This document shows, one piece after another, positions 1 to 64,000 of a stretch of 64,000 nt of DNA (within the stretch, counting starts at the first letter, position 1; each line of letters starts with the position of its first letter). Where the stretch lies: assembly GCF_988242995.1 (NCBI RefSeq), contig NZ_OZ547043.1. One strand, given 5' to 3'. The translations under genes and the position numbers were made by a program. The notes beneath the pieces are model-generated. The model saw only the letters and a list, made by a program, of their open reading frames with translations, ran no database searches and was not told the DNA's origin.

Positions 1-200
1 GTGCCAGTTATCGCTATAGTGGCGCTGGAGTCGGTTATCAGGTTGCCAGTGTGGTTGGCGGTGGATTTACACCTTTTATTGCCGCTGCACTCATCACTTA
101 CTTTGCCGGGAACTGGCATAGCGTCGCCATTTATTTGCTGGCTGGATGCCTGATTTCCGCAATGACCGCTTTGTTGATGAAAGACAGTCAACGCGCTTGA
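1..200 (+). CDS. shiA: 3' end of shikimate/MFS transporter gene (partial, start outside window)
   Basis: Frame ending at TGA 198..200 translates to ...AAALITYFAGNWHSVAIYLLAGCLISAMTALLMKDSQRA, a hydrophobic MFS C-terminus; position upstream of amn as in E. coli. Confidence 0.7.
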   Translation, partial: ASYRYSGAGVGYQVASVVGGGFTPFIAAALITYFAGNWHSVAIYLLAGCLISAMTALLMKDSQRA

Positions 201-301
201 TAGCCTGGCGAAGATCATCCGATCTTCGCCTTACACTTTTGTTTCACATTTCTGTGACATACTATCGGATGTGCGGTAATTGTATGGAACAGGAGACACA
301 C

Positions 302-1756
302 ATGAATAATAAGGGCTCCGGTCTGACCCCAGCTCAGGCACTGGATAAACTCGACGCGCTGTATGAGCAATCTGTAGTCGCATTACGCAACGCCATTGGC
401 AACTATATTACAAGTGGCGAATTACCTGATGAAAACGCCCGCAAACAAGGTCTTTTTGTCTATCCATCACTGACCGTAACCTGGGACGGTAGCACAACCA
501 ATCCCCCCAAAACGCGCGCATTTGGTCGCTTTACCCACGCAGGCAGCTACACCACCACGATTACTCGCCCTACTCTCTTTCGTTCGTATCTTAATGAACA
601 ACTTACGTTGCTGTATCAGGATTATGGTGCGCATATCTCTGTGCAACCCTCGCAGCATGAAATCCCCTATCCTTATGTCATCGATGGCTCTGAATTGACA
701 CTTGATCGCTCAATGAGCGCTGGGTTAACTCGCTACTTCCCGACAACAGAACTGGCGCAAATTGGCGATGAAACTGCAGACGGCATTTATCATCCAACTG
801 AATTCTCCCCGCTATCGCATTTTGATGCGCGCCGCGTCGATTTTTCCCTCGCACGGTTGCGCCATTATACCGGTACGCCAGTTGAACATTTTCAGCCGTT
901 CGTCTTGTTTACCAACTACACACGTTATGTGGATGAATTCGTTCGTTGGGGATGCAGCCAGATCCTCGATCCTGATAGTCCCTACATTGCCCTTTCTTGT
1001 GCTGGCGGGAACTGGATCACCGCCGAAACCGAAGCGCCAGAAGAAGCCATTTCCGACCTTGCATGGAAAAAACACCAGATGCCAGCATGGCATTTAATTA
1101 CCGCCGATGGTCAGGGTATTACTCTGGTGAATATTGGCGTGGGACCGTCCAATGCTAAAACCATCTGCGATCATCTGGCAGTGCTACGCCCGGATGTCTG
1201 GTTGATGATTGGTCACTGTGGCGGATTACGTGAAAGTCAGGCCATTGGCGATTATGTACTTGCACACGCTTATTTACGCGATGACCACGTTCTTGATGCG
1301 GTTCTGCCGCCCGATATTCCTATTCCGAGCATTGCTGAAGTGCAACGTGCGCTTTATGACGCCACCAAGCTGGTGAGTGGCAGGCCCGGTGAGGAAGTCA
1401 AACAGCGGCTACGTACAGGTACTGTGGTAACCACAGATGACAGGAACTGGGAATTACGTTACTCAGCTTCTGCACTTCGTTTTAACTTAAGCCGGGCCGT
1501 AGCAATTGATATGGAAAGTGCAACCATTGCCGCGCAAGGATATCGTTTCCGCGTGCCATACGGGACACTACTGTGTGTTTCAGATAAACCATTACATGGT
1601 GAGATTAAACTTCCCGGTCAGGCTAACCGTTTTTATGAAGGTGCTATTTCCGAACACCTGCAAATTGGCATTCGGGCGATCGATTTGCTGCGCGCAGAAG
1701 GCGACCGACTACATTCACGTAAATTACGAACCTTTAATGAGCCGCCGTTCCGATAG
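302..1756 (+). CDS. amn: AMP nucleosidase
   Basis: 484-aa product starting MNNKGSGLTPAQALDKLDALYEQ within ORF 146..1756; the longer N-terminal extension of the ORF is not supported. Confidence 0.9.
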   Translation: MNNKGSGLTPAQALDKLDALYEQSVVALRNAIGNYITSGELPDENARKQGLFVYPSLTVTWDGSTTNPPKTRAFGRFTHAGSYTTTITRPTLFRSYLNEQLTLLYQDYGAHISVQPSQHEIPYPYVIDGSELTLDRSMSAGLTRYFPTTELAQIGDETADGIYHPTEFSPLSHFDARRVDFSLARLRHYTGTPVEHFQPFVLFTNYTRYVDEFVRWGCSQILDPDSPYIALSCAGGNWITAETEAPEEAISDLAWKKHQMPAWHLITADGQGITLVNIGVGPSNAKTICDHLAVLRPDVWLMIGHCGGLRESQAIGDYVLAHAYLRDDHVLDAVLPPDIPIPSIAEVQRALYDATKLVSGRPGEEVKQRLRTGTVVTTDDRNWELRYSASALRFNLSRAVAIDMESATIAAQGYRFRVPYGTLLCVSDKPLHGEIKLPGQANRFYEGAISEHLQIGIRAIDLLRAEGDRLHSRKLRTFNEPPFR

Positions 1757-2098
1757 TAAGTTCTGAACCTTCTTATCAAAAATAGATGTGAAGGATTAAG
1801 TAAGACATCTGGCAAATAACCCGCAATAAACGCGGGCTGTTTGCTTCCTTGGGCGGATACGAGTTTTATTATCGTCTTAATGATTTCCACATATTAAAAG
1901 CAAGTATGCTTTCAAAACACAATTATAAAAAATCCCGCCAACAATATATGTTTTTATAAAAATAAATATATGATTATGGCTTTAGAATATTTTTATTTCT
2001 AATAGACGAGATTTTTCCTGTTATGATATAATATGCCGAATTAACACATGTTAACGATTTACCAGTAATGTAAATAAATTTTCGAGGAGATCATTCCA

Positions 2099-2815
2099 GT
2101 GGGACGTAAATGGGCCAATATTGTTGCTAAAAAAACGGCTAAAGACGGTGCAACGTCTAAAATTTATGCAAAATTCGGTGTAGAAATCTATGCTGCTGCT
2201 AAACAAGGTGAACCCGATCCAGAATTAAACACATCTTTAAAATTCGTTATTGAACGTGCAAAGCAGGCACAAGTTCCAAAGCACGTTATTGATAAAGCAA
2301 TTGATAAAGCCAAAGGCGGCGGAGATGAAACGTTCGTGCAGGGACGTTATGAAGGCTTTGGTCCTAATGGCTCAATGATTATCGCCGAGACATTGACTTC
2401 AAATGTTAACCGTACGATTGCTAACGTTCGCACAATTTTCAATAAAAAAGGCGGCAATATCGGAGCGGCAGGTTCTGTCAGCTATATGTTTGACAATACG
2501 GGTGTGATTGTATTTAAAGGATCAGACCCTGACCATATTTTTGAAATTTTACTTGAAGCTGAAGTTGATGTTCGTGATGTGACTGAAGAAGAAGGTAACA
2601 TTGTTATTTATACTGAACCTACTGACCTTCATAAAGGAATCGCGGCTCTAAAAGCATCTGGAATCACTGAGTTCTCAACAACAGAATTAGAAATGATTGC
2701 TCAATCTGAAGTTGAGCTTTCCCCAGAAGATTTAGAAATCTTTGAAGGGCTTGTTGATGCCCTTGAAGATGACGACGATGTACAAAAAGTTTATCATAAC
2801 GTCGCAAATCTCTAA
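2099..2815 (+). CDS. yeeN: YebC/PmpR-family probable transcriptional regulator
   Basis: 238 aa, GTG start preceded by [23 protein letters not shown]... typical YebC-family N-terminus. Confidence 0.9.
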
Positions 2816-2824
2816 TTATATTTT

Positions 2825-2860
2825 AAAGAAATCTGTCTTTATGGCAGATTTCTTTAATCT
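2825..2860 (+). terminator. putative hairpin terminator after yeeN
   Basis: Inverted repeat aaagaaatctg / cagatttcttt immediately after the yeeN stop. Confidence 0.4.
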
Positions 2861-3269
2861 CATAGAATCCTTATAAAAAATATAATGTTTAACTCATCAT
2901 ATTGCTTATAAAAAATCCCCGTCCCCAGAGAAATAATATTTATTAAAATGGCAGGTCTTCTTTTTCTGATTACCGAAGACAAAGTGGCAATTACGTATAG
3001 TTTCCCGATAAAGACGCGACAGCTACATCCCGCATAAGGCATTTTTCTCTTTATCTTTGTACGGTACTTCATGGAACAGAATTTTTGACCTTGTGAATCG
3101 TGATGTCTGTTGGGGAGGGGCAATTTGCTCACTGAAGCGTGAGACTCAATTAAGCGCACGAAACACAGAAATCAAAAAACCCGGTCACTTTTTTACAAGG
3201 TAACCGGGTAAAAATAATTTTTATTTTTTAACTGCTTTGAGACTCATAGAGATGTCTCAAAACTAAAAT

Positions 3270-3345
3270 TTGGCTCCTCTGACTGGACTCGAACCAGTGA
3301 CATACGGATTAACAGTCCGCCGTTCTACCGACTGAACTACAGAGG
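3270..3345 (-). tRNA. asnW: tRNA-Asn
   Basis: 76 nt, exact reverse complement of the tRNA-Asn sequence found at 5095..5170 and 7504..7579; ends CCA. Confidence 0.95.
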
Positions 3346-3446
3346 AATCGTGAGAACGAGGCGAATATTAGCGATGCCCACCCACAATGTCAAAGCCTGT
3401 TTTTTAAATTTGAAATCGTTTGCTGAAATAATCTGCATTTTGTCGT

Positions 3447-4934
3447 TTATTCCGACACAACTGGCTTTTTTTCACACTTTTGCGACTCGGATCGAGGGTA
3501 TTTCCATAGCCAACGTCCAGTAACCATTCGCCAGTAAAACAGCACGGCCCGCACAGCCCAGTCGGCAAACATTCCCATCCAGACACCAACCACACCCCAG
3601 CCAAGCATGATTCCCAGCACATAACCGACTACAACCCGACAACCCCACATGCTCAACATCGAAACCCACATGGCGTAACGGGCATCACGAGCACCTTTAA
3701 ATCCAGCGGGTAGCACCCATGAGGCGGACCAAATAGGCATAAATAAAGCATTTAGCCAAATCAGAATCACAACGACATGTTTAACCTGTGGATCCTGGGT
3801 GTAAAACGATGCCATAAGCCCGGCAAAGGGAGCCGTTAGCCAGGCGATGGCCGTTAATCCAAGAGTGGACAGCCAGAACACATGCCGCAACTGAATCTCT
3901 GCTTGCGCTATCTGCCCTACCCCCAACCTTCGGCCTGTAATGATCGTAGAAGCAGAGCCGAGCGCACTTCCGGGTAAGTTGATAAGAGCCGCAATTGAAA
4001 ACGCGATAAAATTTCCGGCAATAACACTGGTCCCCATTCCGGCAACGAACATTTGGGTTAATAACCGACCACTGGTAAATAACACTGATTCGACACTCGC
4101 TGGAATACCAATCCCCATGACTTCCCAGATAATGCTAAAATTCAGCGGTTTAAAATAGCTCTTTAACGAAATCCTTAGCGCAGGATTAAAACCTATCGCC
4201 AGCACCCACAAAATTGCAACTGCGCCAATATAACGAGAAATGGTTAAACCCAACCCAGCCCCGACAAATCCCAGTCCCGGCCAGGAGAAAAGGCCGTAAA
4301 TCAATATGCCGCTAATAATAATATTAAGAATATTCAGGCTACCGTTAATCAGTAGCGGTATTTTCGTATTCCCTGCACCACGAAGTGCCCCACTACCAAT
4401 CAAAGTGATGGCAGCTGCTGGATAACTGAGTACCGTCAGCTCCAGATAAGTCAACGCCAGTGCTTTAACTTCTGTCGTGGCATCACCCGCGACGAAATCA
4501 ATAATTTGTTCGCCAAAATGATGAATAAGCGTTGCCAACAGTACGGCAAACAACGTCATGATCACCAATGACTGCCGCGTCGCCACCCTCGCTCGTCGTC
4601 GATCCCGCTTACCGAGACTAAATGCCACAACGACAGTGGTACCAAGATCGATAGCAGCAAAAAAAGCCATAATGACCATATTGAAGCTGTCCGCCAATCC
4701 CACGCCGGCCATCGCATCTTTTCCCAGCCAGCTGACCAGAAAAGTGCTCAGGACACCCATCAACAGGACACAGGCATTCTCCATGAAGATAGGAACAGCA
4801 AGCGGGGTTATCTCGCGCCAGAACAACACTTTGTAGCTCTTGCGTTTAGCGTGCCAGCGAGTGCCGTGAACAACCTGGCGTAAAGCAGAGGAGATATTCA
4901 AAGCCGACCTTAATTGCAGAAAGTGAAACCACAT
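3447..4934 (-). CDS. yeeO: MATE-family efflux transporter (FMN/FAD exporter YeeO)
   Basis: ORF 3447..5087; start chosen at internal Met (MWFHFLQLRS...) giving about 495 aa; multi-pass membrane protein. Confidence 0.8.
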   Translation of the reverse strand: MWFHFLQLRSALNISSALRQVVHGTRWHAKRKSYKVLFWREITPLAVPIFMENACVLLMGVLSTFLVSWLGKDAMAGVGLADSFNMVIMAFFAAIDLGTTVVVAFSLGKRDRRRARVATRQSLVIMTLFAVLLATLIHHFGEQIIDFVAGDATTEVKALALTYLELTVLSYPAAAITLIGSGALRGAGNTKIPLLINGSLNILNIIISGILIYGLFSWPGLGFVGAGLGLTISRYIGAVAILWVLAIGFNPALRISLKSYFKPLNFSIIWEVMGIGIPASVESVLFTSGRLLTQMFVAGMGTSVIAGNFIAFSIAALINLPGSALGSASTIITGRRLGVGQIAQAEIQLRHVFWLSTLGLTAIAWLTAPFAGLMASFYTQDPQVKHVVVILIWLNALFMPIWSASWVLPAGFKGARDARYAMWVSMLSMWGCRVVVGYVLGIMLGWGVVGVWMGMFADWAVRAVLFYWRMVTGRWLWKYPRSESQKCEKKPVVSE

Positions 4935-5094
4935 TTCAAATAATGAGGGAGAATCAGCAAAGCTGCAAAGATTTTCGCCAACAAATTGTCTGCAAATGCA
5001 ACAAACTGTTGATAGAAACGGCAAACAGTTGGGGAATTTAAAAATCGGGTTTGACAAAAGATTTTTCGCCGTTAAGATGTGCCTCAACAGCGAT

Positions 5095-5170
5095 TCCTCT
5101 GTAGTTCAGTCGGTAGAACGGCGGACTGTTAATCCGTATGTCACTGGTTCGAGTCCAGTCAGAGGAGCCA
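5095..5170 (+). tRNA. asnU: tRNA-Asn
   Basis: TCCTCTGTAGTTCAGTCGGTAGAACGGCGGACTGTTAATCCGTATGTCACTGGTTCGAGTCCAGTCAGAGGAGCCA, GTT anticodon loop. Confidence 0.95.
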
Positions 5171-5180
5171 AATTTCTGAA

Positions 5181-5207
5181 AAGCCCGCTTTTATAGCGGG
5201 CTTTTTG
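5181..5207 (+). terminator. rho-independent terminator after asnU
   Basis: aagcccgct ... agcgggctt hairpin followed by TTTTT. Confidence 0.6.
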
Positions 5208-6158
5208 CTATATCTGATAATCAATTTCCTCTTCACTGTTTTCCATCACCTGCCGCTTGATATCCTCAACTGAAAGTCCTGCATTACAAAGTTCCAGAAA
5301 GCGCCAGACATAGTTACGCTGAAGTTGCCCTCGCTTGAGTCCCAACCAGACAGTATTAGCATCGAAAAGATGCCGCGTATCCAGGCGGATTAAATTCTTT
5401 TCCTCTTGTTCACCGCTGGATTGTTCGGCAACTAATCCGATCCCCAGCCCAAGAGCAACATAGGTTTTAATGACATCAGAATCCTGCGCACTTAATACAA
5501 TATCTGCCAGCAAACCTTTGCGGGCAAATGCGTCATCAATACGTGAGCGCCCCGTAATCCCCTGTCGGTAAGTGATTAACGGCCACTTCGCTATTGATTC
5601 CAGCGTCAATGGTGTAATTTGCGTCAAGGGATGATCGAGTGGAACAAGCAAACTATGGTGCCAACGAAACCACGGGAAGGCGACGAGCTGCGGGTCATTA
5701 CTCAAACGCTCGCTGGCGATACCAATATCAGCTTCGCCATTTTGCAACAACGTCGCAATTTCCTGTGGCGTCCCCTGGATTAGCTCGAGCCGAACCTCCG
5801 GGAAAAGTTCGCGAAAAGCTTTAATGACCCCTGGCAAGCTATAACGCGCCTGAGTATGCGTCGTTGCAATAGTGAGAACGCCAGACGTATCGTTGGTAAA
5901 CAGGTCTGCAAGCCGACGAACATTACTGGCTTCATTCAGAATACGTTCTGCAATGACCAGTAATGCTTTGCCCGGTTCAGTCATGCCCAGCAGTCGCTTA
6001 CCTCGTCGAACAAATATTTCGATGCCAAGTTCATCCTCCAGTTCCCGAATATGACGGCTGACGCCTGACTGTGAGGTAAAAAGCATATTCGCAACCTCTG
6101 TCAGGTTGTAATCCTGACGTGCAGCTTCGCGGATTATCTTTAGTTGTTGGAAATTCAC
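5208..6158 (-). CDS. cbl: LysR-family regulator Cbl (CysB-like)
   Basis: 316 aa; N-terminal LysR HTH MNFQQLKIIREAARQDYNLTEVANMLFTSQSGVSRHIRELE. Confidence 0.9.
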   Translation of the reverse strand: MNFQQLKIIREAARQDYNLTEVANMLFTSQSGVSRHIRELEDELGIEIFVRRGKRLLGMTEPGKALLVIAERILNEASNVRRLADLFTNDTSGVLTIATTHTQARYSLPGVIKAFRELFPEVRLELIQGTPQEIATLLQNGEADIGIASERLSNDPQLVAFPWFRWHHSLLVPLDHPLTQITPLTLESIAKWPLITYRQGITGRSRIDDAFARKGLLADIVLSAQDSDVIKTYVALGLGIGLVAEQSSGEQEEKNLIRLDTRHLFDANTVWLGLKRGQLQRNYVWRFLELCNAGLSVEDIKRQVMENSEEEIDYQI

Positions 6159-6259
6159 GGTAAACTCCGGGCAGTTCAGATATCCCGTTATTGTTAAAGT
6201 CTAACGCCCGGCATAACAAATAATAAAAACCCGCATCTTATTCCATCCCGATATAACGC

Positions 6260-7177
6260 TTAGCTCACCAATTGCCACTGCCTTTTTTCCATCACTGGAG
6301 AACTAATCACTGACATTAACAACTCTTTCACTGCCTGTGCCTGTGGCGATAAGTTCGCTCTGGCGGGTAAATTTAATGACAAAGAGAGACTCATTGAAGG
6401 CGTGGTAATGCGTGACATCCACCCATTTACTGCGCCACATAACGAACGCGCGGCCGATTCGGGTAATACTGCAACGCCCATGCCGCTGGCAATCGCTGCG
6501 GTAAGCGTGGCAATAGACTCAATTTCACCAATAACTTTTGCCGTGAGTCGCCGTAGGGAAAAAGCCTCATCAACACGAAGTCTAACAGCGCTGTAATCAC
6601 TGGGGAGAAAGAGGTTCATTTTCGCAATAGCATTCACATCAACGCTTTGCCCCGGGCAATCTTGAGTTCCTACCAGAAAAAGATCTTCTTTCAGCAAAGC
6701 CTGACTGGATACACCAGCCACAGGGGAATGCTCATAAATCACCGCCATATCGAGTTGGTGATTTATCAATTTTTCGTTAAGCACTGCACCACTATTTTCA
6801 TGAAGATAGATAACGATCTCCGGAAATTCAGCGCGAACCGCCTGTAATAAGGGCATGGTGATGGATGACGCAGCGGTTCCTGGTGCAAAGCCAATCGAGA
6901 CTTGCCCCGATAATGCCTGACCAACGTTATGCACCGCCAGTTGGGCCTGTTCACACTGACGTAAAATGGCCCGCGCATGGGTATAGAGAATTTTTCCGGC
7001 GTCTGTTGGCGTAACGCCCCGCTTTGTACGGATCAAAAGTTGTTGATTTAACTCACCTTCCAGTGTGGCAACCTGCTGGCTGAGCGCTGGTTGTGCGATA
7101 TGCAATACTTCAGCAGCCTGGGTCAGGCTACCAATATCTACAATTTTTACGAAGTATTTCAGGCGTCTGAAGTTCAT
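6260..7177 (-). CDS. nac: LysR-family nitrogen assimilation regulator Nac
   Basis: ORF 6260..7207; start placed at MNFRRLKYFVKIVDIGSLTQAAEVLHIAQPALSQQV (305 aa). Confidence 0.9.
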   Translation of the reverse strand: MNFRRLKYFVKIVDIGSLTQAAEVLHIAQPALSQQVATLEGELNQQLLIRTKRGVTPTDAGKILYTHARAILRQCEQAQLAVHNVGQALSGQVSIGFAPGTAASSITMPLLQAVRAEFPEIVIYLHENSGAVLNEKLINHQLDMAVIYEHSPVAGVSSQALLKEDLFLVGTQDCPGQSVDVNAIAKMNLFLPSDYSAVRLRVDEAFSLRRLTAKVIGEIESIATLTAAIASGMGVAVLPESAARSLCGAVNGWMSRITTPSMSLSLSLNLPARANLSPQAQAVKELLMSVISSPVMEKRQWQLVS

Positions 7178-7503
7178 GTTGCCTCCGGTTTTTAAGAATC
7201 GGCCCAAGTGCCGCCATTACTTACAACCAGAAAGCAAGATGCTTGCCAGTTCTATTTTGGCGTTGATGCGCAAGCTAACCAACTGTCAAATAAAAGATTA
7301 TGATAGATTCGTCATTGGCCCTTTTTATCAGCAGTCGCATTCACCTGCCCTATAAAAGGAGGGTATGCACCACGATGGTTCATTACACAATAAGATTGAA
7401 AGCTCACCACTTTGTTGAAATTGGCAGCAAACAAACAAAAAAATACATTTCACCCTTTGACATCACCATGCACTGCCATTAATATGCGCCCCGTTCACAC
7501 GAT

Positions 7504-7579
7504 TCCTCTGTAGTTCAGTCGGTAGAACGGCGGACTGTTAATCCGTATGTCACTGGTTCGAGTCCAGTCAGAGGAGCCA
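7504..7579 (+). tRNA. asnV: tRNA-Asn
   Basis: 76 nt identical to asnU copy. Confidence 0.95.
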
Positions 7580-7587
7580 AATTCAAA

Positions 7588-7615
7588 AAAAGCCTGCTTT
7601 CGAGCAGGCTTTTTA
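7588..7615 (+). terminator. rho-independent terminator after asnV
   Basis: aaagcctgct / agcaggcttt hairpin followed by T-run. Confidence 0.6.
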
Positions 7616-7635
7616 CTTTCTAATTACCAACGCTC

Positions 7636-8568
7636 TTAAAACATCTGTCTTGAACCAGAACTAATTTGCACAGGCATTCCCGATCGACGTTGCAACGCAG
7701 CATTTGCGCGATTTACATCAACTTCTTGCCCGTTGATAAACGCCCGCAAAGATGGGGTTACCGGCAATGGCACTTTTCGGTCAGACTCATATTCTGCACG
7801 ATTGCGCGACAGCGGCTCATGAACTTCCAGCCACTTTGAACCATCCGGTTCCGTTGTGTATTTCACTGGCTGATCAATAATTTGTACACGAGTGCCTACA
7901 GGAACATTATCAAACAGATATTTGATATCGTCATTGCGCAGACGAATACAGCCCTGACTTACCCGGAGCCCAATACCAAAATTGGCATTGGTACCGTGGA
8001 TGGCATACAACCTGCCAATATAAATCGCGTACAGCCCCATGGGGTTATCGGGCCCCGCAGGAACAAATGCGGGCAAACTCTCCCCTCGTTTCGCATATTC
8101 GCGCCGGGTGTTCGGCGTTGGCGTCCAGGTTGGTGCTTCTTGTTTACGTTCAACGGTAGTCACCCAGTTACGCGGGGTTTCTCGCCCAGCCTGGCCGATA
8201 CCAATAGGAAAGACTTCCACTGTGTTACTGTCTGGCGGATAGTAATAAAGACGCATTTCAGCGACGTTAACCACAATCCCTTTACGAACAGTGGCGGGCA
8301 AAATCAGTTGCTGCGGAATGGTGAGTTGTGAGCCAGGCTTCGGCAAAAAAACATCAGCGCCCGGATTCGCTTCCAGCATATTACTTAACCCTTGCCCGTA
8401 TTGTGCGGCAAAAGTCTCCAGCGGCTGAGTATTGTGATCAGGAACAGTTACAGTAAGCGACTGCCCCACTAAACGGCTACCCTCTGGAGGTAATGGATAA
8501 GTTACCGCCAGGCTATTTTGGCTGGCAAAAAGCAGAGCAAATGAGCAAAGAATATTTACACGACGCAT
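7636..8568 (-). CDS. ldtA: L,D-transpeptidase (YkuD/ErfK family)
   Basis: 310 aa with signal peptide ([21 protein letters not shown]) and YkuD-type catalytic region (HGT...GC). Confidence 0.85.
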
Positions 8569-8632
8569 CATGTCCCTTTCCTAAGTCGCGAATACTATCC
8601 GATAAGTATAGCTTTTATCAGACTTTTCGTTT

Positions 8633-9712
8633 TTAGCTGTTCAAATCAGAAGTCGTATTCCCCGGTAGAACAATATTACTGGCAGCAAGTTCGCCCATGT
8701 TGTTGTATATCGCACAAGCAGCTTCGATGATGGGCATCGCCAGAGCTGCACCACTCCCCTCACCTAAACGCATATCCATATTGAGATAAGGCTCCAGCCC
8801 CAAATGCGAGAGCGCTATACGCGCGCCTTTTTCTACCGACAAGTGAGAAGGAATGAGATACGGTTTGATTGCAGGAGACATCTGGCAGGCTGCGAGCGCA
8901 GCAGCATAAGAAAGAAATCCATCCAGCAACACGGGTAAACCGCAGGAAGCAGCACCTAACATCACTCCAGCTATTCCGACCAAATCAAATCCACCCACTT
9001 TTGCCAGGACATCAATACCATCCTGAGGATTTGGTTGATTCAACGTAATCGCCCGACGCACAACATCAATTTTATTAGCCAGTTTATCTGTCGGCAGGTT
9101 TGCGCCAATCCCAACCACTTCTTCAGGATCCCGGCCAGTGATTGTGCTGACTATTGCTGCTGCCGGTGTCGTGTTTGCCATCCCCAGTTCACCTACACCA
9201 AACAGCGTGACACCGTTTTTTGCCAGCTCCTGCGTATAACATATGACGTCCAAAAGCAACTTTTCAGCCTGACGGCGACTCATTGCCGGAGCTGAAGCAA
9301 TATTGCCGCTACCTCGTGCGACACGCATGTTGATAAGCCTGGGGATAGGCTCAGCAGTATCAATACCAACATCAATTACGTGGACGTTAGCGCCCGCTTG
9401 TTCTGCCAGCACACACACGCCGGTTGTTCCACGGGTCATATTTTCAGCCTGTATGGCTGTCACTTCTTTTGGAGAAATAGCGACCCCTTCCTCCCAGACG
9501 CCGTGATCGGCACACATAACCAGTACCGCTTTTTTGCCCACATGCGGTATGCCATTCAACCCCGGCATTCCTGCCAGTTGTATGGCAAGCGCCTCCAGCT
9601 TTCCCAGGCTACCAACAGGTTTGAGTAACCCGTCAATATGCCGTTGTGCACGCGACATAGCGGCAGAATCGATGGCTGGGATCGTATTCAGTAAATCGGC
9701 AAGTATTTGCAT
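8633..9712 (-). CDS. cobT: nicotinate-nucleotide--dimethylbenzimidazole phosphoribosyltransferase
   Basis: 359 aa, [32 protein letters not shown]... Confidence 0.9.
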
Positions 9713-9723
9713 GTCACGTCTCT

Positions 9724-10467
9724 TTATAGCAGTGCCAGCAGGAAGACCAGTTCACCAAGCTCTATGGCTGCTCCCAGCGTATCGCCCGTTTGCCCGCCCA
9801 GCGTACGTTTGAGAAGCTGACCGAGGATGAAAATCGCCACCATCGTCACCACCATAGCAGCCACACCATGCATACCCGGCAATAATACGGCAGCAAAAAT
9901 AGCGGCTAAGCCGAGTGTGACGCAGGTTTGTCGCCCATCAATTTTGCCAATGAACACATTGCCAAGCCCTTCTTCCCGCGCATAACGATGACGATACATC
10001 AATAATGCGGCAGTCCCGCGGCTGACCGCACATGCTGCCGCCAGCGATGCAAGGATCGATTCGCCACGCAGAGCCAACTCGCTTAACACCAGAATCTTTG
10101 CCAGTACCACAAAAATCAATGCCAGACCGCCGTGGGTGCCTAAACGGCTATCACGCATGATTTCCAACATGCGATCGCGGCTACGTGCAGAAAATACGCC
10201 ATCACAGGTATCAGCGAGGCCGTCCAGATGGAATCCCCCGGTCATCAGCACCAGCACAAGCACGCTAAACAGTGCCGCCAGTGGTGCGCCACACCATGCC
10301 TGCAGCACCATGAAGACCAGCCCGCTAATCGCGCCAAGCAATAATCCAATCAAAGGAAAAGTAATAATACCGCGAGAATAATGCTCGAAATCCAGTCCCT
10401 GGGACCAGCGACGCGGTACAGGCAGACGCGTAATAAATGAGAGCATCGCCCAAAATAATTTACTCAT
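9724..10467 (-). CDS. cobS: cobalamin (5'-phosphate) synthase
   Basis: ORF 9724..10503; start at [18 protein letters not shown]; polytopic membrane protein; overlaps cobU stop. Confidence 0.85.
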
Positions 10468-11009
10468 TTGATTTTTACTCCAATACCAGAAACCACCAGC
10501 CATACTTCATTTGCCGCAGCGGCCAACTGCTGATTTACCCGCCCGGCAATATCACGAAAATGTCGTGCCAGACGACTCTCCGGCACAATCCCCATTCCCA
10601 CTTCGTTAGTCACTAATACAACCTTTGCGGGGCAACGTTGGCAGGCAGCAATCAACGACTGAATCTCAGCATTAATCGCCTGTTCCATCGCCTGATAATC
10701 CCATTCATCAGGGTCTTTATCGCCGCCATAATCAAACAACAGATTAGTCACCATTGTGGTAACGCATTCCAGCAACACAACCTCATTCGGGTTAATGTCT
10801 GCATGAATTAATTCATCAAGATGTTGCCAGCGCTCCACTGTGCGCCAGTGCTCCGGGCGGCCTTGCCGATGATGTTCTATCCGTGCAGCCATCTCATCAT
10901 CAAGGATTTGCGAGGTAGCGATATACAGAACCTGTGAAGAGTCCCCAATAAGCGCCTCTGCGTGGCGACTCTTCCCGCTCCGTGCGCCCCCCGTCACCAA
11001 AATCATCAT
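10464..11009 (-). CDS. cobU: adenosylcobinamide kinase/adenosylcobinamide-phosphate guanylyltransferase
   Basis: 181 aa with P-loop GGARSGKS. Confidence 0.9.
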
Positions 11010-12779
11010 ACCGACTCCTGATTCAAATGTATGATGGTATTCATTGAACAGAACAATGGATCCCCCACCGTTGCTGACCGCAAAACATTTACGCGATTAA
11101 TACTGCGCGTAATATAATTAAAAATCCAGCATTCTCAATCCATTACGAAATAAGATGGCATTACGGAATAGCCAGACTTTCTCGTGTTAACGTCCGACAA
11201 AATGCGTCATTGACAGCGGTTTCTGTGGATTGACACATTTCATTCAGATAATGAATTAATGCTACTGCCGGACCAACCAGCAAACGGGCATTGTGTTCTG
11301 AAATCCAGGCTATTGATTCAACGTCAGCGACAGATCTGCGCTGTAAAAGAACTTGTAAAACAACGCAATAGAATTATCCGGAATGGTGGCGACTATGCAC
11401 TAGAACACCACAATTTCGCTCTCTCGGTAAGGCACTGTCACAGCATTCAACAGAATGTGACTTGCCAGATTTATTAGCGCCACCAGATGTTTAACCGGGT
11501 AACCACGACCCAGTCGGGGATATATTCCATCTTCTCGCTGACATCATCAAGAATAAAAAGGTTTATCACACTCAGAGCAACGTTCTTCAGCAGGCGGGAT
11601 AATTCTTCAACATTTAGAAGATGTGTTATTAAAGGCATACAAACTGGACGTATTGTATTTTCTTTTGGTGGTTGACCTAAGGTAGCAGTTTATCCTGATG
11701 CGCTGAGATTTCTGTAATATCTACGTCAACATTCTCCTCGAATAGAAAATGCAGCCCCGGCAAGTGATTCACATTTTTTAACAAAACGTTGTTAGCGTGC
11801 CATTTTCAGAAGCTCTCCAAGAAAGCGAATTCTTTTCTCAAATTCTGCATTCTCAGACACAGCTTTCTACTCCATGGCAATGGCCCAAATACGAAGTTGC
11901 TCAGGATCATTAGTGGTGCTGAGAAGTTAAATAACCATGCGGAGTACCACTCGTCATCACGTATTTATATATCATGAAGCTATTGTTGTGTTTTGTACAT
12001 CAGTAGATGTATTCTGATATACTCCTTTTGCTAGACATAACCTTTCACCTGCTTGCAAAGCTTCTGTGTTCTGACATTGCCAAATTGTTGCAATTCTGTA
12101 TCCAGCCTTCTTTCAGTCATAGCTTCGGGCCGCGATAAGACTCACTGATCTGACCCTGATTCCTCTTGCAGACTTTATAGACCAATTAAAATGCAGTTTC
12201 TGCAGGTCAACGTCTGACCATCATTGTCATCACTCTGGCCATTAGAGTAACCTTCTGCATTCATCCTTTTGTAAAAAGTTTATAGACTGGCCCCCTGAAT
12301 CTCCAGACAACCAATATCACTTAAATAAGTGATAGTCCTGATACAAGTTTTTAGAGTAGTCATTAGTGAACAGATAATTGTTAACTTAGAACCAGTAAAA
12401 TGCAAACGACGCACCACGCTGGGAAAATCGCTGCTATTCAGCAGAGTTTTGTACCGAGAATTGTGGCCAGCCACTTATTGCTCTCGCGTAAGCAGGTATC
12501 CCCATCGTTTACCAGTCCAGCACATCTTGTGGTCAGGCAGAAGAAGAGCAAACTGTTACTGGACTCACTGCATGCATGGTGGAGAAAAATGCCACGCTAT
12601 CCAAAAATCCAGACTGGGAGAATGGTTCAGCTGTGTACTGAATCAGTGGGGCGCACTCTGTTATTACAGTGTTGACGGTCAGGCGGAGGCAGACATAATG
12701 CCGCGGAAAAAGCCCTTTGTGCCATCTGTCTCGGAAATAAAAACTCTTATGACCTTTGTCAAATATTGAGCCCAAAAAG

Positions 12780-14186
12780 ACCTTACGCAGCTCCGGGAGC
12801 TTCGTTATATCGCGGATTAAAGAACCTGAAACAGTCAGACTGTATCTTGGATTTTACAAACTCTTATTCGGGGATTTTAGCCCCATGACGATTTACGCAG
12901 TGAGCTGGCCTCTTTCTATATGCAGGTATTGGCGCATTCTGACCTCCTGAATTCTTTTACGAGGATCACTCATTCCGTGTCTGACTGCTTCAGGGTTTAA
13001 TTTTGCTTCTGCTGACTGAATGATGATTGGGCAGCAAGTGCAATATCCCACATAAATCCAGTCAACTCACGAGCCACCGCCGTAATGGCTACTTGTGATT
13101 TTTTCCCTTTTGCTGTCAGACTTCGGTAACGAGAACACAATCGTTGTTGAGCTTTCCATGCAATATCTTTGGAATATTGTGTTACAGAATCCGGTCGGTA
13201 ATATATAAGCCATGCACCAACTTTTGCAGGTGTACGATAAGACCAGGCGGCTTCGTAAAGCAGACGTCTCAGTTCGCTGTTTCCAACTTTTGTTATTCCC
13301 CTGGGACGAATGCTGTTTCCACTGGAATATTCCCCTGGAACCAGTCCCAGAAAAGCCATGAGTTGTTTGGGACTGGAAAATCGTGAAAAATCACCCAGTT
13401 CAGCAACCAGGGTTATTGCGGTTAGCTGACCAACACCTTTAAGGGCCTGTAACTGGCAGACCAGATTGCACAGAGACCACTCAGGTAACAGGCGGGATAT
13501 TTCCTGGTCGAGTTGAAGTATGCGATCTTCAATCTGCTCCAGACTCTGACAATAGTGTTGAAAAGCAATCTGTTGAGATGGCTGACTAAATGATTGATTG
13601 GCTAACCAGGTTCGATGTTTGCCGGTCCAGTGCTTCCCTGCATAACGTTTGTCTGTTCGCAATAGCATGCTCAGAATTCGCTGTCGGGCAACTCTGCTGT
13701 CTCGTTTAGCTGCTGCACGGGCTCTGATTAGATCCCGCATAGCTTCATGAGTCAGGTCAGGGATCCAGACAGGGGTAAGTTCACCAGCCCGCAGTAACCT
13801 GGCAAGAGAAATTGCGTCCCGATGATCATTTTTGATTCTGTCTGTCGGTGATTTTGGTATCCGGGAAGGGGCAATAACCTGGCATTTTATATTCATCGCT
13901 GTGAGTTGATGATATAGCCCAAAACCACAGGGGCCAGCCTCATAGCAGGAAAGAATGTTTCCGTAAAGTCCCTGCAATTTCTGAAATAATCGACGTACAG
14001 CCTGGGCTTCGTTGTTAATCGTACCATAATAACGAACTTCGCCAAGCCGTTCAGGTGCAGCAATAGCAACCGCCAACGTTTCTTTATGTACATCCAGCCC
14101 GATGTAAGCTGCAATATTTTCCGAATGCATAATGACCTCCTCTGGAATATCCCACCAATGCTATAGTGAGTATATAAAGGTCATAC
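12780..14186 (-). mobile_element. IS110-family insertion sequence (boundaries approximate, 3' end not determinable by eye)
   Basis: Transposase 12997..14130; upstream end abuts a truncated IS66 tnpC remnant at about 14187; no terminal inverted repeats expected for this family. Confidence 0.4.
12997..14130 (-). CDS. IS110-family transposase (DEDD/RuvC-like)
   Basis: 377 aa; N-terminal YIGLDVHKETLAVAI motif typical of IS110-family transposases; RBS GAGGAGG upstream. Confidence 0.8.
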   Translation of the reverse strand: MHSENIAAYIGLDVHKETLAVAIAAPERLGEVRYYGTINNEAQAVRRLFQKLQGLYGNILSCYEAGPCGFGLYHQLTAMNIKCQVIAPSRIPKSPTDRIKNDHRDAISLARLLRAGELTPVWIPDLTHEAMRDLIRARAAAKRDSRVARQRILSMLLRTDKRYAGKHWTGKHRTWLANQSFSQPSQQIAFQHYCQSLEQIEDRILQLDQEISRLLPEWSLCNLVCQLQALKGVGQLTAITLVAELGDFSRFSSPKQLMAFLGLVPGEYSSGNSIRPRGITKVGNSELRRLLYEAAWSYRTPAKVGAWLIYYRPDSVTQYSKDIAWKAQQRLCSRYRSLTAKGKKSQVAITAVARELTGFMWDIALAAQSSFSQQKQN

Positions 14187-14189
14187 CAT

Positions 14190-14412
14190 CTTTATGTTCT
14201 TCGGCGGCGAGCGCAGTGCACTGTTGTATGGGCTTATCGGCACCTGCCGTCTGAACGACATTGATCCGGAAGCGTATCTGCGCCATATCCTGAGCGTACT
14301 GCCGGAATAACCTTCCAACCGTATTGATGAACTCCTGCCATGGAACGTAGTTCTCACCAATAAATAAGCATCAATATGATTCTCCATTAACGCTTACCTT
14401 TTCTCAGGCTAT
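14190..14412 (+). mobile_element. truncated IS66-family 3' end (tnpC C-terminal remnant plus terminal repeat), diverged
   Basis: Translates to FFGGERSALLYGLIGTCRLNDIDPEAYLRHILSVLPE and PSNRIDELLPWNVVLTNK, matching the C-terminus of TnpC at 23289..24902; ends with degenerate IS66 terminal repeat ...cgcttac. Confidence 0.6.
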
Positions 14413-14505
14413 TTTTGCTTTTTTTTGCTTTTCCCCGCCACTTTATGGTGATTATCACATCAATATACATCGATAGATATTAACGTAACTGCAGTGAGGT
14501 GAAGC

Positions 14506-15720
14506 ATGAAATTTGAACGCCATCATGAAATATTGAAACGACTCAGTAAATTCGGTTCTGTAAAAGTATCCGATCTGTCCAATAGCCTCAATGTAACGAA
14601 AGAAACTATTCGTTCAGATCTTAATGAACTTGCCAGGCTTGGCTATCTGACTCGATGTCATGGCGGTGCTTTTATCGTCCTAGACTCGCTTGATACTATT
14701 GCGAAAAATGAAATCGCTTATGCGCTTGAAAATTATGATACAGCCCAGGGAATAAAAAAAGGCCACTCAACTATGAAAAGTCAAGTATGCGTTATTGGTT
14801 CGTTTAATGTTGATATCATCAGTTATTTGCCGAGGCTTCCCACTATCGGAGAATCGCTTCTGGCAAGTAATTTTATATTTTCACCGGGGGGAAAAGACTG
14901 TAACCAGGCGCTGGCAGCAAGCTTTGCCGATACTGATGTTTATTTCATAACAAAAGTAGGTACAGATCACTTTAGTGATTATGCGATCAACTTTATGAAT
15001 TCGTCTAAGATTTATAAAAGTATAATTTATCAAACGAAAGAAACGCAAACCGAAACTGCCACGATCCTTGTTAATGAAGGTACTGGCGATAATGTTATTG
15101 CGATCTATCCCGGTGCCAACATGACAATGTCGCCCGATGAAATAACTATTCAGAAAGAAGCGATTATTAATTCTGATGTCATACTTCTGCAGCTCGAAAC
15201 AAATTATACCGCTCTGCAACAAGCGATCACATTGGCGCAAAAAAACAGTATCCCGGTCATTATTAACCCGGCACCCTATAATGATATCGTCAACGAACTT
15301 ATTCAGGATGTTGATTATATCACCCCCAATGAAACAGAAGCTGGTTTACTGTCCGGCATAGACGTACACGATCTTGAATCAGCTAAACGAGCTGCAGAAG
15401 CTATCCACAATAAAGGGGTAAAAAACACGGTTATCACGCTCGGTAGCAAGGGCTCGCTCGCATTTGATGGCAAAAAATTCATTCATTCGCCAGCGTTTCC
15501 AGCGGTCGTTAAAAATACGGCAGGAGCCGGGGATGCGTTTAACGGCTCTCTGGCATCAGGACTTGCGAAAGGAAAATCACTGGAATCAGCACTGTGTTAT
15601 GCCAGCGCCTTTGCATCCCTAGCGGTGGAGACAAGCAATGCTTCCGACATGCCTGAACATGAATCTGTGATACATCGAATTCAGAGTATACATTATCAGC
15701 AAACTATTTTTACGCATTAA
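14506..15720 (+). CDS. DeoR-type HTH domain fused to PfkB/ribokinase-family carbohydrate kinase
   Basis: 404 aa; N-terminal DeoR-like HTH (VKVSDLSNSLNVTKETIRSDLNELARLGYLTRCHGGA) then PfkB body with GAGDAF signature near C-terminus. Confidence 0.7.
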   Translation: MKFERHHEILKRLSKFGSVKVSDLSNSLNVTKETIRSDLNELARLGYLTRCHGGAFIVLDSLDTIAKNEIAYALENYDTAQGIKKGHSTMKSQVCVIGSFNVDIISYLPRLPTIGESLLASNFIFSPGGKDCNQALAASFADTDVYFITKVGTDHFSDYAINFMNSSKIYKSIIYQTKETQTETATILVNEGTGDNVIAIYPGANMTMSPDEITIQKEAIINSDVILLQLETNYTALQQAITLAQKNSIPVIINPAPYNDIVNELIQDVDYITPNETEAGLLSGIDVHDLESAKRAAEAIHNKGVKNTVITLGSKGSLAFDGKKFIHSPAFPAVVKNTAGAGDAFNGSLASGLAKGKSLESALCYASAFASLAVETSNASDMPEHESVIHRIQSIHYQQTIFTH

Positions 15721-15733
15721 GAAGGGACAGAGA

Positions 15734-16492
15734 ATGAATAACACCAAAAAATCACTAAAAGTGCTCTTTATTGGGGAATCCTGGCATATTCATATGATTC
15801 ATTCAAAAGGATATGACAGTTTTACCTCAAGTAAATATGAAGAAGGTGCGACCTGGTTACTCCAGTGTCTGAAAAATAGTCAGGTAGATGTCACCTATAT
15901 GCCAGCACATACGGTACAAATTGCCTTCCCTGAAGATGTGGCACAGTTAGAACAATATGATGCCATCGTTATTAGTGATATTGGTAGTAATACTTTCCTG
16001 CTACAAAATGATACTTTTTATCAGCTTCGCATAAAACCAAACGCTCTCGAACTGATTAAAGAATATGTGAATAACGGTGGTGGGTTATTGATGATTGGCG
16101 GCTATCTCTCATTCATGGGAATTGAAGCAAAAGCCAATTATAAAAATACAGTTCTGGCTGATGTGCTCCCGGTTACGATGTTAGATGGTGACGATCGTGT
16201 CGAAAAACCAGAGGGTGTTATTGCACAGCCATCACAACCTGAACATCCAGTTATTAAAGGGTTCTCTGAATATCCTTTTTTCCTAGGTTATAACCGGGCG
16301 ATCGCTAAAGAAAATGCTGAGGTGGTATTAACAATAAACAACGCTCCATTACTGGTCTTTGGTAACTATCACAACGGGAAAATAGCCTGCTTTATGAGTG
16401 ACTGTTCACCGCACTGGGGTACACAGCAGTTTATGTCCTGGCCGTTCTATACCGCGTTGTGGGTAAATATACTGACTCATATTGCAAGATAA
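15734..16492 (+). CDS. hypothetical protein, possibly class-I glutamine amidotransferase-like fold
   Basis: 252 aa ORF immediately downstream of the kinase gene (14-nt gap); fold assignment is pattern-based only. Confidence 0.5.
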   Translation: MNNTKKSLKVLFIGESWHIHMIHSKGYDSFTSSKYEEGATWLLQCLKNSQVDVTYMPAHTVQIAFPEDVAQLEQYDAIVISDIGSNTFLLQNDTFYQLRIKPNALELIKEYVNNGGGLLMIGGYLSFMGIEAKANYKNTVLADVLPVTMLDGDDRVEKPEGVIAQPSQPEHPVIKGFSEYPFFLGYNRAIAKENAEVVLTINNAPLLVFGNYHNGKIACFMSDCSPHWGTQQFMSWPFYTALWVNILTHIAR

Positions 16493-16548
16493 TAATAATA
16501 ATGGGGTAACTCCAGTTACTCCATTTACTATAATAGAAGGATTGATGT

Positions 16549-17514
16549 ATGAAAAAGAATAAGTACTCAACTCCCTTATGGATGCTTGCCACGATTCTTG
16601 CGGGTATGCTCTCCCCTATGCAATCAGCGGTGAATGGTCAATTAGGTCACTGGTTACAGGATGGTAATGCATGCGCAGTTATCTCCTTTGCCAGTGGTTT
16701 AGTCGTGATGTTTTTTATTATTATGGCGCGAAAAGAAACCCGGCAACAATTTGCGGCAATTCCTTCTCTGATTAAAAACCGAAAAGTTCCTCTCTGGAAC
16801 TGGTTTGCCGGTCTCTGTGGAGCGATGGTGGTATTTTCTGAAGGCGCATCAGCCAGCGCACTCGGGGTCGCAACGTTTCAAACCGCACTGATCTCCGCGC
16901 TATTGCTGTCTGGTTTACTTTGCGATCGCTTTGGTATCGGTGTCGACGAGAAAAAATACTTTACCCCTTATCGCATCATCGGTGCATTATTTGCGGTTAT
17001 TGCTACGATTTTTGTTGTGTCACCTCAGTGGCATTCTACCTCTTTCATCTTACTTGCCATTCTTCCGTTCTTAGCTGGTTTGCTTGCAGGATGGCAGCCC
17101 GCTGGAAATGCAAAAGTAGCTGAAGCTACGGGATCCATGCTGGTTTCAATCACCTAGAATTTCATCGTTGGATTTTGTGTTTTAGGCACAGCGCTAGCTA
17201 TTCGTGTCGCATTAGGGCACGTCACTGTTCAATTACCAGATGTCTGGTGGATGTATCTTGGCGGCCCGCTTGGACTAATGTCTATCGGTTTAATGGCCAT
17301 TTTGGTCAGAGGTCTGGGGTTACTGATGCTGGGGGTTGCTTCAACGGCGGGCCAGTTACTGGGATCAGTATTGATTGACGTATTAATTCCATCGCTGGGC
17401 AATAGCGTTTATCTGGTCACGATCATCGGAACACTGTTTGCACTGGTCGGTGCAATTGTTACCACTATTCCGGAATACAGAACCTCGAAAACAATGAAGA
17501 AAATGGAGGTATAA
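16549..17514 (+). pseudogene. DMT/DUF606-type membrane transporter with single in-frame amber stop (TAG at 17155..17157)
   Basis: ORFs 16549..17157 and 17251..17514 are in the same frame; only one TAG interrupts a continuous about 320-codon hydrophobic reading frame. Confidence 0.5.
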
Positions 17515-17516
17515 TC

Positions 17517-18551
17517 ATGAAAGATTATCTACAAACTGTGACGGGCCCCGTCGCCCGTGAAGATATGGGGCTAACACTTCCTCATGAACATCTGTTCAAC
17601 GATCTTTCCTCTGTTGTGGATGCTCCTTGCTATCCTTTTTCACAACGGCTTGTTGATAAAAAAGTCACGGCAGAAATCCAGTGGGCATTAAAACACGATC
17701 CTTATTGCTGCGCTGATAATATGGACCGCAAACCTATTGAAGATGTGATCTTCGAAATTAATAACTTTATCTCGCTCGGTGGTCGCACCATTGTTGATGC
17801 CACAGGGTCTGAGTCTATCGGACGAGATGCGCAGGCATTACGAGAAGTCGCATTAAAAACAGGTCTGAATATTGTTGCTTCCTCCGGTCCCTACCTGGAA
17901 AAATTTGAAAGCCAGAGAATTCATAAAACGGTTGATGAACTGGCGACAACGATCGATAAAGAATTGAATCAAGGGATTGGCGATACGGATATTCGTGCCG
18001 GAATGATCGGTGAAATAGGTGTTTCACCGACATTTACCGAAGCCGAGCATAACAGCTTGCGGGCTGCCTCGCTGGCACAGATTAACAATCCTCATGTGGC
18101 GATGAATATTCACATGCCGGGCTGGCTTCGTCGCGGTGATGAAGTACTCGACATTGTGTTAGGTGAAATGGGCGTCTCGCCAAATAAAGTCTCTCTCGCA
18201 CACTCGGATCCGTCAGGAAAAGACGTGGCGTATCAGCGGAAAATGCTTGATAAAGGTGTCTGGCTGGAATTCGACATGATTGGCCTAGACATTACCTTCC
18301 CGAAAGAGGGAATAGCGCCAGGGGTGCAGGAGACTGCCGATGCCGTCGCTCATCTCATTGAGTTGGGTTACGCCGATCAGCTTGTTCTCAGCCACGATGT
18401 CTTCCTTAAACAAATGTGGGCTAAAAATGGCGGTAATGGCTGGGGATTTGTTCCAGATGTTTTTCTGGCCTATCTGGCGGAGCGCGGCGTCGATAAAACG
18501 ATCCTCAAAAAACTCTGTATCGATAATCCCGGACGATTATTGACCGCATAA
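17517..18551 (+). CDS. phosphotriesterase-related protein (PHP/amidohydrolase family)
   Basis: 344 aa; N-terminal GLTLPHEHL metal-binding motif typical of phosphotriesterase homology proteins. Confidence 0.8.
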   Translation: MKDYLQTVTGPVAREDMGLTLPHEHLFNDLSSVVDAPCYPFSQRLVDKKVTAEIQWALKHDPYCCADNMDRKPIEDVIFEINNFISLGGRTIVDATGSESIGRDAQALREVALKTGLNIVASSGPYLEKFESQRIHKTVDELATTIDKELNQGIGDTDIRAGMIGEIGVSPTFTEAEHNSLRAASLAQINNPHVAMNIHMPGWLRRGDEVLDIVLGEMGVSPNKVSLAHSDPSGKDVAYQRKMLDKGVWLEFDMIGLDITFPKEGIAPGVQETADAVAHLIELGYADQLVLSHDVFLKQMWAKNGGNGWGFVPDVFLAYLAERGVDKTILKKLCIDNPGRLLTA

Positions 18552-18595
18552 AACCATTATCCCCCGGCACATTGCGCCGGGGGATGTCAATTAAT

Positions 18596-18957
18596 ACCCC
18601 GCCGTTAAATCATCCACCAAGCGCGAGTCGGATGCGCCGTACAACTCACCATCCGACCCAACCATAATGCTTTGCGTGCTGCCCATCGCCTCATTCAGCG
18701 CCACTTTCTGACCTTTTGCATCCAGCAGCTTGAGCGTATCCGGACTAAACCCTTTTCAACACGCAGCTCGTCCGGCAACCACTGATAGTGGAAACGAGGC
18801 GCATTGGTCGCTTCGGCAACATTCATTCCACAATTGATGCTGTTCACCACCATTTGCAGCACGGTAGTGATGATCCAGCTACCGGTAACAAAGTGAGTAC
18901 ATAAAGGCCATACTGTCACGAACAGTGCAAAAGTGGCTCTTCCGCAACCTGGGTGAA
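18596..18957 (-). pseudogene. 3' remnant of a gamma-glutamyltranspeptidase gene
   Basis: Minus-strand translation gives ...NAPRFHYQWLPDELRVEKG and, after a frameshift, GFSPDTLKLLDAKGQKVALNEAMGSTQSIMVGSDGELYGASDSR, a GGT C-terminus. Confidence 0.6.
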
Positions 18958-20600
18958 GATTTTCATGCCAGTGGACTCATTACCCTCCGCCTAAGTAGTT
19001 CAAGTCCGGCTCGACCATACATCTGGCGTATCAGCACCTTCAGGCGATTTACATGACCTTCGACAACACCAGTACTCCAGCGACTGCTGATTGCCTCACA
19101 TATAGCCGCAGCATCAGCTTCCATCCCCGCAGCTACGCACCGAAGTTCTGCTGAGCCGCTTTCGTGGACCCGAGTGAACCAGCTGCTTAGCTGTGATTTA
19201 TTTTAGGTTTTCAGAATACGGTAGAACTCGAGTACCAGTTGCTGCGCTATTTTCAACTCCGGTTCTTTTTCACACATCAGACTAATAAATCGGAAAGCAT
19301 AATTTTCTTCACCCCTGATTATTCTCCAGGGCATCAACCAGCGGCTTACCCGGGACACTGAAGGAAGTCTTGCGGCAGTAGTAACCGGTGGGATCCAGCC
19401 TTTACGCCATTTGGCAACAGCATCCCTGACGATGGTTTCACTGCCTGTAACCCCCCTGGCCACCATTTCCCGCCATATCCGGCCGGAGTTATAATTACCA
19501 CATTCTCGTTGCTCTTTTAACCACTCCCTCCATGGGTCCAGAAGCCCTCGCTTTGGAGGCCTAGTTGACATTTCAGGGAATGTTCCTGAACCCACCCAGC
19601 GACTGACTGTCACTCGCGACAGGCCTGTAATACGGGATATTTCCCTGAAACTACATCCCTTGTTATGCAGGGCCATAACCTCTGTCCAACGCTGATGCCG
19701 TTTTTTGCGGATGTGCTGTTTAAGGCGTTCCAGACGACGGAGCGATGCTACAGGCACAGATATTTCTGGCTCAGGTGATTTCTTCAGTGATAACTCTCTG
19801 ACAACAAGACGTATCAGAGGCATATGTCTGTACATCATTCGTTCAGGCTCATCACCAATATTTTTTAGCAGGTGCCATCGATCGGCCACCTGTCTGGCCT
19901 GAGGTGCACCTTCACGTGCTGCTGTCGCATAGACTCCACTGCGATCACGCGAGACAACCTGTATTTCCGGATATTTTCTGAACCAGGTCGCCAGCGTACG
20001 CTGATCACGGCCGGGAAGCAGGACGAGGGGACGGTGAGTATCAAGATTGACTATTAACATACCGCAGCAGTGGCCCCGATGCCACGCCCACTCATCAATA
20101 CCGACATGAGGCGCGCCTGACTGTTTCGTCTCCGGGGTATTGATAACCCTGCGAAGAAGAGTATCAGCACTGCAACGGAGACCCGCTGCCGTTGCAGCCC
20201 GTTTTCCAGCCTCACCTCCAGCTATTAATCCCAGTTGACGTTGTAAATTTTGTAACGCCTGTGAAGACTGCTGGTGTGAACCGGCGAAGGGAGCAAGCGA
20301 CTCGGCAAAAATTTTACGTGAACAAGCCGGGTTACGGCAGTACCAGTGGCGGACGGAAAATACAAGCCATAGCGTCTGCCCTGAGCAGGGTAGATGCTGT
20401 ATCCGGCGCCGACGACAACTATGAACAGAGTCGCTACGCTTAAAGCATTCAGGACATTGTGCTGTTTTGCGTTTTCCGTGGAGATGGAGGGTTATACCGT
20501 CAGAGCTAATAATTTGTCGACTGCATCGCCATCCGCAAGGTAACTGTAGAAGTGTCTTAAGAGAGTGCATTGCGTTGCCCATAACTTAAAACAGCTTAGA
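18958..20600 (-). mobile_element. ISL3-family element with disrupted transposase (boundaries approximate)
   Basis: Transposase reading frame broken near 19200; no terminal repeats identified by eye. Confidence 0.4.
19203..20582 (-). CDS. ISL3-family-like transposase (N-terminal and central part)
   Basis: 459-aa ORF with Cys-rich zinc-finger region, GIDEWAWHRGH...LIVNLDTHRPLVLL DDE-like core and VADRWHLLKN; the conserved ISL3 C-terminal motif (STGVVEGHVNRLKVLIRQMYGRAGLELLRRRV) lies in another frame at 18960..19200. Confidence 0.55.
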   Translation of the reverse strand: MGNAMHSLKTLLQLPCGWRCSRQIISSDGITLHLHGKRKTAQCPECFKRSDSVHSCRRRRIQHLPCSGQTLWLVFSVRHWYCRNPACSRKIFAESLAPFAGSHQQSSQALQNLQRQLGLIAGGEAGKRAATAAGLRCSADTLLRRVINTPETKQSGAPHVGIDEWAWHRGHCCGMLIVNLDTHRPLVLLPGRDQRTLATWFRKYPEIQVVSRDRSGVYATAAREGAPQARQVADRWHLLKNIGDEPERMMYRHMPLIRLVVRELSLKKSPEPEISVPVASLRRLERLKQHIRKKRHQRWTEVMALHNKGCSFREISRITGLSRVTVSRWVGSGTFPEMSTRPPKRGLLDPWREWLKEQRECGNYNSGRIWREMVARGVTGSETIVRDAVAKWRKGWIPPVTTAARLPSVSRVSRWLMPWRIIRGEENYAFRFISLMCEKEPELKIAQQLVLEFYRILKT

Positions 20601-20865
20601 TCCTTGTTCGCCAGAAAGTTTCATCCATTTTCTTCCACCCAGGTTGCGGAAGAACCACTTTTCATCCGTCGTTGACAGATGTGAAGTATGCGGGAGAAAA
20701 AGTGAATATCTAACTGTAATAACTCAGACCGGTACGAGTACTCGGAACGTCTACAATCATTCAGGGCAAAGTGCTAAAATTTCTCTATCCCGGGATGCCC
20801 CTACCAACGCAGCACTCCCGGAGATATCATTACAGCTCTGCAACTGATTTCCGCGACTGAACCGC

Positions 20866-21276
20866 TCAGTTCCTATCCTTCCAGTTGCCTTCCTGCAGCC
20901 CCCCCTCCCTGCTGTATACCCCGGTACCACAACGCGGGCAGCACTTTTCTCCTTCATAATCTTCGTCACACATCACACAAAACCACTTTCTCACCTTCAC
21001 CGTATAATCCGGAACCGTCATACCCTGCAGATGCAAACGACGGGCCTCTTTCTCTGCCGGGTCAAGCCAGGTGCATCGCAGCAGGATTTTCTCAGCGACA
21101 GTCATCTGGTCATGTTCAAACCACGGTGGTTGTCCGTCATTGCCCCGCTGAAGTGTTAACGGGCATCCACAGGACACACAGCACAAAACGTCCTGGCGGT
21201 TGTGCTTCGCTGCTTCTTTCGCCGTAACAAAATGGCCTTTGCTGTCATTCGCCATATAACAGTTCAGAATTCGCAT
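20866..21276 (-). CDS. Cys-rich zinc-ribbon protein (paralog 2)
   Basis: Start at MRILNCYMANDSKGH preceded by AGGAGG; CxxC...PWFEH...CxxC...CxxC pattern shared with upstream gene. Confidence 0.5.
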   Translation of the reverse strand: MRILNCYMANDSKGHFVTAKEAAKHNRQDVLCCVSCGCPLTLQRGNDGQPPWFEHDQMTVAEKILLRCTWLDPAEKEARRLHLQGMTVPDYTVKVRKWFCVMCDEDYEGEKCCPRCGTGVYSREGGLQEGNWKDRN

Positions 21277-21671
21277 ATTTCCTCCTGAGTTGTCCGGGGA
21301 ATACTGAATCCTCCGGTCTGGCAGTGTGTGCAGTACCGCTCCCCATAATAATCGTGGTGACATTGTCTGCAGTGCCAGCTGGCTTTACGCACCACGGGTA
21401 AGGCATCCGGTACGAATTGCTGCAGACGTTTAATCAACTGTATTTCTCTGCGCTCCGGCCTGACATAAGGGCACTGTTGACCGTGCTCTGTCAGCCTGTC
21501 GTCAGTGTGTTCAAACCAGGGAAGTTCAGTGTCGTATTGCGGATGGTATCTGAGTGCACTGCCACACAAGTGGCAGGTGTAGTTAGCATAAGGTGCGGCC
21601 TGTGCAGTACGGGCGCCCGTCAGACGTCCGTTGCCATCAAGAGCGATAAAGGATTTTGCGTACATAGTCAT
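21264..21671 (-). CDS. Cys-rich zinc-ribbon protein (paralog 1)
   Basis: 135 aa; CHLCGSAL...PWFEH...CRQCHHDYYGERYCTHCQTG; overlaps the downstream paralog by 13 nt. Confidence 0.5.
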   Translation of the reverse strand: MTMYAKSFIALDGNGRLTGARTAQAAPYANYTCHLCGSALRYHPQYDTELPWFEHTDDRLTEHGQQCPYVRPERREIQLIKRLQQFVPDALPVVRKASWHCRQCHHDYYGERYCTHCQTGGFSIPRTTQEEICEF

Positions 21672-21924
21672 ATTCCTCAGCCGCCAGACGACACGCAGGC
21701 AACAGCCGTCCCGGTACGGGCAGCGTGGTCAGGGTGTGAATGGCGGTTCAGTTAAAATCTGGACTGGAGTTTGGGTAAAGCAGGCTGGTTGCTGTTACAG
21801 CACTGTGGTTGTCACACAATGGAACACTGACGTAAAAAACAGTCAGTGGGCGAGTGGATACATCGTTGCCGCCAGACAACAACCCATACTTTTGGTTTGC
21901 CGGATATTGGCGCGCCAGTCGTGC

Positions 21925-22494
21925 TCAACTCCGGCTACAGCCAAAATTGCGCTCACCGGTGCAGTGAGCTTTGGTATGTTCCTTCGCCAGATAGTCAGCA
22001 CGTTCCAGCACCTGCTGAAAGCCAGTGTCATCATCGCGTTCCAGCCACACCGCCGGCCAGGCCGGAAAATGCACCAGCGTGGCATGGCACCCGACATCCA
22101 CTCCCAGGGCACTGCACCACGCCTGTTTAATCATCCCGGCCAGTGATCCCGGAGCACGGTAATCACCGGCACGACACCAGGTATCCCGGTTAACCAGCAG
22201 CATCAGGTGATAGTGTTTTTTACCTTTGCACTCCCCAAACTCCCGGGCCCAGACGTAATGCAGGGTGGTGGGATGCACGCGTTTACCTTCCCGATGCTTA
22301 CGTTTCTGGTAAGCGTCGATTCGGGCTTTCAGGGCATTGATGAAGCGGGATATCACAGCTGCGTCCGTTGCTGCCGGTACATCCGGGAAACGCAGGTCAA
22401 CCCGCAATGCCGTCAGGCGGGGATGAACATTCAGTGCGTGCCGCACCGTCTCACGAATACGTTGCTGCCAGAAGGGGTTGTATTTGTAGGTCAT
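21925..22494 (-). CDS. YfjJ/YagK-like (inovirus Gp2-type) prophage protein
   Basis: Start at MTYKYNPFWQQRIRETV with GGAG RBS; resembles YagK/YfjJ family of CP4-type prophages (recognition from memory). Confidence 0.55.
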   Translation of the reverse strand: MTYKYNPFWQQRIRETVRHALNVHPRLTALRVDLRFPDVPAATDAAVISRFINALKARIDAYQKRKHREGKRVHPTTLHYVWAREFGECKGKKHYHLMLLVNRDTWCRAGDYRAPGSLAGMIKQAWCSALGVDVGCHATLVHFPAWPAVWLERDDDTGFQQVLERADYLAKEHTKAHCTGERNFGCSRS

Positions 22495-22690
22495 GGTTAA
22501 ATCTCCGTATGGTTCATACGGAATAGCCACGTCGTAAAAAATGCGCAGAGTCCCTGAAGTGACCTCCGGCAGGACACTGTCTCAGGCACTCTGTGATAAC
22601 CCGAACGGTCGTCTCCGGACTGACGGTTGAATTTTCAGCGTTGTTTTTTTAATGTAAAAAACCGGTTACGGGTAAGGCTGTGAGGAGGGA

Positions 22691-22894
22691 GTGATGGTGA
22701 TACGCAAAAAGAAGTGCAGGGACTGTGGAAACGCGATTACTCATAATACAGTGTGTTGCCCGTATTGTGGTTCTGTCGACCCCTTCGGCTATTACCGGAA
22801 TACAGACCGTATCGTTACCATACTGCTGGCACTGATTATTGTGGTCCTGCTGACTACTGTCAGCGTCAGTGTGTATATACTGTGTAGCTGGTGA
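22691..22894 (+). CDS. small zinc-ribbon protein with C-terminal transmembrane helix
   Basis: 67 aa; CRDCGN...CPYCGS followed by hydrophobic ILLALIIVVLLTTVSVSVYIL. Confidence 0.4.
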   Translation: MMVIRKKKCRDCGNAITHNTVCCPYCGSVDPFGYYRNTDRIVTILLALIIVVLLTTVSVSVYILCSW

Positions 22895-23250
22895 GATAAC
22901 GGTTCATGTATCCCCTGAGCTGACAGTGTACCGGGTATATTAAGCGTAACCGACAGGTTCTCCTTCATACCATATTAAATTTTTCCAGGTATTGCCGCTG
23001 CCTTATTTCGTCCCATACAGGAAAACTCGTCTGGGTTTCTGACAAATACGCGAAACTCACAGCCCCTCAATATCAACCACACGCTGTAAGCCGGTAATAC
23101 CTGAAAATCAGCCTATTACCGCCCGCGCCTCCGTTACCGAACGCTCAGGTGACCAGACTGAAGCCCAGCACGCACTCGTAAAATTTGCGGTCAGTTCCGT
23201 CAGTCAGTGGGCAACCGCAGAGTTACGGGCTTCCAGGTCCACAGGAGTGA

Positions 23251-23258
23251 GTCTATAA
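23251..23258. repeat. target-site duplication (GTCTATAA) of IS66 copy 1, left
   Basis: Identical octamer at 25791..25798 directly abutting the other IS end. Confidence 0.8.
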
Positions 23259-23288
23259 GTAAGCGTCAACGGAGCACCGTATTGACGC

Positions 23289-24902
23289 TTATTTATTGGT
23301 GAGTACTACGTTCCATGGCAGGAGTTCGCCAACTCGGTTGGAAGGCCATTCCGGCAGTACGCTCAGAATATGGCGCAGATACGCTTCCGGATCGATACCG
23401 TTCAGACGGCAGGTGCCGATCAGCCCGTACAGCAGTGCACCACGCTCGCCGCCGTGATCGCTACCGAAGAACACGTAATTTTTCTTTCCGAGACAGACTG
23501 CACGAAGCGCTCTTTCCGCTGTGTTATTGTCCGCCTCCGCCAGACCGTCATCACAGAAGTTGCACAACGCAACCCAGTGCTTCCTGATATACCGGAACGC
23601 ATCTCTCAGACGGCATTTTTTCGATAACGTGTGTTCTTTCTCCTGCATCAGCTTATACAGGGAAGTCAGTAGCGGTTTACTCTGCATTTGCCTGACCGCC
23701 AGGCGTTCAGACACCGGCAACCCGCGTATTTCGTGCTCAATGGCGTACAGTTCACCGATTAGTTTCAGTGCTTCTTCCGCCGTCGCGCTTTTGGTACTGA
23801 TATATACATCGTGGATTTTGCGCCGTGCATGAGCCCAGCATCCTGCTTCCGTCAACGCGCCGCCTTCACGTTCGGCACTGAACAGCCGATCGTAACCTGC
23901 GAACGCATCTGCCTGCAGGATACCCCGGAAGGGACGAAGGTGTTGCTCCGGATGTTTACCCTGATGGTCCGGTGAGTAGGCGAACCAGACCGCCGGAGGT
24001 TCTGGCGAACCGGCATTTCGGTCATCCCGGACATACGTCCAGATATATCCTGTTTTCGCCTTCTTCCTGCCCGGTGCCAGTACTTTTACTGGTGTGTCAT
24101 CAGTGTGAACCTTGCGGGTGTTCATCACATAACTGTACAGGGCATCATTCAGCGGAGTCATTAACTGGCAGCACGCATCAACCCAGTTGGAGAGTAAGGC
24201 ACGGCTCAGTTCGACACCCTGGCGGGCAAAGATTTCACTCTGACGATACAGTGGCAGATGTTCGCAGTATTTTCCCGTTAACACGCGGGCAAGTAACTCC
24301 GGGCCCGCGATACCACGCTCTATCGGACGGGATGGTGCCGGTGCTTCAACGATGCAGTCACATTTTGTACAGGCTTTTTTTACCCGTTCTGTGCGGATCA
24401 CTTTCAGGGCGCTGCTCACCAGTTCCAGTTGTTCTGCACTGACTTCCCCCAGATAATCCAGCTCACCGCCACACTCCGGGCAACAGCTTTCTTCAGGCTC
24501 CAGGCGGTTTATTTCGCGGGGCAGAAGCTCCGGTAACGGACGACGATGGCGTGACTGTCGCAACTGGCGGGGAACCTGCGGGTCATCCTCTCGCCCACTG
24601 TAACGATCGCTGTCCTGTTCGCGTTGCTTCAGCAGGGCCTCAGCCTGTTCAACTTCACGACGCAGTTTTTCAGAACGGGTACCGAACAGCATCCGGCGCA
24701 GTTTTTCTATCTGAGCCCGCAGATGTTCTATTTCCCGTTCATCTTCTTCGATCTTTTCTTCGGCACGTGCCAGCACAGAACGCAGGAAGGCCTCCGTCTC
24801 TTCAACCAGACTCAGTTGTTGGTCTTTCTGACGGAGGGCTTCAGCCTGCTCAGAGAGCAACCTTTCCAGCTCTGCGATGCGAATGAGGTATTTCTGACTC
24901 AT
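23289..24902 (-). CDS. IS66-family transposase TnpC
   Basis: 537 aa; N-terminal coiled coil, CPECGG zinc motif, DDE region; C-terminus LYGLIGTCRLNGIDPEAYLRHILSVLPEWPSNRVGELLPWNVVLTNK. Confidence 0.85.
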   Translation of the reverse strand: MSQKYLIRIAELERLLSEQAEALRQKDQQLSLVEETEAFLRSVLARAEEKIEEDEREIEHLRAQIEKLRRMLFGTRSEKLRREVEQAEALLKQREQDSDRYSGREDDPQVPRQLRQSRHRRPLPELLPREINRLEPEESCCPECGGELDYLGEVSAEQLELVSSALKVIRTERVKKACTKCDCIVEAPAPSRPIERGIAGPELLARVLTGKYCEHLPLYRQSEIFARQGVELSRALLSNWVDACCQLMTPLNDALYSYVMNTRKVHTDDTPVKVLAPGRKKAKTGYIWTYVRDDRNAGSPEPPAVWFAYSPDHQGKHPEQHLRPFRGILQADAFAGYDRLFSAEREGGALTEAGCWAHARRKIHDVYISTKSATAEEALKLIGELYAIEHEIRGLPVSERLAVRQMQSKPLLTSLYKLMQEKEHTLSKKCRLRDAFRYIRKHWVALCNFCDDGLAEADNNTAERALRAVCLGKKNYVFFGSDHGGERGALLYGLIGTCRLNGIDPEAYLRHILSVLPEWPSNRVGELLPWNVVLTNK

Positions 24903-24932
24903 GACCGTTTTTATAATGCGGTCAGGAGTTTT

Positions 24933-25283
24933 TTACAACATTGTCAGTGAGTTAAGGCGGGATGTTTTTGGCTGACGCCAGTCCAGCTTATCGAGGAGCA
25001 TTACCAGTTGCGAACGGGTAATGGATACCTTGCCGTCACGTACCGCAGGCCAGATAAACTGGCCTTCCTCCAGGCGTTTGGTGAACAGGCACAGACCATC
25101 AGCATCAGCCCAAAGAATTTTAACGGTGTCACCCCGTCGGCCACGGAAGATAAACAGGTGGCCGGAGAAGGGATTATCATTCAGCACATGTTGTACCTGT
25201 TCTCCCAGTCCGTTGAAGGATTTACGCATATCGGTAACGCCGGCAACGAGCCAGATACGGGTACCTGATGGGAGTGAAATCAT
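24933..25283 (-). CDS. IS66 Orf2 (TnpB)
   Basis: 116 aa MISLPSGTRIWLVAGVTDMRKSFNGLGEQV..., typical IS66 orf2. Confidence 0.85.
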   Translation of the reverse strand: MISLPSGTRIWLVAGVTDMRKSFNGLGEQVQHVLNDNPFSGHLFIFRGRRGDTVKILWADADGLCLFTKRLEEGQFIWPAVRDGKVSITRSQLVMLLDKLDWRQPKTSRLNSLTML

Positions 25284-25705
25284 CTTCCCCTCCCGCTCAG
25301 TTCGCGGATCAACACCGTGAGCAGCTCTGGCGATGGATTTTCCAGCGTCATGTTACCGTGACGGAACTCCACCTTGCAGGAACTGGCACTGACTCTGGTC
25401 TGAGTGGAAGTGGATAAAGACGGCGCAATGGCCGCCACAGGTTTTTTCTGCTCATCCGGCGTTATTTCTACAGGTAATAATTCAACGCCAGTGTCAGAAG
25501 AGGTCGTTACCGGAAGACGCCGCGAAACACGCCCTTCGTTCTGCCAGAGCCTGAGCCATTTGAAAATAACATTATCATTGACGCCATTTTCACGTGCAAT
25601 CTGTGCAACACAAGCTCCAGGTTGTGATGCCAGTTCCACCATACGAAGTTTGAATTCATTCGAATAGTTTTTACGAGGTTCTTTTCGCCAGTCCTGTAAT
25701 TCCAT
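25280..25705 (-). CDS. IS66 Orf1 (TnpA, HTH)
   Basis: 141 aa; overlaps orf2 start by 4 nt. Confidence 0.8.
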   Translation of the reverse strand: MELQDWRKEPRKNYSNEFKLRMVELASQPGACVAQIARENGVNDNVIFKWLRLWQNEGRVSRRLPVTTSSDTGVELLPVEITPDEQKKPVAAIAPSLSTSTQTRVSASSCKVEFRHGNMTLENPSPELLTVLIRELSGRGR

Positions 25706-25790
25706 ACTTAGATGTCCGTCTATATCAGATGGGCGTCTAAGTTACCAATTTTCGTCTGATGGCTACATACGGCGGTCAGTTTACGCTTAC

Positions 25791-25798
25791 GTCTATAA
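25791..25798. repeat. target-site duplication (GTCTATAA) of IS66 copy 1, right
   Basis: Identical octamer at 23251..23258. Confidence 0.8.
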
Positions 25799-26560
25799 CG
25801 CGTGTGGGAAATCATTTTTTCTGGCGTTGACAGAACGCCTTACGGGCTGCTACTTACCCGGTGTCCCGCAATACAGCCTTAGTGTTCCGTTATCGGGGAT
25901 CCGGACGCACCGCAACAACCGGGGAAGTATTTCTGGTTAGAGCTGTGTCAAGAGGGATTTCTCAGCCCCTCACTCACCGGCTCAGTCTCAGGGCAGAAGC
26001 ATTAATACACTCAGTTCATGTCTTATACAGGAATGGGCATAGGGGGAGCTGGCGTGTCACTGCTGATTTTACGCATCAGCGTTCATGTATCTGCACTCTG
26101 ATACAGAATGCTTCACAGCGCTCTGTTACCGGAGAGATTTACTCTCTTAGGTTATTCTGGCAAATCCTTTACGTTACTCTCTGATGACTTCTTATATTTA
26201 TAATACCAATCAGACAACCTTATCCCATCGGTGATATCAGTCTCCTGCTCGCCAGGAACGGGCTGACTCACTGTAACCACCTCCGAAAACAACTCTGCAA
26301 TTATCAGAACGCCTGCTTCTCTCCCTGTCCTCACGAAAACTATCCCCTCTTTATCGCGCGTGCGTGCGGAAGCATCTTTTCGCAACACCCCCCTCCGGGA
26401 TTCCGCTACGGCTCTGCCATCGCAATCCCCCCGTTTATCTCCGGACAGCCACATTCCCGATTATTTTTTACGTTTCTCCCCGGTTGTTATGCCGGTGAAG
26501 GTGGCGCGCTGTTTTCATGACCACACCGGCTGGTTTAACAACATCCGGAGGAACATTCTC

Positions 26561-26767
26561 ATGGCTACCCCAGTTTCGCTGATGGATGACCAGATGGTCG
26601 ACATGGCGTTTATCACTCAACTGACCGGCCTAACCGATAAGTGGTTTGACAAACTCATCAAAGATGGGGGCTTTCCTGCGCCCATCAAAATGGGGCGCAG
26701 CTCCCGCTGGCTGAAAAGTGAAGTGGAAGCCTGGCTGCAGGCGCGTATTGCACAGTCCCGTCCGTAA
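26561..26767 (+). CDS. AlpA-family prophage transcriptional regulator
   Basis: 68 aa from MATPVSLMDDQMVDMAFITQLTGLTDKWFDKLIKDGGFPAPIKMGRSSRWLKSEVEAWL; GGAGG RBS 10 nt upstream. Confidence 0.65.
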   Translation: MATPVSLMDDQMVDMAFITQLTGLTDKWFDKLIKDGGFPAPIKMGRSSRWLKSEVEAWLQARIAQSRP

Positions 26768-26860
26768 TTTTTAACCACTAACCCTTCGCCCACAGCAGAC
26801 GCAATCTCCGGCCTGCCGGCGGCGCTCTGCTGCCTGTTATCCCCCGTGAGGAATATGAAA

Positions 26861-27463
26861 ATGAAACAACAGTATCAGACCCGTTACGAGCTGCTCCATG
26901 AAAACTACCAGAAATGGCTGACCGGCTTCACCCGGCACGCCGTATCATGGGGCGTGTGTCATCCGAATATCTACTATTTCCATAATCTGACGCCCGGGTG
27001 GGTGTCATTCAATGGCGAAAAACCGGAGATTGCCATCGTTCCCCAGAGTCTGCACCGGCTGATTTATGGTCCGGACAAACGGAGCTCCCCGTCCCTAGAT
27101 GATGATCTGGTGGTGAATTTATGCACCAGCGAACACCTGCTGGTTCATCATCCGATGCTGGAAGGGATCCTGCTGTCTGAATGTGAACGCCTGAAGCAAC
27201 ATTCTCTGGCAAACAAACTGATCAGCCTCTTCCGTCAGTTTGGCGGCACGGAGTTACGTCTCAAACTGGTCTGGCTCTGCTGGCTTGACTTAATGACCGG
27301 AAACAGCCTTGACGACTGGACGAAAAACCTGAAACACAAATCAGAAAAAGATCTGGAGCAATGGATCATTGCACGTCAGGGTCAGAGTGAACCACTGACA
27401 AATCTGATGGATCAGTACGTGCTTATGGCATACCGTACATCGGTTGATGCCGCTCACAGTTGA
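26861..27463 (+). CDS. hypothetical protein
   Basis: About 200 aa ORF downstream of alpA-like gene with GAGGAA RBS; no recognisable motif. Confidence 0.4.
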   Translation: MKQQYQTRYELLHENYQKWLTGFTRHAVSWGVCHPNIYYFHNLTPGWVSFNGEKPEIAIVPQSLHRLIYGPDKRSSPSLDDDLVVNLCTSEHLLVHHPMLEGILLSECERLKQHSLANKLISLFRQFGGTELRLKLVWLCWLDLMTGNSLDDWTKNLKHKSEKDLEQWIIARQGQSEPLTNLMDQYVLMAYRTSVDAAHS

Positions 27464-28372
27464 TGTCTGAGAACCACAGGGCTGGCAGCAGAAAACCAGC
27501 CCTGTGGTAAAATACAGTAATAGCGGCGTACATCAGGCACGCCGCTCACTCGTCCACAGATCATATACGTCATTATACTGCGCGATAACGGAGGGCTTCA
27601 GCACCCGGTCATTTCTGAGCGGGTATGAATACCATTGATGATGCGAAGCAGCCACGGGCAGAAACGTTCTTCACAACCAGGTGCCTCCATCTTCACTGCA
27701 GTCTGAATGTGCCGGCTTGTTATCCACCAGAAATGGTATGCTCCGGTACATGCATACCCCGGAGACTATAAACGCACTGAATCATAGCCTCCCACCTCAG
27801 CAGGAGGCAGTCAGCTTTCAGGCGGAAAAACGTTGCAGTTAAAGATCGTGAGAATCGCTGTTTCGTTGCATAGCAACCCGAACAGTTGTAGTGAAACATT
27901 TTACCTGCATCAGCACATGGTCAGGCGCCGTCTGTATGGCGTGGAATACTGATGTTTCGGCTGATGGCAAGCCTCATTCTCTGTGGAAACAGGGGCGCGC
28001 ATTAGCTTCTCAACCAGAGAGTGTCACAAAGACAAATATTGCTGAAAATCGCATTCATCGTTCAGGCGTGAATGCCCGGAGACAAAAGCCGCTGTCCACA
28101 CAGTCCCCCTCTGACCTGAACAAAAAGCATACACACAACAGGCTCACCTGACCCCGAAAAACCATAACTTCAGCAATACCAGTGACACCAGCACGTTACC
28201 TCAGTGCCACATCTTCAGACCGCGATCAATCTGAAATGTGACTATCGGGGCAATATCCCTGCTTTGTGGTACACGATAACCAGAAAACATCCCCTGAACC
28301 GCCAGCCAGAAAGACTGGCCACAAAAGGGGTAAGCTGAAATCGTTTATGGATTACATCGACATATGCCTGGC

Positions 28373-28380
28373 AGAGAATG
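28373..28380. repeat. target-site duplication (AGAGAATG) of IS66 copy 2, left
   Basis: Identical octamer at 30817..30824. Confidence 0.8.
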
Positions 28381-28421
28381 GTAAGCGTGCAGTGAGAACC
28401 GTATTGACGAAGTGAAGCTGG

Positions 28422-29990
28422 TCAGGCAGGCAGAGTAACCCGCCACGGGAGCAGAGCACCCACCCGGTTCACAGGCCAGTCGGCGATGACATCAAGTACA
28501 TGATGCAGATAGCGTTCCGGATCCACGCCGTTTAATTTGCACGTCCCGATAAGACTGTACAGTGACGCACCGCGCTCACCACCATGATCCGAGCCGAAGA
28601 ACAGCCAGTTTTTTCTCCCCAGACTGACCAGTCGTAGGGCGTTTTCGGCAATGTTATTATCCACCTCCACCCAGCCATCTTCTGCATAGCGGGTCAGCGC
28701 CGGCCACTGGTTCAGCGCATACCCGAACGCCTTCGCCAGTTCTGAGTGCCTTGAGAGGGTTTTCTGTTTCTCCCGCAGCCACCCCTCCAGTGACGCCAGC
28801 AGCGGCAGCACTTTTTGGTGCCGGACTGCCTGCCGTTCCTCTGCTCTTTTACCTCTGAGCTCCGACTCGATGGCATACAGCTCGCCGATCCGTTTCAGCG
28901 CCTCCTCCGTCAGGGCTGACGGGGTACGGACGTGAACATCGTGGATTTTTCGGCGGGCATGGGCCCAGCACGTGGCTTCCTTTATATGGCCGTCGCGGTA
29001 GAGCTCGTTGAACCCGGCGTAGGCATCAGCCTGCAGTACGCCACTGAAGCCTGCAAGATGGGTCTGAGGGTGGATACCTTTTCTGTCCGGGCTGTAAGCG
29101 AACCACACTGCGGGGGCCAGCGCTGATCCGGCGTTGCGGTCGTCTCGAACGTACGTCCATAAGCGCCCGGTCTTCGTCTTCTTATTGCCCGGCAACAGCA
29201 CCGGGACAGGCATATCGTCAGCATGGAGTTTGCCGTCGGTCAGGACATAGTGCTGAAGGGCTTCATCCAGCGGTGCCAGCAGACGACAACACGCATCCAC
29301 CCAGCCCGACAGTACAGAACGACTCAACACTACACCCTGGCGGGCATAGATCTCCGACTGGCGATACAGCGGTATGTGCTCTGCATACTTTGAGGTCAGC
29401 ACTCGGGCCAGCAGCCCCGGTCCGGCGATCCCCCGTTCGATGGGGCGCGAAGGAGCCGGGGCCTGAACGATGCGATCGCACCGACGGCAGGCATGCTTTT
29501 CACGGACTGTCCGGATAACCCGGAAGGCGCTGCGCATCAGCTCCAGCTGTTCGGCGGCATCCTCACCCAGGTAACTCAGCGAACCACCGCACTCCGGGCA
29601 ACACGGCTCAGTCGGCAGCAGCCGCTTCTCATCCCGTGGGAGTGACTCAGGGAACGGTTTGCGGGTGCGGGTCTGACGCAGCGGGCGCTGCACTGCCGGG
29701 TCATCCACCCGGCCGGTCAGCGTATCGCTTTCCTGCTGCAGCAGGTTCAGGTCAGCTTCCATTTGCGCGATACGGCGGGATACCTTTTCGGAACGACTGC
29801 CGAAGTTCATCCGGCGCAGCTTATCCAGTTGCGCCTGCAGATGGTCTATTTCGCGTTCCCGGTTGCTCAGCTTTTCCTGCAGGGCGTGGATCAACGCTTC
29901 CTGTTCGGCCAGGCGCTGTTTCAGCAGAAGGATGTCGTCAGAAGAGGTGTCGTTCATAAGCCTGTATTTTCCAGGCTTATTCTGCGACAA
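28422..29990 (-). CDS. IS66-family transposase TnpC
   Basis: 522 aa; same architecture as 23289..24902 but clearly diverged in sequence. Confidence 0.85.
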   Translation of the reverse strand: MSQNKPGKYRLMNDTSSDDILLLKQRLAEQEALIHALQEKLSNREREIDHLQAQLDKLRRMNFGSRSEKVSRRIAQMEADLNLLQQESDTLTGRVDDPAVQRPLRQTRTRKPFPESLPRDEKRLLPTEPCCPECGGSLSYLGEDAAEQLELMRSAFRVIRTVREKHACRRCDRIVQAPAPSRPIERGIAGPGLLARVLTSKYAEHIPLYRQSEIYARQGVVLSRSVLSGWVDACCRLLAPLDEALQHYVLTDGKLHADDMPVPVLLPGNKKTKTGRLWTYVRDDRNAGSALAPAVWFAYSPDRKGIHPQTHLAGFSGVLQADAYAGFNELYRDGHIKEATCWAHARRKIHDVHVRTPSALTEEALKRIGELYAIESELRGKRAEERQAVRHQKVLPLLASLEGWLREKQKTLSRHSELAKAFGYALNQWPALTRYAEDGWVEVDNNIAENALRLVSLGRKNWLFFGSDHGGERGASLYSLIGTCKLNGVDPERYLHHVLDVIADWPVNRVGALLPWRVTLPA

Positions 29991-30005
29991 CCAGGATAAA
30001 GAGCG

Positions 30006-30353
30006 CTACAACATGGTCAGGGATGTCAGTAACCGCTTTGGCTGTCGCCAGTCGATACCTTCCATCAGCATCGCCAGTTGCGCCGGCGTCAGGAACACTT
30101 TGCCATCGCGGGCTGAGGGCCAGGCGAAGCGACCACGTTCTAGTCGCTTTGTCAGCAGGCACAGACCATCGCCGGTGGACCAGAGCAGTTTTACCTGACT
30201 GCCGCTGCGTCCCCGGAAGATGAAGACGTGGCCGGACATCGGGTCATCTTTCAGCGCGGTCTGCACCTTTGCGGCGAGGCCATTGAAGCCGTTGCGCATA
30301 TCGGTGATACCGGCAACCAGCCAGATTTTTGTGCCTGCGGGAAGATTTATCAT
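30006..30353 (-). CDS. IS66 Orf2 (TnpB)
   Basis: 115 aa MINLPAGTKIWLVAGITDMRNGFNGLAAKV... Confidence 0.85.
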   Translation of the reverse strand: MINLPAGTKIWLVAGITDMRNGFNGLAAKVQTALKDDPMSGHVFIFRGRSGSQVKLLWSTGDGLCLLTKRLERGRFAWPSARDGKVFLTPAQLAMLMEGIDWRQPKRLLTSLTML

Positions 30354-30733
30354 ACAGGCCCCCGCATCAGTTCGCGCAGGACAGTGCTCATGAGTTCAGC
30401 AGAGGGATGAGTCAGTGTTATTTCTCCTCCCCGACATTTTATGTGGCAGGTAGCGGGAGGAGAGCAGGATGGTAGTTCGAAGGTTGGGAGAGAAGAGCCC
30501 GCCTGAAGCTGCACGGGTATCAGGGCAGGAAGCGACGATGAGTTTTTTCGGGGCCGACAGACCCGCCCTTCACGCTGCCAGAGCCTTATCCATTTAAAGA
30601 GCAGGTTATCATTGACGTCATGTTTCCGGGCCAGTGCGGCAATACTGCCTTCTTCTTCAAGAGCCAGCCTGACCAGTTCCATTTTGAATTCAGGGGAATA
30701 GTGTTTCCGGGGAAGTCTTTCTTTAGCGCGCAT
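30350..30733 (-). CDS. IS66 Orf1 (TnpA, HTH)
   Basis: 127 aa; overlaps orf2 by 4 nt. Confidence 0.8.
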   Translation of the reverse strand: MRAKERLPRKHYSPEFKMELVRLALEEEGSIAALARKHDVNDNLLFKWIRLWQREGRVCRPRKNSSSLPALIPVQLQAGSSLPTFELPSCSPPATCHIKCRGGEITLTHPSAELMSTVLRELMRGPV

Positions 30734-30816
30734 GAGGTGTCCACCTGCAAAATAAGTGGGTGCTTAAGTTACAGGATCCTGGATTCGGGACCAGACGGTA
30801 CTCAGACGACGCTTAC

Positions 30817-30824
30817 AGAGAATG
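30817..30824. repeat. target-site duplication (AGAGAATG) of IS66 copy 2, right
   Basis: Identical octamer at 28373..28380. Confidence 0.8.
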
Positions 30825-39825: not shown

Positions 39826-40236
39826 ATGAAAACTTTTATCAAAACTTTACTCGTTGCTGTAACTATTCTGTTCTCTGTCTTCGCTACTGCGAAACAAGTA
39901 AAACTGCCAAATAACATCAAATACGTTAATACTACAGAAGCGTTTTCCTGTACCGAAATTGACGGTATGAATTGCCAGACAAAGAATCAGTTCAACTATA
40001 AAGATAACAGCTATGTTTTCGTGCTTGAACGTGGTGGTGCCTGGTGCTACGACTACACTGTCTCGGTAGTTAACCTGAAAACCGGGAAAGCACAAATGAT
40101 TGAATACGGGGACAATCAACTGTGCTCAGGTAGCAACAAACCGTTCTTCGAAATCAAAAATGGCGTACCGACGGTAGGAGTCATCGACACATCCGGAAAA
40201 CCTGTCGTTGTAGCCCAGGACAAACTTAAAATCTAA
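39826..40236 (+). CDS. secreted hypothetical protein (signal peptide, four Cys)
   Basis: 136 aa; strong RBS TAAGGAG; N-terminal MKTFIKTLLVAVTILFSVFATA signal peptide. Confidence 0.6.
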   Translation: MKTFIKTLLVAVTILFSVFATAKQVKLPNNIKYVNTTEAFSCTEIDGMNCQTKNQFNYKDNSYVFVLERGGAWCYDYTVSVVNLKTGKAQMIEYGDNQLCSGSNKPFFEIKNGVPTVGVIDTSGKPVVVAQDKLKI

Positions 40237-40379
40237 GGAGTAAACCATGCGTTTCTCTGCACATTATTAATATCAAAGGTAAATACAGCCCCAGCCATTG
40301 TTACCGGAAAGCCGCTTAATGCGTGGCTCGCCAGTGAAAGGCCTCTCAGACAATAAACCTTATTCATTTCACCCGTCAG

Positions 40380-40411
40380 GCCGCGTCTTCTCCGGGAGAC
40401 GCGGCTTTTTT
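40380..40411 (+). terminator. rho-independent terminator
   Basis: gccgcgtct ... agacgcggc hairpin followed by TTTTTT. Confidence 0.7.
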
Positions 40412-40456
40412 CATTTATTGCACCAGTAAATCTTAACCACCGATAAGGAGCAAAGT

Positions 40457-41278
40457 ATGCGATTAGCCAGTCGTTTTGGTTATGCTGCAAACCAGATACG
40501 CCGTGACCGTCCGCTGACACATGAAGAACTGATACGCCATGTACCCAGTATTTTTGGGGAAGACCGGCACACCTCCCGCAGTGAACGGTATGCGTACATT
40601 CCCACCATTACCGTCCTGGAAAATCTGCAGCGGGAAGGCTTTCAGCCGTTCTTCGCCTGCCAGACCCGTGTGCGCGACCCGGGCCGCCGGGGATACACAA
40701 AACACATGCTGCGTCTGCGGCGGGCCGGAGAGATAAACGGAGAACATGTCCCTGAAATTATTCTGCTCAACTCTCATGACGGTACCTCCAGCTACCAGAT
40801 GCTGCCGGGTTACTTCAGGTTCGTCTGCCAGAACGGGTGCGTCTGTGGCCAGTCTCTGGGGGAAGTGCGTGTTCCACACCGGGGAAATGTAGTGGAGAAA
40901 GTTATCGAAGGGGCTTACGAGGTGGTGGGCGTGTTTGACCGGATAGAGGAGAAGCGTGATGCCATGCAGTCGCTGGTCCTGCCGCCACCGGCACGCCAGG
41001 CGCTGGCACAGGCGGCACTGACTTACCGTTATGGTGACGAACATCAGCCCGTCACCACCGCCGACATTCTGACGCCGCGACGCCGGGAGGATTACGGTAA
41101 GGACCTGTGGAGCGCATATCAGACCATCCAGGAGAATATGCTGAAAGGCGGGATTTCCGGTCGCAGTGCAAAAGGAAAACGTATCCATACCCGGGCCATT
41201 CACAGCATTGATACCGACATTAAGCTCAATCGCGCATTGTGGGTGATGGCAGAAACGATGCTGGAGAGCCTGCGCTGA
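40457..41278 (+). CDS. DUF932-family prophage protein (YfjQ/YafZ-like)
   Basis: 273 aa; RBS AAGGAG; family typical of CP4-type islands downstream of the GTPase/cargo region (recognition from memory). Confidence 0.65.
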   Translation: MRLASRFGYAANQIRRDRPLTHEELIRHVPSIFGEDRHTSRSERYAYIPTITVLENLQREGFQPFFACQTRVRDPGRRGYTKHMLRLRRAGEINGEHVPEIILLNSHDGTSSYQMLPGYFRFVCQNGCVCGQSLGEVRVPHRGNVVEKVIEGAYEVVGVFDRIEEKRDAMQSLVLPPPARQALAQAALTYRYGDEHQPVTTADILTPRRREDYGKDLWSAYQTIQENMLKGGISGRSAKGKRIHTRAIHSIDTDIKLNRALWVMAETMLESLR

Positions 41279-41359
41279 TGCCGTTTCCCTGGGTGAGGGA
41301 ATCATTCAGCTTTCGTTCCTGAAAAACACACATTTATTTGTTATTTAAGGAGTTATCTC

Positions 41360-41839
41360 ATGAAAACCGTTTCTCAGAATACCCCCACAATTTATTCAGC
41401 TACAACACCAGAGAATAATCCGCCTCAGTTGGTTGCCAGCCTCGTCCCTGATGAACAGCGCATCAGCTTCTGGCCGCAGCATTTTGGCCTCATTCCACAG
41501 TGGGTGACCCTGGAGCCCCGTGTCTTCGGCTGGATGGACCGTCTGTGCGAAGACTACTGCGGTGGTATCTGGAATCTGTACACCCTGAACAACGGCGGGG
41601 CATTTATGGCACCCGAACCGGATGACGATGATGACGAAACATGGGTACTGTTCAATGCCATGAACGGTAACCGCGCAGAAATGAGCCCGGAAGCCGCCGG
41701 TATTGCCGCCTGTCTGATGACGTACAGTCATCATGCCTGTCGTACGGAGAATTATGCCATGACGGTCCATTATTACCGGTTGCGGGATTACGCCCTGCAG
41801 CATCCGGAATGCAGCGCCATTATGCGCATCATCGACTGA
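41360..41839 (+). CDS. antirestriction protein (KlcA/ArdB-like, YfjX/YeeR-position)
   Basis: 159 aa with acidic stretch PEPDDDDDETW; RBS AAGGAG. Confidence 0.7.
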   Translation: MKTVSQNTPTIYSATTPENNPPQLVASLVPDEQRISFWPQHFGLIPQWVTLEPRVFGWMDRLCEDYCGGIWNLYTLNNGGAFMAPEPDDDDDETWVLFNAMNGNRAEMSPEAAGIAACLMTYSHHACRTENYAMTVHYYRLRDYALQHPECSAIMRIID

Positions 41840-41854
41840 ATGGAGAGAAGCACA

Positions 41855-42331
41855 ATGCAACAACTTTCCTTTCTGCCCGGAGAGATGACGCCCGGCGAGC
41901 GCAGCCTCATTCAGCGGGCCCTGAAAACCCTGGACCGCCATCTTCATGAACCCGGCGTGGCCTTCACCTCCACCCGTGCAGCACGGGAATGGCTGATTCT
42001 GAACATGGCGGGACTGGAGCGTGAAGAATTCCGGGTGCTGTATCTGAACAACCAGAATCAGCTGATTGCCGGTGAAACCCTCTTCACCGGCACCATCAAC
42101 CGCACGGAAGTCCATCCCCGGGAAGTGATTAAACGCGCCCTGTACCACAATGCCGCTGCCGTGGTACTGGCACACAATCACCCGTCCGGTGAAGTCACAC
42201 CCAGTAAGGCAGACCGGCTTATCACCGAACGTCTGGTACAGGCACTGGGCCTGGTGGATATCCGGGTGCCGGACCATCTGATAGTCGGTGGCAACCAGGT
42301 TTTCTCCTTTGCCGAACATGGTCTGCTTTAA
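41855..42331 (+). CDS. yeeS: RadC-like JAB-domain protein
   Basis: Start at MQQLSFL with GGAGAG RBS; JAMM motif HNHPSGEVTPSKAD. Confidence 0.8.
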   Translation: MQQLSFLPGEMTPGERSLIQRALKTLDRHLHEPGVAFTSTRAAREWLILNMAGLEREEFRVLYLNNQNQLIAGETLFTGTINRTEVHPREVIKRALYHNAAAVVLAHNHPSGEVTPSKADRLITERLVQALGLVDIRVPDHLIVGGNQVFSFAEHGLL

Positions 42332-42393
42332 CCCTTCACAACCACATCACACCTGTTTTCACTTTTATCTTCTGTCTTCAGAGGTATCCCATT

Positions 42394-42615
42394 ATGAAAA
42401 TTATCACCCGTGGTGAAGCCATGCGTATTCACCAACAACATCCGACATCCCGTCTTTTTCCGTTCTGTACCGGTAAATACCGCTGGCACGGCAGTGCTGA
42501 AGCGTATACCGGTCGTGAAGTGCAGGATATTCCCGGTGTGCTGGCCGTGTTTGCTGAACGCCGTAAGGACAGTTTTGGTCCGTATGTCCGGCTGATGAGC
42601 GTCACCCTGAACTGA
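42394..42615 (+). CDS. yeeT: DUF987 protein YeeT
   Basis: 73 aa MKIITRGEAMRIHQQHPTSRLFPFCTGKYRWHG... Confidence 0.75.
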   Translation: MKIITRGEAMRIHQQHPTSRLFPFCTGKYRWHGSAEAYTGREVQDIPGVLAVFAERRKDSFGPYVRLMSVTLN

Positions 42616-42688
42616 GTGGGAATTCTGATGAGCAGAATTATCGCCACTACCGGACCATTCTTAGCCGATTTTCTGTAAGGATTTTATC

Positions 42689-43057
42689 GTGTCAGACACA
42701 CTCCCCGGGACAACACTTCCCGACGACAATCACGACCGCCCCTGGTGGGGGCTGCCCTGCACCGTGACGCCCTGTTTCGGGGCACGTCTGGTGCAGGAGG
42801 GTAACCGGTTGCATTACCTTGCCGACCGCGCCGGTATCAGAGGCCTGTTCAGCGATGCAGATGCGTACCACCTGGACCAGGCCTTTCCGCTGCTGATGAA
42901 ACAACTGGAACTCATGCTCACCAGCGGTGAACTGAATCCCCGCCATCAGCATACCGTCACGCTGTATGCAAAAGGGCTGACCTGCAAAGCCGATACCCTC
43001 AGCAGTTGTGGTTACGTTTATCTGGCTGTTTATCCGACGCCCGAAATGAAAAATTAA
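42689..43057 (+). CDS. cbeA: type IV toxin-antitoxin antitoxin CbeA (YeeU)
   Basis: 122 aa, intact. Confidence 0.8.
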   Translation: MSDTLPGTTLPDDNHDRPWWGLPCTVTPCFGARLVQEGNRLHYLADRAGIRGLFSDADAYHLDQAFPLLMKQLELMLTSGELNPRHQHTVTLYAKGLTCKADTLSSCGYVYLAVYPTPEMKN

Positions 43058-43145
43058 CTCTCCAGAATAGCCTTCTGCTACGGCCTGGTGTTTTCACCAC
43101 GCCACTTTTCCATTTTTATATCTGCATATCAGGAAAATCTTCAGT

Positions 43146-43519
43146 ATGAAAACATTACCTGTATTACCCGGGCAGGCGGCCAGTTCTCGCCCGTCTCCTG
43201 TTGAAATCTGGCAGATACTGCTGTCCCGACTGCTGGACCAGCACTATGGCCTCACACTGAATGACACACCTTTTGCCGATGAACGTGTGATTGAGCAGCA
43301 TATTGAGGCAGGCATTTCACTGTGTGATGCGGTGAACTTTCTCGTGGAAAAATACGCGCTGATGCTACCGACCAGCCGGGATTCAGCGCCTGTACCCGCT
43401 CTCAGTTAATAAACAGCATCGATATCCTCCGGGCTCGCAGGGCGACCGGCCTGATGACCCGCGACAATTACAGAACGGTAAATAACATTACCCTGGGTAA
43501 GTATCCGGAGGCGAAATGA
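43146..43519 (+). pseudogene. cbtA: CbtA (YeeV) toxin gene with frameshift
   Basis: N-terminal 73 aa typical of CbtA, then frame shifts ([19 protein letters not shown] stop); the expected C-terminus NSIDILRARRATGLMTRDNYRTVNNITLGKYPEAK is encoded in another frame ending at 43519. Confidence 0.7.
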
Positions 43520-43710
43520 TGACACTGGAAGCCGACAGCGTTAACGTACAGGCGCTGGATATGGGGCACATTGTCGTTGACATTGATGGTGTTAATATCA
43601 CTGAACTGATTAATAAGGCCGCTGAAAACGGTTATTCACTCCGCGTGGTGGATGACCGTGACTCTACCGAAACACCGGCAACTTATGCCAGCCCTCACCA
43701 GTTGCTGTAA
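43516..43710 (+). CDS. yeeW: YeeW-like small protein
   Basis: 64 aa; start overlaps cbtA stop (ATGA). Confidence 0.6.
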   Translation: MMTLEADSVNVQALDMGHIVVDIDGVNITELINKAAENGYSLRVVDDRDSTETPATYASPHQLL

Positions 43711-43865
43711 GACAATGCAGTGATGCAGGGTATAGTGCCATTAACCACAGAAACAGCACTGTTGTCCTGTATTAAGCAGGCAAGAGAAGATGTCCTTACC
43801 CTGCGCCATCTGCAGCTTCTGCACCAGAACCGGTGAATCTCACTCAACAGGCTTCATTTCCCCTG

Positions 43866-43895
43866 ACGCCAGCCTGAATACAGCTGGCGTTTTCA
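43866..43895 (+). terminator. rho-independent terminator
   Basis: acgccagc ctgaataca gctggcgt hairpin followed by tttcattt. Confidence 0.55.
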
Positions 43896-44094
43896 TTTAT
43901 AAACAGAAAGGAAAACCGATAATAATGGAATGGACGCCCCGACCATGAAGCAACGGTAGGATATTACTGATAAACCTTCCAGTGGAGGTGCGTTATGGCC
44001 GTTTTAACGATTAGCATTGACCTGACAAAAAATGAATTCCAAATCCACGGTCTGGGTAGGAACAGAAAAATCTAAGCTCAGAAAACGGATTAAA

Positions 44095-44253
44095 GTAAGC
44101 GTCAACGGAGCACCGTATTGACGCTTATTTATTGGTGAGAACTACGTTCCATGGCAGGAGTTCGTCAACACGGTTGGAGGGCCATTCCGGCAGTATGCTC
44201 AGAATATGGCGCAGATACGCTTCCGGATCGATACCGTTCAGACGGCAGGTGCC
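44095..44253 (-). mobile_element. truncated IS66-family 3' end fragment (near-identical to end of IS66 copy 1)
   Basis: 159 bp matching 23259..23417 with a few mismatches; ends abruptly at 44253. Confidence 0.7.
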
Positions 44254-44507
44254 TGCTTTTCCGGCAACAAGCAGGAATCTCAGTGCTGAAGCAGGAATTA
44301 GAGGTAAAAACGCCCTACCGGGCCATGAATCACCCGGTCATTGGAGTAGTAACCAAAGCAGATTTAGCCAGCATGGAACAAATATCTTTGGTGAAAAGTT
44401 GGTTACGGGAAGCTGGAGCGCACAACGTGTTAGTAACCAGTGCAGTTAATAACAATGGAGTTACAGAACTTTTTGCCTTGCTGCATACAGAAGAAGGCTG
44501 TTGTTAA
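44254..44507 (+). pseudogene. C-terminal fragment of a EutP/PduV-like GTPase gene (yoeF-like remnant)
   Basis: Encodes ...NHPVIGVVTKADLASMEQISLVKSWLREAGAHNVLVTSAVNNNGVTELFALLHTEEGCC; 5' part replaced by the IS66 fragment. Confidence 0.4.
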
Positions 44508-44565
44508 TTTCGATTGGTTCTCAGATGAGAATGATGACGGTGATACACAGATAAGAATCAATGAG

Positions 44566-44594
44566 CAATGAGGGTTGCCGGGCAACCCTCATTG
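44566..44594. terminator. bidirectional hairpin terminator (yoeF remnant / yeeX)
   Basis: Perfect inverted repeat caatgagggttgcc g ggcaaccctcattg. Confidence 0.6.
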
Positions 44595-44607
44595 AATAAA
44601 ACGGGAA

Positions 44608-44937
44608 TTACTTCGCTTCGCCGTTTTTCATTTCGCCCATAGCTTTCAGCTTTTTGGAGATATCGCGGCGTTCTTTGGAGAGCTCGGCATTTTTGATGAT
44701 GTAATCGTCAACGCGATCTTCATAGTCACCTTTCATGCTGGCGATGATGCCCTGGATTGCTTCAACGCTCATCCCAGGCTTGATGTAATCGCTCAGGTTG
44801 TCCAGCAGCAGGACGCGCTTCTGGTTGTCACGGATCTTTTTCTCAACGTCCTGAATTTCACGTTGCAGTTTGTTCTTACGACGGAACAGACGAACAAATT
44901 CCAGTACGTCCTGGAATGAAGGCTTGGTAGTTTCCAT
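44608..44937 (-). CDS. yeeX: DUF496 protein YeeX
   Basis: Start at [30 protein letters not shown] (109 aa) within ORF 44608..45003. Confidence 0.85.
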
Positions 44938-45108
44938 TTTTATACCCCTGATAATGTGAGAGTCGGATTCGTTTAAGCAACCGCTATTCGTTAGGGCCAA
45001 CATTACTCATAGCTGCCGCAGATGACAATGCTTTTATCCCTTTTCACTATCATACCCTTTATCCTTGCTGAATCGAAGCAGCAGCAAGATGATTCTGAAG
45101 TTCAGGAA

Positions 45109-46167
45109 TTATTTGCGCAAGGCCCGGCAAATCAGATTCGATAGCAACTCAAGCTGATGTGCCGTTTCCATGTTCAGCCACACATAACCATAGATTGGTG
45201 TTTCCACAACCTTCAGGTCATGGTGGTTATTGAGCAACTGACGCAGCTCTTCCACAGCATCGTTCAATTTTTCCGTATTGGCAAAAACCGGCTGCGGATT
45301 ACCTTCGTACAACGCATGAACAAGGCTCAGCAGTATTTGCTGCATCATGTGCTGGGTATCACGAAGTTTTTGCGCGTTCAATAACACGAAATGGCTGGGG
45401 CGCGTGGCCCAGTACGCATTGATTTGCAACTCCAGCATACAAACCAGATTGCGGTTAATGGTCTGGATACCTTCATATATCGATTTTGGAATACGGGTTT
45501 CTTTGCTGGCGGGCGCAATCAGCCCACGCATTTTCACGGCATCGGTCAGGAGTTTTTGTAGATGGCTTTCCAGACGTGGGCGTTCGAGTAAGTTCGGTGA
45601 GAATGCAGATTGATAGACCCGATTATACTCGGTCAGACTTTTCGCCAGTTGAATGCGCCAGTGGATGAACGCCCGTTGTGGCCAGATACCGGTAAACAAC
45701 ATTGCCAGTAAAGAGCCGAGGATCACATCGCCGCTTCGCCATAACGCCGTATCAATTTCACCTGTCGGGGAACCAACAACAATTGCCAGCGTCACCCCAA
45801 TCAATAATCCTTGATACGGTTTCTTGCCCAGCGCCAGCCAACCGCAAAGAAACATAGCCGCCGCGCACCAGACTAACATCAGCGGTAACGAGATTAACTC
45901 CAGTTGCAGAGCGATAAGACCTAATATCGAACCCAACACCGTACCGCCAATACGTTCGAAGGCGCGAGGGACAACGTTACCCCAGAACGAGATTGGCCCC
46001 ATAATCACCACCATGGTGACCAGCGGCCAGGTACTTTCCGGGATAGTAAACAGGCGGATAATGAGAAAAGTGAGCAGGAATGCCAGCGCGACCCGAGTAC
46101 CATGCACAATGCGGTAATGGCGGTATACCCGGATTTCAAACGGGCTTAATGACTTATCGGCACGCAC
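45109..46167 (-). CDS. yeeA: inner membrane protein YeeA (FUSC-like)
   Basis: 352 aa, multi-pass membrane N-terminus. Confidence 0.85.
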   Translation of the reverse strand: MRADKSLSPFEIRVYRHYRIVHGTRVALAFLLTFLIIRLFTIPESTWPLVTMVVIMGPISFWGNVVPRAFERIGGTVLGSILGLIALQLELISLPLMLVWCAAAMFLCGWLALGKKPYQGLLIGVTLAIVVGSPTGEIDTALWRSGDVILGSLLAMLFTGIWPQRAFIHWRIQLAKSLTEYNRVYQSAFSPNLLERPRLESHLQKLLTDAVKMRGLIAPASKETRIPKSIYEGIQTINRNLVCMLELQINAYWATRPSHFVLLNAQKLRDTQHMMQQILLSLVHALYEGNPQPVFANTEKLNDAVEELRQLLNNHHDLKVVETPIYGYVWLNMETAHQLELLSNLICRALRK

Positions 46168-46365
46168 GCAGAAACTCCGTAATGAAGATTAAAAGCGCTC
46201 ATAACTCATCTGTCGGCCAGAAGGCGCGCCTCTGAATTATCCGACGGACAAACCGGGAACAGTGTAATTTCCCGGCAGGAGCGAAAAATTTGAAAGGCGC
46301 ATCTTACTCTTTTCGCTTTCAAAAAAAAGAGTGGTCATCGCGTTAACACACCGCCCTGAGATGAA

Positions 46366-46839
46366 TTAGTGATGTTTTGGCTGCACCGCAACATACATTT
46401 CGATATCCCAGTACCCATCTTCCGCGCCATTGTTCAAATAAACCTCGAAGCAGGGCTTTGGTAACATTTCATAAGCACTGTCCTGCAAGAGGCTATTAAA
46501 GAACTGATACCAGGGTTTAGCAAAATCATCACCGACTACACGAGCCACCGCAACCGCATACTGACCACCTGAAATTTCTGTCAGAATGACGCCCTCACTG
46601 TTTTCGGGGAGCGTAAAGTTATTCGGTACCGTCACGACGGTGTCGCAGCGTAATTTTTCGGCGGGTGTTTCATCTGGATTGTCGTAATAGACAGCAACCC
46701 ACTCCTTCGGCACAATATTTTGGCTATCTACCCACATCATCAACTGCTCAAAACCTTTCTTTACCGTCTGTTCCCACGGGCCAACGAGATGGAAACCTGC
46801 AACGGTACGTTTATCTTCCTGCTTAATCTCGTAGTTCAT
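46366..46839 (-). CDS. sbmC: DNA gyrase inhibitor SbmC (GyrI)
   Basis: 157 aa [26 protein letters not shown]... Confidence 0.9.
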
Positions 46840-46852
46840 GACGCCTCCATTA

Positions 46853-46872
46853 ATACTGTTTTTATATACAGT
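46853..46872 (-). promoter_or_regulatory. LexA (SOS) box upstream of sbmC
   Basis: tactgtttttatatacagta, matching CTGT-N8-ACAG consensus, 14 nt upstream of sbmC start codon. Confidence 0.6.
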
Positions 46873-46957
46873 ATAGTTGCAATATTAAAACCACAAGGAA
46901 TGAGTGTTGATTATGCGAGCAGACTCGCACTCCTGCCAGTCTGCTGCAAAAGAAAGG

Positions 46958-48130
46958 TCAGGCCTTATGGTGGAAATAATCACTCAGGCGAGAAAACATG
47001 CTGCCTTCCCCGACAGATTCCAGGGTAACCAGCGGCCAGTGCGCCACCTGTTTATCACGGTCGTAAAGTTCAATTTCCCCTACCCGCTGATGGGCGCTAA
47101 TTGGCGCGGTGAGTTCTTTACCATCAAGGGTATATTTGGCTTTGATATGTGGAATTTCGGCTTTCGGTAGCACCATCCAGAACTCTTGTTCCGTTCCCAG
47201 GGCGATATTTTCTTTATCGCCATACCAGATGCGTTCCGTACCGACCTTTTTCCCACGGTGCAAAATTTGCACCGTAGTAAAGTTTTGTTGCCCCCAACGC
47301 AGTAATTTTCTTGCCTCTTCCTCACGACCTTTTGCGCTGTCAGCACCCATTACCACTGCAATGAGACGACGCTGCCCATCTACAGCCGAAGCAATGAGAT
47401 TAAACCCGGCACCAGAAGTATGACCCGTTTTCAGGCCGTCAACATTCATGGTTTTATCCCACAATAACCCGTTACGGTTTTGCTGGGTGATACCGTTCCA
47501 GGTGAGGCTTTTCTCACTGTACATATGATAAAACTCGGGCTCGCCGTGGATGATAGCACGAGAAAGCACAGCTAAATCATAAGCCGAGCTATGCTGACCT
47601 GGCGCATCCAGGCCATGCACTGTTTCAAAATGCGTATCCTTGAGATGCAGCTTCTCGGCATAGTTGTTCATCATTTCAACAAACTGCCGTTGCCCACCGG
47701 CAATATAGTCAGCCAGAGCAACACAAGCGTCATTTCCGGAATCAACAATTAAACCACGGCTTAAATCACGTACCGATACGCGATCGCCCTCTTTCAAAAA
47801 CATCAGTGAAGAACCGACAAACACCGGATTATCTTTCGCCCACGCATCGCGCCCCACGGTGACAATATCGTCTGGCGTAATGCGATGACTATCGATAGCG
47901 CGATCCACGACATAGCCCGTCATCAGCTTTGTCAGGCTGGCGGGATTGCGCTGTTGATGCTCATTACCCGCGGTGAGAATCTGACCGGTGGTGTAATCCA
48001 TCAGTACCCAGGACCCGGCTTGAATCTGTGGAGGCTGAGGTGAAAAAGGAATGTTTTCCGCCGCAAAACCAGACGATAAGTTAAAAACGAACAAAGAAGC
48101 AGCAATAATAAGACGGCGTTTCAACAGCAA
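46958..48130 (-). CDS. dacD: D-alanyl-D-alanine carboxypeptidase (PBP6b)
   Basis: About 390 aa; signal peptide, SxxK (SLTKLM), SGN (SGND) and KTG (KTGHT) motifs. Confidence 0.9.
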   Translation of the reverse strand: MLLKRRLIIAASLFVFNLSSGFAAENIPFSPQPPQIQAGSWVLMDYTTGQILTAGNEHQQRNPASLTKLMTGYVVDRAIDSHRITPDDIVTVGRDAWAKDNPVFVGSSLMFLKEGDRVSVRDLSRGLIVDSGNDACVALADYIAGGQRQFVEMMNNYAEKLHLKDTHFETVHGLDAPGQHSSAYDLAVLSRAIIHGEPEFYHMYSEKSLTWNGITQQNRNGLLWDKTMNVDGLKTGHTSGAGFNLIASAVDGQRRLIAVVMGADSAKGREEEARKLLRWGQQNFTTVQILHRGKKVGTERIWYGDKENIALGTEQEFWMVLPKAEIPHIKAKYTLDGKELTAPISAHQRVGEIELYDRDKQVAHWPLVTLESVGEGSMFSRLSDYFHHKA

Positions 48131-48332
48131 ACCCTCAGGAGTTTCAAATAGCTGTTCTTTTTACGGAAATACTTATGAACTGGCTGGAATAAAGTGCAAG
48201 AAAATGTGACTACTCTCTCATTTTTATCTGACATGATCTGTTGCCACTCGCTGTCAAATTGTCGCGCTAAAGCTGATTAGCACGGTGATATTTGATACTC
48301 TGGCAGACAGCAGAAATAACGGATTTAACCTA

Positions 48333-49760
48333 ATGATGAATGACGGTAAGCAACAATCTACCTTTTTGTTTCACGATTACGAAACCTTTGGCACGCACCC
48401 CGCGTTAGATCGCCCTGCACAGTTCGCAGCCATTCGCACCGATAGCGAATTCAATGTCATCGGCGAACCCGAAGTCTTTTACTGCAAGCCCGCGGATGAC
48501 TATTTACCCCAGCCTGGAGCAGTATTAATTACCGGTATTACCCCGCAGGAAGCACGGGCGAAAGGAGAAAACGAAGCCGCGTTTGCCGCCCGTATTCACT
48601 CGCTTTTTACCGTACCGAAGACCTGTATTCTGGGCTACAACAATGTGCGTTTCGACGACGAAGTCACACGCAACGTTTTTTATCGTAATTTCTACGATCC
48701 TTACGCCTGGAGCTGGCAGCATGATAACTCGCGCTGGGATTTACTGGATGTTATGCGTGCCTGTTATGCCCTGCGCCCGGAAGGAATACACTGGCCTGAA
48801 AATGATGACGGTCTACCGAGCTTTCGCCTTGAGCATTTAACCAAAGCGAATGGTATTGAACATAGCAACGCCCACGATGCGATGGCTGATGTGTACGCCA
48901 CTATTGCGATGGCAAAGCTGGTAAAAACGCGTCAGCCACGCCTGTTTGATTATCTCTTTACCCATCGTAATAAACACAAACTGATGGCGTTGATCGATGT
49001 TCCGCAGATGAAACCCCTGGTGCACGTTTCCGGAATGTTTGGAGCATGGCGCGGCAATACCAGCTGGGTGGCACCGCTGGCGTGGCATCCTGAAAATCGC
49101 AATGCCGTAATTATGGTGGATTTGGCAGGAGACATTTCGCCATTACTGGAACTGGATAGCGACACATTGCGCGAGCGTTTATATACCGCAAAAACCGATC
49201 TTGGCGATAACGCCGCCGTTCCGGTTAAGCTGGTGCATATCAATAAATGTCCGGTGCTGGCCCAGGCGAATACGCTACGCCCGGAAGATGCCGACCGACT
49301 GGGAATTAATCGTCAGCATTGCCTCGATAACCTGAAAATTCTGCGTGAAAATCCGCAAGTGCGCGAAAAAGTGGTGGCGATATTCGCGGAAGCCGAACCG
49401 TTTACGCCTTCAGATAACGTGGATGCACAGCTTTATAACGGCTTTTTCAGTGACGCCGATCGTGCAGCAATGAAAATTGTGCTGGAAACCGAGCCGCGTA
49501 ATTTACCGGCACTGGATATCACTTTTGTCGATAAACGGATTGAAAAGCTGTTGTTCAATTATCGGGCGCGCAACTTCCCGGGGACGCTGGATTATGCCGA
49601 GCAGCAACGCTGGCTGGAGCACCGCCGCCAGGTCTTCACGCCAGAGTTTTTACAGGGTTATGCAGATGAATTGCAGATGCTGGCACAACAATATGCCGAT
49701 GACAAAGAGAAAGTGGCGCTGTTAAAAGCGCTTTGGCAGTACGCGGAAGAGATCGTCTAA
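48333..49760 (+). CDS. sbcB: exodeoxyribonuclease I
   Basis: Start at MMNDGKQQSTFLFHDYETFGTHPALDRPAQFAAIRTD (475 aa) within ORF 48285..49760. Confidence 0.9.
   Translation: MMNDGKQQSTFLFHDYETFGTHPALDRPAQFAAIRTDSEFNVIGEPEVFYCKPADDYLPQPGAVLITGITPQEARAKGENEAAFAARIHSLFTVPKTCILGYNNVRFDDEVTRNVFYRNFYDPYAWSWQHDNSRWDLLDVMRACYALRPEGIHWPENDDGLPSFRLEHLTKANGIEHSNAHDAMADVYATIAMAKLVKTRQPRLFDYLFTHRNKHKLMALIDVPQMKPLVHVSGMFGAWRGNTSWVAPLAWHPENRNAVIMVDLAGDISPLLELDSDTLRERLYTAKTDLGDNAAVPVKLVHINKCPVLAQANTLRPEDADRLGINRQHCLDNLKILRENPQVREKVVAIFAEAEPFTPSDNVDAQLYNGFFSDADRAAMKIVLETEPRNLPALDITFVDKRIEKLLFNYRARNFPGTLDYAEQQRWLEHRRQVFTPEFLQGYADELQMLAQQYADDKEKVALLKALWQYAEEIV

Positions 49761-64000: not shown

Follow-up and report, generated by a model that had tools for sequence, protein, structure and literature searches.

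Several described systems resemble parts of the locus studied here. Inoviruses encode gpII and gpX, an active protein with its regulatory paralog; accessory zinc proteins, to our knowledge, play no part in their replication. Phage P2 encodes Ogr and P4 encodes Delta, both small late-gene activators with zinc fingers, Delta being Ogr duplicated in tandem. AlpA activates expression of the CP4-57 integrase and excision of that element, and in the K-12 annotation it is a DNA-binding transcriptional activator. CP4-type islands rank with the most frequent mobile elements of E. coli and related bacteria and carry virulence, metabolic and phage-defence cargo; many pathogenicity and defence islands of E. 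coli are built on a CP4-57/CP4-44-type backbone. We know of no account of how CP4-type islands replicate or transfer after excision. CoiA is a PD-(D/E)XK nuclease with a small N-terminal zinc finger, and it has been proposed to resolve transformation D-loops (bioRxiv 10.1101/2024.02.06.579203).

We analysed a window of 64,000 nucleotides from contig NZ_OZ547043.1 (assembly GCF_988242995.1). An initial annotation of this window, made from the letters alone, had pointed to two adjacent Cys-rich genes, here called ZnA and ZnB, beside a YfjJ/YagK-like gene. The features of the locus are as follows.

20866-21276, minus strand: ZnB gene, 136 aa, B-type, DUF7828 plus Zn_ribbon_11 domains; RefSeq WP_001221617, 'zinc-ribbon domain-containing protein'
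21264-21665, minus strand: ZnA gene, 133 aa, A-type paralog; RefSeq WP_000270974, 'putative zinc ribbon protein'
21264-21286, minus strand: candidate translational-coupling junction, where the 3' end of ZnA contains the ATG of ZnB and its ribosome-binding site (13-nt overlap)
21672-21924, minus strand: spacer of 253 nt between yfjJ and ZnA; alpA occupies this position in other genera
21825-21848, strand not applicable: candidate hairpin in the spacer, perfect 7-bp stem with a 10-nt loop, CACTGAC-N10-GTCAGTG
21925-22494, minus strand: YfjJ/YagK-family gene ('inovirus Gp2 family'), 189 aa, WP_000221530; PF11726 (YagK_YfjJ_C) at E = 9e-48
22631-22658, minus strand: candidate operon promoter upstream of yfjJ, sigma-70-like TTTACA-16-GAAAAT, a consensus match only

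The overlap of 13 nt between the two minus-strand genes was described correctly at the outset: the ZnA stop codon lies at 21264-21266, and ZnB starts with the ATG at 21276, preceded by an AGGAGG ribosome-binding site at 21286-21281, and stops with TGA at 20866-20868. ZnA starts with MYAKSF (ATG 21665), 8 nt past a GAGGA at 21678-21674, and the same start is found in RefSeq and in the orthologs. An alternative in-frame ATG at 21671, with which the originally listed reading frame began 6 nt earlier, is unlikely to be used for ZnA because it is only 2 nt from the Shine-Dalgarno sequence. Both reading frames are intact and have good ribosome-binding sites. The overlap is also 13 nt in ten other loci (L003, L008, L011, L012, L014, L017, L019, L020, L037 and L038) and 10 nt in three (L015, L025 and L027). 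That it is kept across genera points to coupled translation of the two genes.

Profile searches matched both proteins to two Pfam families above the gathering scores. Residues ~4-89 match PF25165 (DUF7828) with 107.5 bits for ZnA and 106 bits for ZnB (E ~1e-31; gathering score 25.7), and residues ~93-128 match PF11682 (Zn_ribbon_11, previously DUF3279) with 38 bits (1e-9) and 64.7 bits (6e-18), respectively (gathering score 24). The proteins are full members of the family that combines these domains and do not differ from it. NCBIfam and PHROGs scans gave no match for either. In an alignment of 55 diverse homologs, including both window proteins, only nine columns are invariant: C33, C36, F53, H55, C68, C100, C103, C113 and C116. 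The CxxC...WFEH...C...CxxC...CxxC pattern that had been read from the letters is thus real. In ZnB, C33, C36, H55 and C68 are the predicted CCHC ligands, and C100, C103, C113 and C116 are the predicted ligands of a C4 ribbon. The proteins had been described as double zinc ribbons. Each does hold two metal-binding motifs, but these are unequal: by prediction, one is a CCHC site in a domain of ~85 residues (DUF7828, remotely like CoiA_N), and the other is a classical C4 ribbon. Zinc binding by ZnA and ZnB is accordingly a presumption from these ligand patterns.

We also modelled ZnB with AlphaFold2 on the homolog alignment. The pLDDT was 88.5 overall and above 92 through the N-terminal domain, which has the topology beta-beta-alpha-beta-beta-beta-alpha-alpha and is followed by a linker and then a three-stranded ribbon; the linker (residues 81-100) was modelled less confidently, with pLDDT 74-76. 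The charge of both proteins is near neutral, which is more in keeping with a protein-protein adaptor or a specific binder than with general binding of nucleic acid.

The N-terminal domain shares with the finger of CoiA the pattern C-x2-C ... aromatic-F-x-H ... C with a short beta-alpha unit before it. Sub-threshold matches to CoiA_N (PF25164) were given by 19 of the 55 members, with a best E-value of 6.9e-5; ZnB itself matches with E = 0.11 and 12.4 bits, and neither window protein reaches the gathering score of 26.3. DUF7830 likewise had sub-threshold matches in 20 of the 55. However, CoiA has a PD-(D/E)XK nuclease core, whereas the Zn proteins lack one, are ~135 aa long and end after the C-terminal C4 ribbon; neither the Pfam profiles nor the AlphaFold2 model revealed a PD-(D/E)XK nuclease domain in ZnA or ZnB. 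RPB9/TFIIS-type proteins have two zinc modules with a linker of ~30-40 residues, as do the Zn proteins, and in a PDB profile search RPB9 was the only sequence-level match (profile positions 30-106), with a marginal E-value of 0.004. The match to RPB9 is driven largely by cysteine spacing, and we take it for a resemblance of architecture rather than for homology. Ogr and Delta are, like the Zn proteins, small zinc-binding proteins of elements with P4-type integrases. However, the Zn proteins differ from them in size, ligand spacing and genomic partners; neither window protein matched Ogr_Delta at E ≤ 1, nor was this family among the 25 (of 81) matched families that most of the 55 members match.

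ZnA and ZnB had been called a tandem duplication, and pairwise alignment agrees that they are paralogs far beyond chance (BLASTP, 31% identity over 125 aa, E = 3e-16). Although they stand in tandem, the duplication is neither local nor recent. The median identity is 62% among A-type and 66% among B-type sequences but 26% between the two types, and the nearest neighbour of every A-type sequence is another A-type sequence. The A-type is the upstream gene and starts MYAKSF, the B-type is the downstream gene and starts MRxLKCYLAN, and single-copy loci carry B-like genes. Separate A-type and B-type groups were found in Klebsiella, Salmonella, Hafnia, Serratia, Mixta, Rosenbergiella and others. Because the two types form distinct orthologous groups, the duplication is older than the spread of the genes among these genera, and hence ancient. 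The dN/dS values, 0.14-0.29 for A-type and 0.10-0.22 for B-type genes, indicate purifying selection on both copies.

The gene 253 nt upstream of ZnA was correctly recognised as YfjJ/YagK-like, given its PF11726 match. In its product, codons 22215-22198 specify HYHLML, which resembles an HUH motif, and a YLAK motif has its Tyr codon at 21993-21991. The corresponding H-x-H-hydrophobic and Y-x-x-K motifs are conserved in about 30 orthologs of this upstream type. The REP_ORF2-G2P profile matches the window protein with 25.3 bits and the ortholog at locus L017 with 28.6 bits (gathering score 27.8). HUH-like and YxxK motifs, with REP_ORF2-G2P scores that reach the threshold or fall just short of it, liken the YfjJ orthologs to inovirus gpII/gpX and other HUH rolling-circle initiators, and the upstream YfjJ-type protein is probably an HUH nickase, with a nicking activity presumed from these motifs. 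Some loci carry a downstream YfjJ paralog, Gp2', which has neither the His pair nor the Tyr and, judged by its motifs, is catalytically dead. An active YfjJ with a dead Gp2' recalls gpII and gpX, but the element that carries YfjJ is an integrative island and not a filamentous phage. In K-12 CP4-57, yfjJ comes after alpA and yfjI, which encodes a DUF3987 protein, and Zn genes are lacking, so that the Zn proteins are frequent but not obligatory partners of YfjJ.

The genes are well conserved elsewhere, as the spread across Enterobacterales and the dN/dS values (0.10-0.29 over both types) show. The family is small: when 1.84 billion representative proteins were searched exhaustively with a profile, only 279 matched at E ≤ 1e-3, and many of these are fragments. 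With each species represented by one genome, a scan gave 33 loci, which are biased toward B-type and singleton genes because the search was queried with a B-type subset. Of these 33, 32 have Enterobacterales titles, among them Salmonella, Klebsiella, Citrobacter, Hafnia, Serratia, Pectobacterium, Mixta, Rosenbergiella and Limnobaculum; the remaining one (L006), a 2.2-kb contig of a Collinsella MAG, is 98% identical to the E. coli gene. Among complete E. coli genomes, 3786 of 5426 (~70%) have the Zn pair; its 8198 places amount to a median of two per genome, and no more than five of them are on plasmids. In 2987 E. coli genomes, coverage of the pair reaches 80% or more, mostly at ≥95% identity, and many truncated copies also exist in this species. 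Plasmid copies are rare, except on Klebsiella IncFIB/HI1B megaplasmids, which bear the whole island module. A prophage setting had been suggested for the genes. They do belong to a mobile element, but it is an integrative-island backbone, and the pair was absent from 50,697 phage records.

The island in the window is of the CP4-44 type and lies between the cob/asn-tRNA region and yeeS-yeeT-cbeA-cbtA. Its 2.2-kb segment 20600-22800 is 100% identical to the chromosome of E. coli S88. An IS66 element (23289-25705) is inserted between the yfjJ-ZnA-ZnB operon and the divergent operon that in E. coli carries alpA, and an ISL3 pseudogene (19203-20582) lies past ZnB. ORF clustering and profile searches across loci revealed a recurring same-strand module, in which a YfjJ-type gene is followed by alpA, one or two Zn genes, sometimes Gp2' and sometimes a DUF2913 gene; an alternative order is alpA, an unknown gene of 200 aa, YfjJ, ZnA and ZnB. 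E. coli departs slightly from this, with alpA and the 200-aa gene divergent from yfjJ-ZnA-ZnB (locus L041). Of the 29 cross-genus loci with enough flank, every one has a YfjJ-type gene upstream in the same orientation. The distance is at most 2.5 kb in 26 of them and larger in L021 and L026; in L015 the contig end cuts the gene. About 37 loci were assessed for AlpA, and 32 have it. The most divergent members that we traced (P0202, P0150, P0161 and P0183) keep the same order, YagK_YfjJ - AlpA - Zn.

On the opposite strand, the island backbone comprises genes for a GTPase, WYL, DUF932, antirestriction, RadC, CbeA/CbtA and DUF4942 proteins. Downstream of the Zn genes lies variable cargo, including type I restriction-modification genes in about 10 loci. 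The compact islands L043 and L044 have an SMEK_N/CTD10-MC6-DUF2326 cassette and then a P4-type integrase a few kb from the Zn genes. The Zn genes sit in the conserved island backbone, at the edge of the variable cargo.

The association between Zn and YfjJ-type proteins goes beyond gene order. In Serratia, six protein clusters of 454-468 aa, mutually 45-52% identical, fuse a complete Zn module to a YfjJ-like domain. This domain matches the adjacent 350-aa YagK_YfjJ protein with a BLASTP E-value of 7e-24 and, like Gp2', lacks the catalytic motifs. The fusion gene occurs in the context AlpA - YfjJ - YfjJ-like - fusion and mirrors the adjacent gene order ZnB - Gp2' of other loci; it suggests which proteins act together. 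Of 14 tandem loci, 9 have Gp2' after the Zn genes, whereas none of 15 singleton loci does (Fisher's test, p = 2e-4, a value inflated by shared ancestry). The extra Zn paralog and the extra YfjJ paralog thus travel together.

Taken as a feature of the sequence, the pair represents an ordinary, catalogued family without assigned function. It is already known in this sense, because RefSeq entries identical to the window proteins are annotated in thousands of E. coli genomes and the proteins fall in two existing Pfam families. Our literature searches found no paper on the Zn pair or its family, and none that gives a function to YfjJ/YagK; the Zn-YfjJ(-AlpA) module, the ancient split between A and B, and the Serratia fusion appear to be undescribed in the literature searched. 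A conserved module of a putative HUH nickase, AlpA and zinc proteins would be a concrete, testable candidate for the machinery of island replication or transfer.

Since the Zn genes lie beside the putative nickase gene in a conserved island backbone, their products most likely help to process island DNA. Our preferred reading, tentative and with somewhat less than an even chance, makes ZnA and ZnB non-catalytic partners of the island's putative YfjJ-type HUH nickase, which they would target or regulate. It draws on the near-invariant gene order, the Serratia fusion, the joint occurrence of the extra Zn and YfjJ paralogs, the HUH and YxxK motifs of YfjJ, the conserved gene overlap and low dN/dS, the recurrent sub-threshold CoiA_N matches, and the backbone position a few kb from a P4-type integrase in the compact islands. 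They would belong to a DNA-processing module of CP4-type islands, serving excision, replication or mobilisation, whose enzyme would be the adjacent YfjJ/YagK protein with its rolling-circle nickase motifs and whose usual regulator would be AlpA. The Zn proteins would bind the YfjJ-type protein or proteins, the island DNA, or both, and would thereby target or control nicking. Translational coupling would supply equal amounts of the A-type and B-type proteins for a heterodimer, and at single-gene loci the Zn protein would act as a homodimer. The A-B heterodimer, the contact with YfjJ and the DNA binding are steps that we infer. A bolder form of this proposal, which we consider somewhat unlikely, holds that the YfjJ HUH protein and ZnA/ZnB, with AlpA, are an unrecognised replication or mobilisation engine of CP4-57/CP4-44-type islands, in which the Zn proteins are specificity subunits delivering an origin or oriT hairpin to the nickase. 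If true, a CoiA_N-like finger would have been turned into a new kind of accessory for a relaxosome or replisome.

ZnA and ZnB are most likely not regulators or anti-defence factors on their own, the two roles that had first been suggested for them. A nucleic-acid-binding regulator is possible, but the functional link to an HUH-type YfjJ is the stronger signal. In its specific form, which we regard as unlikely, the regulator would be a zinc-finger transcription factor, expressed downstream of AlpA, that switches on island, cargo or helper genes. Such a role would suit small, non-catalytic proteins with two predicted zinc sites each, encoded in most genera directly after alpA and directly before the variable cargo, and it could draw on the marginal RPB9 match, to a two-ribbon RNA polymerase subunit, and on the analogy with Ogr and Delta. 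However, neither Ogr_Delta nor any family named for DNA-binding transcription factors was matched by the window proteins or appears among the 25 most-matched families of the 81, and the neutral charge also speaks against it. It fits the island position, as do the defence and excision readings that follow, but all three leave the fusion to, and the co-duplication with, a YfjJ-like domain unexplained. No family, phage or defence-database match supports any of them.

It is quite improbable that the Zn proteins and the HUH protein form a defence or anti-defence accessory that senses or blocks incoming DNA (phage, plasmid or restriction). Conflict systems often include small zinc-binding proteins; other genes of the island backbone include ArdB/KlcA-type antirestriction and RadC, and the cargo includes the type I restriction-modification genes mentioned above, the SMEK_N/CTD10-MC6-DUF2326 cassette of L043 and abpAB/rnlAB in K-12. 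Yet PADLOC-DB 2.0 gave 0 matches for ZnA, ZnB and YfjJ, no PHROG matched, and the phage records contained no copies. The Zn genes stay constant in the backbone while the cargo varies, and they lie on the opposite strand from the antirestriction cluster and in a different operon. There is also little chance that the Zn proteins assist the integrase or AlpA, as directionality or architectural factors for excision at att sites, independently of YfjJ. They do adjoin alpA, and a P4-type integrase is near in the compact islands; however, in E. coli, including the window, alpA belongs to another operon, divergent and set apart from the Zn genes, yet the Zn pair stays with yfjJ, and the fusion partner is a YfjJ paralog rather than AlpA or Int. 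A last alternative is decay of the island in this E. coli lineage, with the genes left as functionless relics. The island in the window is riddled with IS elements and has no integrase, alpA, Gp2' or DUF2913 beside the genes (nor did we find adjoining remnants of the latter three), and truncation is common among E. coli copies. We regard this alternative as very improbable, given two intact reading frames with good ribosome-binding sites that retain all nine invariant positions, are broadly covered at high identity in those 2987 genomes and have orthologs under purifying selection.

We also inspected the spacer between yfjJ and ZnA. The intergenic fold is no more stable than shuffled sequence (z = -1.16). 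The hairpin at 21825-21848, for which 0.02 occurrences are expected by chance, recurs in L040 and may serve as a protein-binding or nick site. Hairpins are common downstream of YfjJ, and other genera have different ones at the same position, but their sequences are not conserved between genera; at the E. coli locus L041, no hairpin was found downstream of YfjJ. No promoter-like or terminator-like site was found on the same strand within the spacer, so a single yfjJ-ZnA-ZnB transcript is plausible.

The copy of the CP4-type island in the window is degraded. ZnB, the B-type member of the tandem zinc-ribbon pair, is followed after 283 nt by a transposase pseudogene of the ISL3 family that contains an internal stop, and a complete IS66/ISEc43 element separates the yfjJ-ZnA-ZnB operon from the operon of the regulator gene alpA. 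No integrase was found nearby in the annotated neighbourhood of the Zn genes. The features of the window considered here are as follows:

19203-20582, minus strand: ISL3-family transposase pseudogene
21825-21848: perfect hairpin CACTGAC-N10-GTCAGTG, between yfjJ and ZnA
22691-22894, plus strand: 67-aa ORF, divergent from yfjJ (RefSeq hypothetical protein WP_001297900)
22850-22872 and 23197-23217: imperfect inverted copies of the GTCAGTG/CAGTCAG motif, flanking yfjJ
23289-25705, minus strand: IS66/ISEc43 element (tnpA-tnpB-tnpC)
26846-27463, plus strand: 205-aa protein of cluster 'c29'
about 32300-39000, plus strand: backbone gene cluster (S88 annotation)

Remnants of two further genes were sought beside the Zn genes of the window, and neither was traceable. 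One is Gp2', a catalytically dead YfjJ paralog that has lost both the HUH motif and the tyrosine (L003, 9493-10741; L017, 10426-11653; also L037, L038 and L012). It is located 3' of ZnB, only in loci that carry both ZnA and ZnB. The other is a DUF2913 gene, which often follows Gp2'. In Serratia, the Zn module and a dead YfjJ-like domain are naturally fused into proteins of 454-468 aa (L005, 2797-4161; L039, 10001-11401), and alpA and two stand-alone YagK/YfjJ genes are located upstream of these fusion genes.

Among the database proteins P0023, P0039, P0041 and P0053, we found apparent mosaics in which a B-type N-terminus is followed by an A-type C-terminus, and also a third N-terminal type (MNGIKTGLGITPGEH...) joined to the ZnB C-terminus. 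These mosaic-looking proteins suggest recombination among several island copies within one genome.

The chance expectation for the perfect hairpin between yfjJ and ZnA was 0.02. In other genera, unrelated hairpins of 6-8 bp occur about 7 to 124 nt past the YfjJ stop. Such elements near yfjJ could be operator or nick sites.

In the small protein WP_001297900, a CxxC...CxxC ribbon at the N-terminus precedes a hydrophobic helix, and the protein's Pfam matches were all weak and were to zinc ribbons only. The same gene is found in an unchanged position in two other E. coli islands (L040 and L041). The 'c29' gene, which comes after alpA both in E. coli and in several further genera and whose product had zero Pfam matches, is a further uncharacterised backbone gene of CP4-type islands.

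The backbone cluster is possibly a cassette for membrane remodelling or of a defence type. It encodes a hypothetical protein of 383 aa, members of the GTPase, dynamin (798 aa) and RdcB families, and a patatin-like phospholipase. In a compact island (L043/L044, 6705-10320), SMEK_N/CTD10, MC6 and DUF2326 proteins make up the cargo that separates the Zn gene from the P4-type integrase, and this cargo resembles a cassette for conflict or defence.

Follow-up and report, generated by a model that had tools for sequence, protein, structure and literature searches.

Two IS66-family insertions with separate target duplications in a CP4-44-like island of an S88-like Escherichia coli chromosome

By comparing a 64-kb stretch of DNA (hereafter the window) with complete E. 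coli genomes we identified two different IS66-family elements that almost certainly arrived by two independent transposition insertions in a CP4-44-like island beside cobUST, on an E. coli S88-like chromosome. Both insertions are real. They are ordinary mobile DNA, already annotated in public genomes, and nothing about them departs from known biology. Over 31.6 kb the window and E. coli S88 share 99.88% identity, and the S88 annotation places both elements between cobUST and yeeA, in an island whose genes include those for inovirus Gp2-family, AlpA-like, GTPase and dynamin-family proteins, yeeS/yeeT and cbeA/cbtA. Several other IS66 remnants are present in the same island. S88 lacks the ISEc45 that the window carries at 12.3-14.2 kb, and strain E2 has this ISEc45 plus an extra IS3.

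The first element (copy 1; 23259..25790, minus strand, 2532 bp) is abutted by the octamer GTCTATAA on its left (23251..23258) and again on its right (25791..25798). On the plus strand of the window this octamer occurs only twice, both times directly next to copy 1, and strains in which the site is empty have one octamer here. The terminal inverted repeats of copy 1 are imperfect, with 20 of 24 positions matching between GTAAGCGTCAACGGAGCACCGTAT on the tnpC side (23259..23282) and the repeat on the tnpA side (25767..25790), which ends in ...ACGCTTAC. Three genes, all on the minus strand, lie between them. The tnpC gene (23289..24902) encodes a 537-aa DDE transposase that aligns with Pfam PF03050 over profile positions 1-283 of 284 (E=1.5e-95) and scores 443 bits against the NCBIfam model NF033517, for which the cut-off is 180; the exact protein is present on 711 contigs. 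The 116-aa product of tnpB (24933..25283) is an accessory protein of the IS66 Orf2 type (PF05717, E=2.2e-36; NF033819), and that of tnpA (25280..25705) is a 141-aa helix-turn-helix accessory protein matching PF01527 and, above its cut-off, NF047595. The tnpA stop overlaps the tnpB start as ATGA (TCAT on the plus strand, 25280-25283). In E. coli S88 and MS7163, both of which we take to be ST95, the same site is occupied by an element 100% identical to copy 1, and other strains also have an identical element.

The second element (copy 2; 28381..30816, minus strand, 2436 bp) has a different octamer, AGAGAATG, on its left (28373..28380) and right (30817..30824), with a single octamer at the empty site. 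Its 22-nt inverted repeats, GTAAGCGTGCAGTGAGAACCGT on the tnpC side (28381..28402) and the corresponding stretch on the tnpA side (30795..30816), are likewise imperfect and match at 17 of 22 positions (77% complementary). Here tnpC (28422..29957, minus strand) encodes a 511-aa DDE transposase (WP_001000403.1) that matches PF03050 with E=1.3e-103 and NF033517 with 462 bits against the same cut-off of 180, and the exact protein is present on at least 1000 contigs. The 115-aa TnpB (30006..30353, minus strand) matches PF05717 (E=1.7e-38) and an NCBIfam model, and the 127-aa TnpA (30350..30733, minus strand) matches PF01527 and exceeds the cut-off of NF047595. Again tnpA and tnpB overlap as ATGA (TCAT on the plus strand, 30350-30353). 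Copy 2 is 100% identical to the element in S88, MS7163 and other strains. The annotation of one further strain, 4/2-1, gives the tnpC of its copy 2 as truncated.

The coordinates of both elements and the octamers at their ends, as given in a preliminary description of this DNA, proved exact to the base when read directly and indexed by script, and its account of two complete IS66-family elements in the same orientation holds. Each copy has intact tnpA, tnpB and tnpC, in that order, as three uninterrupted ORFs, and the genes of both lie on the minus strand. All four ends start with GTAAGCGT, the elements running from GTAAGCGT... on the left to ...ACGCTTAC on the right. The Pfam and NCBIfam matches are full-length. 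In both copies TnpA matches HTH_Tnp_1, TnpB matches TnpB_IS66, and TnpC carries a leucine zipper (PF13007, LZ_Tnp_IS66), a zinc finger (PF13005, zf-IS66), the DDE domain (PF03050, DDE_Tnp_IS66) and the IS66 C-terminal domain (PF13817); the NCBIfam models for IS66 TnpA, TnpB and transposase are all above their cut-offs. The two copies had also been described as diverged in sequence, and so they are. They share 60.8% nucleotide identity, and their proteins share 42% (TnpA), 65% (TnpB) and 61% (TnpC) amino-acid identity. With 61% nucleotide identity and differing RefSeq labels, copy 1 and copy 2 are clearly different members of the family.

Each element encodes TnpA with a helix-turn-helix, TnpB of the IS66 Orf2 type and the DDE transposase TnpC. 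From what is known of DDE transposases and of the IS66 family, TnpC, together with TnpA and TnpB, would bind the GTAAGCG-type ends, whose inverted repeats are imperfect and about 22-24 bp long. The target would then be cut in a stagger, 8 bp apart, and repair of the gaps would leave the 8-bp duplication. As the genome comparisons below show, copy 2 was the first to enter, in an older IS21 remnant that was already truncated; copy 1 followed in a narrow group of strains, where it inserted upstream of an AlpA-like gene, in the spacer.

The sites before insertion were reconstructed by deleting each element and one octamer, and the resulting 1200-bp sequences were compared with 5426 complete E. coli genomes, a check that the preliminary description had proposed. 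Each rebuilt site is present without interruption in other complete genomes of E. coli. Rebuilt site 1 gave one uninterrupted match at 100% identity, with 2292 genomes covering at least 80% of the query, and rebuilt site 2 gave one uninterrupted match at 99.9% identity, in 403 genomes. At base level, the alignments have a single octamer at either empty site and run across the junction without a gap. Since the rebuilt sites align gap-free, the true ends of the elements are fixed independently of the octamers, and the octamers directly abut these ends, in agreement with the termini as originally assigned.

These alignments also bear on whether one or both elements might be the product of recombination between IS66 copies at different loci, with octamers that match by chance. 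The other IS66 remnants in the island, and a mosaic element at site 1 in one strain, would be in keeping with such exchanges, but both 8-bp pairs are perfect, and for each element an 8/8 match at fixed positions would arise by chance with a probability of 1/65,536. Moreover, thousands of genomes are colinear with the rebuilt empty sites, so that both flanks of each element come from the same original site, which rules out an exchange between copies at separate sites. We therefore rejected an inter-element recombination product for the copies in the window and give this reading next to no credence. Since its insertion neither element has undergone recombination with a further copy or any other rearrangement. 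Simple insertion of each, as first described, is borne out by its own perfect 8-bp repeat, by the empty sites (in 2292 and 403 genomes) and by three states of the island found among strains. In strain E6474 the same island is present with both sites empty, in strain 4/2-1 site 1 is empty and copy 2 is present, and in S88, as in the window, both sites are occupied.

We inspected the two target sites for evidence that the elements had landed in DNA that was already degraded, as the preliminary description had suggested. This is shown for copy 2 only. Copy 2 splits an IS21-family istA pseudogene fragment (annotation of E6474), the left part of which lies at 28293..28380 on the plus strand; the remainder of the IS21 remnant (30825..31170, plus strand) continues the istA fragment up to about 31018 and then holds a C-terminal fragment of istB (31033-31170). 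In E6474, where the site is empty, the istA fragment is annotated 'IS21 family transposase, frameshifted, incomplete', and the istB fragment is annotated 'AAA family ATPase, missing N-terminus'. The NCBIfam matches of the remnant, to the IstB C-terminus (E=2.3e-6) and the IS21 transposase (E=0.007), are weak but consistent with this annotation, with which the translations of the remnant also accord. Thus copy 2 landed in an istA fragment that was already truncated and frameshifted before the insertion. At site 1 the description fits less well. The spacer that holds copy 1 is intergenic, measures about 1.1 kb and separates a hypothetical gene of 66 aa from the gene for an AlpA-like regulator, copy 1 being upstream of the latter, and two intact genes stand between the elements. 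These are the AlpA-like helix-turn-helix regulator gene itself (26561..26767, plus strand; PF05930; WP_000235214.1) and a gene for a 200-aa conserved hypothetical protein (26861..27463, plus strand; WP_000813432.1), for which no Pfam match was found. Both proteins are identical in strains with empty sites. With two intact conserved genes between the elements, the flanks are not uniformly dead. An Rfam search of positions 20000-34000 (E<=0.1) found no non-coding RNA family at either insertion.

The distribution of the two insertions gives their order. A 200-bp probe for the left junction of copy 1, at a coverage of at least 80%, matched 27 genomes: 20 with a single-piece match at 100%, one at 98% and six in which the match joined two separate pieces. 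Leaving out the joined matches gives a count of 21 genomes with copy 1 at site 1. A search with the whole 7.8-kb arrangement of both elements likewise gave 27 genomes, of which the same 21 have it entire; the remaining matches were again joins, as three opened loci confirmed. In these searches 6-7 matches were such joins, with an ISEc23 elsewhere in the island. The junction of copy 2 is found in about 273 genomes, a count that may include a few joined two-piece matches. All 21 genomes with copy 1 at site 1 also carry copy 2 and, because the distribution is nested in this way, copy 2 was inserted before copy 1, the later insertion occurring in a narrow set of isolates from humans and poultry. 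Both insertions had been called relatively recent. This suits copy 1, found in 21 of 5426 genomes and nearly identical, and is less fitting for copy 2, with its roughly 270 genomes from diverse strains. For copy 2 'recent' is a relative term, since either its age or a recombinational transfer of the island could account for its spread.

The same observations speak to the possibility that both elements and the 2.6 kb between them moved as one unit, as a composite transposon. As would be expected of such a structure, the two elements run in direct orientation with two intact genes enclosed between them (for the AlpA-like regulator and the 200-aa hypothetical protein). However, the outer octamers differ (GTCTATAA on one side, AGAGAATG on the other), each element instead having its own matching pair, and strains that lack both elements or have copy 2 only keep the intervening genes in place. 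In addition, at 61% identity between the elements, one transposase would be unlikely to serve both pairs of ends. A composite transposon was rejected on the grounds that the outer duplications are unlike and that intermediate states were found, and we regard it as extremely improbable; copy 1 and copy 2 appear not to have moved as a unit.

Two independent insertions having been established in this way, a separate matter is whether the elements are active. They may be inactive relics that only look intact, their distribution stemming from inheritance and transfer of the island rather than from ongoing mobility. A megablast of copy 1 against the S88 chromosome gave only three matches, as many as the full element and the two remnants in the window taken together, although this agreement is in number only, and the truncation annotated in the tnpC of copy 2 in strain 4/2-1 points the same way. 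Against this, the ORFs and ends of both copies are all intact, close relatives labelled ISEc23 occupy other positions of the same island in other strains, and ISEc43, with a direct repeat of 8 bp, has been reported as an insertion in the SGI1 island of an avian E. coli (PMC6531882). For transposition itself the evidence is indirect and comes from the occupied and empty sites across genomes. On balance we consider inactivity rather unlikely. The ISEc43/ISEc23 group has moved recently, though it is not these two copies that show it; judged by their sequences, both elements look as if they could still move.

The names of the elements are less firm than their family. In RefSeq the TnpC of copy 1 is labelled 'IS66-like element ISEc43 family transposase', and the assignment of copy 1 to the ISEc43 family follows this label only. 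Relatives labelled ISEc23 are 95-99% identical to copy 1 over its terminal 100 bp. The TnpC of copy 2 is called 'IS66 family transposase' only, the names of the protein clusters likewise read 'IS66 family', and the NCBIfam models for these proteins are at family level only. At an identity of at least 99%, copy 2 is found in just 494 records, most E. coli records (4875) being only 80-90% identical to it in nucleotide sequence. Copy 2 may therefore be either a separately named or an unnamed member of IS66; that it may be without a name of its own follows from the lack of a specific label together with the 80-90% identity of most E. coli relatives. In one strain the region matched by an 8-kb query has an 'ISEc22 family' transposase among its annotated features. 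In strain Z1323CEC0014 the element at site 1 is mosaic, which suggests patchwise gene conversion of elements that are fixed at a site; the mosaic structure and altered octamers there may, however, be assembly errors. Two modestly novel readings, that copy 2 has no ISfinder name of its own and that site-fixed elements are overwritten patchwise by gene conversion from related copies elsewhere in the genome, are put forward tentatively, and we think them somewhat doubtful as they stand.

The two insertions provide clean, datable markers and have little significance beyond bookkeeping. The insertion of copy 1 marks a small set of E. coli genomes, human extraintestinal and poultry, with S88 and MS7163 included, and that of copy 2 marks a much wider set of genomes. 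Together they illustrate how a decaying CP4-44-like island gains insertion sequences step by step, from the IS21 remnant to copy 2 and then to copy 1. Neither the mechanism nor the gene family is new.

In their organization the two elements resemble known systems closely. The IS66 family, reportedly defined on IS679 and IS66, comprises elements of 2.4-2.7 kb with the gene order tnpA-tnpB-tnpC, in which tnpA and tnpB overlap. Their TnpC is a DDE transposase that has a zinc-finger and a leucine-zipper region, their inverted repeats start GTAA and measure about 20-30 bp, and the duplication is of 8 bp. Both copies belong to this family, each showing every defining feature that we examined. Gene order, overlap, TnpC domains, repeats, duplication and length are seen in both, and in this comparison with IS679/IS66 no differences were found. 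Within the family, the ISEc43/ISEc23 group shares with copy 1 the layout of three genes, the GTAAGCG ends and the duplication of 8 bp, and again we found no differences in kind. The nearest named relatives of copy 2 are elements of the ISEc22/ISEc8 type, which are alike in family and layout, whereas the TnpC of copy 2 is without a specific IS name in RefSeq.

The CP4-44-like genomic island beside cobUST, which holds both IS66-family elements, is a landing ground used repeatedly by insertion sequences. One further arrival is an IS110-family element (RefSeq label ISEc45) at window 12284-14190, which appears to have inserted in an older, truncated IS66 remnant lying in the opposite orientation. 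On either side of it we find matches to copy 1 (the minus-strand element at 23259-25790, labelled ISEc43 family by RefSeq), at 12531-12743 with 71% and at 14202-14397 with 89% identity. ISEc45 is also present in strain E2 and others; in the closely related strain S88 the sequence at the position of 12284-14190 is different and shorter, and ISEc45 is not annotated there. A further old insertion-sequence relic of the island is a pseudogene of an ISL3-family transposase (about 18960-20580), which contains an internal stop. Strains that have the IS66 insertions and strains that lack them both keep it.

Additional insertions in this island were seen in other strains. ISEc23 is found there in the island's GTPase gene and inside copy 2, the second IS66-family element at 28381-30816 (positions in the strains' own loci: O145:H28 RM13516 9543-12046; SCPM-O-B-12142 6160-8576). 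In GPEC1035, GPEC1209 and GPEC1210, IS100 (istA/istB) is annotated inside the region matching window 23159-30924, and this region is longer by about 2 kb in these three strains.

In strain Z1323CEC0014 the insertion site of copy 1 is occupied by a mosaic IS66 element (1501-4290 of its own locus, corresponding to window 23159-25958). Here patches of clustered substitutions lie between long stretches identical to copy 1, and a 21-bp deletion is located close to the start of tnpC. On both sides the flanking sequence is identical, but each of the 8-bp target-site duplications has one change (left GTCTATAC, right GACTATAA). The pattern points to gene conversion in patches, with a related copy as donor, or else to assembly noise.

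A short way upstream of cobUST and the island there are three tRNA-Asn (GTT) genes (3271-3346, 5095-5170 and 7504-7579), none of which is occupied by an island within the window. The island also carries the cbtA toxin gene of a cbeA/cbtA pair (about 43146-43519); in S88 this gene is annotated as frameshifted. The far edge of the island, adjoining yoeF, has a 159-bp remnant of the tnpC-side end of an IS66 element (44095-44253), which lies in the same orientation as copy 1 and matches copy 1's own tnpC-side end with 97% identity. The two form a direct repeat, 20.8 kb apart, that could support deletion via recombination. This remnant is kept even in K-12.

Follow-up and report, generated by a model that had tools for sequence, protein, structure and literature searches.

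Lytic transglycosylases are a second target of Ivy (PF08816), the inhibitor of vertebrate lysozyme (PMC3660660, PMC10139938). Beta-sheet structures predominate among the known bacterial inhibitors of lysozyme, in which a loop between antiparallel strands enters the active site of the enzyme (PMC7677548). In bacteriophage T4, superinfection exclusion involves Spackle, a small disulfide-bonded protein of the periplasm that inhibits the gp5 tail lysozyme (PMC7677548). In the Salmonella jumbo phage SPN3US, the SbcC-like gp186 is essential (PMC5105663), while a text search of two papers on this phage (PMC5105663, PMC5694885) found no mention of gp180-183, four secreted proteins encoded nearby. The words superinfection, periplasm and secreted are likewise all absent from a 2026 jumbo-phage review, and what jumbo phages do in the periplasm appears to be unexplored.

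In this study, we characterized by computational means a gene for a secreted four-cysteine protein in a 64,000-nucleotide stretch of DNA (contig NZ_OZ547043.1 of assembly GCF_988242995.1; hereafter, the window). Approximately 44% of complete Escherichia coli genomes carry this gene, which has neither a curated family nor a solved structural relative. Sequence comparison places its product in a narrow, undescribed family that is centred on three tandem secreted paralogues of jumbo phages, and the neighbouring gene in the Ivy family.

The four-cysteine gene and its surroundings

The gene occupies positions 39826..40236 on the + strand of the window and is an intact ORF of 136 aa with an ATG start. 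It belongs to the gp182-like family (PHROG 8968) and corresponds to WP_000846713.1 of E. coli S88, which is annotated as a hypothetical protein. A Shine-Dalgarno sequence, TAAGGAG (39813..39819, + strand), lies 6 nt 5' of the start codon. The N-terminus of the product, MKTFIK-TLLVAVTILFSVF-ATA followed by KQ, reads by eye as a tripartite Sec signal peptide with two Lys residues, a hydrophobic core of 13 residues and an A-x-A site, and the predicted signal peptide comprises 22 residues (39826..39891, + strand), with cleavage after A-T-A. Four cysteines, C42, C50, C74 and C100, lie in the mature part. Among 27 family members, no variation occurs at C74 and C100, and conservation of C42 reaches at least 90%; C50 is also conserved, with a register that moves by 2 residues in a distant subfamily. 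In the family alignments, every homologue keeps an equivalent signal peptide of diverging sequence, and the signal peptide and the four cysteines persist down to 24% identity. The product is thus very probably exported by the Sec pathway to the periplasm, as had been proposed in the first-pass annotation of this DNA, which noted a strong ribosome-binding site, a classical signal peptide and four cysteines.

The upstream gene, which that annotation had called Ivy-like, spans 39325..39810 (+ strand; 161 codons, inhibitory-loop motif CKAHTC) and starts at 39325 as in a jumbo phage and in E. coli MP1. When the profile of its family was compared with 177,635 distinct PDB chain sequences, only the four distinct Ivy sequences in that set were matched (E 0.004-0.016), over the strand-loop-strand that bears CKPHDC. 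In addition, 15 of the 17 family members matched Pfam Ivy, with a best E value of 6.4e-11 and a score of 15 bits for the member in the window. The name is therefore justified by profile comparison, and on this evidence the gene is a true but divergent member of the Ivy family. It is, however, not intact in the window: an in-frame TGA at 39613..39615 (+ strand), which is TGG (Trp) in S88, ends the protein after 96 residues, so that it is truncated unless the stop codon is read through. This G-to-A change is one of only two differences between the window and S88 (NC_011742.1) in 17.5 kb, whereas the four-cysteine gene showed no difference from its S88 copy in the same comparison. No complete E. 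coli genome carried the TGA change, and none matched the stretch at 100%.

Further upstream, the 5' remnant of a gene for a 180-aa secreted protein (39127..39321, + strand), encoding a signal peptide and about 45 residues, is fused in frame to the Ivy-like ORF. The annotated 227-aa protein of S88 is accordingly a chimera, of which residues 1-66 derive from this remnant and the rest is Ivy-like. The intact 180-aa secreted protein is encoded in E. coli MP1 (SID94_RS19705).

The Ivy-like ORF ends with TAA at 39808-39810, and exactly 15 nt therefore separate it from the four-cysteine gene, in agreement with the spacing noted before. Downstream, an intrinsic terminator ends the cassette (40378..40417, + strand; 13-bp stem with 8 G-C pairs, 4-nt loop and T-rich tail); its stem-loop covers 40378..40407 and is followed by TTTTTCATTT. 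The strong terminator had previously been placed at 40380..40411. The short gap, the separate Shine-Dalgarno sequence and the presence of a terminator after the four-cysteine gene and none between the two genes argue for their co-transcription, which had been suspected.

The cassette lies downstream of an operon for dynamin-like, RdcB-like and patatin proteins and upstream of a DUF932-antirestriction-RadC-CbeA/CbtA module. PADLOC matched two of these neighbours weakly, the patatin to phospholipase effector models (E 1e-4) and the dynamin-like protein to LeoBC (E 2.7e-5). The patatin gene is followed by a terminator-like hairpin (39011-39027) ahead of the cassette, for which no consensus sigma-70 promoter could be found; an Rfam scan of 38900-40600 detected no RNA family. 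The most up-regulated cluster in Kapi1 lysogens is a homologous five-gene cluster of E. coli MP1 (PMC12922286), which we mapped to the dynamin, RdcB, patatin, 180-aa secreted protein and Ivy-like genes. By its position, the four-cysteine gene of the window would be the last gene of the equivalent transcript; the hairpin and the missing promoter consensus speak against this.

The gp181-183 family and its jumbo-phage origin

The four-cysteine protein was matched over its whole length by PHROG 8968 (E 2.6e-45; positions 1-133 of the 135 in the profile), a family listed as function unknown. Only 30 hits were obtained when 1.84 billion representative proteins were searched exhaustively with HMMER; four of them were full-length distant relatives with 24-34% identity, and a profile search then found the kin of these relatives in Salmonella, Serratia, Proteus and E. 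coli. A tblastn search of 50,697 phage records gave 40 matches, all of them in jumbo phages of about 240 kb: Salmonella phage SPN3US and its relatives, the Erwinia phages phiEaH2, Asesino-type and pEa_SNUABM_29, Proteus phage 7, and the E. coli phages vB_EcoM_Lh1B and EC001.

The orthologue in SPN3US is SPN3US_0182 (gp182, 136 aa). It adjoins two further secreted proteins with four cysteines, gp181 (163 aa) and gp183 (127 aa); gp180 is likewise secreted and has two cysteines. Two small genes and then the SbcC-like gp186 come after this block. The same gp180-gp183 set is present in phiEaH2 and pEa_SNUABM_29; gp181, gp182 and gp183 are proteins of Seoulvirus/Erskinevirus jumbo phages. When a family HMM built here was scored in these three phages, it matched the gp182 homologues with E values of 1e-40 to 1e-44 (4e-41 for SPN3US gp182), gp183 with about 1e-12 (8e-12 for SPN3US) and gp181 with 2e-7 (SPN3US) to 3e-11. 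A signal peptide, a mature part of about 110 residues and four cysteines in register are common to the window protein and SPN3US gp181-183, and the window gene and gp182 occupy the same slot of the cassette, which in the phages lies 5' of two small genes and the SbcC-like gene. Their proteins are, however, only 37% identical, and the window copy lies in a chromosomal island, whereas gp182 is encoded by a phage. The profile match, the signal peptide with the cysteine register, and the cassette position all place the window protein in the gp181-183 family. Literature searches on the protein accessions and on SPN3US gp180-183 found nothing.

Comparison with Pfam, NCBIfam and PADLOC yielded only sub-threshold noise (SH3b_T, 13.7 bits; DUF6520, 11.9; JUQZ_fam_ocin, 15), and the family profile found nothing relevant among PDB sequences. 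In the first-pass annotation, no family had been recognized by eye. The suggestion that the protein might be another enzyme inhibitor did not lead to membership, by sequence or fold, in MliC/PliC, PliG, PliI or Ivy: the protein had neither a profile match to MliC/PliC, PliG and PliI nor the fold of the solved inhibitors. Ivy itself (PF08816) was rejected because there was no match at E <= 1 and no loop of the CKPHDC type. A relationship to T4 Spackle was rejected on the basis of the predicted fold, all-beta as against an alpha-helical bundle, and of the lack of a PDB sequence match. Neither the four-cysteine protein nor the Ivy-like protein matched a defence protein in PADLOC-DB 2.0.

A first AlphaFold model of the four-cysteine protein was weak. 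Modelling of the mature protein with a 17-sequence alignment gave a confident model (pLDDT 84.4, pTM 0.81) that is all-beta, with seven strands in two antiparallel meanders. No solved structure matched it closely; the partial matches were to two blades of beta-propellers, among them GH43 and GH130 glycoside hydrolases, the lectin CV39L and the two-blade lectin RSL, and they were weak (TM 0.36-0.45). The most conserved motifs, GGxxC(Y/G)D and CSG, are located in predicted inter-strand loops. The protein is best explained as a small protein of predicted all-beta fold that would be stabilized by disulfides and is very probably exported by the Sec pathway to the periplasm. Structure prediction, one of the checks proposed with the first-pass annotation, produced a confident fold without a close solved relative.

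The closest allele outside islands, P0014, encodes a four-cysteine protein 76% identical to that of the window. It was found on contigs of 221-225 kb (L023-25 and L039) and on a 222-kb Enterobacter ludwigii replicon that was deposited as a plasmid (L031). These replicons share nine collinear ORFs with the gp17x-gp186 region of SPN3US (30-58% identity) and are listed as viral genomes in IMG/VR; they also encode an S80 prohead protease, a family B DNA polymerase and an SbcC-like protein that shares 58-69% identity with its counterparts in cultured jumbo phages. On these grounds, we regard them as an uncultured lineage of SPN3US-like jumbo phages. Their gene order is YfjT-like, gp180-like, Ivy-like (160 aa), four-cysteine (136 aa) and gp183-like, and in the L023 phage the Ivy-like and four-cysteine genes are separated by 15 nt, as in the window.

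The Ivy-like gene of the L023 phage occupies the slot that is held in cultured phages by gp181, itself a member of the four-cysteine family. The collinear block of gp180-like, gp181 or Ivy-like, gp182-like and gp183-like genes is found in L023, L008, SPN3US, phiEaH2 and pEa_SNUABM_29, and these common slots show that a gp181 paralogue was replaced non-orthologously by the Ivy-like gene. No Ivy-like gene was found in deposited phage genomes, and the P0014 phage lineage must therefore have acquired its Ivy-like gene, presumably from a bacterial source, before the transfer to islands.

Traces of this transfer remain at both ends of the island cassettes. By DNA alignment with the L023 phage locus and two other islands, we found the remnant of a gp183-like gene at 40234..40270 (+ strand), which consists of TAAGGAG, an ATG at 40247 and 7 codons (MRFSAHY) before a stop, and corresponds to the gp183-like start MRLICALL. 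After the stop codon of the four-cysteine gene, the islands keep TAAGGAGTAAACC-ATG-CGT-TTC-(A)TC-TGC, in which the phage gp183-like gene is represented by its ribosome-binding site and first codons. At the other end, island 8 of MP1 retains, before the Ivy-like start, the 3' end of the phage gp180-like gene, which terminates in FFHNAELIGRITLNRSAE and a stop codon. The remnants on both flanks indicate that the islands carry a fragment of the jumbo-phage block and that the direction was from phage to island. A gene for an SLT-domain protein also lies about 6 kb 3' of the cassette in the SPN3US-like phages.

Spread, allelic variation and linkage to Ivy-like genes

By blastn, the four-cysteine gene was detected in 2365 of 5426 complete E. 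coli genomes (~44%), at no less than 80% of its length in 2289. The carriers include O157:H7, ST131 and the ExPEC strain S88, and the product is always labelled as a hypothetical protein. Pairwise dN/dS of the diverged alleles ranged from 0.17 to 0.32, compared with 0.17-0.28 for the neighbouring patatin gene and 0.10-0.20 for the DUF932 gene, and the alleles from other islands and a phage had zero indels at 17-31% DNA difference. The dN/dS values and the presence in 2365 genomes establish that the ORF is a real gene. We suspected positive selection from the seemingly mosaic allele P0005 and discarded the idea, pairwise dN/dS being below 0.35 throughout.

Between the window and the L028 locus, dS was 0.46 for the four-cysteine gene and 0.99 for the Ivy-like gene, as against 0.17 for both flanking genes. 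With O157, the window shared 99.8% identity in the four-cysteine gene, 95.7% in the Ivy-like gene and 92.9% in the patatin gene. The peak of dS between conserved flanks indicates that the cassette is swapped by recombination, with each allele under purifying selection. Such an allelic hot spot is the pattern expected of genes whose specificity matters in conflict. The loop of the Ivy-like proteins also varies among alleles (CKAHTC, CKANTC, CKSNAC, CKANAC and CKAHAC), and it takes the form CE..NC in the 312-aa proteins described below.

Co-occurrence with Ivy-like genes, which the first-pass annotation had suggested as a check, was frequent. In HMM searches of all fetched loci, the two genes were adjacent in 5/7 locus types and in 6/6 IMG/VR loci. 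An Ivy-like gene adjoins the four-cysteine gene in the S88/O157, L028 and L026 types, in the L023 phage type and in the Salmonella/E. coli type, and none does so in the L003 type, where the gene is preceded by one for a GYF_2 membrane protein, or in the L008 phage type. The pair occurs with and without the dynamin-like/RdcB-like/patatin operon, and the operon also occurs without the four-cysteine gene. The partners are separable as well: island 8 of MP1 has the Ivy-like gene without the four-cysteine gene, and all cultured jumbo phages have the four-cysteine family without any Ivy-like gene. Furthermore, the truncated Ivy-like gene stands beside an intact four-cysteine gene in the window, which implies that the pair need not act together.

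In the Salmonella/E. coli type, the order is reversed: a gene for a 312-aa protein comes about 65 nt after the four-cysteine gene. The four-cysteine proteins of these loci are 32-33% identical to that of the window and the Ivy-like domains 32% identical (BLASTP, 1e-26), the N-terminal half of the 312-aa protein being homologous to the Ivy-like protein of the window. Its C-terminal domain aligned with the gp183 profile with four cysteines in register (hhalign P 2e-4, probability 44%) and with the gp182 profile with three (P 1e-3); over all profile-profile runs, P was 2e-4 to 1e-2 and the probability 3-44%. In sequence-versus-profile comparison the match was weak, and hmmsearch in both directions stayed at noise level. 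The 312-aa proteins are probably fusions of an Ivy-like domain and a C-terminal four-cysteine domain, judging from the cysteine register. An Erwinia variant has an extra cytoplasmic GYF_2 domain.

Possible function and alternatives

Our preferred reading, to which we give a probability of roughly one in three, is that the four-cysteine protein is a periplasmic binder or inhibitor that has peptidoglycan hydrolases as its targets, in concert with Ivy; superinfection exclusion would be one setting for this. The mature protein would be a periplasmic protein-binding module beside an Ivy-type inhibitor, and its rigid, disulfide-stapled loops between beta-hairpins might bind and block a peptidoglycan-cleaving enzyme. 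The likeliest target would be a tail-associated lysozyme or lytic transglycosylase of incoming phages. A lytic phage could benefit if the tail enzyme of later-arriving phages were blocked or if cleavage of the wall were restrained until lysis. The fragment of the phage block with the Ivy-like and gp182-like genes was taken up by CP4-type islands of Enterobacteriaceae into their variable cargo slot, and the host island may use the module as phage-exclusion cargo. Against this reading stand the loci and phages in which one of the two genes occurs without the other, the truncated Ivy-like partner in the window, and the only suggestive homology of the C-terminal domain of the 312-aa proteins.

Several known systems lend themselves to comparison. 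Ivy is a small, disulfide-containing protein of the periplasm, as the four-cysteine protein is predicted to be, and the gene of the latter is linked to a divergent Ivy gene and is probably fused to it in the 312-aa proteins. MliC/PliC, PliG and PliI are small, beta-rich periplasmic proteins whose inter-strand loops enter the active site (PMC7677548), and the conserved motifs of the four-cysteine protein are likewise in predicted inter-strand loops. By analogy, T4 Spackle may serve as a functional model, as it is phage-encoded, exported by the Sec pathway and periplasmic and blocks the tail lysozyme of incoming phages. There is no homology between the two: Spackle folds its 75 residues into an alpha-helical bundle with a single disulfide (PMC7677548), in contrast to the predicted all-beta fold and four cysteines of the family described here.

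If the two proteins do block peptidoglycan hydrolases of phage or host, the four-cysteine protein would represent a new inhibitor fold and, after T4 Spackle, a second example of periplasmic superinfection exclusion, and a concrete function would be available for the variable cargo slot of CP4-type islands. A broader proposal, which we consider doubtful, is that gp181-183 constitute a new structural class of periplasmic peptidoglycan-hydrolase inhibitors that arose in jumbo phages, to exclude superinfecting phages or to control lysis, and was domesticated, together with a fast-evolving Ivy, by CP4-type islands. Were this so, nearly half of E. coli strains would hold a periplasmic phage-exclusion module derived from jumbo phages. 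Should the inhibitor reading be false, gp181-183 would remain a well-delimited orphan family.

Other functions can be derived from the same data. The predicted meanders superpose on two blades of two-blade propeller units such as the RSL lectin of Ralstonia solanacearum (TM 0.36-0.45), and all structural matches are to two propeller blades, those of the lectins CV39L and RSL included. Together with the tandem paralogues carried by phages, these matches would suit a lectin-like periplasmic or surface protein in which two four-stranded meanders assemble into a pseudo-propeller, bind glycans of peptidoglycan or LPS and thereby mask receptors or shield the wall. In contrast to two-blade propeller units, the halves of the protein exhibit no sequence repeat, and we consider this function unlikely. 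There is a still smaller chance that the protein inhibits animal lysozymes as a colonization or virulence factor, covering another lysozyme class than its Ivy-like partner. Its gene adjoins an Ivy-family gene and is common in ExPEC, O157 and ST131 genomes, and the protein shares a periplasmic location and a beta-rich structure, both predicted, with the known inhibitors (PMC7677548). However, the core members of the family are encoded by strictly lytic jumbo phages, including those of the plant pathogen Erwinia amylovora, for which defence against vertebrate lysozyme makes little sense, and the protein resembles MliC/PliC/PliG/PliI in neither sequence nor fold. Equally improbable is an orphan periplasmic immunity protein against a type VI amidase or muramidase, a colicin or a contact-dependent inhibition toxin: small secreted proteins in tandem paralogue arrays on mobile elements, with quick allele turnover between conserved flanks, would be consistent with it, but no cognate toxin gene was present near any locus, no immunity or defence profile was matched, and such genes are unusual in lytic phages.

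The surroundings in the island suggest two further explanations. The gene lies directly downstream of the dynamin-like/RdcB-like/patatin operon in a common orientation, P0046 and P0023 also follow dynamin-YjcZ-patatin, and in MP1 the cluster is co-induced with two downstream genes for secreted proteins included (PMC12922286). The protein might accordingly be a sensor or regulator, an accessory of this membrane system, which is a candidate defence operon. Against this, the family and its Ivy pair occur without the operon in Salmonella/E. coli islands and in jumbo phages, island 8 of MP1 has the operon without the four-cysteine gene, and O157 retains the pair despite a truncated dynamin gene; we therefore regard an accessory role as very unlikely. 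The state of the island would also be compatible with a functionless passenger, i.e., a phage gene fragment in a decaying island, given that flanking genes persist as remnants, the Ivy-like gene has a nonsense mutation, cbtA is frameshifted and IS elements are numerous. The chance of this is slim, about that of an immunity protein, in view of the dN/dS of 0.17-0.32 among island alleles, the ORF of at least 80% length in 2289/2365 carrier genomes, and the retention of several diverged alleles at one site.

Nonsense codon and fusion in the Ivy-like gene

The Ivy-like gene (39325-39810) upstream of the four-cysteine gene is cut off after 96 codons by an in-frame TGA at 39613-39615, where E. coli S88 has TGG. 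This codon is one of only two differences between the window and S88 over the 17.5 kb compared, and it was found in no complete E. coli genome of the collection searched. The base directly 3' of the TGA is C, and UGA followed by C is a leaky stop context. The Ivy-like gene is also fused in frame to the 5' part of another secreted-protein gene (39127-39321), comprising a signal peptide and approximately 45 codons; this remnant comes from a gene for a 180-aa protein, of which E. coli MP1 keeps an intact copy (SID94_RS19705). In RefSeq the chimera appears as one protein of 227 aa (WP_001514307.1; WP_000775497.1 in O157).

Genes flanking the cassette

Upstream lies an operon (34626-38991) in which stop and start codons overlap between genes; it encodes a 798-aa dynamin-like GTPase, a 301-aa RdcB/YjcZ-like protein and a patatin-like phospholipase of 356 aa. 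Its products match defence profiles only weakly, at E 2.7e-5 for LeoBC and E 1e-4 for phospholipase effector models, and the dynamin gene of the homologous operon is truncated in O157:H7. In MP1, no cluster is more strongly up-regulated in Kapi1 lysogens than the homologous one (PMC12922286). Directly 3' of the patatin stop codon, a terminator-like hairpin (39011-39027; 7 bp, five G-C pairs, T-run) may separate the cassette from this operon or only attenuate transcription.

At the other end of the cassette, TAAGGAG and a 7-codon mini-ORF (MRFSAHY*) at 40234-40270 form a remnant of the start of the gp183-like gene of jumbo phages; other islands also keep this remnant. Further downstream, the second difference from S88 is A versus G at 43336, inside cbtA (about 43146-43519). 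Since the annotations of both S88 and O157 give cbtA as frameshifted, this island's type IV toxin gene looks inactivated, with its antitoxin gene cbeA intact.

Relatives in islands and jumbo phages

The jumbo-phage cassette also holds genes for a secreted YfjT-family protein and a secreted two-cysteine protein, gp180 (4608-5069 and 5098-5484 of the jumbo-phage contig L023; 4099-4500 of locus L030); therefore, several periplasmic proteins are common to CP4-type islands and jumbo phages. The YfjT-family protein belongs to Pfam PF27224, named after a gene of the CP4-57 prophage of E. coli K-12.

Secreted proteins of approximately 312 aa (L005 8476-9414; loci L012-L019; proteins P0088-P0157) carry an Ivy-like domain, with a CE..NC loop without His, and a C-terminal four-cysteine domain; all members share a slot in CP4-type islands, and NCBI names some of them 'Ivy family c-type lysozyme inhibitor'. 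In one member, P0151 of Erwinia persicina, a cytoplasmic GYF_2 domain is added at the N-terminus, so that this protein would span the membrane.

Under the name 'plasmid unnamed1', a 222,441-bp replicon of Enterobacter ludwigii (NZ_CP134650.1; loci L031 and L035) was deposited, and typed, as a non-mobilizable plasmid, but it is the genome of an SPN3US-like jumbo phage. It is collinear in gene order with SPN3US and encodes an S80 prohead protease, a family B DNA polymerase and an SbcC-like protein; near-identical contigs of 221-225 kb are present in other samples.

Follow-up and report, generated by a model that had tools for sequence, protein, structure and literature searches.

The toxin gene cbtA (yeeV) at 43146-43519 of the analysed DNA (a stretch of 64,000 nucleotides from contig NZ_OZ547043.1, hereafter the window) is, with a probability of roughly 85%, an inherited loss-of-function allele of an ordinary kind; the CP4-44-like island around it is decaying, with the antitoxin gene retained. 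It represents the toxin gene of a type IV CbtA/CbeA module, and the island that carries it occupies the yeeW-tmaR-yeeA locus in an S88-like E. coli of sequence type ST95. Loss of a single G in codon 74 yields 73 native codons followed by 14 out-of-frame codons and the stop TAA (43407-43409), leaving the last 50 cbtA codons (including predicted helices 91-101 and 109-116 as well as the DILRARRATGL motif) untranslated; with cbeA intact, the module would be effectively antitoxin-only. The original prediction of an inactivated toxin gene beside an intact antitoxin gene is thus supported by the sequence (1-bp indel, intact cbeA) as well as by comparisons with other strains. From this arrangement we infer the loss of CbtA toxicity and, further, a complete loss of activity.

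The cbtA reading frame and its genomic surroundings

The cbtA pseudogene (43146..43519, + strand) comprises 374 nt, as against 375 nt in the intact gene. Pairwise alignment with cbtA of E. coli K-12 MG1655 gives 373 matches out of 375 nt, with two differences on the + strand. One is the deletion of G221 of the K-12 gene (the middle base of codon 74, CGT to C-T), located between 43365 and 43366, while the other is the substitution G217A (V73M) at 43362, which is specific to the clade around strain S88. The alignment pinpoints the 1-bp indel that had been suspected from the sequence, demonstrates that the break is real and bears out the earlier coordinates of 43146-43519. Likewise, the predicted break after about 73 codons is evident from three-frame translation and tblastn, as residues 1-73 of CbtA are encoded in one frame at 43146-43364. 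The truncated ORF continues to 43409 (43146..43409, + strand) and specifies 87 aa, i.e., 73 native codons (with V73M) and 14 out-of-frame codons. The conserved C-terminal region lies in another frame, as had been claimed: codons 75-124 and the original TGA occupy the -1 frame of the + strand at 43367..43519, with residues 75-124 (43367-43516) being 100% identical to K-12 and the TGA located at 43517-43519.

Domain analysis reflects the same division. The 87-aa ORF matches CbtA_toxin (PF06755; gathering cut-off of 25 bits) with 127.1 bits over model positions 1-73 of 112, and the -1 frame segment matches the same model with 50.8 bits over positions 75-112. No single uninterrupted ORF spans CbtA_toxin positions 1-112 in the window, the domain being split over two frames. 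Judged by its sequence, the window cbtA is a member of the CbtA_toxin family by descent, but as a pseudogene. Separate translation of the C-terminal half was considered and rejected, since the first start in the -1 frame opens an ORF of just 21 codons; according to the ORF list, none of the internal starts in this frame (43367..43519) opens a reading frame that reaches 30 aa.

The upstream antitoxin gene cbeA (yeeU; 42689..43057, + strand) had been described as intact, and this holds on every count: it encodes 122 aa, of which 121 are identical to K-12 CbeA in tblastn (D108G being the sole difference), and matches CbeA_antitoxin (PF06154) with 178.5 bits over model positions 1-100 of 101. The gene is situated directly 5' of cbtA on the same strand, ending 88 nt before it, and is annotated as WP_001285585.1 in N53, CEA601S and ATCC 11775. 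Further upstream lie two more genes of this module, yeeS (with a RadC-like JAB domain) and yeeT (DUF987) at 41840..42615 (+ strand), identified from Pfam matches and the N53 annotation. Downstream, the ORF list and Pfam place yeeW (43516..43710, + strand), a 64-aa ORF with only the N-terminal DUF5983 domain. The ATG of yeeW overlaps the original cbtA stop (ATGA at 43516-43519); as ribosomes translating the broken cbtA stop 107 nt upstream, any translational coupling between cbtA and yeeW is probably lost. The scan for promoters and terminators around the cbtA locus returned consensus-level matches only, close to the shuffle expectation.

The segment from 41.8 to 46.2 kb covers the right-hand terminus of the CP4-44-like island, where it adjoins core genes. 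Its order is yeeS, yeeT, cbeA, cbtA, yeeW, decayed fragments, tmaR/yeeX, yeeA and sbmC, in agreement with the annotation of the near-identical N53 and CEA601S as well as of K-12 (N53 locus coordinates are converted to window coordinates by adding 14,099). The decayed island end (43744..44507, strand unassigned) consists of DUF957, transposase and EutP/PduV (yoeF) fragments, as per the PGAP annotation of the identical N53 sequence and the K-12 annotation of yoeD and yoeF. Decay is visible upstream too: PGAP annotation of the matching N53 sequence lists, at 18591-20582 and 28422-30733, a frameshifted gamma-glutamyltransferase (ggt) fragment, an ISL3 transposase interrupted by a stop codon and copies of IS66. 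The island around cbtA is therefore visibly decaying, and the suggestion that the inactivated toxin belongs to such an island is borne out by these surrounding pseudogenes and IS fragments.

At the scale of the whole window, about 46 kb (approximately 17.9-63.9 kb) differ from N53 by only two mismatches, at 43336 and 39615. At 43336, N53 carries a G (resulting in N64S in the truncated ORF) and the window keeps the ancestral A. The window is also about 100% identical to S88, MS7163 and N62 over 28-50 kb, and this near-identity to all four strains places the source of the window among S88-like E. coli of ST95, phylogroup B2. The left part of the window departs from this uniformity. Positions 14300-17942 (PfkB kinase, glutamine amidotransferase and DMT transporter genes) carry 31 SNPs relative to N53 in 3.6 kb, followed by near-identity for 46 kb, and the cluster looks like a recombination tract boundary. 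For positions 1-14300 (amn, yeeN, three tRNA genes annotated as tRNA-Asn in the corresponding UTI89 sequence, yeeO, cbl, nac, cobT and the IS110-family element ISEc45), identity to the best-matching complete genome is only 98.7%, as compared with about 100% for the remaining window; thus, the strain is mosaic relative to its sequenced relatives. On the right, yefM and yoeB (54788-55290, - strand) form a type II toxin-antitoxin pair that is apparently intact and adjoins the leader of the his operon (Rfam His_leader, 55600-55723), and the sRNA STnc240 is found at 52786-52860.

Possible programmed frameshifting or residual activity of the truncated product

The original prediction had also allowed that the two frames might reflect programmed frameshifting. 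On this reading, -1 ribosomal frameshifting or transcriptional slippage would restore full-length CbtA at a low level and provide a regulated dosage. The arrangement has features that would permit this: the -1 frame is open from 43328, creating an overlap of about 27 codons (43328-43409); the overlap includes an A5 run (GGAAAAAT, 43348-43352) as a possible tRNA-Lys slip site; and the downstream 50 codons have stayed 100% identical to K-12. Nevertheless, a scan of the entire ORF found no X XXY YYZ slippery heptamer and left the A5 run as the sole candidate, which is present equally in the intact K-12 and UTI89 alleles and is therefore no adaptation to the deletion. No stable stimulatory structure follows the run, as the 88 nt at 43353-43440 fold at -22.2 kcal/mol (z = -0.34 against shuffles), and an Rfam search gave no match at the cbtA locus. 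The two-frame arrangement is not conserved among homologues: in K-12 and UTI89 the locus holds one uninterrupted ORF of 375 nt, and near-full-length members of the family are likewise single ORFs, the aligned representatives (for example, P0038, P0046 and P0051) being collinear with the query over residues 1-116 or 1-119. That the 3' half has stayed intact is accounted for by how little the module as a whole has diverged. Programmed frameshifting, rejected on the heptamer scan, the RNA fold with shuffles, the Rfam search and the comparison with intact alleles, is thus a highly improbable explanation. A recent article (PMC13294457, 2026) does propose a programmed frameshift in cbtA neighbourhoods; however, that site lies 3' of cbtA, where it would link DUF5983 proteins (the yeeW family) to a segment matching AntiFam, and differs from the break in the window cbtA.

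With an ordinary loss-of-function allele as the preferred reading, the properties of the 87-aa product deserve attention, as it might be a functional variant: a toxin with 73 native residues and a 14-residue tail that is partly active (for example, attenuated or inhibitory to FtsZ only), which would explain the kept cbeA. No solved structure of a CbtA relative was found in the PDB copy searched; the AlphaFold2 (AF2) model of intact CbtA, built from a 29-sequence alignment, has a mean pLDDT of 85.7 and predicts five helices (18-34, 46-54, 59-70, 91-101 and 109-116). In this model, the three helices of highest confidence (18-34, 46-54 and 59-70, with pLDDT of about 95 or more) are kept in the truncated product. 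Reportedly, a C-terminally truncated YeeV still gave cell elongation in the work of Tan et al. in 2011, and this would favour partial activity. Binding of MreB needs R15 and binding of FtsZ needs F65 (Heller et al., PMC5624674), and both residues precede the break and are kept in the 87-aa product. In addition, the deletion allele is very frequent, and cbeA is intact next to the deletion-bearing cbtA at each examined locus where it is visible.

Against partial activity, the truncation removes the last two helices predicted by AF2 and the DILRARRATGL stretch conserved in the family alignment, so that 39 of the 112 conserved Pfam positions are missing from the 87-aa product. Furthermore, truncated alleles carry substitutions at positions that are nearly invariant in the family alignment, as would be expected where constraint is absent: N64S occurs in the truncated CbtA of N53 (which also has V73M) and D40N in a truncated variant deposited on 418 contigs. 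Though the sample is small, these two substitutions suggest relaxed constraint. Retention of cbeA, moreover, needs no cognate toxin. CbeA acts on FtsZ and MreB polymers rather than on the toxin (PMC5624674), which offers a toxin-independent reason to retain the gene, and it is described as protecting these polymers generally (Masuda 2012, as cited in PMC5624674). A partly active product is thus unlikely. The UTI89 filamentation screen (PMC6206680) was considered as a test of the truncated allele and set aside, because UTI89 carries an intact cbtA at this locus and the screen therefore says nothing on the truncated one.

Distribution and spread of the deletion allele

The deletion allele is already known, being a common pseudogene annotated in RefSeq. 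The exact 71-mer over the junction (in its V73 version) was found in 1,497 records among 5,426 complete E. coli genomes, and the intact K-12 72-mer in 1,785 records when any locus or paralogue is counted. Carriers of the deletion include O157:H7, O145 and O104:H4 as well as ATCC 11775, the type strain of the species, and the junction was also found on nine metagenome contigs. All carriers that were opened (CEA601S, O157:H7 PV15-279, N53 and ATCC 11775) bear the PGAP label 'cbtA, frameshifted'. The window's own junction 71-mer, combining V73M with the deletion, is restricted to 7 of 20,395 records (S88, MS7163, N53, N62, CEA601S and two further), and this clade-specific V73M is the one distinction of the window within the allele class. 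At the protein level, the deposited 87-aa products include the V73 form, on at least 1,000 contigs, and an exact match to the window's own M73 form (P0002), on 86 contigs; among the names given to these truncated proteins is 'toxin of the YeeV-YeeU toxin-antitoxin system'. Among the representatives of CbtA-family clusters at 50% identity (P0031-P0180), many are fragments or chimeras, with the match ending near residue 74 or beginning near residues 81-84. Calling of a broken cbtA as separate ORFs is evidently frequent in public data.

These counts also bear on whether an error in sequencing or assembly could account for the missing base in this genome. Single-base indels are indeed the commonest type of assembly error; however, the deleted G belongs to the context GCGTAC, outside any homopolymer (the only run of at least four bases in the overlap zone being the A5 at 43348-43352), and the same junction has been sequenced independently in about 1,500 complete genomes; it also recurs on nine metagenome contigs and in all of the nearest genomes (N53, N62, S88, MS7163 and CEA601S). 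An error was excluded on the basis of this context and the population counts, and its probability is negligible.

Intact alleles of 375 nt segregate at this locus, being present in K-12 as well as in UTI89, a strain that likewise belongs to ST95. The UTI89 copy (L006:39425-39799) shows a few silent differences, and its CbeA is 95.9% identical to that of K-12 at the amino acid level. As UTI89 is intact and the window is broken, intact and null cbtA alleles coexist within one sequence type, and the situation at this one locus resembles a simple null polymorphism.

The block containing the module is unusually uniform across phylogroups relative to its neighbours. Among the window (B2), K-12 (A) and O157 (E), yeeT-cbeA-cbtA-yeeW (42394-43710, approximately 1.3 kb) differs at 2-3 sites, as compared with 12-15 of 1,059 sites in the core gene yeeA (45109-46167) and 21-46 of 492 sites in yeeS. 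In the metagenome contigs (L008-L016), protein identity is 96-100% over the deletion-bearing 3' half, whereas the 5' half of CbtA is only 81-86% identical to K-12 in three of them (L010, L012 and L015), and CbeA of L015 is only 63% identical to K-12 CbeA. The mosaic pattern in these sequences suggests that recombination or gene conversion among paralogous islands moved the deletion-bearing segment; if so, such transfer would account for the low divergence as well as for a 3' half that is still 'perfect' though out of frame.

The high frequency of the allele and its occurrence in several paralogous backgrounds could, going by these sequence patterns, reflect selection instead of drift. The deletion allele might then be a selected, attenuated toxin, in which the 87-aa product acts weakly on FtsZ/MreB or interferes with intact paralogous toxins, and the advantageous 3' half has been spread by recombination among paralogous islands. 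This proposal is speculative and quite improbable.

Significance and comparison with known systems

The broken cbtA has little importance beyond correct annotation. In comparisons of toxin-antitoxin repertoires of extraintestinal pathogenic (ExPEC) ST95, the CP4-44-type module of the window is to be counted as antitoxin-only. Findings on K-12 CbtA should not be applied to deletion carriers, which make up many E. coli lineages, O157:H7 and the type strain among them. Beyond this, the presence of one specific null allele at high frequency in several paralogous backgrounds, with loss of the toxin and persistence of the antitoxin, represents a small population-genetic curiosity.

Amongst the closest known systems is the RefSeq class of 'cbtA, frameshifted' genes (O157:H7, O104:H4, ATCC 11775, S88 and about 1,500 complete genomes), which share the same deletion, position and neighbourhood and of which the window is a member; to this class the window adds V73M, common to only seven S88-like records, without the N64S of N53. 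Another, CbtA/CbeA (YeeV/YeeU) of the cryptic prophage CP4-44 in E. coli K-12, occupies the same chromosomal locus (yeeS-yeeT-cbeA-cbtA-yeeW-...-tmaR-yeeA-sbmC); however, codon 74 of the window gene lacks one G and V73M is present, hence the full-length toxin is not encoded. The island itself is larger than CP4-44 of K-12 and carries other cargo (including dynamin-like, RdcB-family and patatin-like genes and IS66 elements). The paralogous K-12 modules YkfI/YafW (CP4-6) and YpjF/YfjZ (CP4-57) have their Pfam families and gene order in common with the window module, and their toxins YkfI and YpjF are intact and toxic (PMC5371832); unlike these intact paralogues, the window copy is of the CP4-44 type in sequence. 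Finally, the metagenome contigs harbour the same deletion-bearing 3' half as the window, fused to divergent, paralogue-like 5' halves and accompanied by divergent antitoxins.
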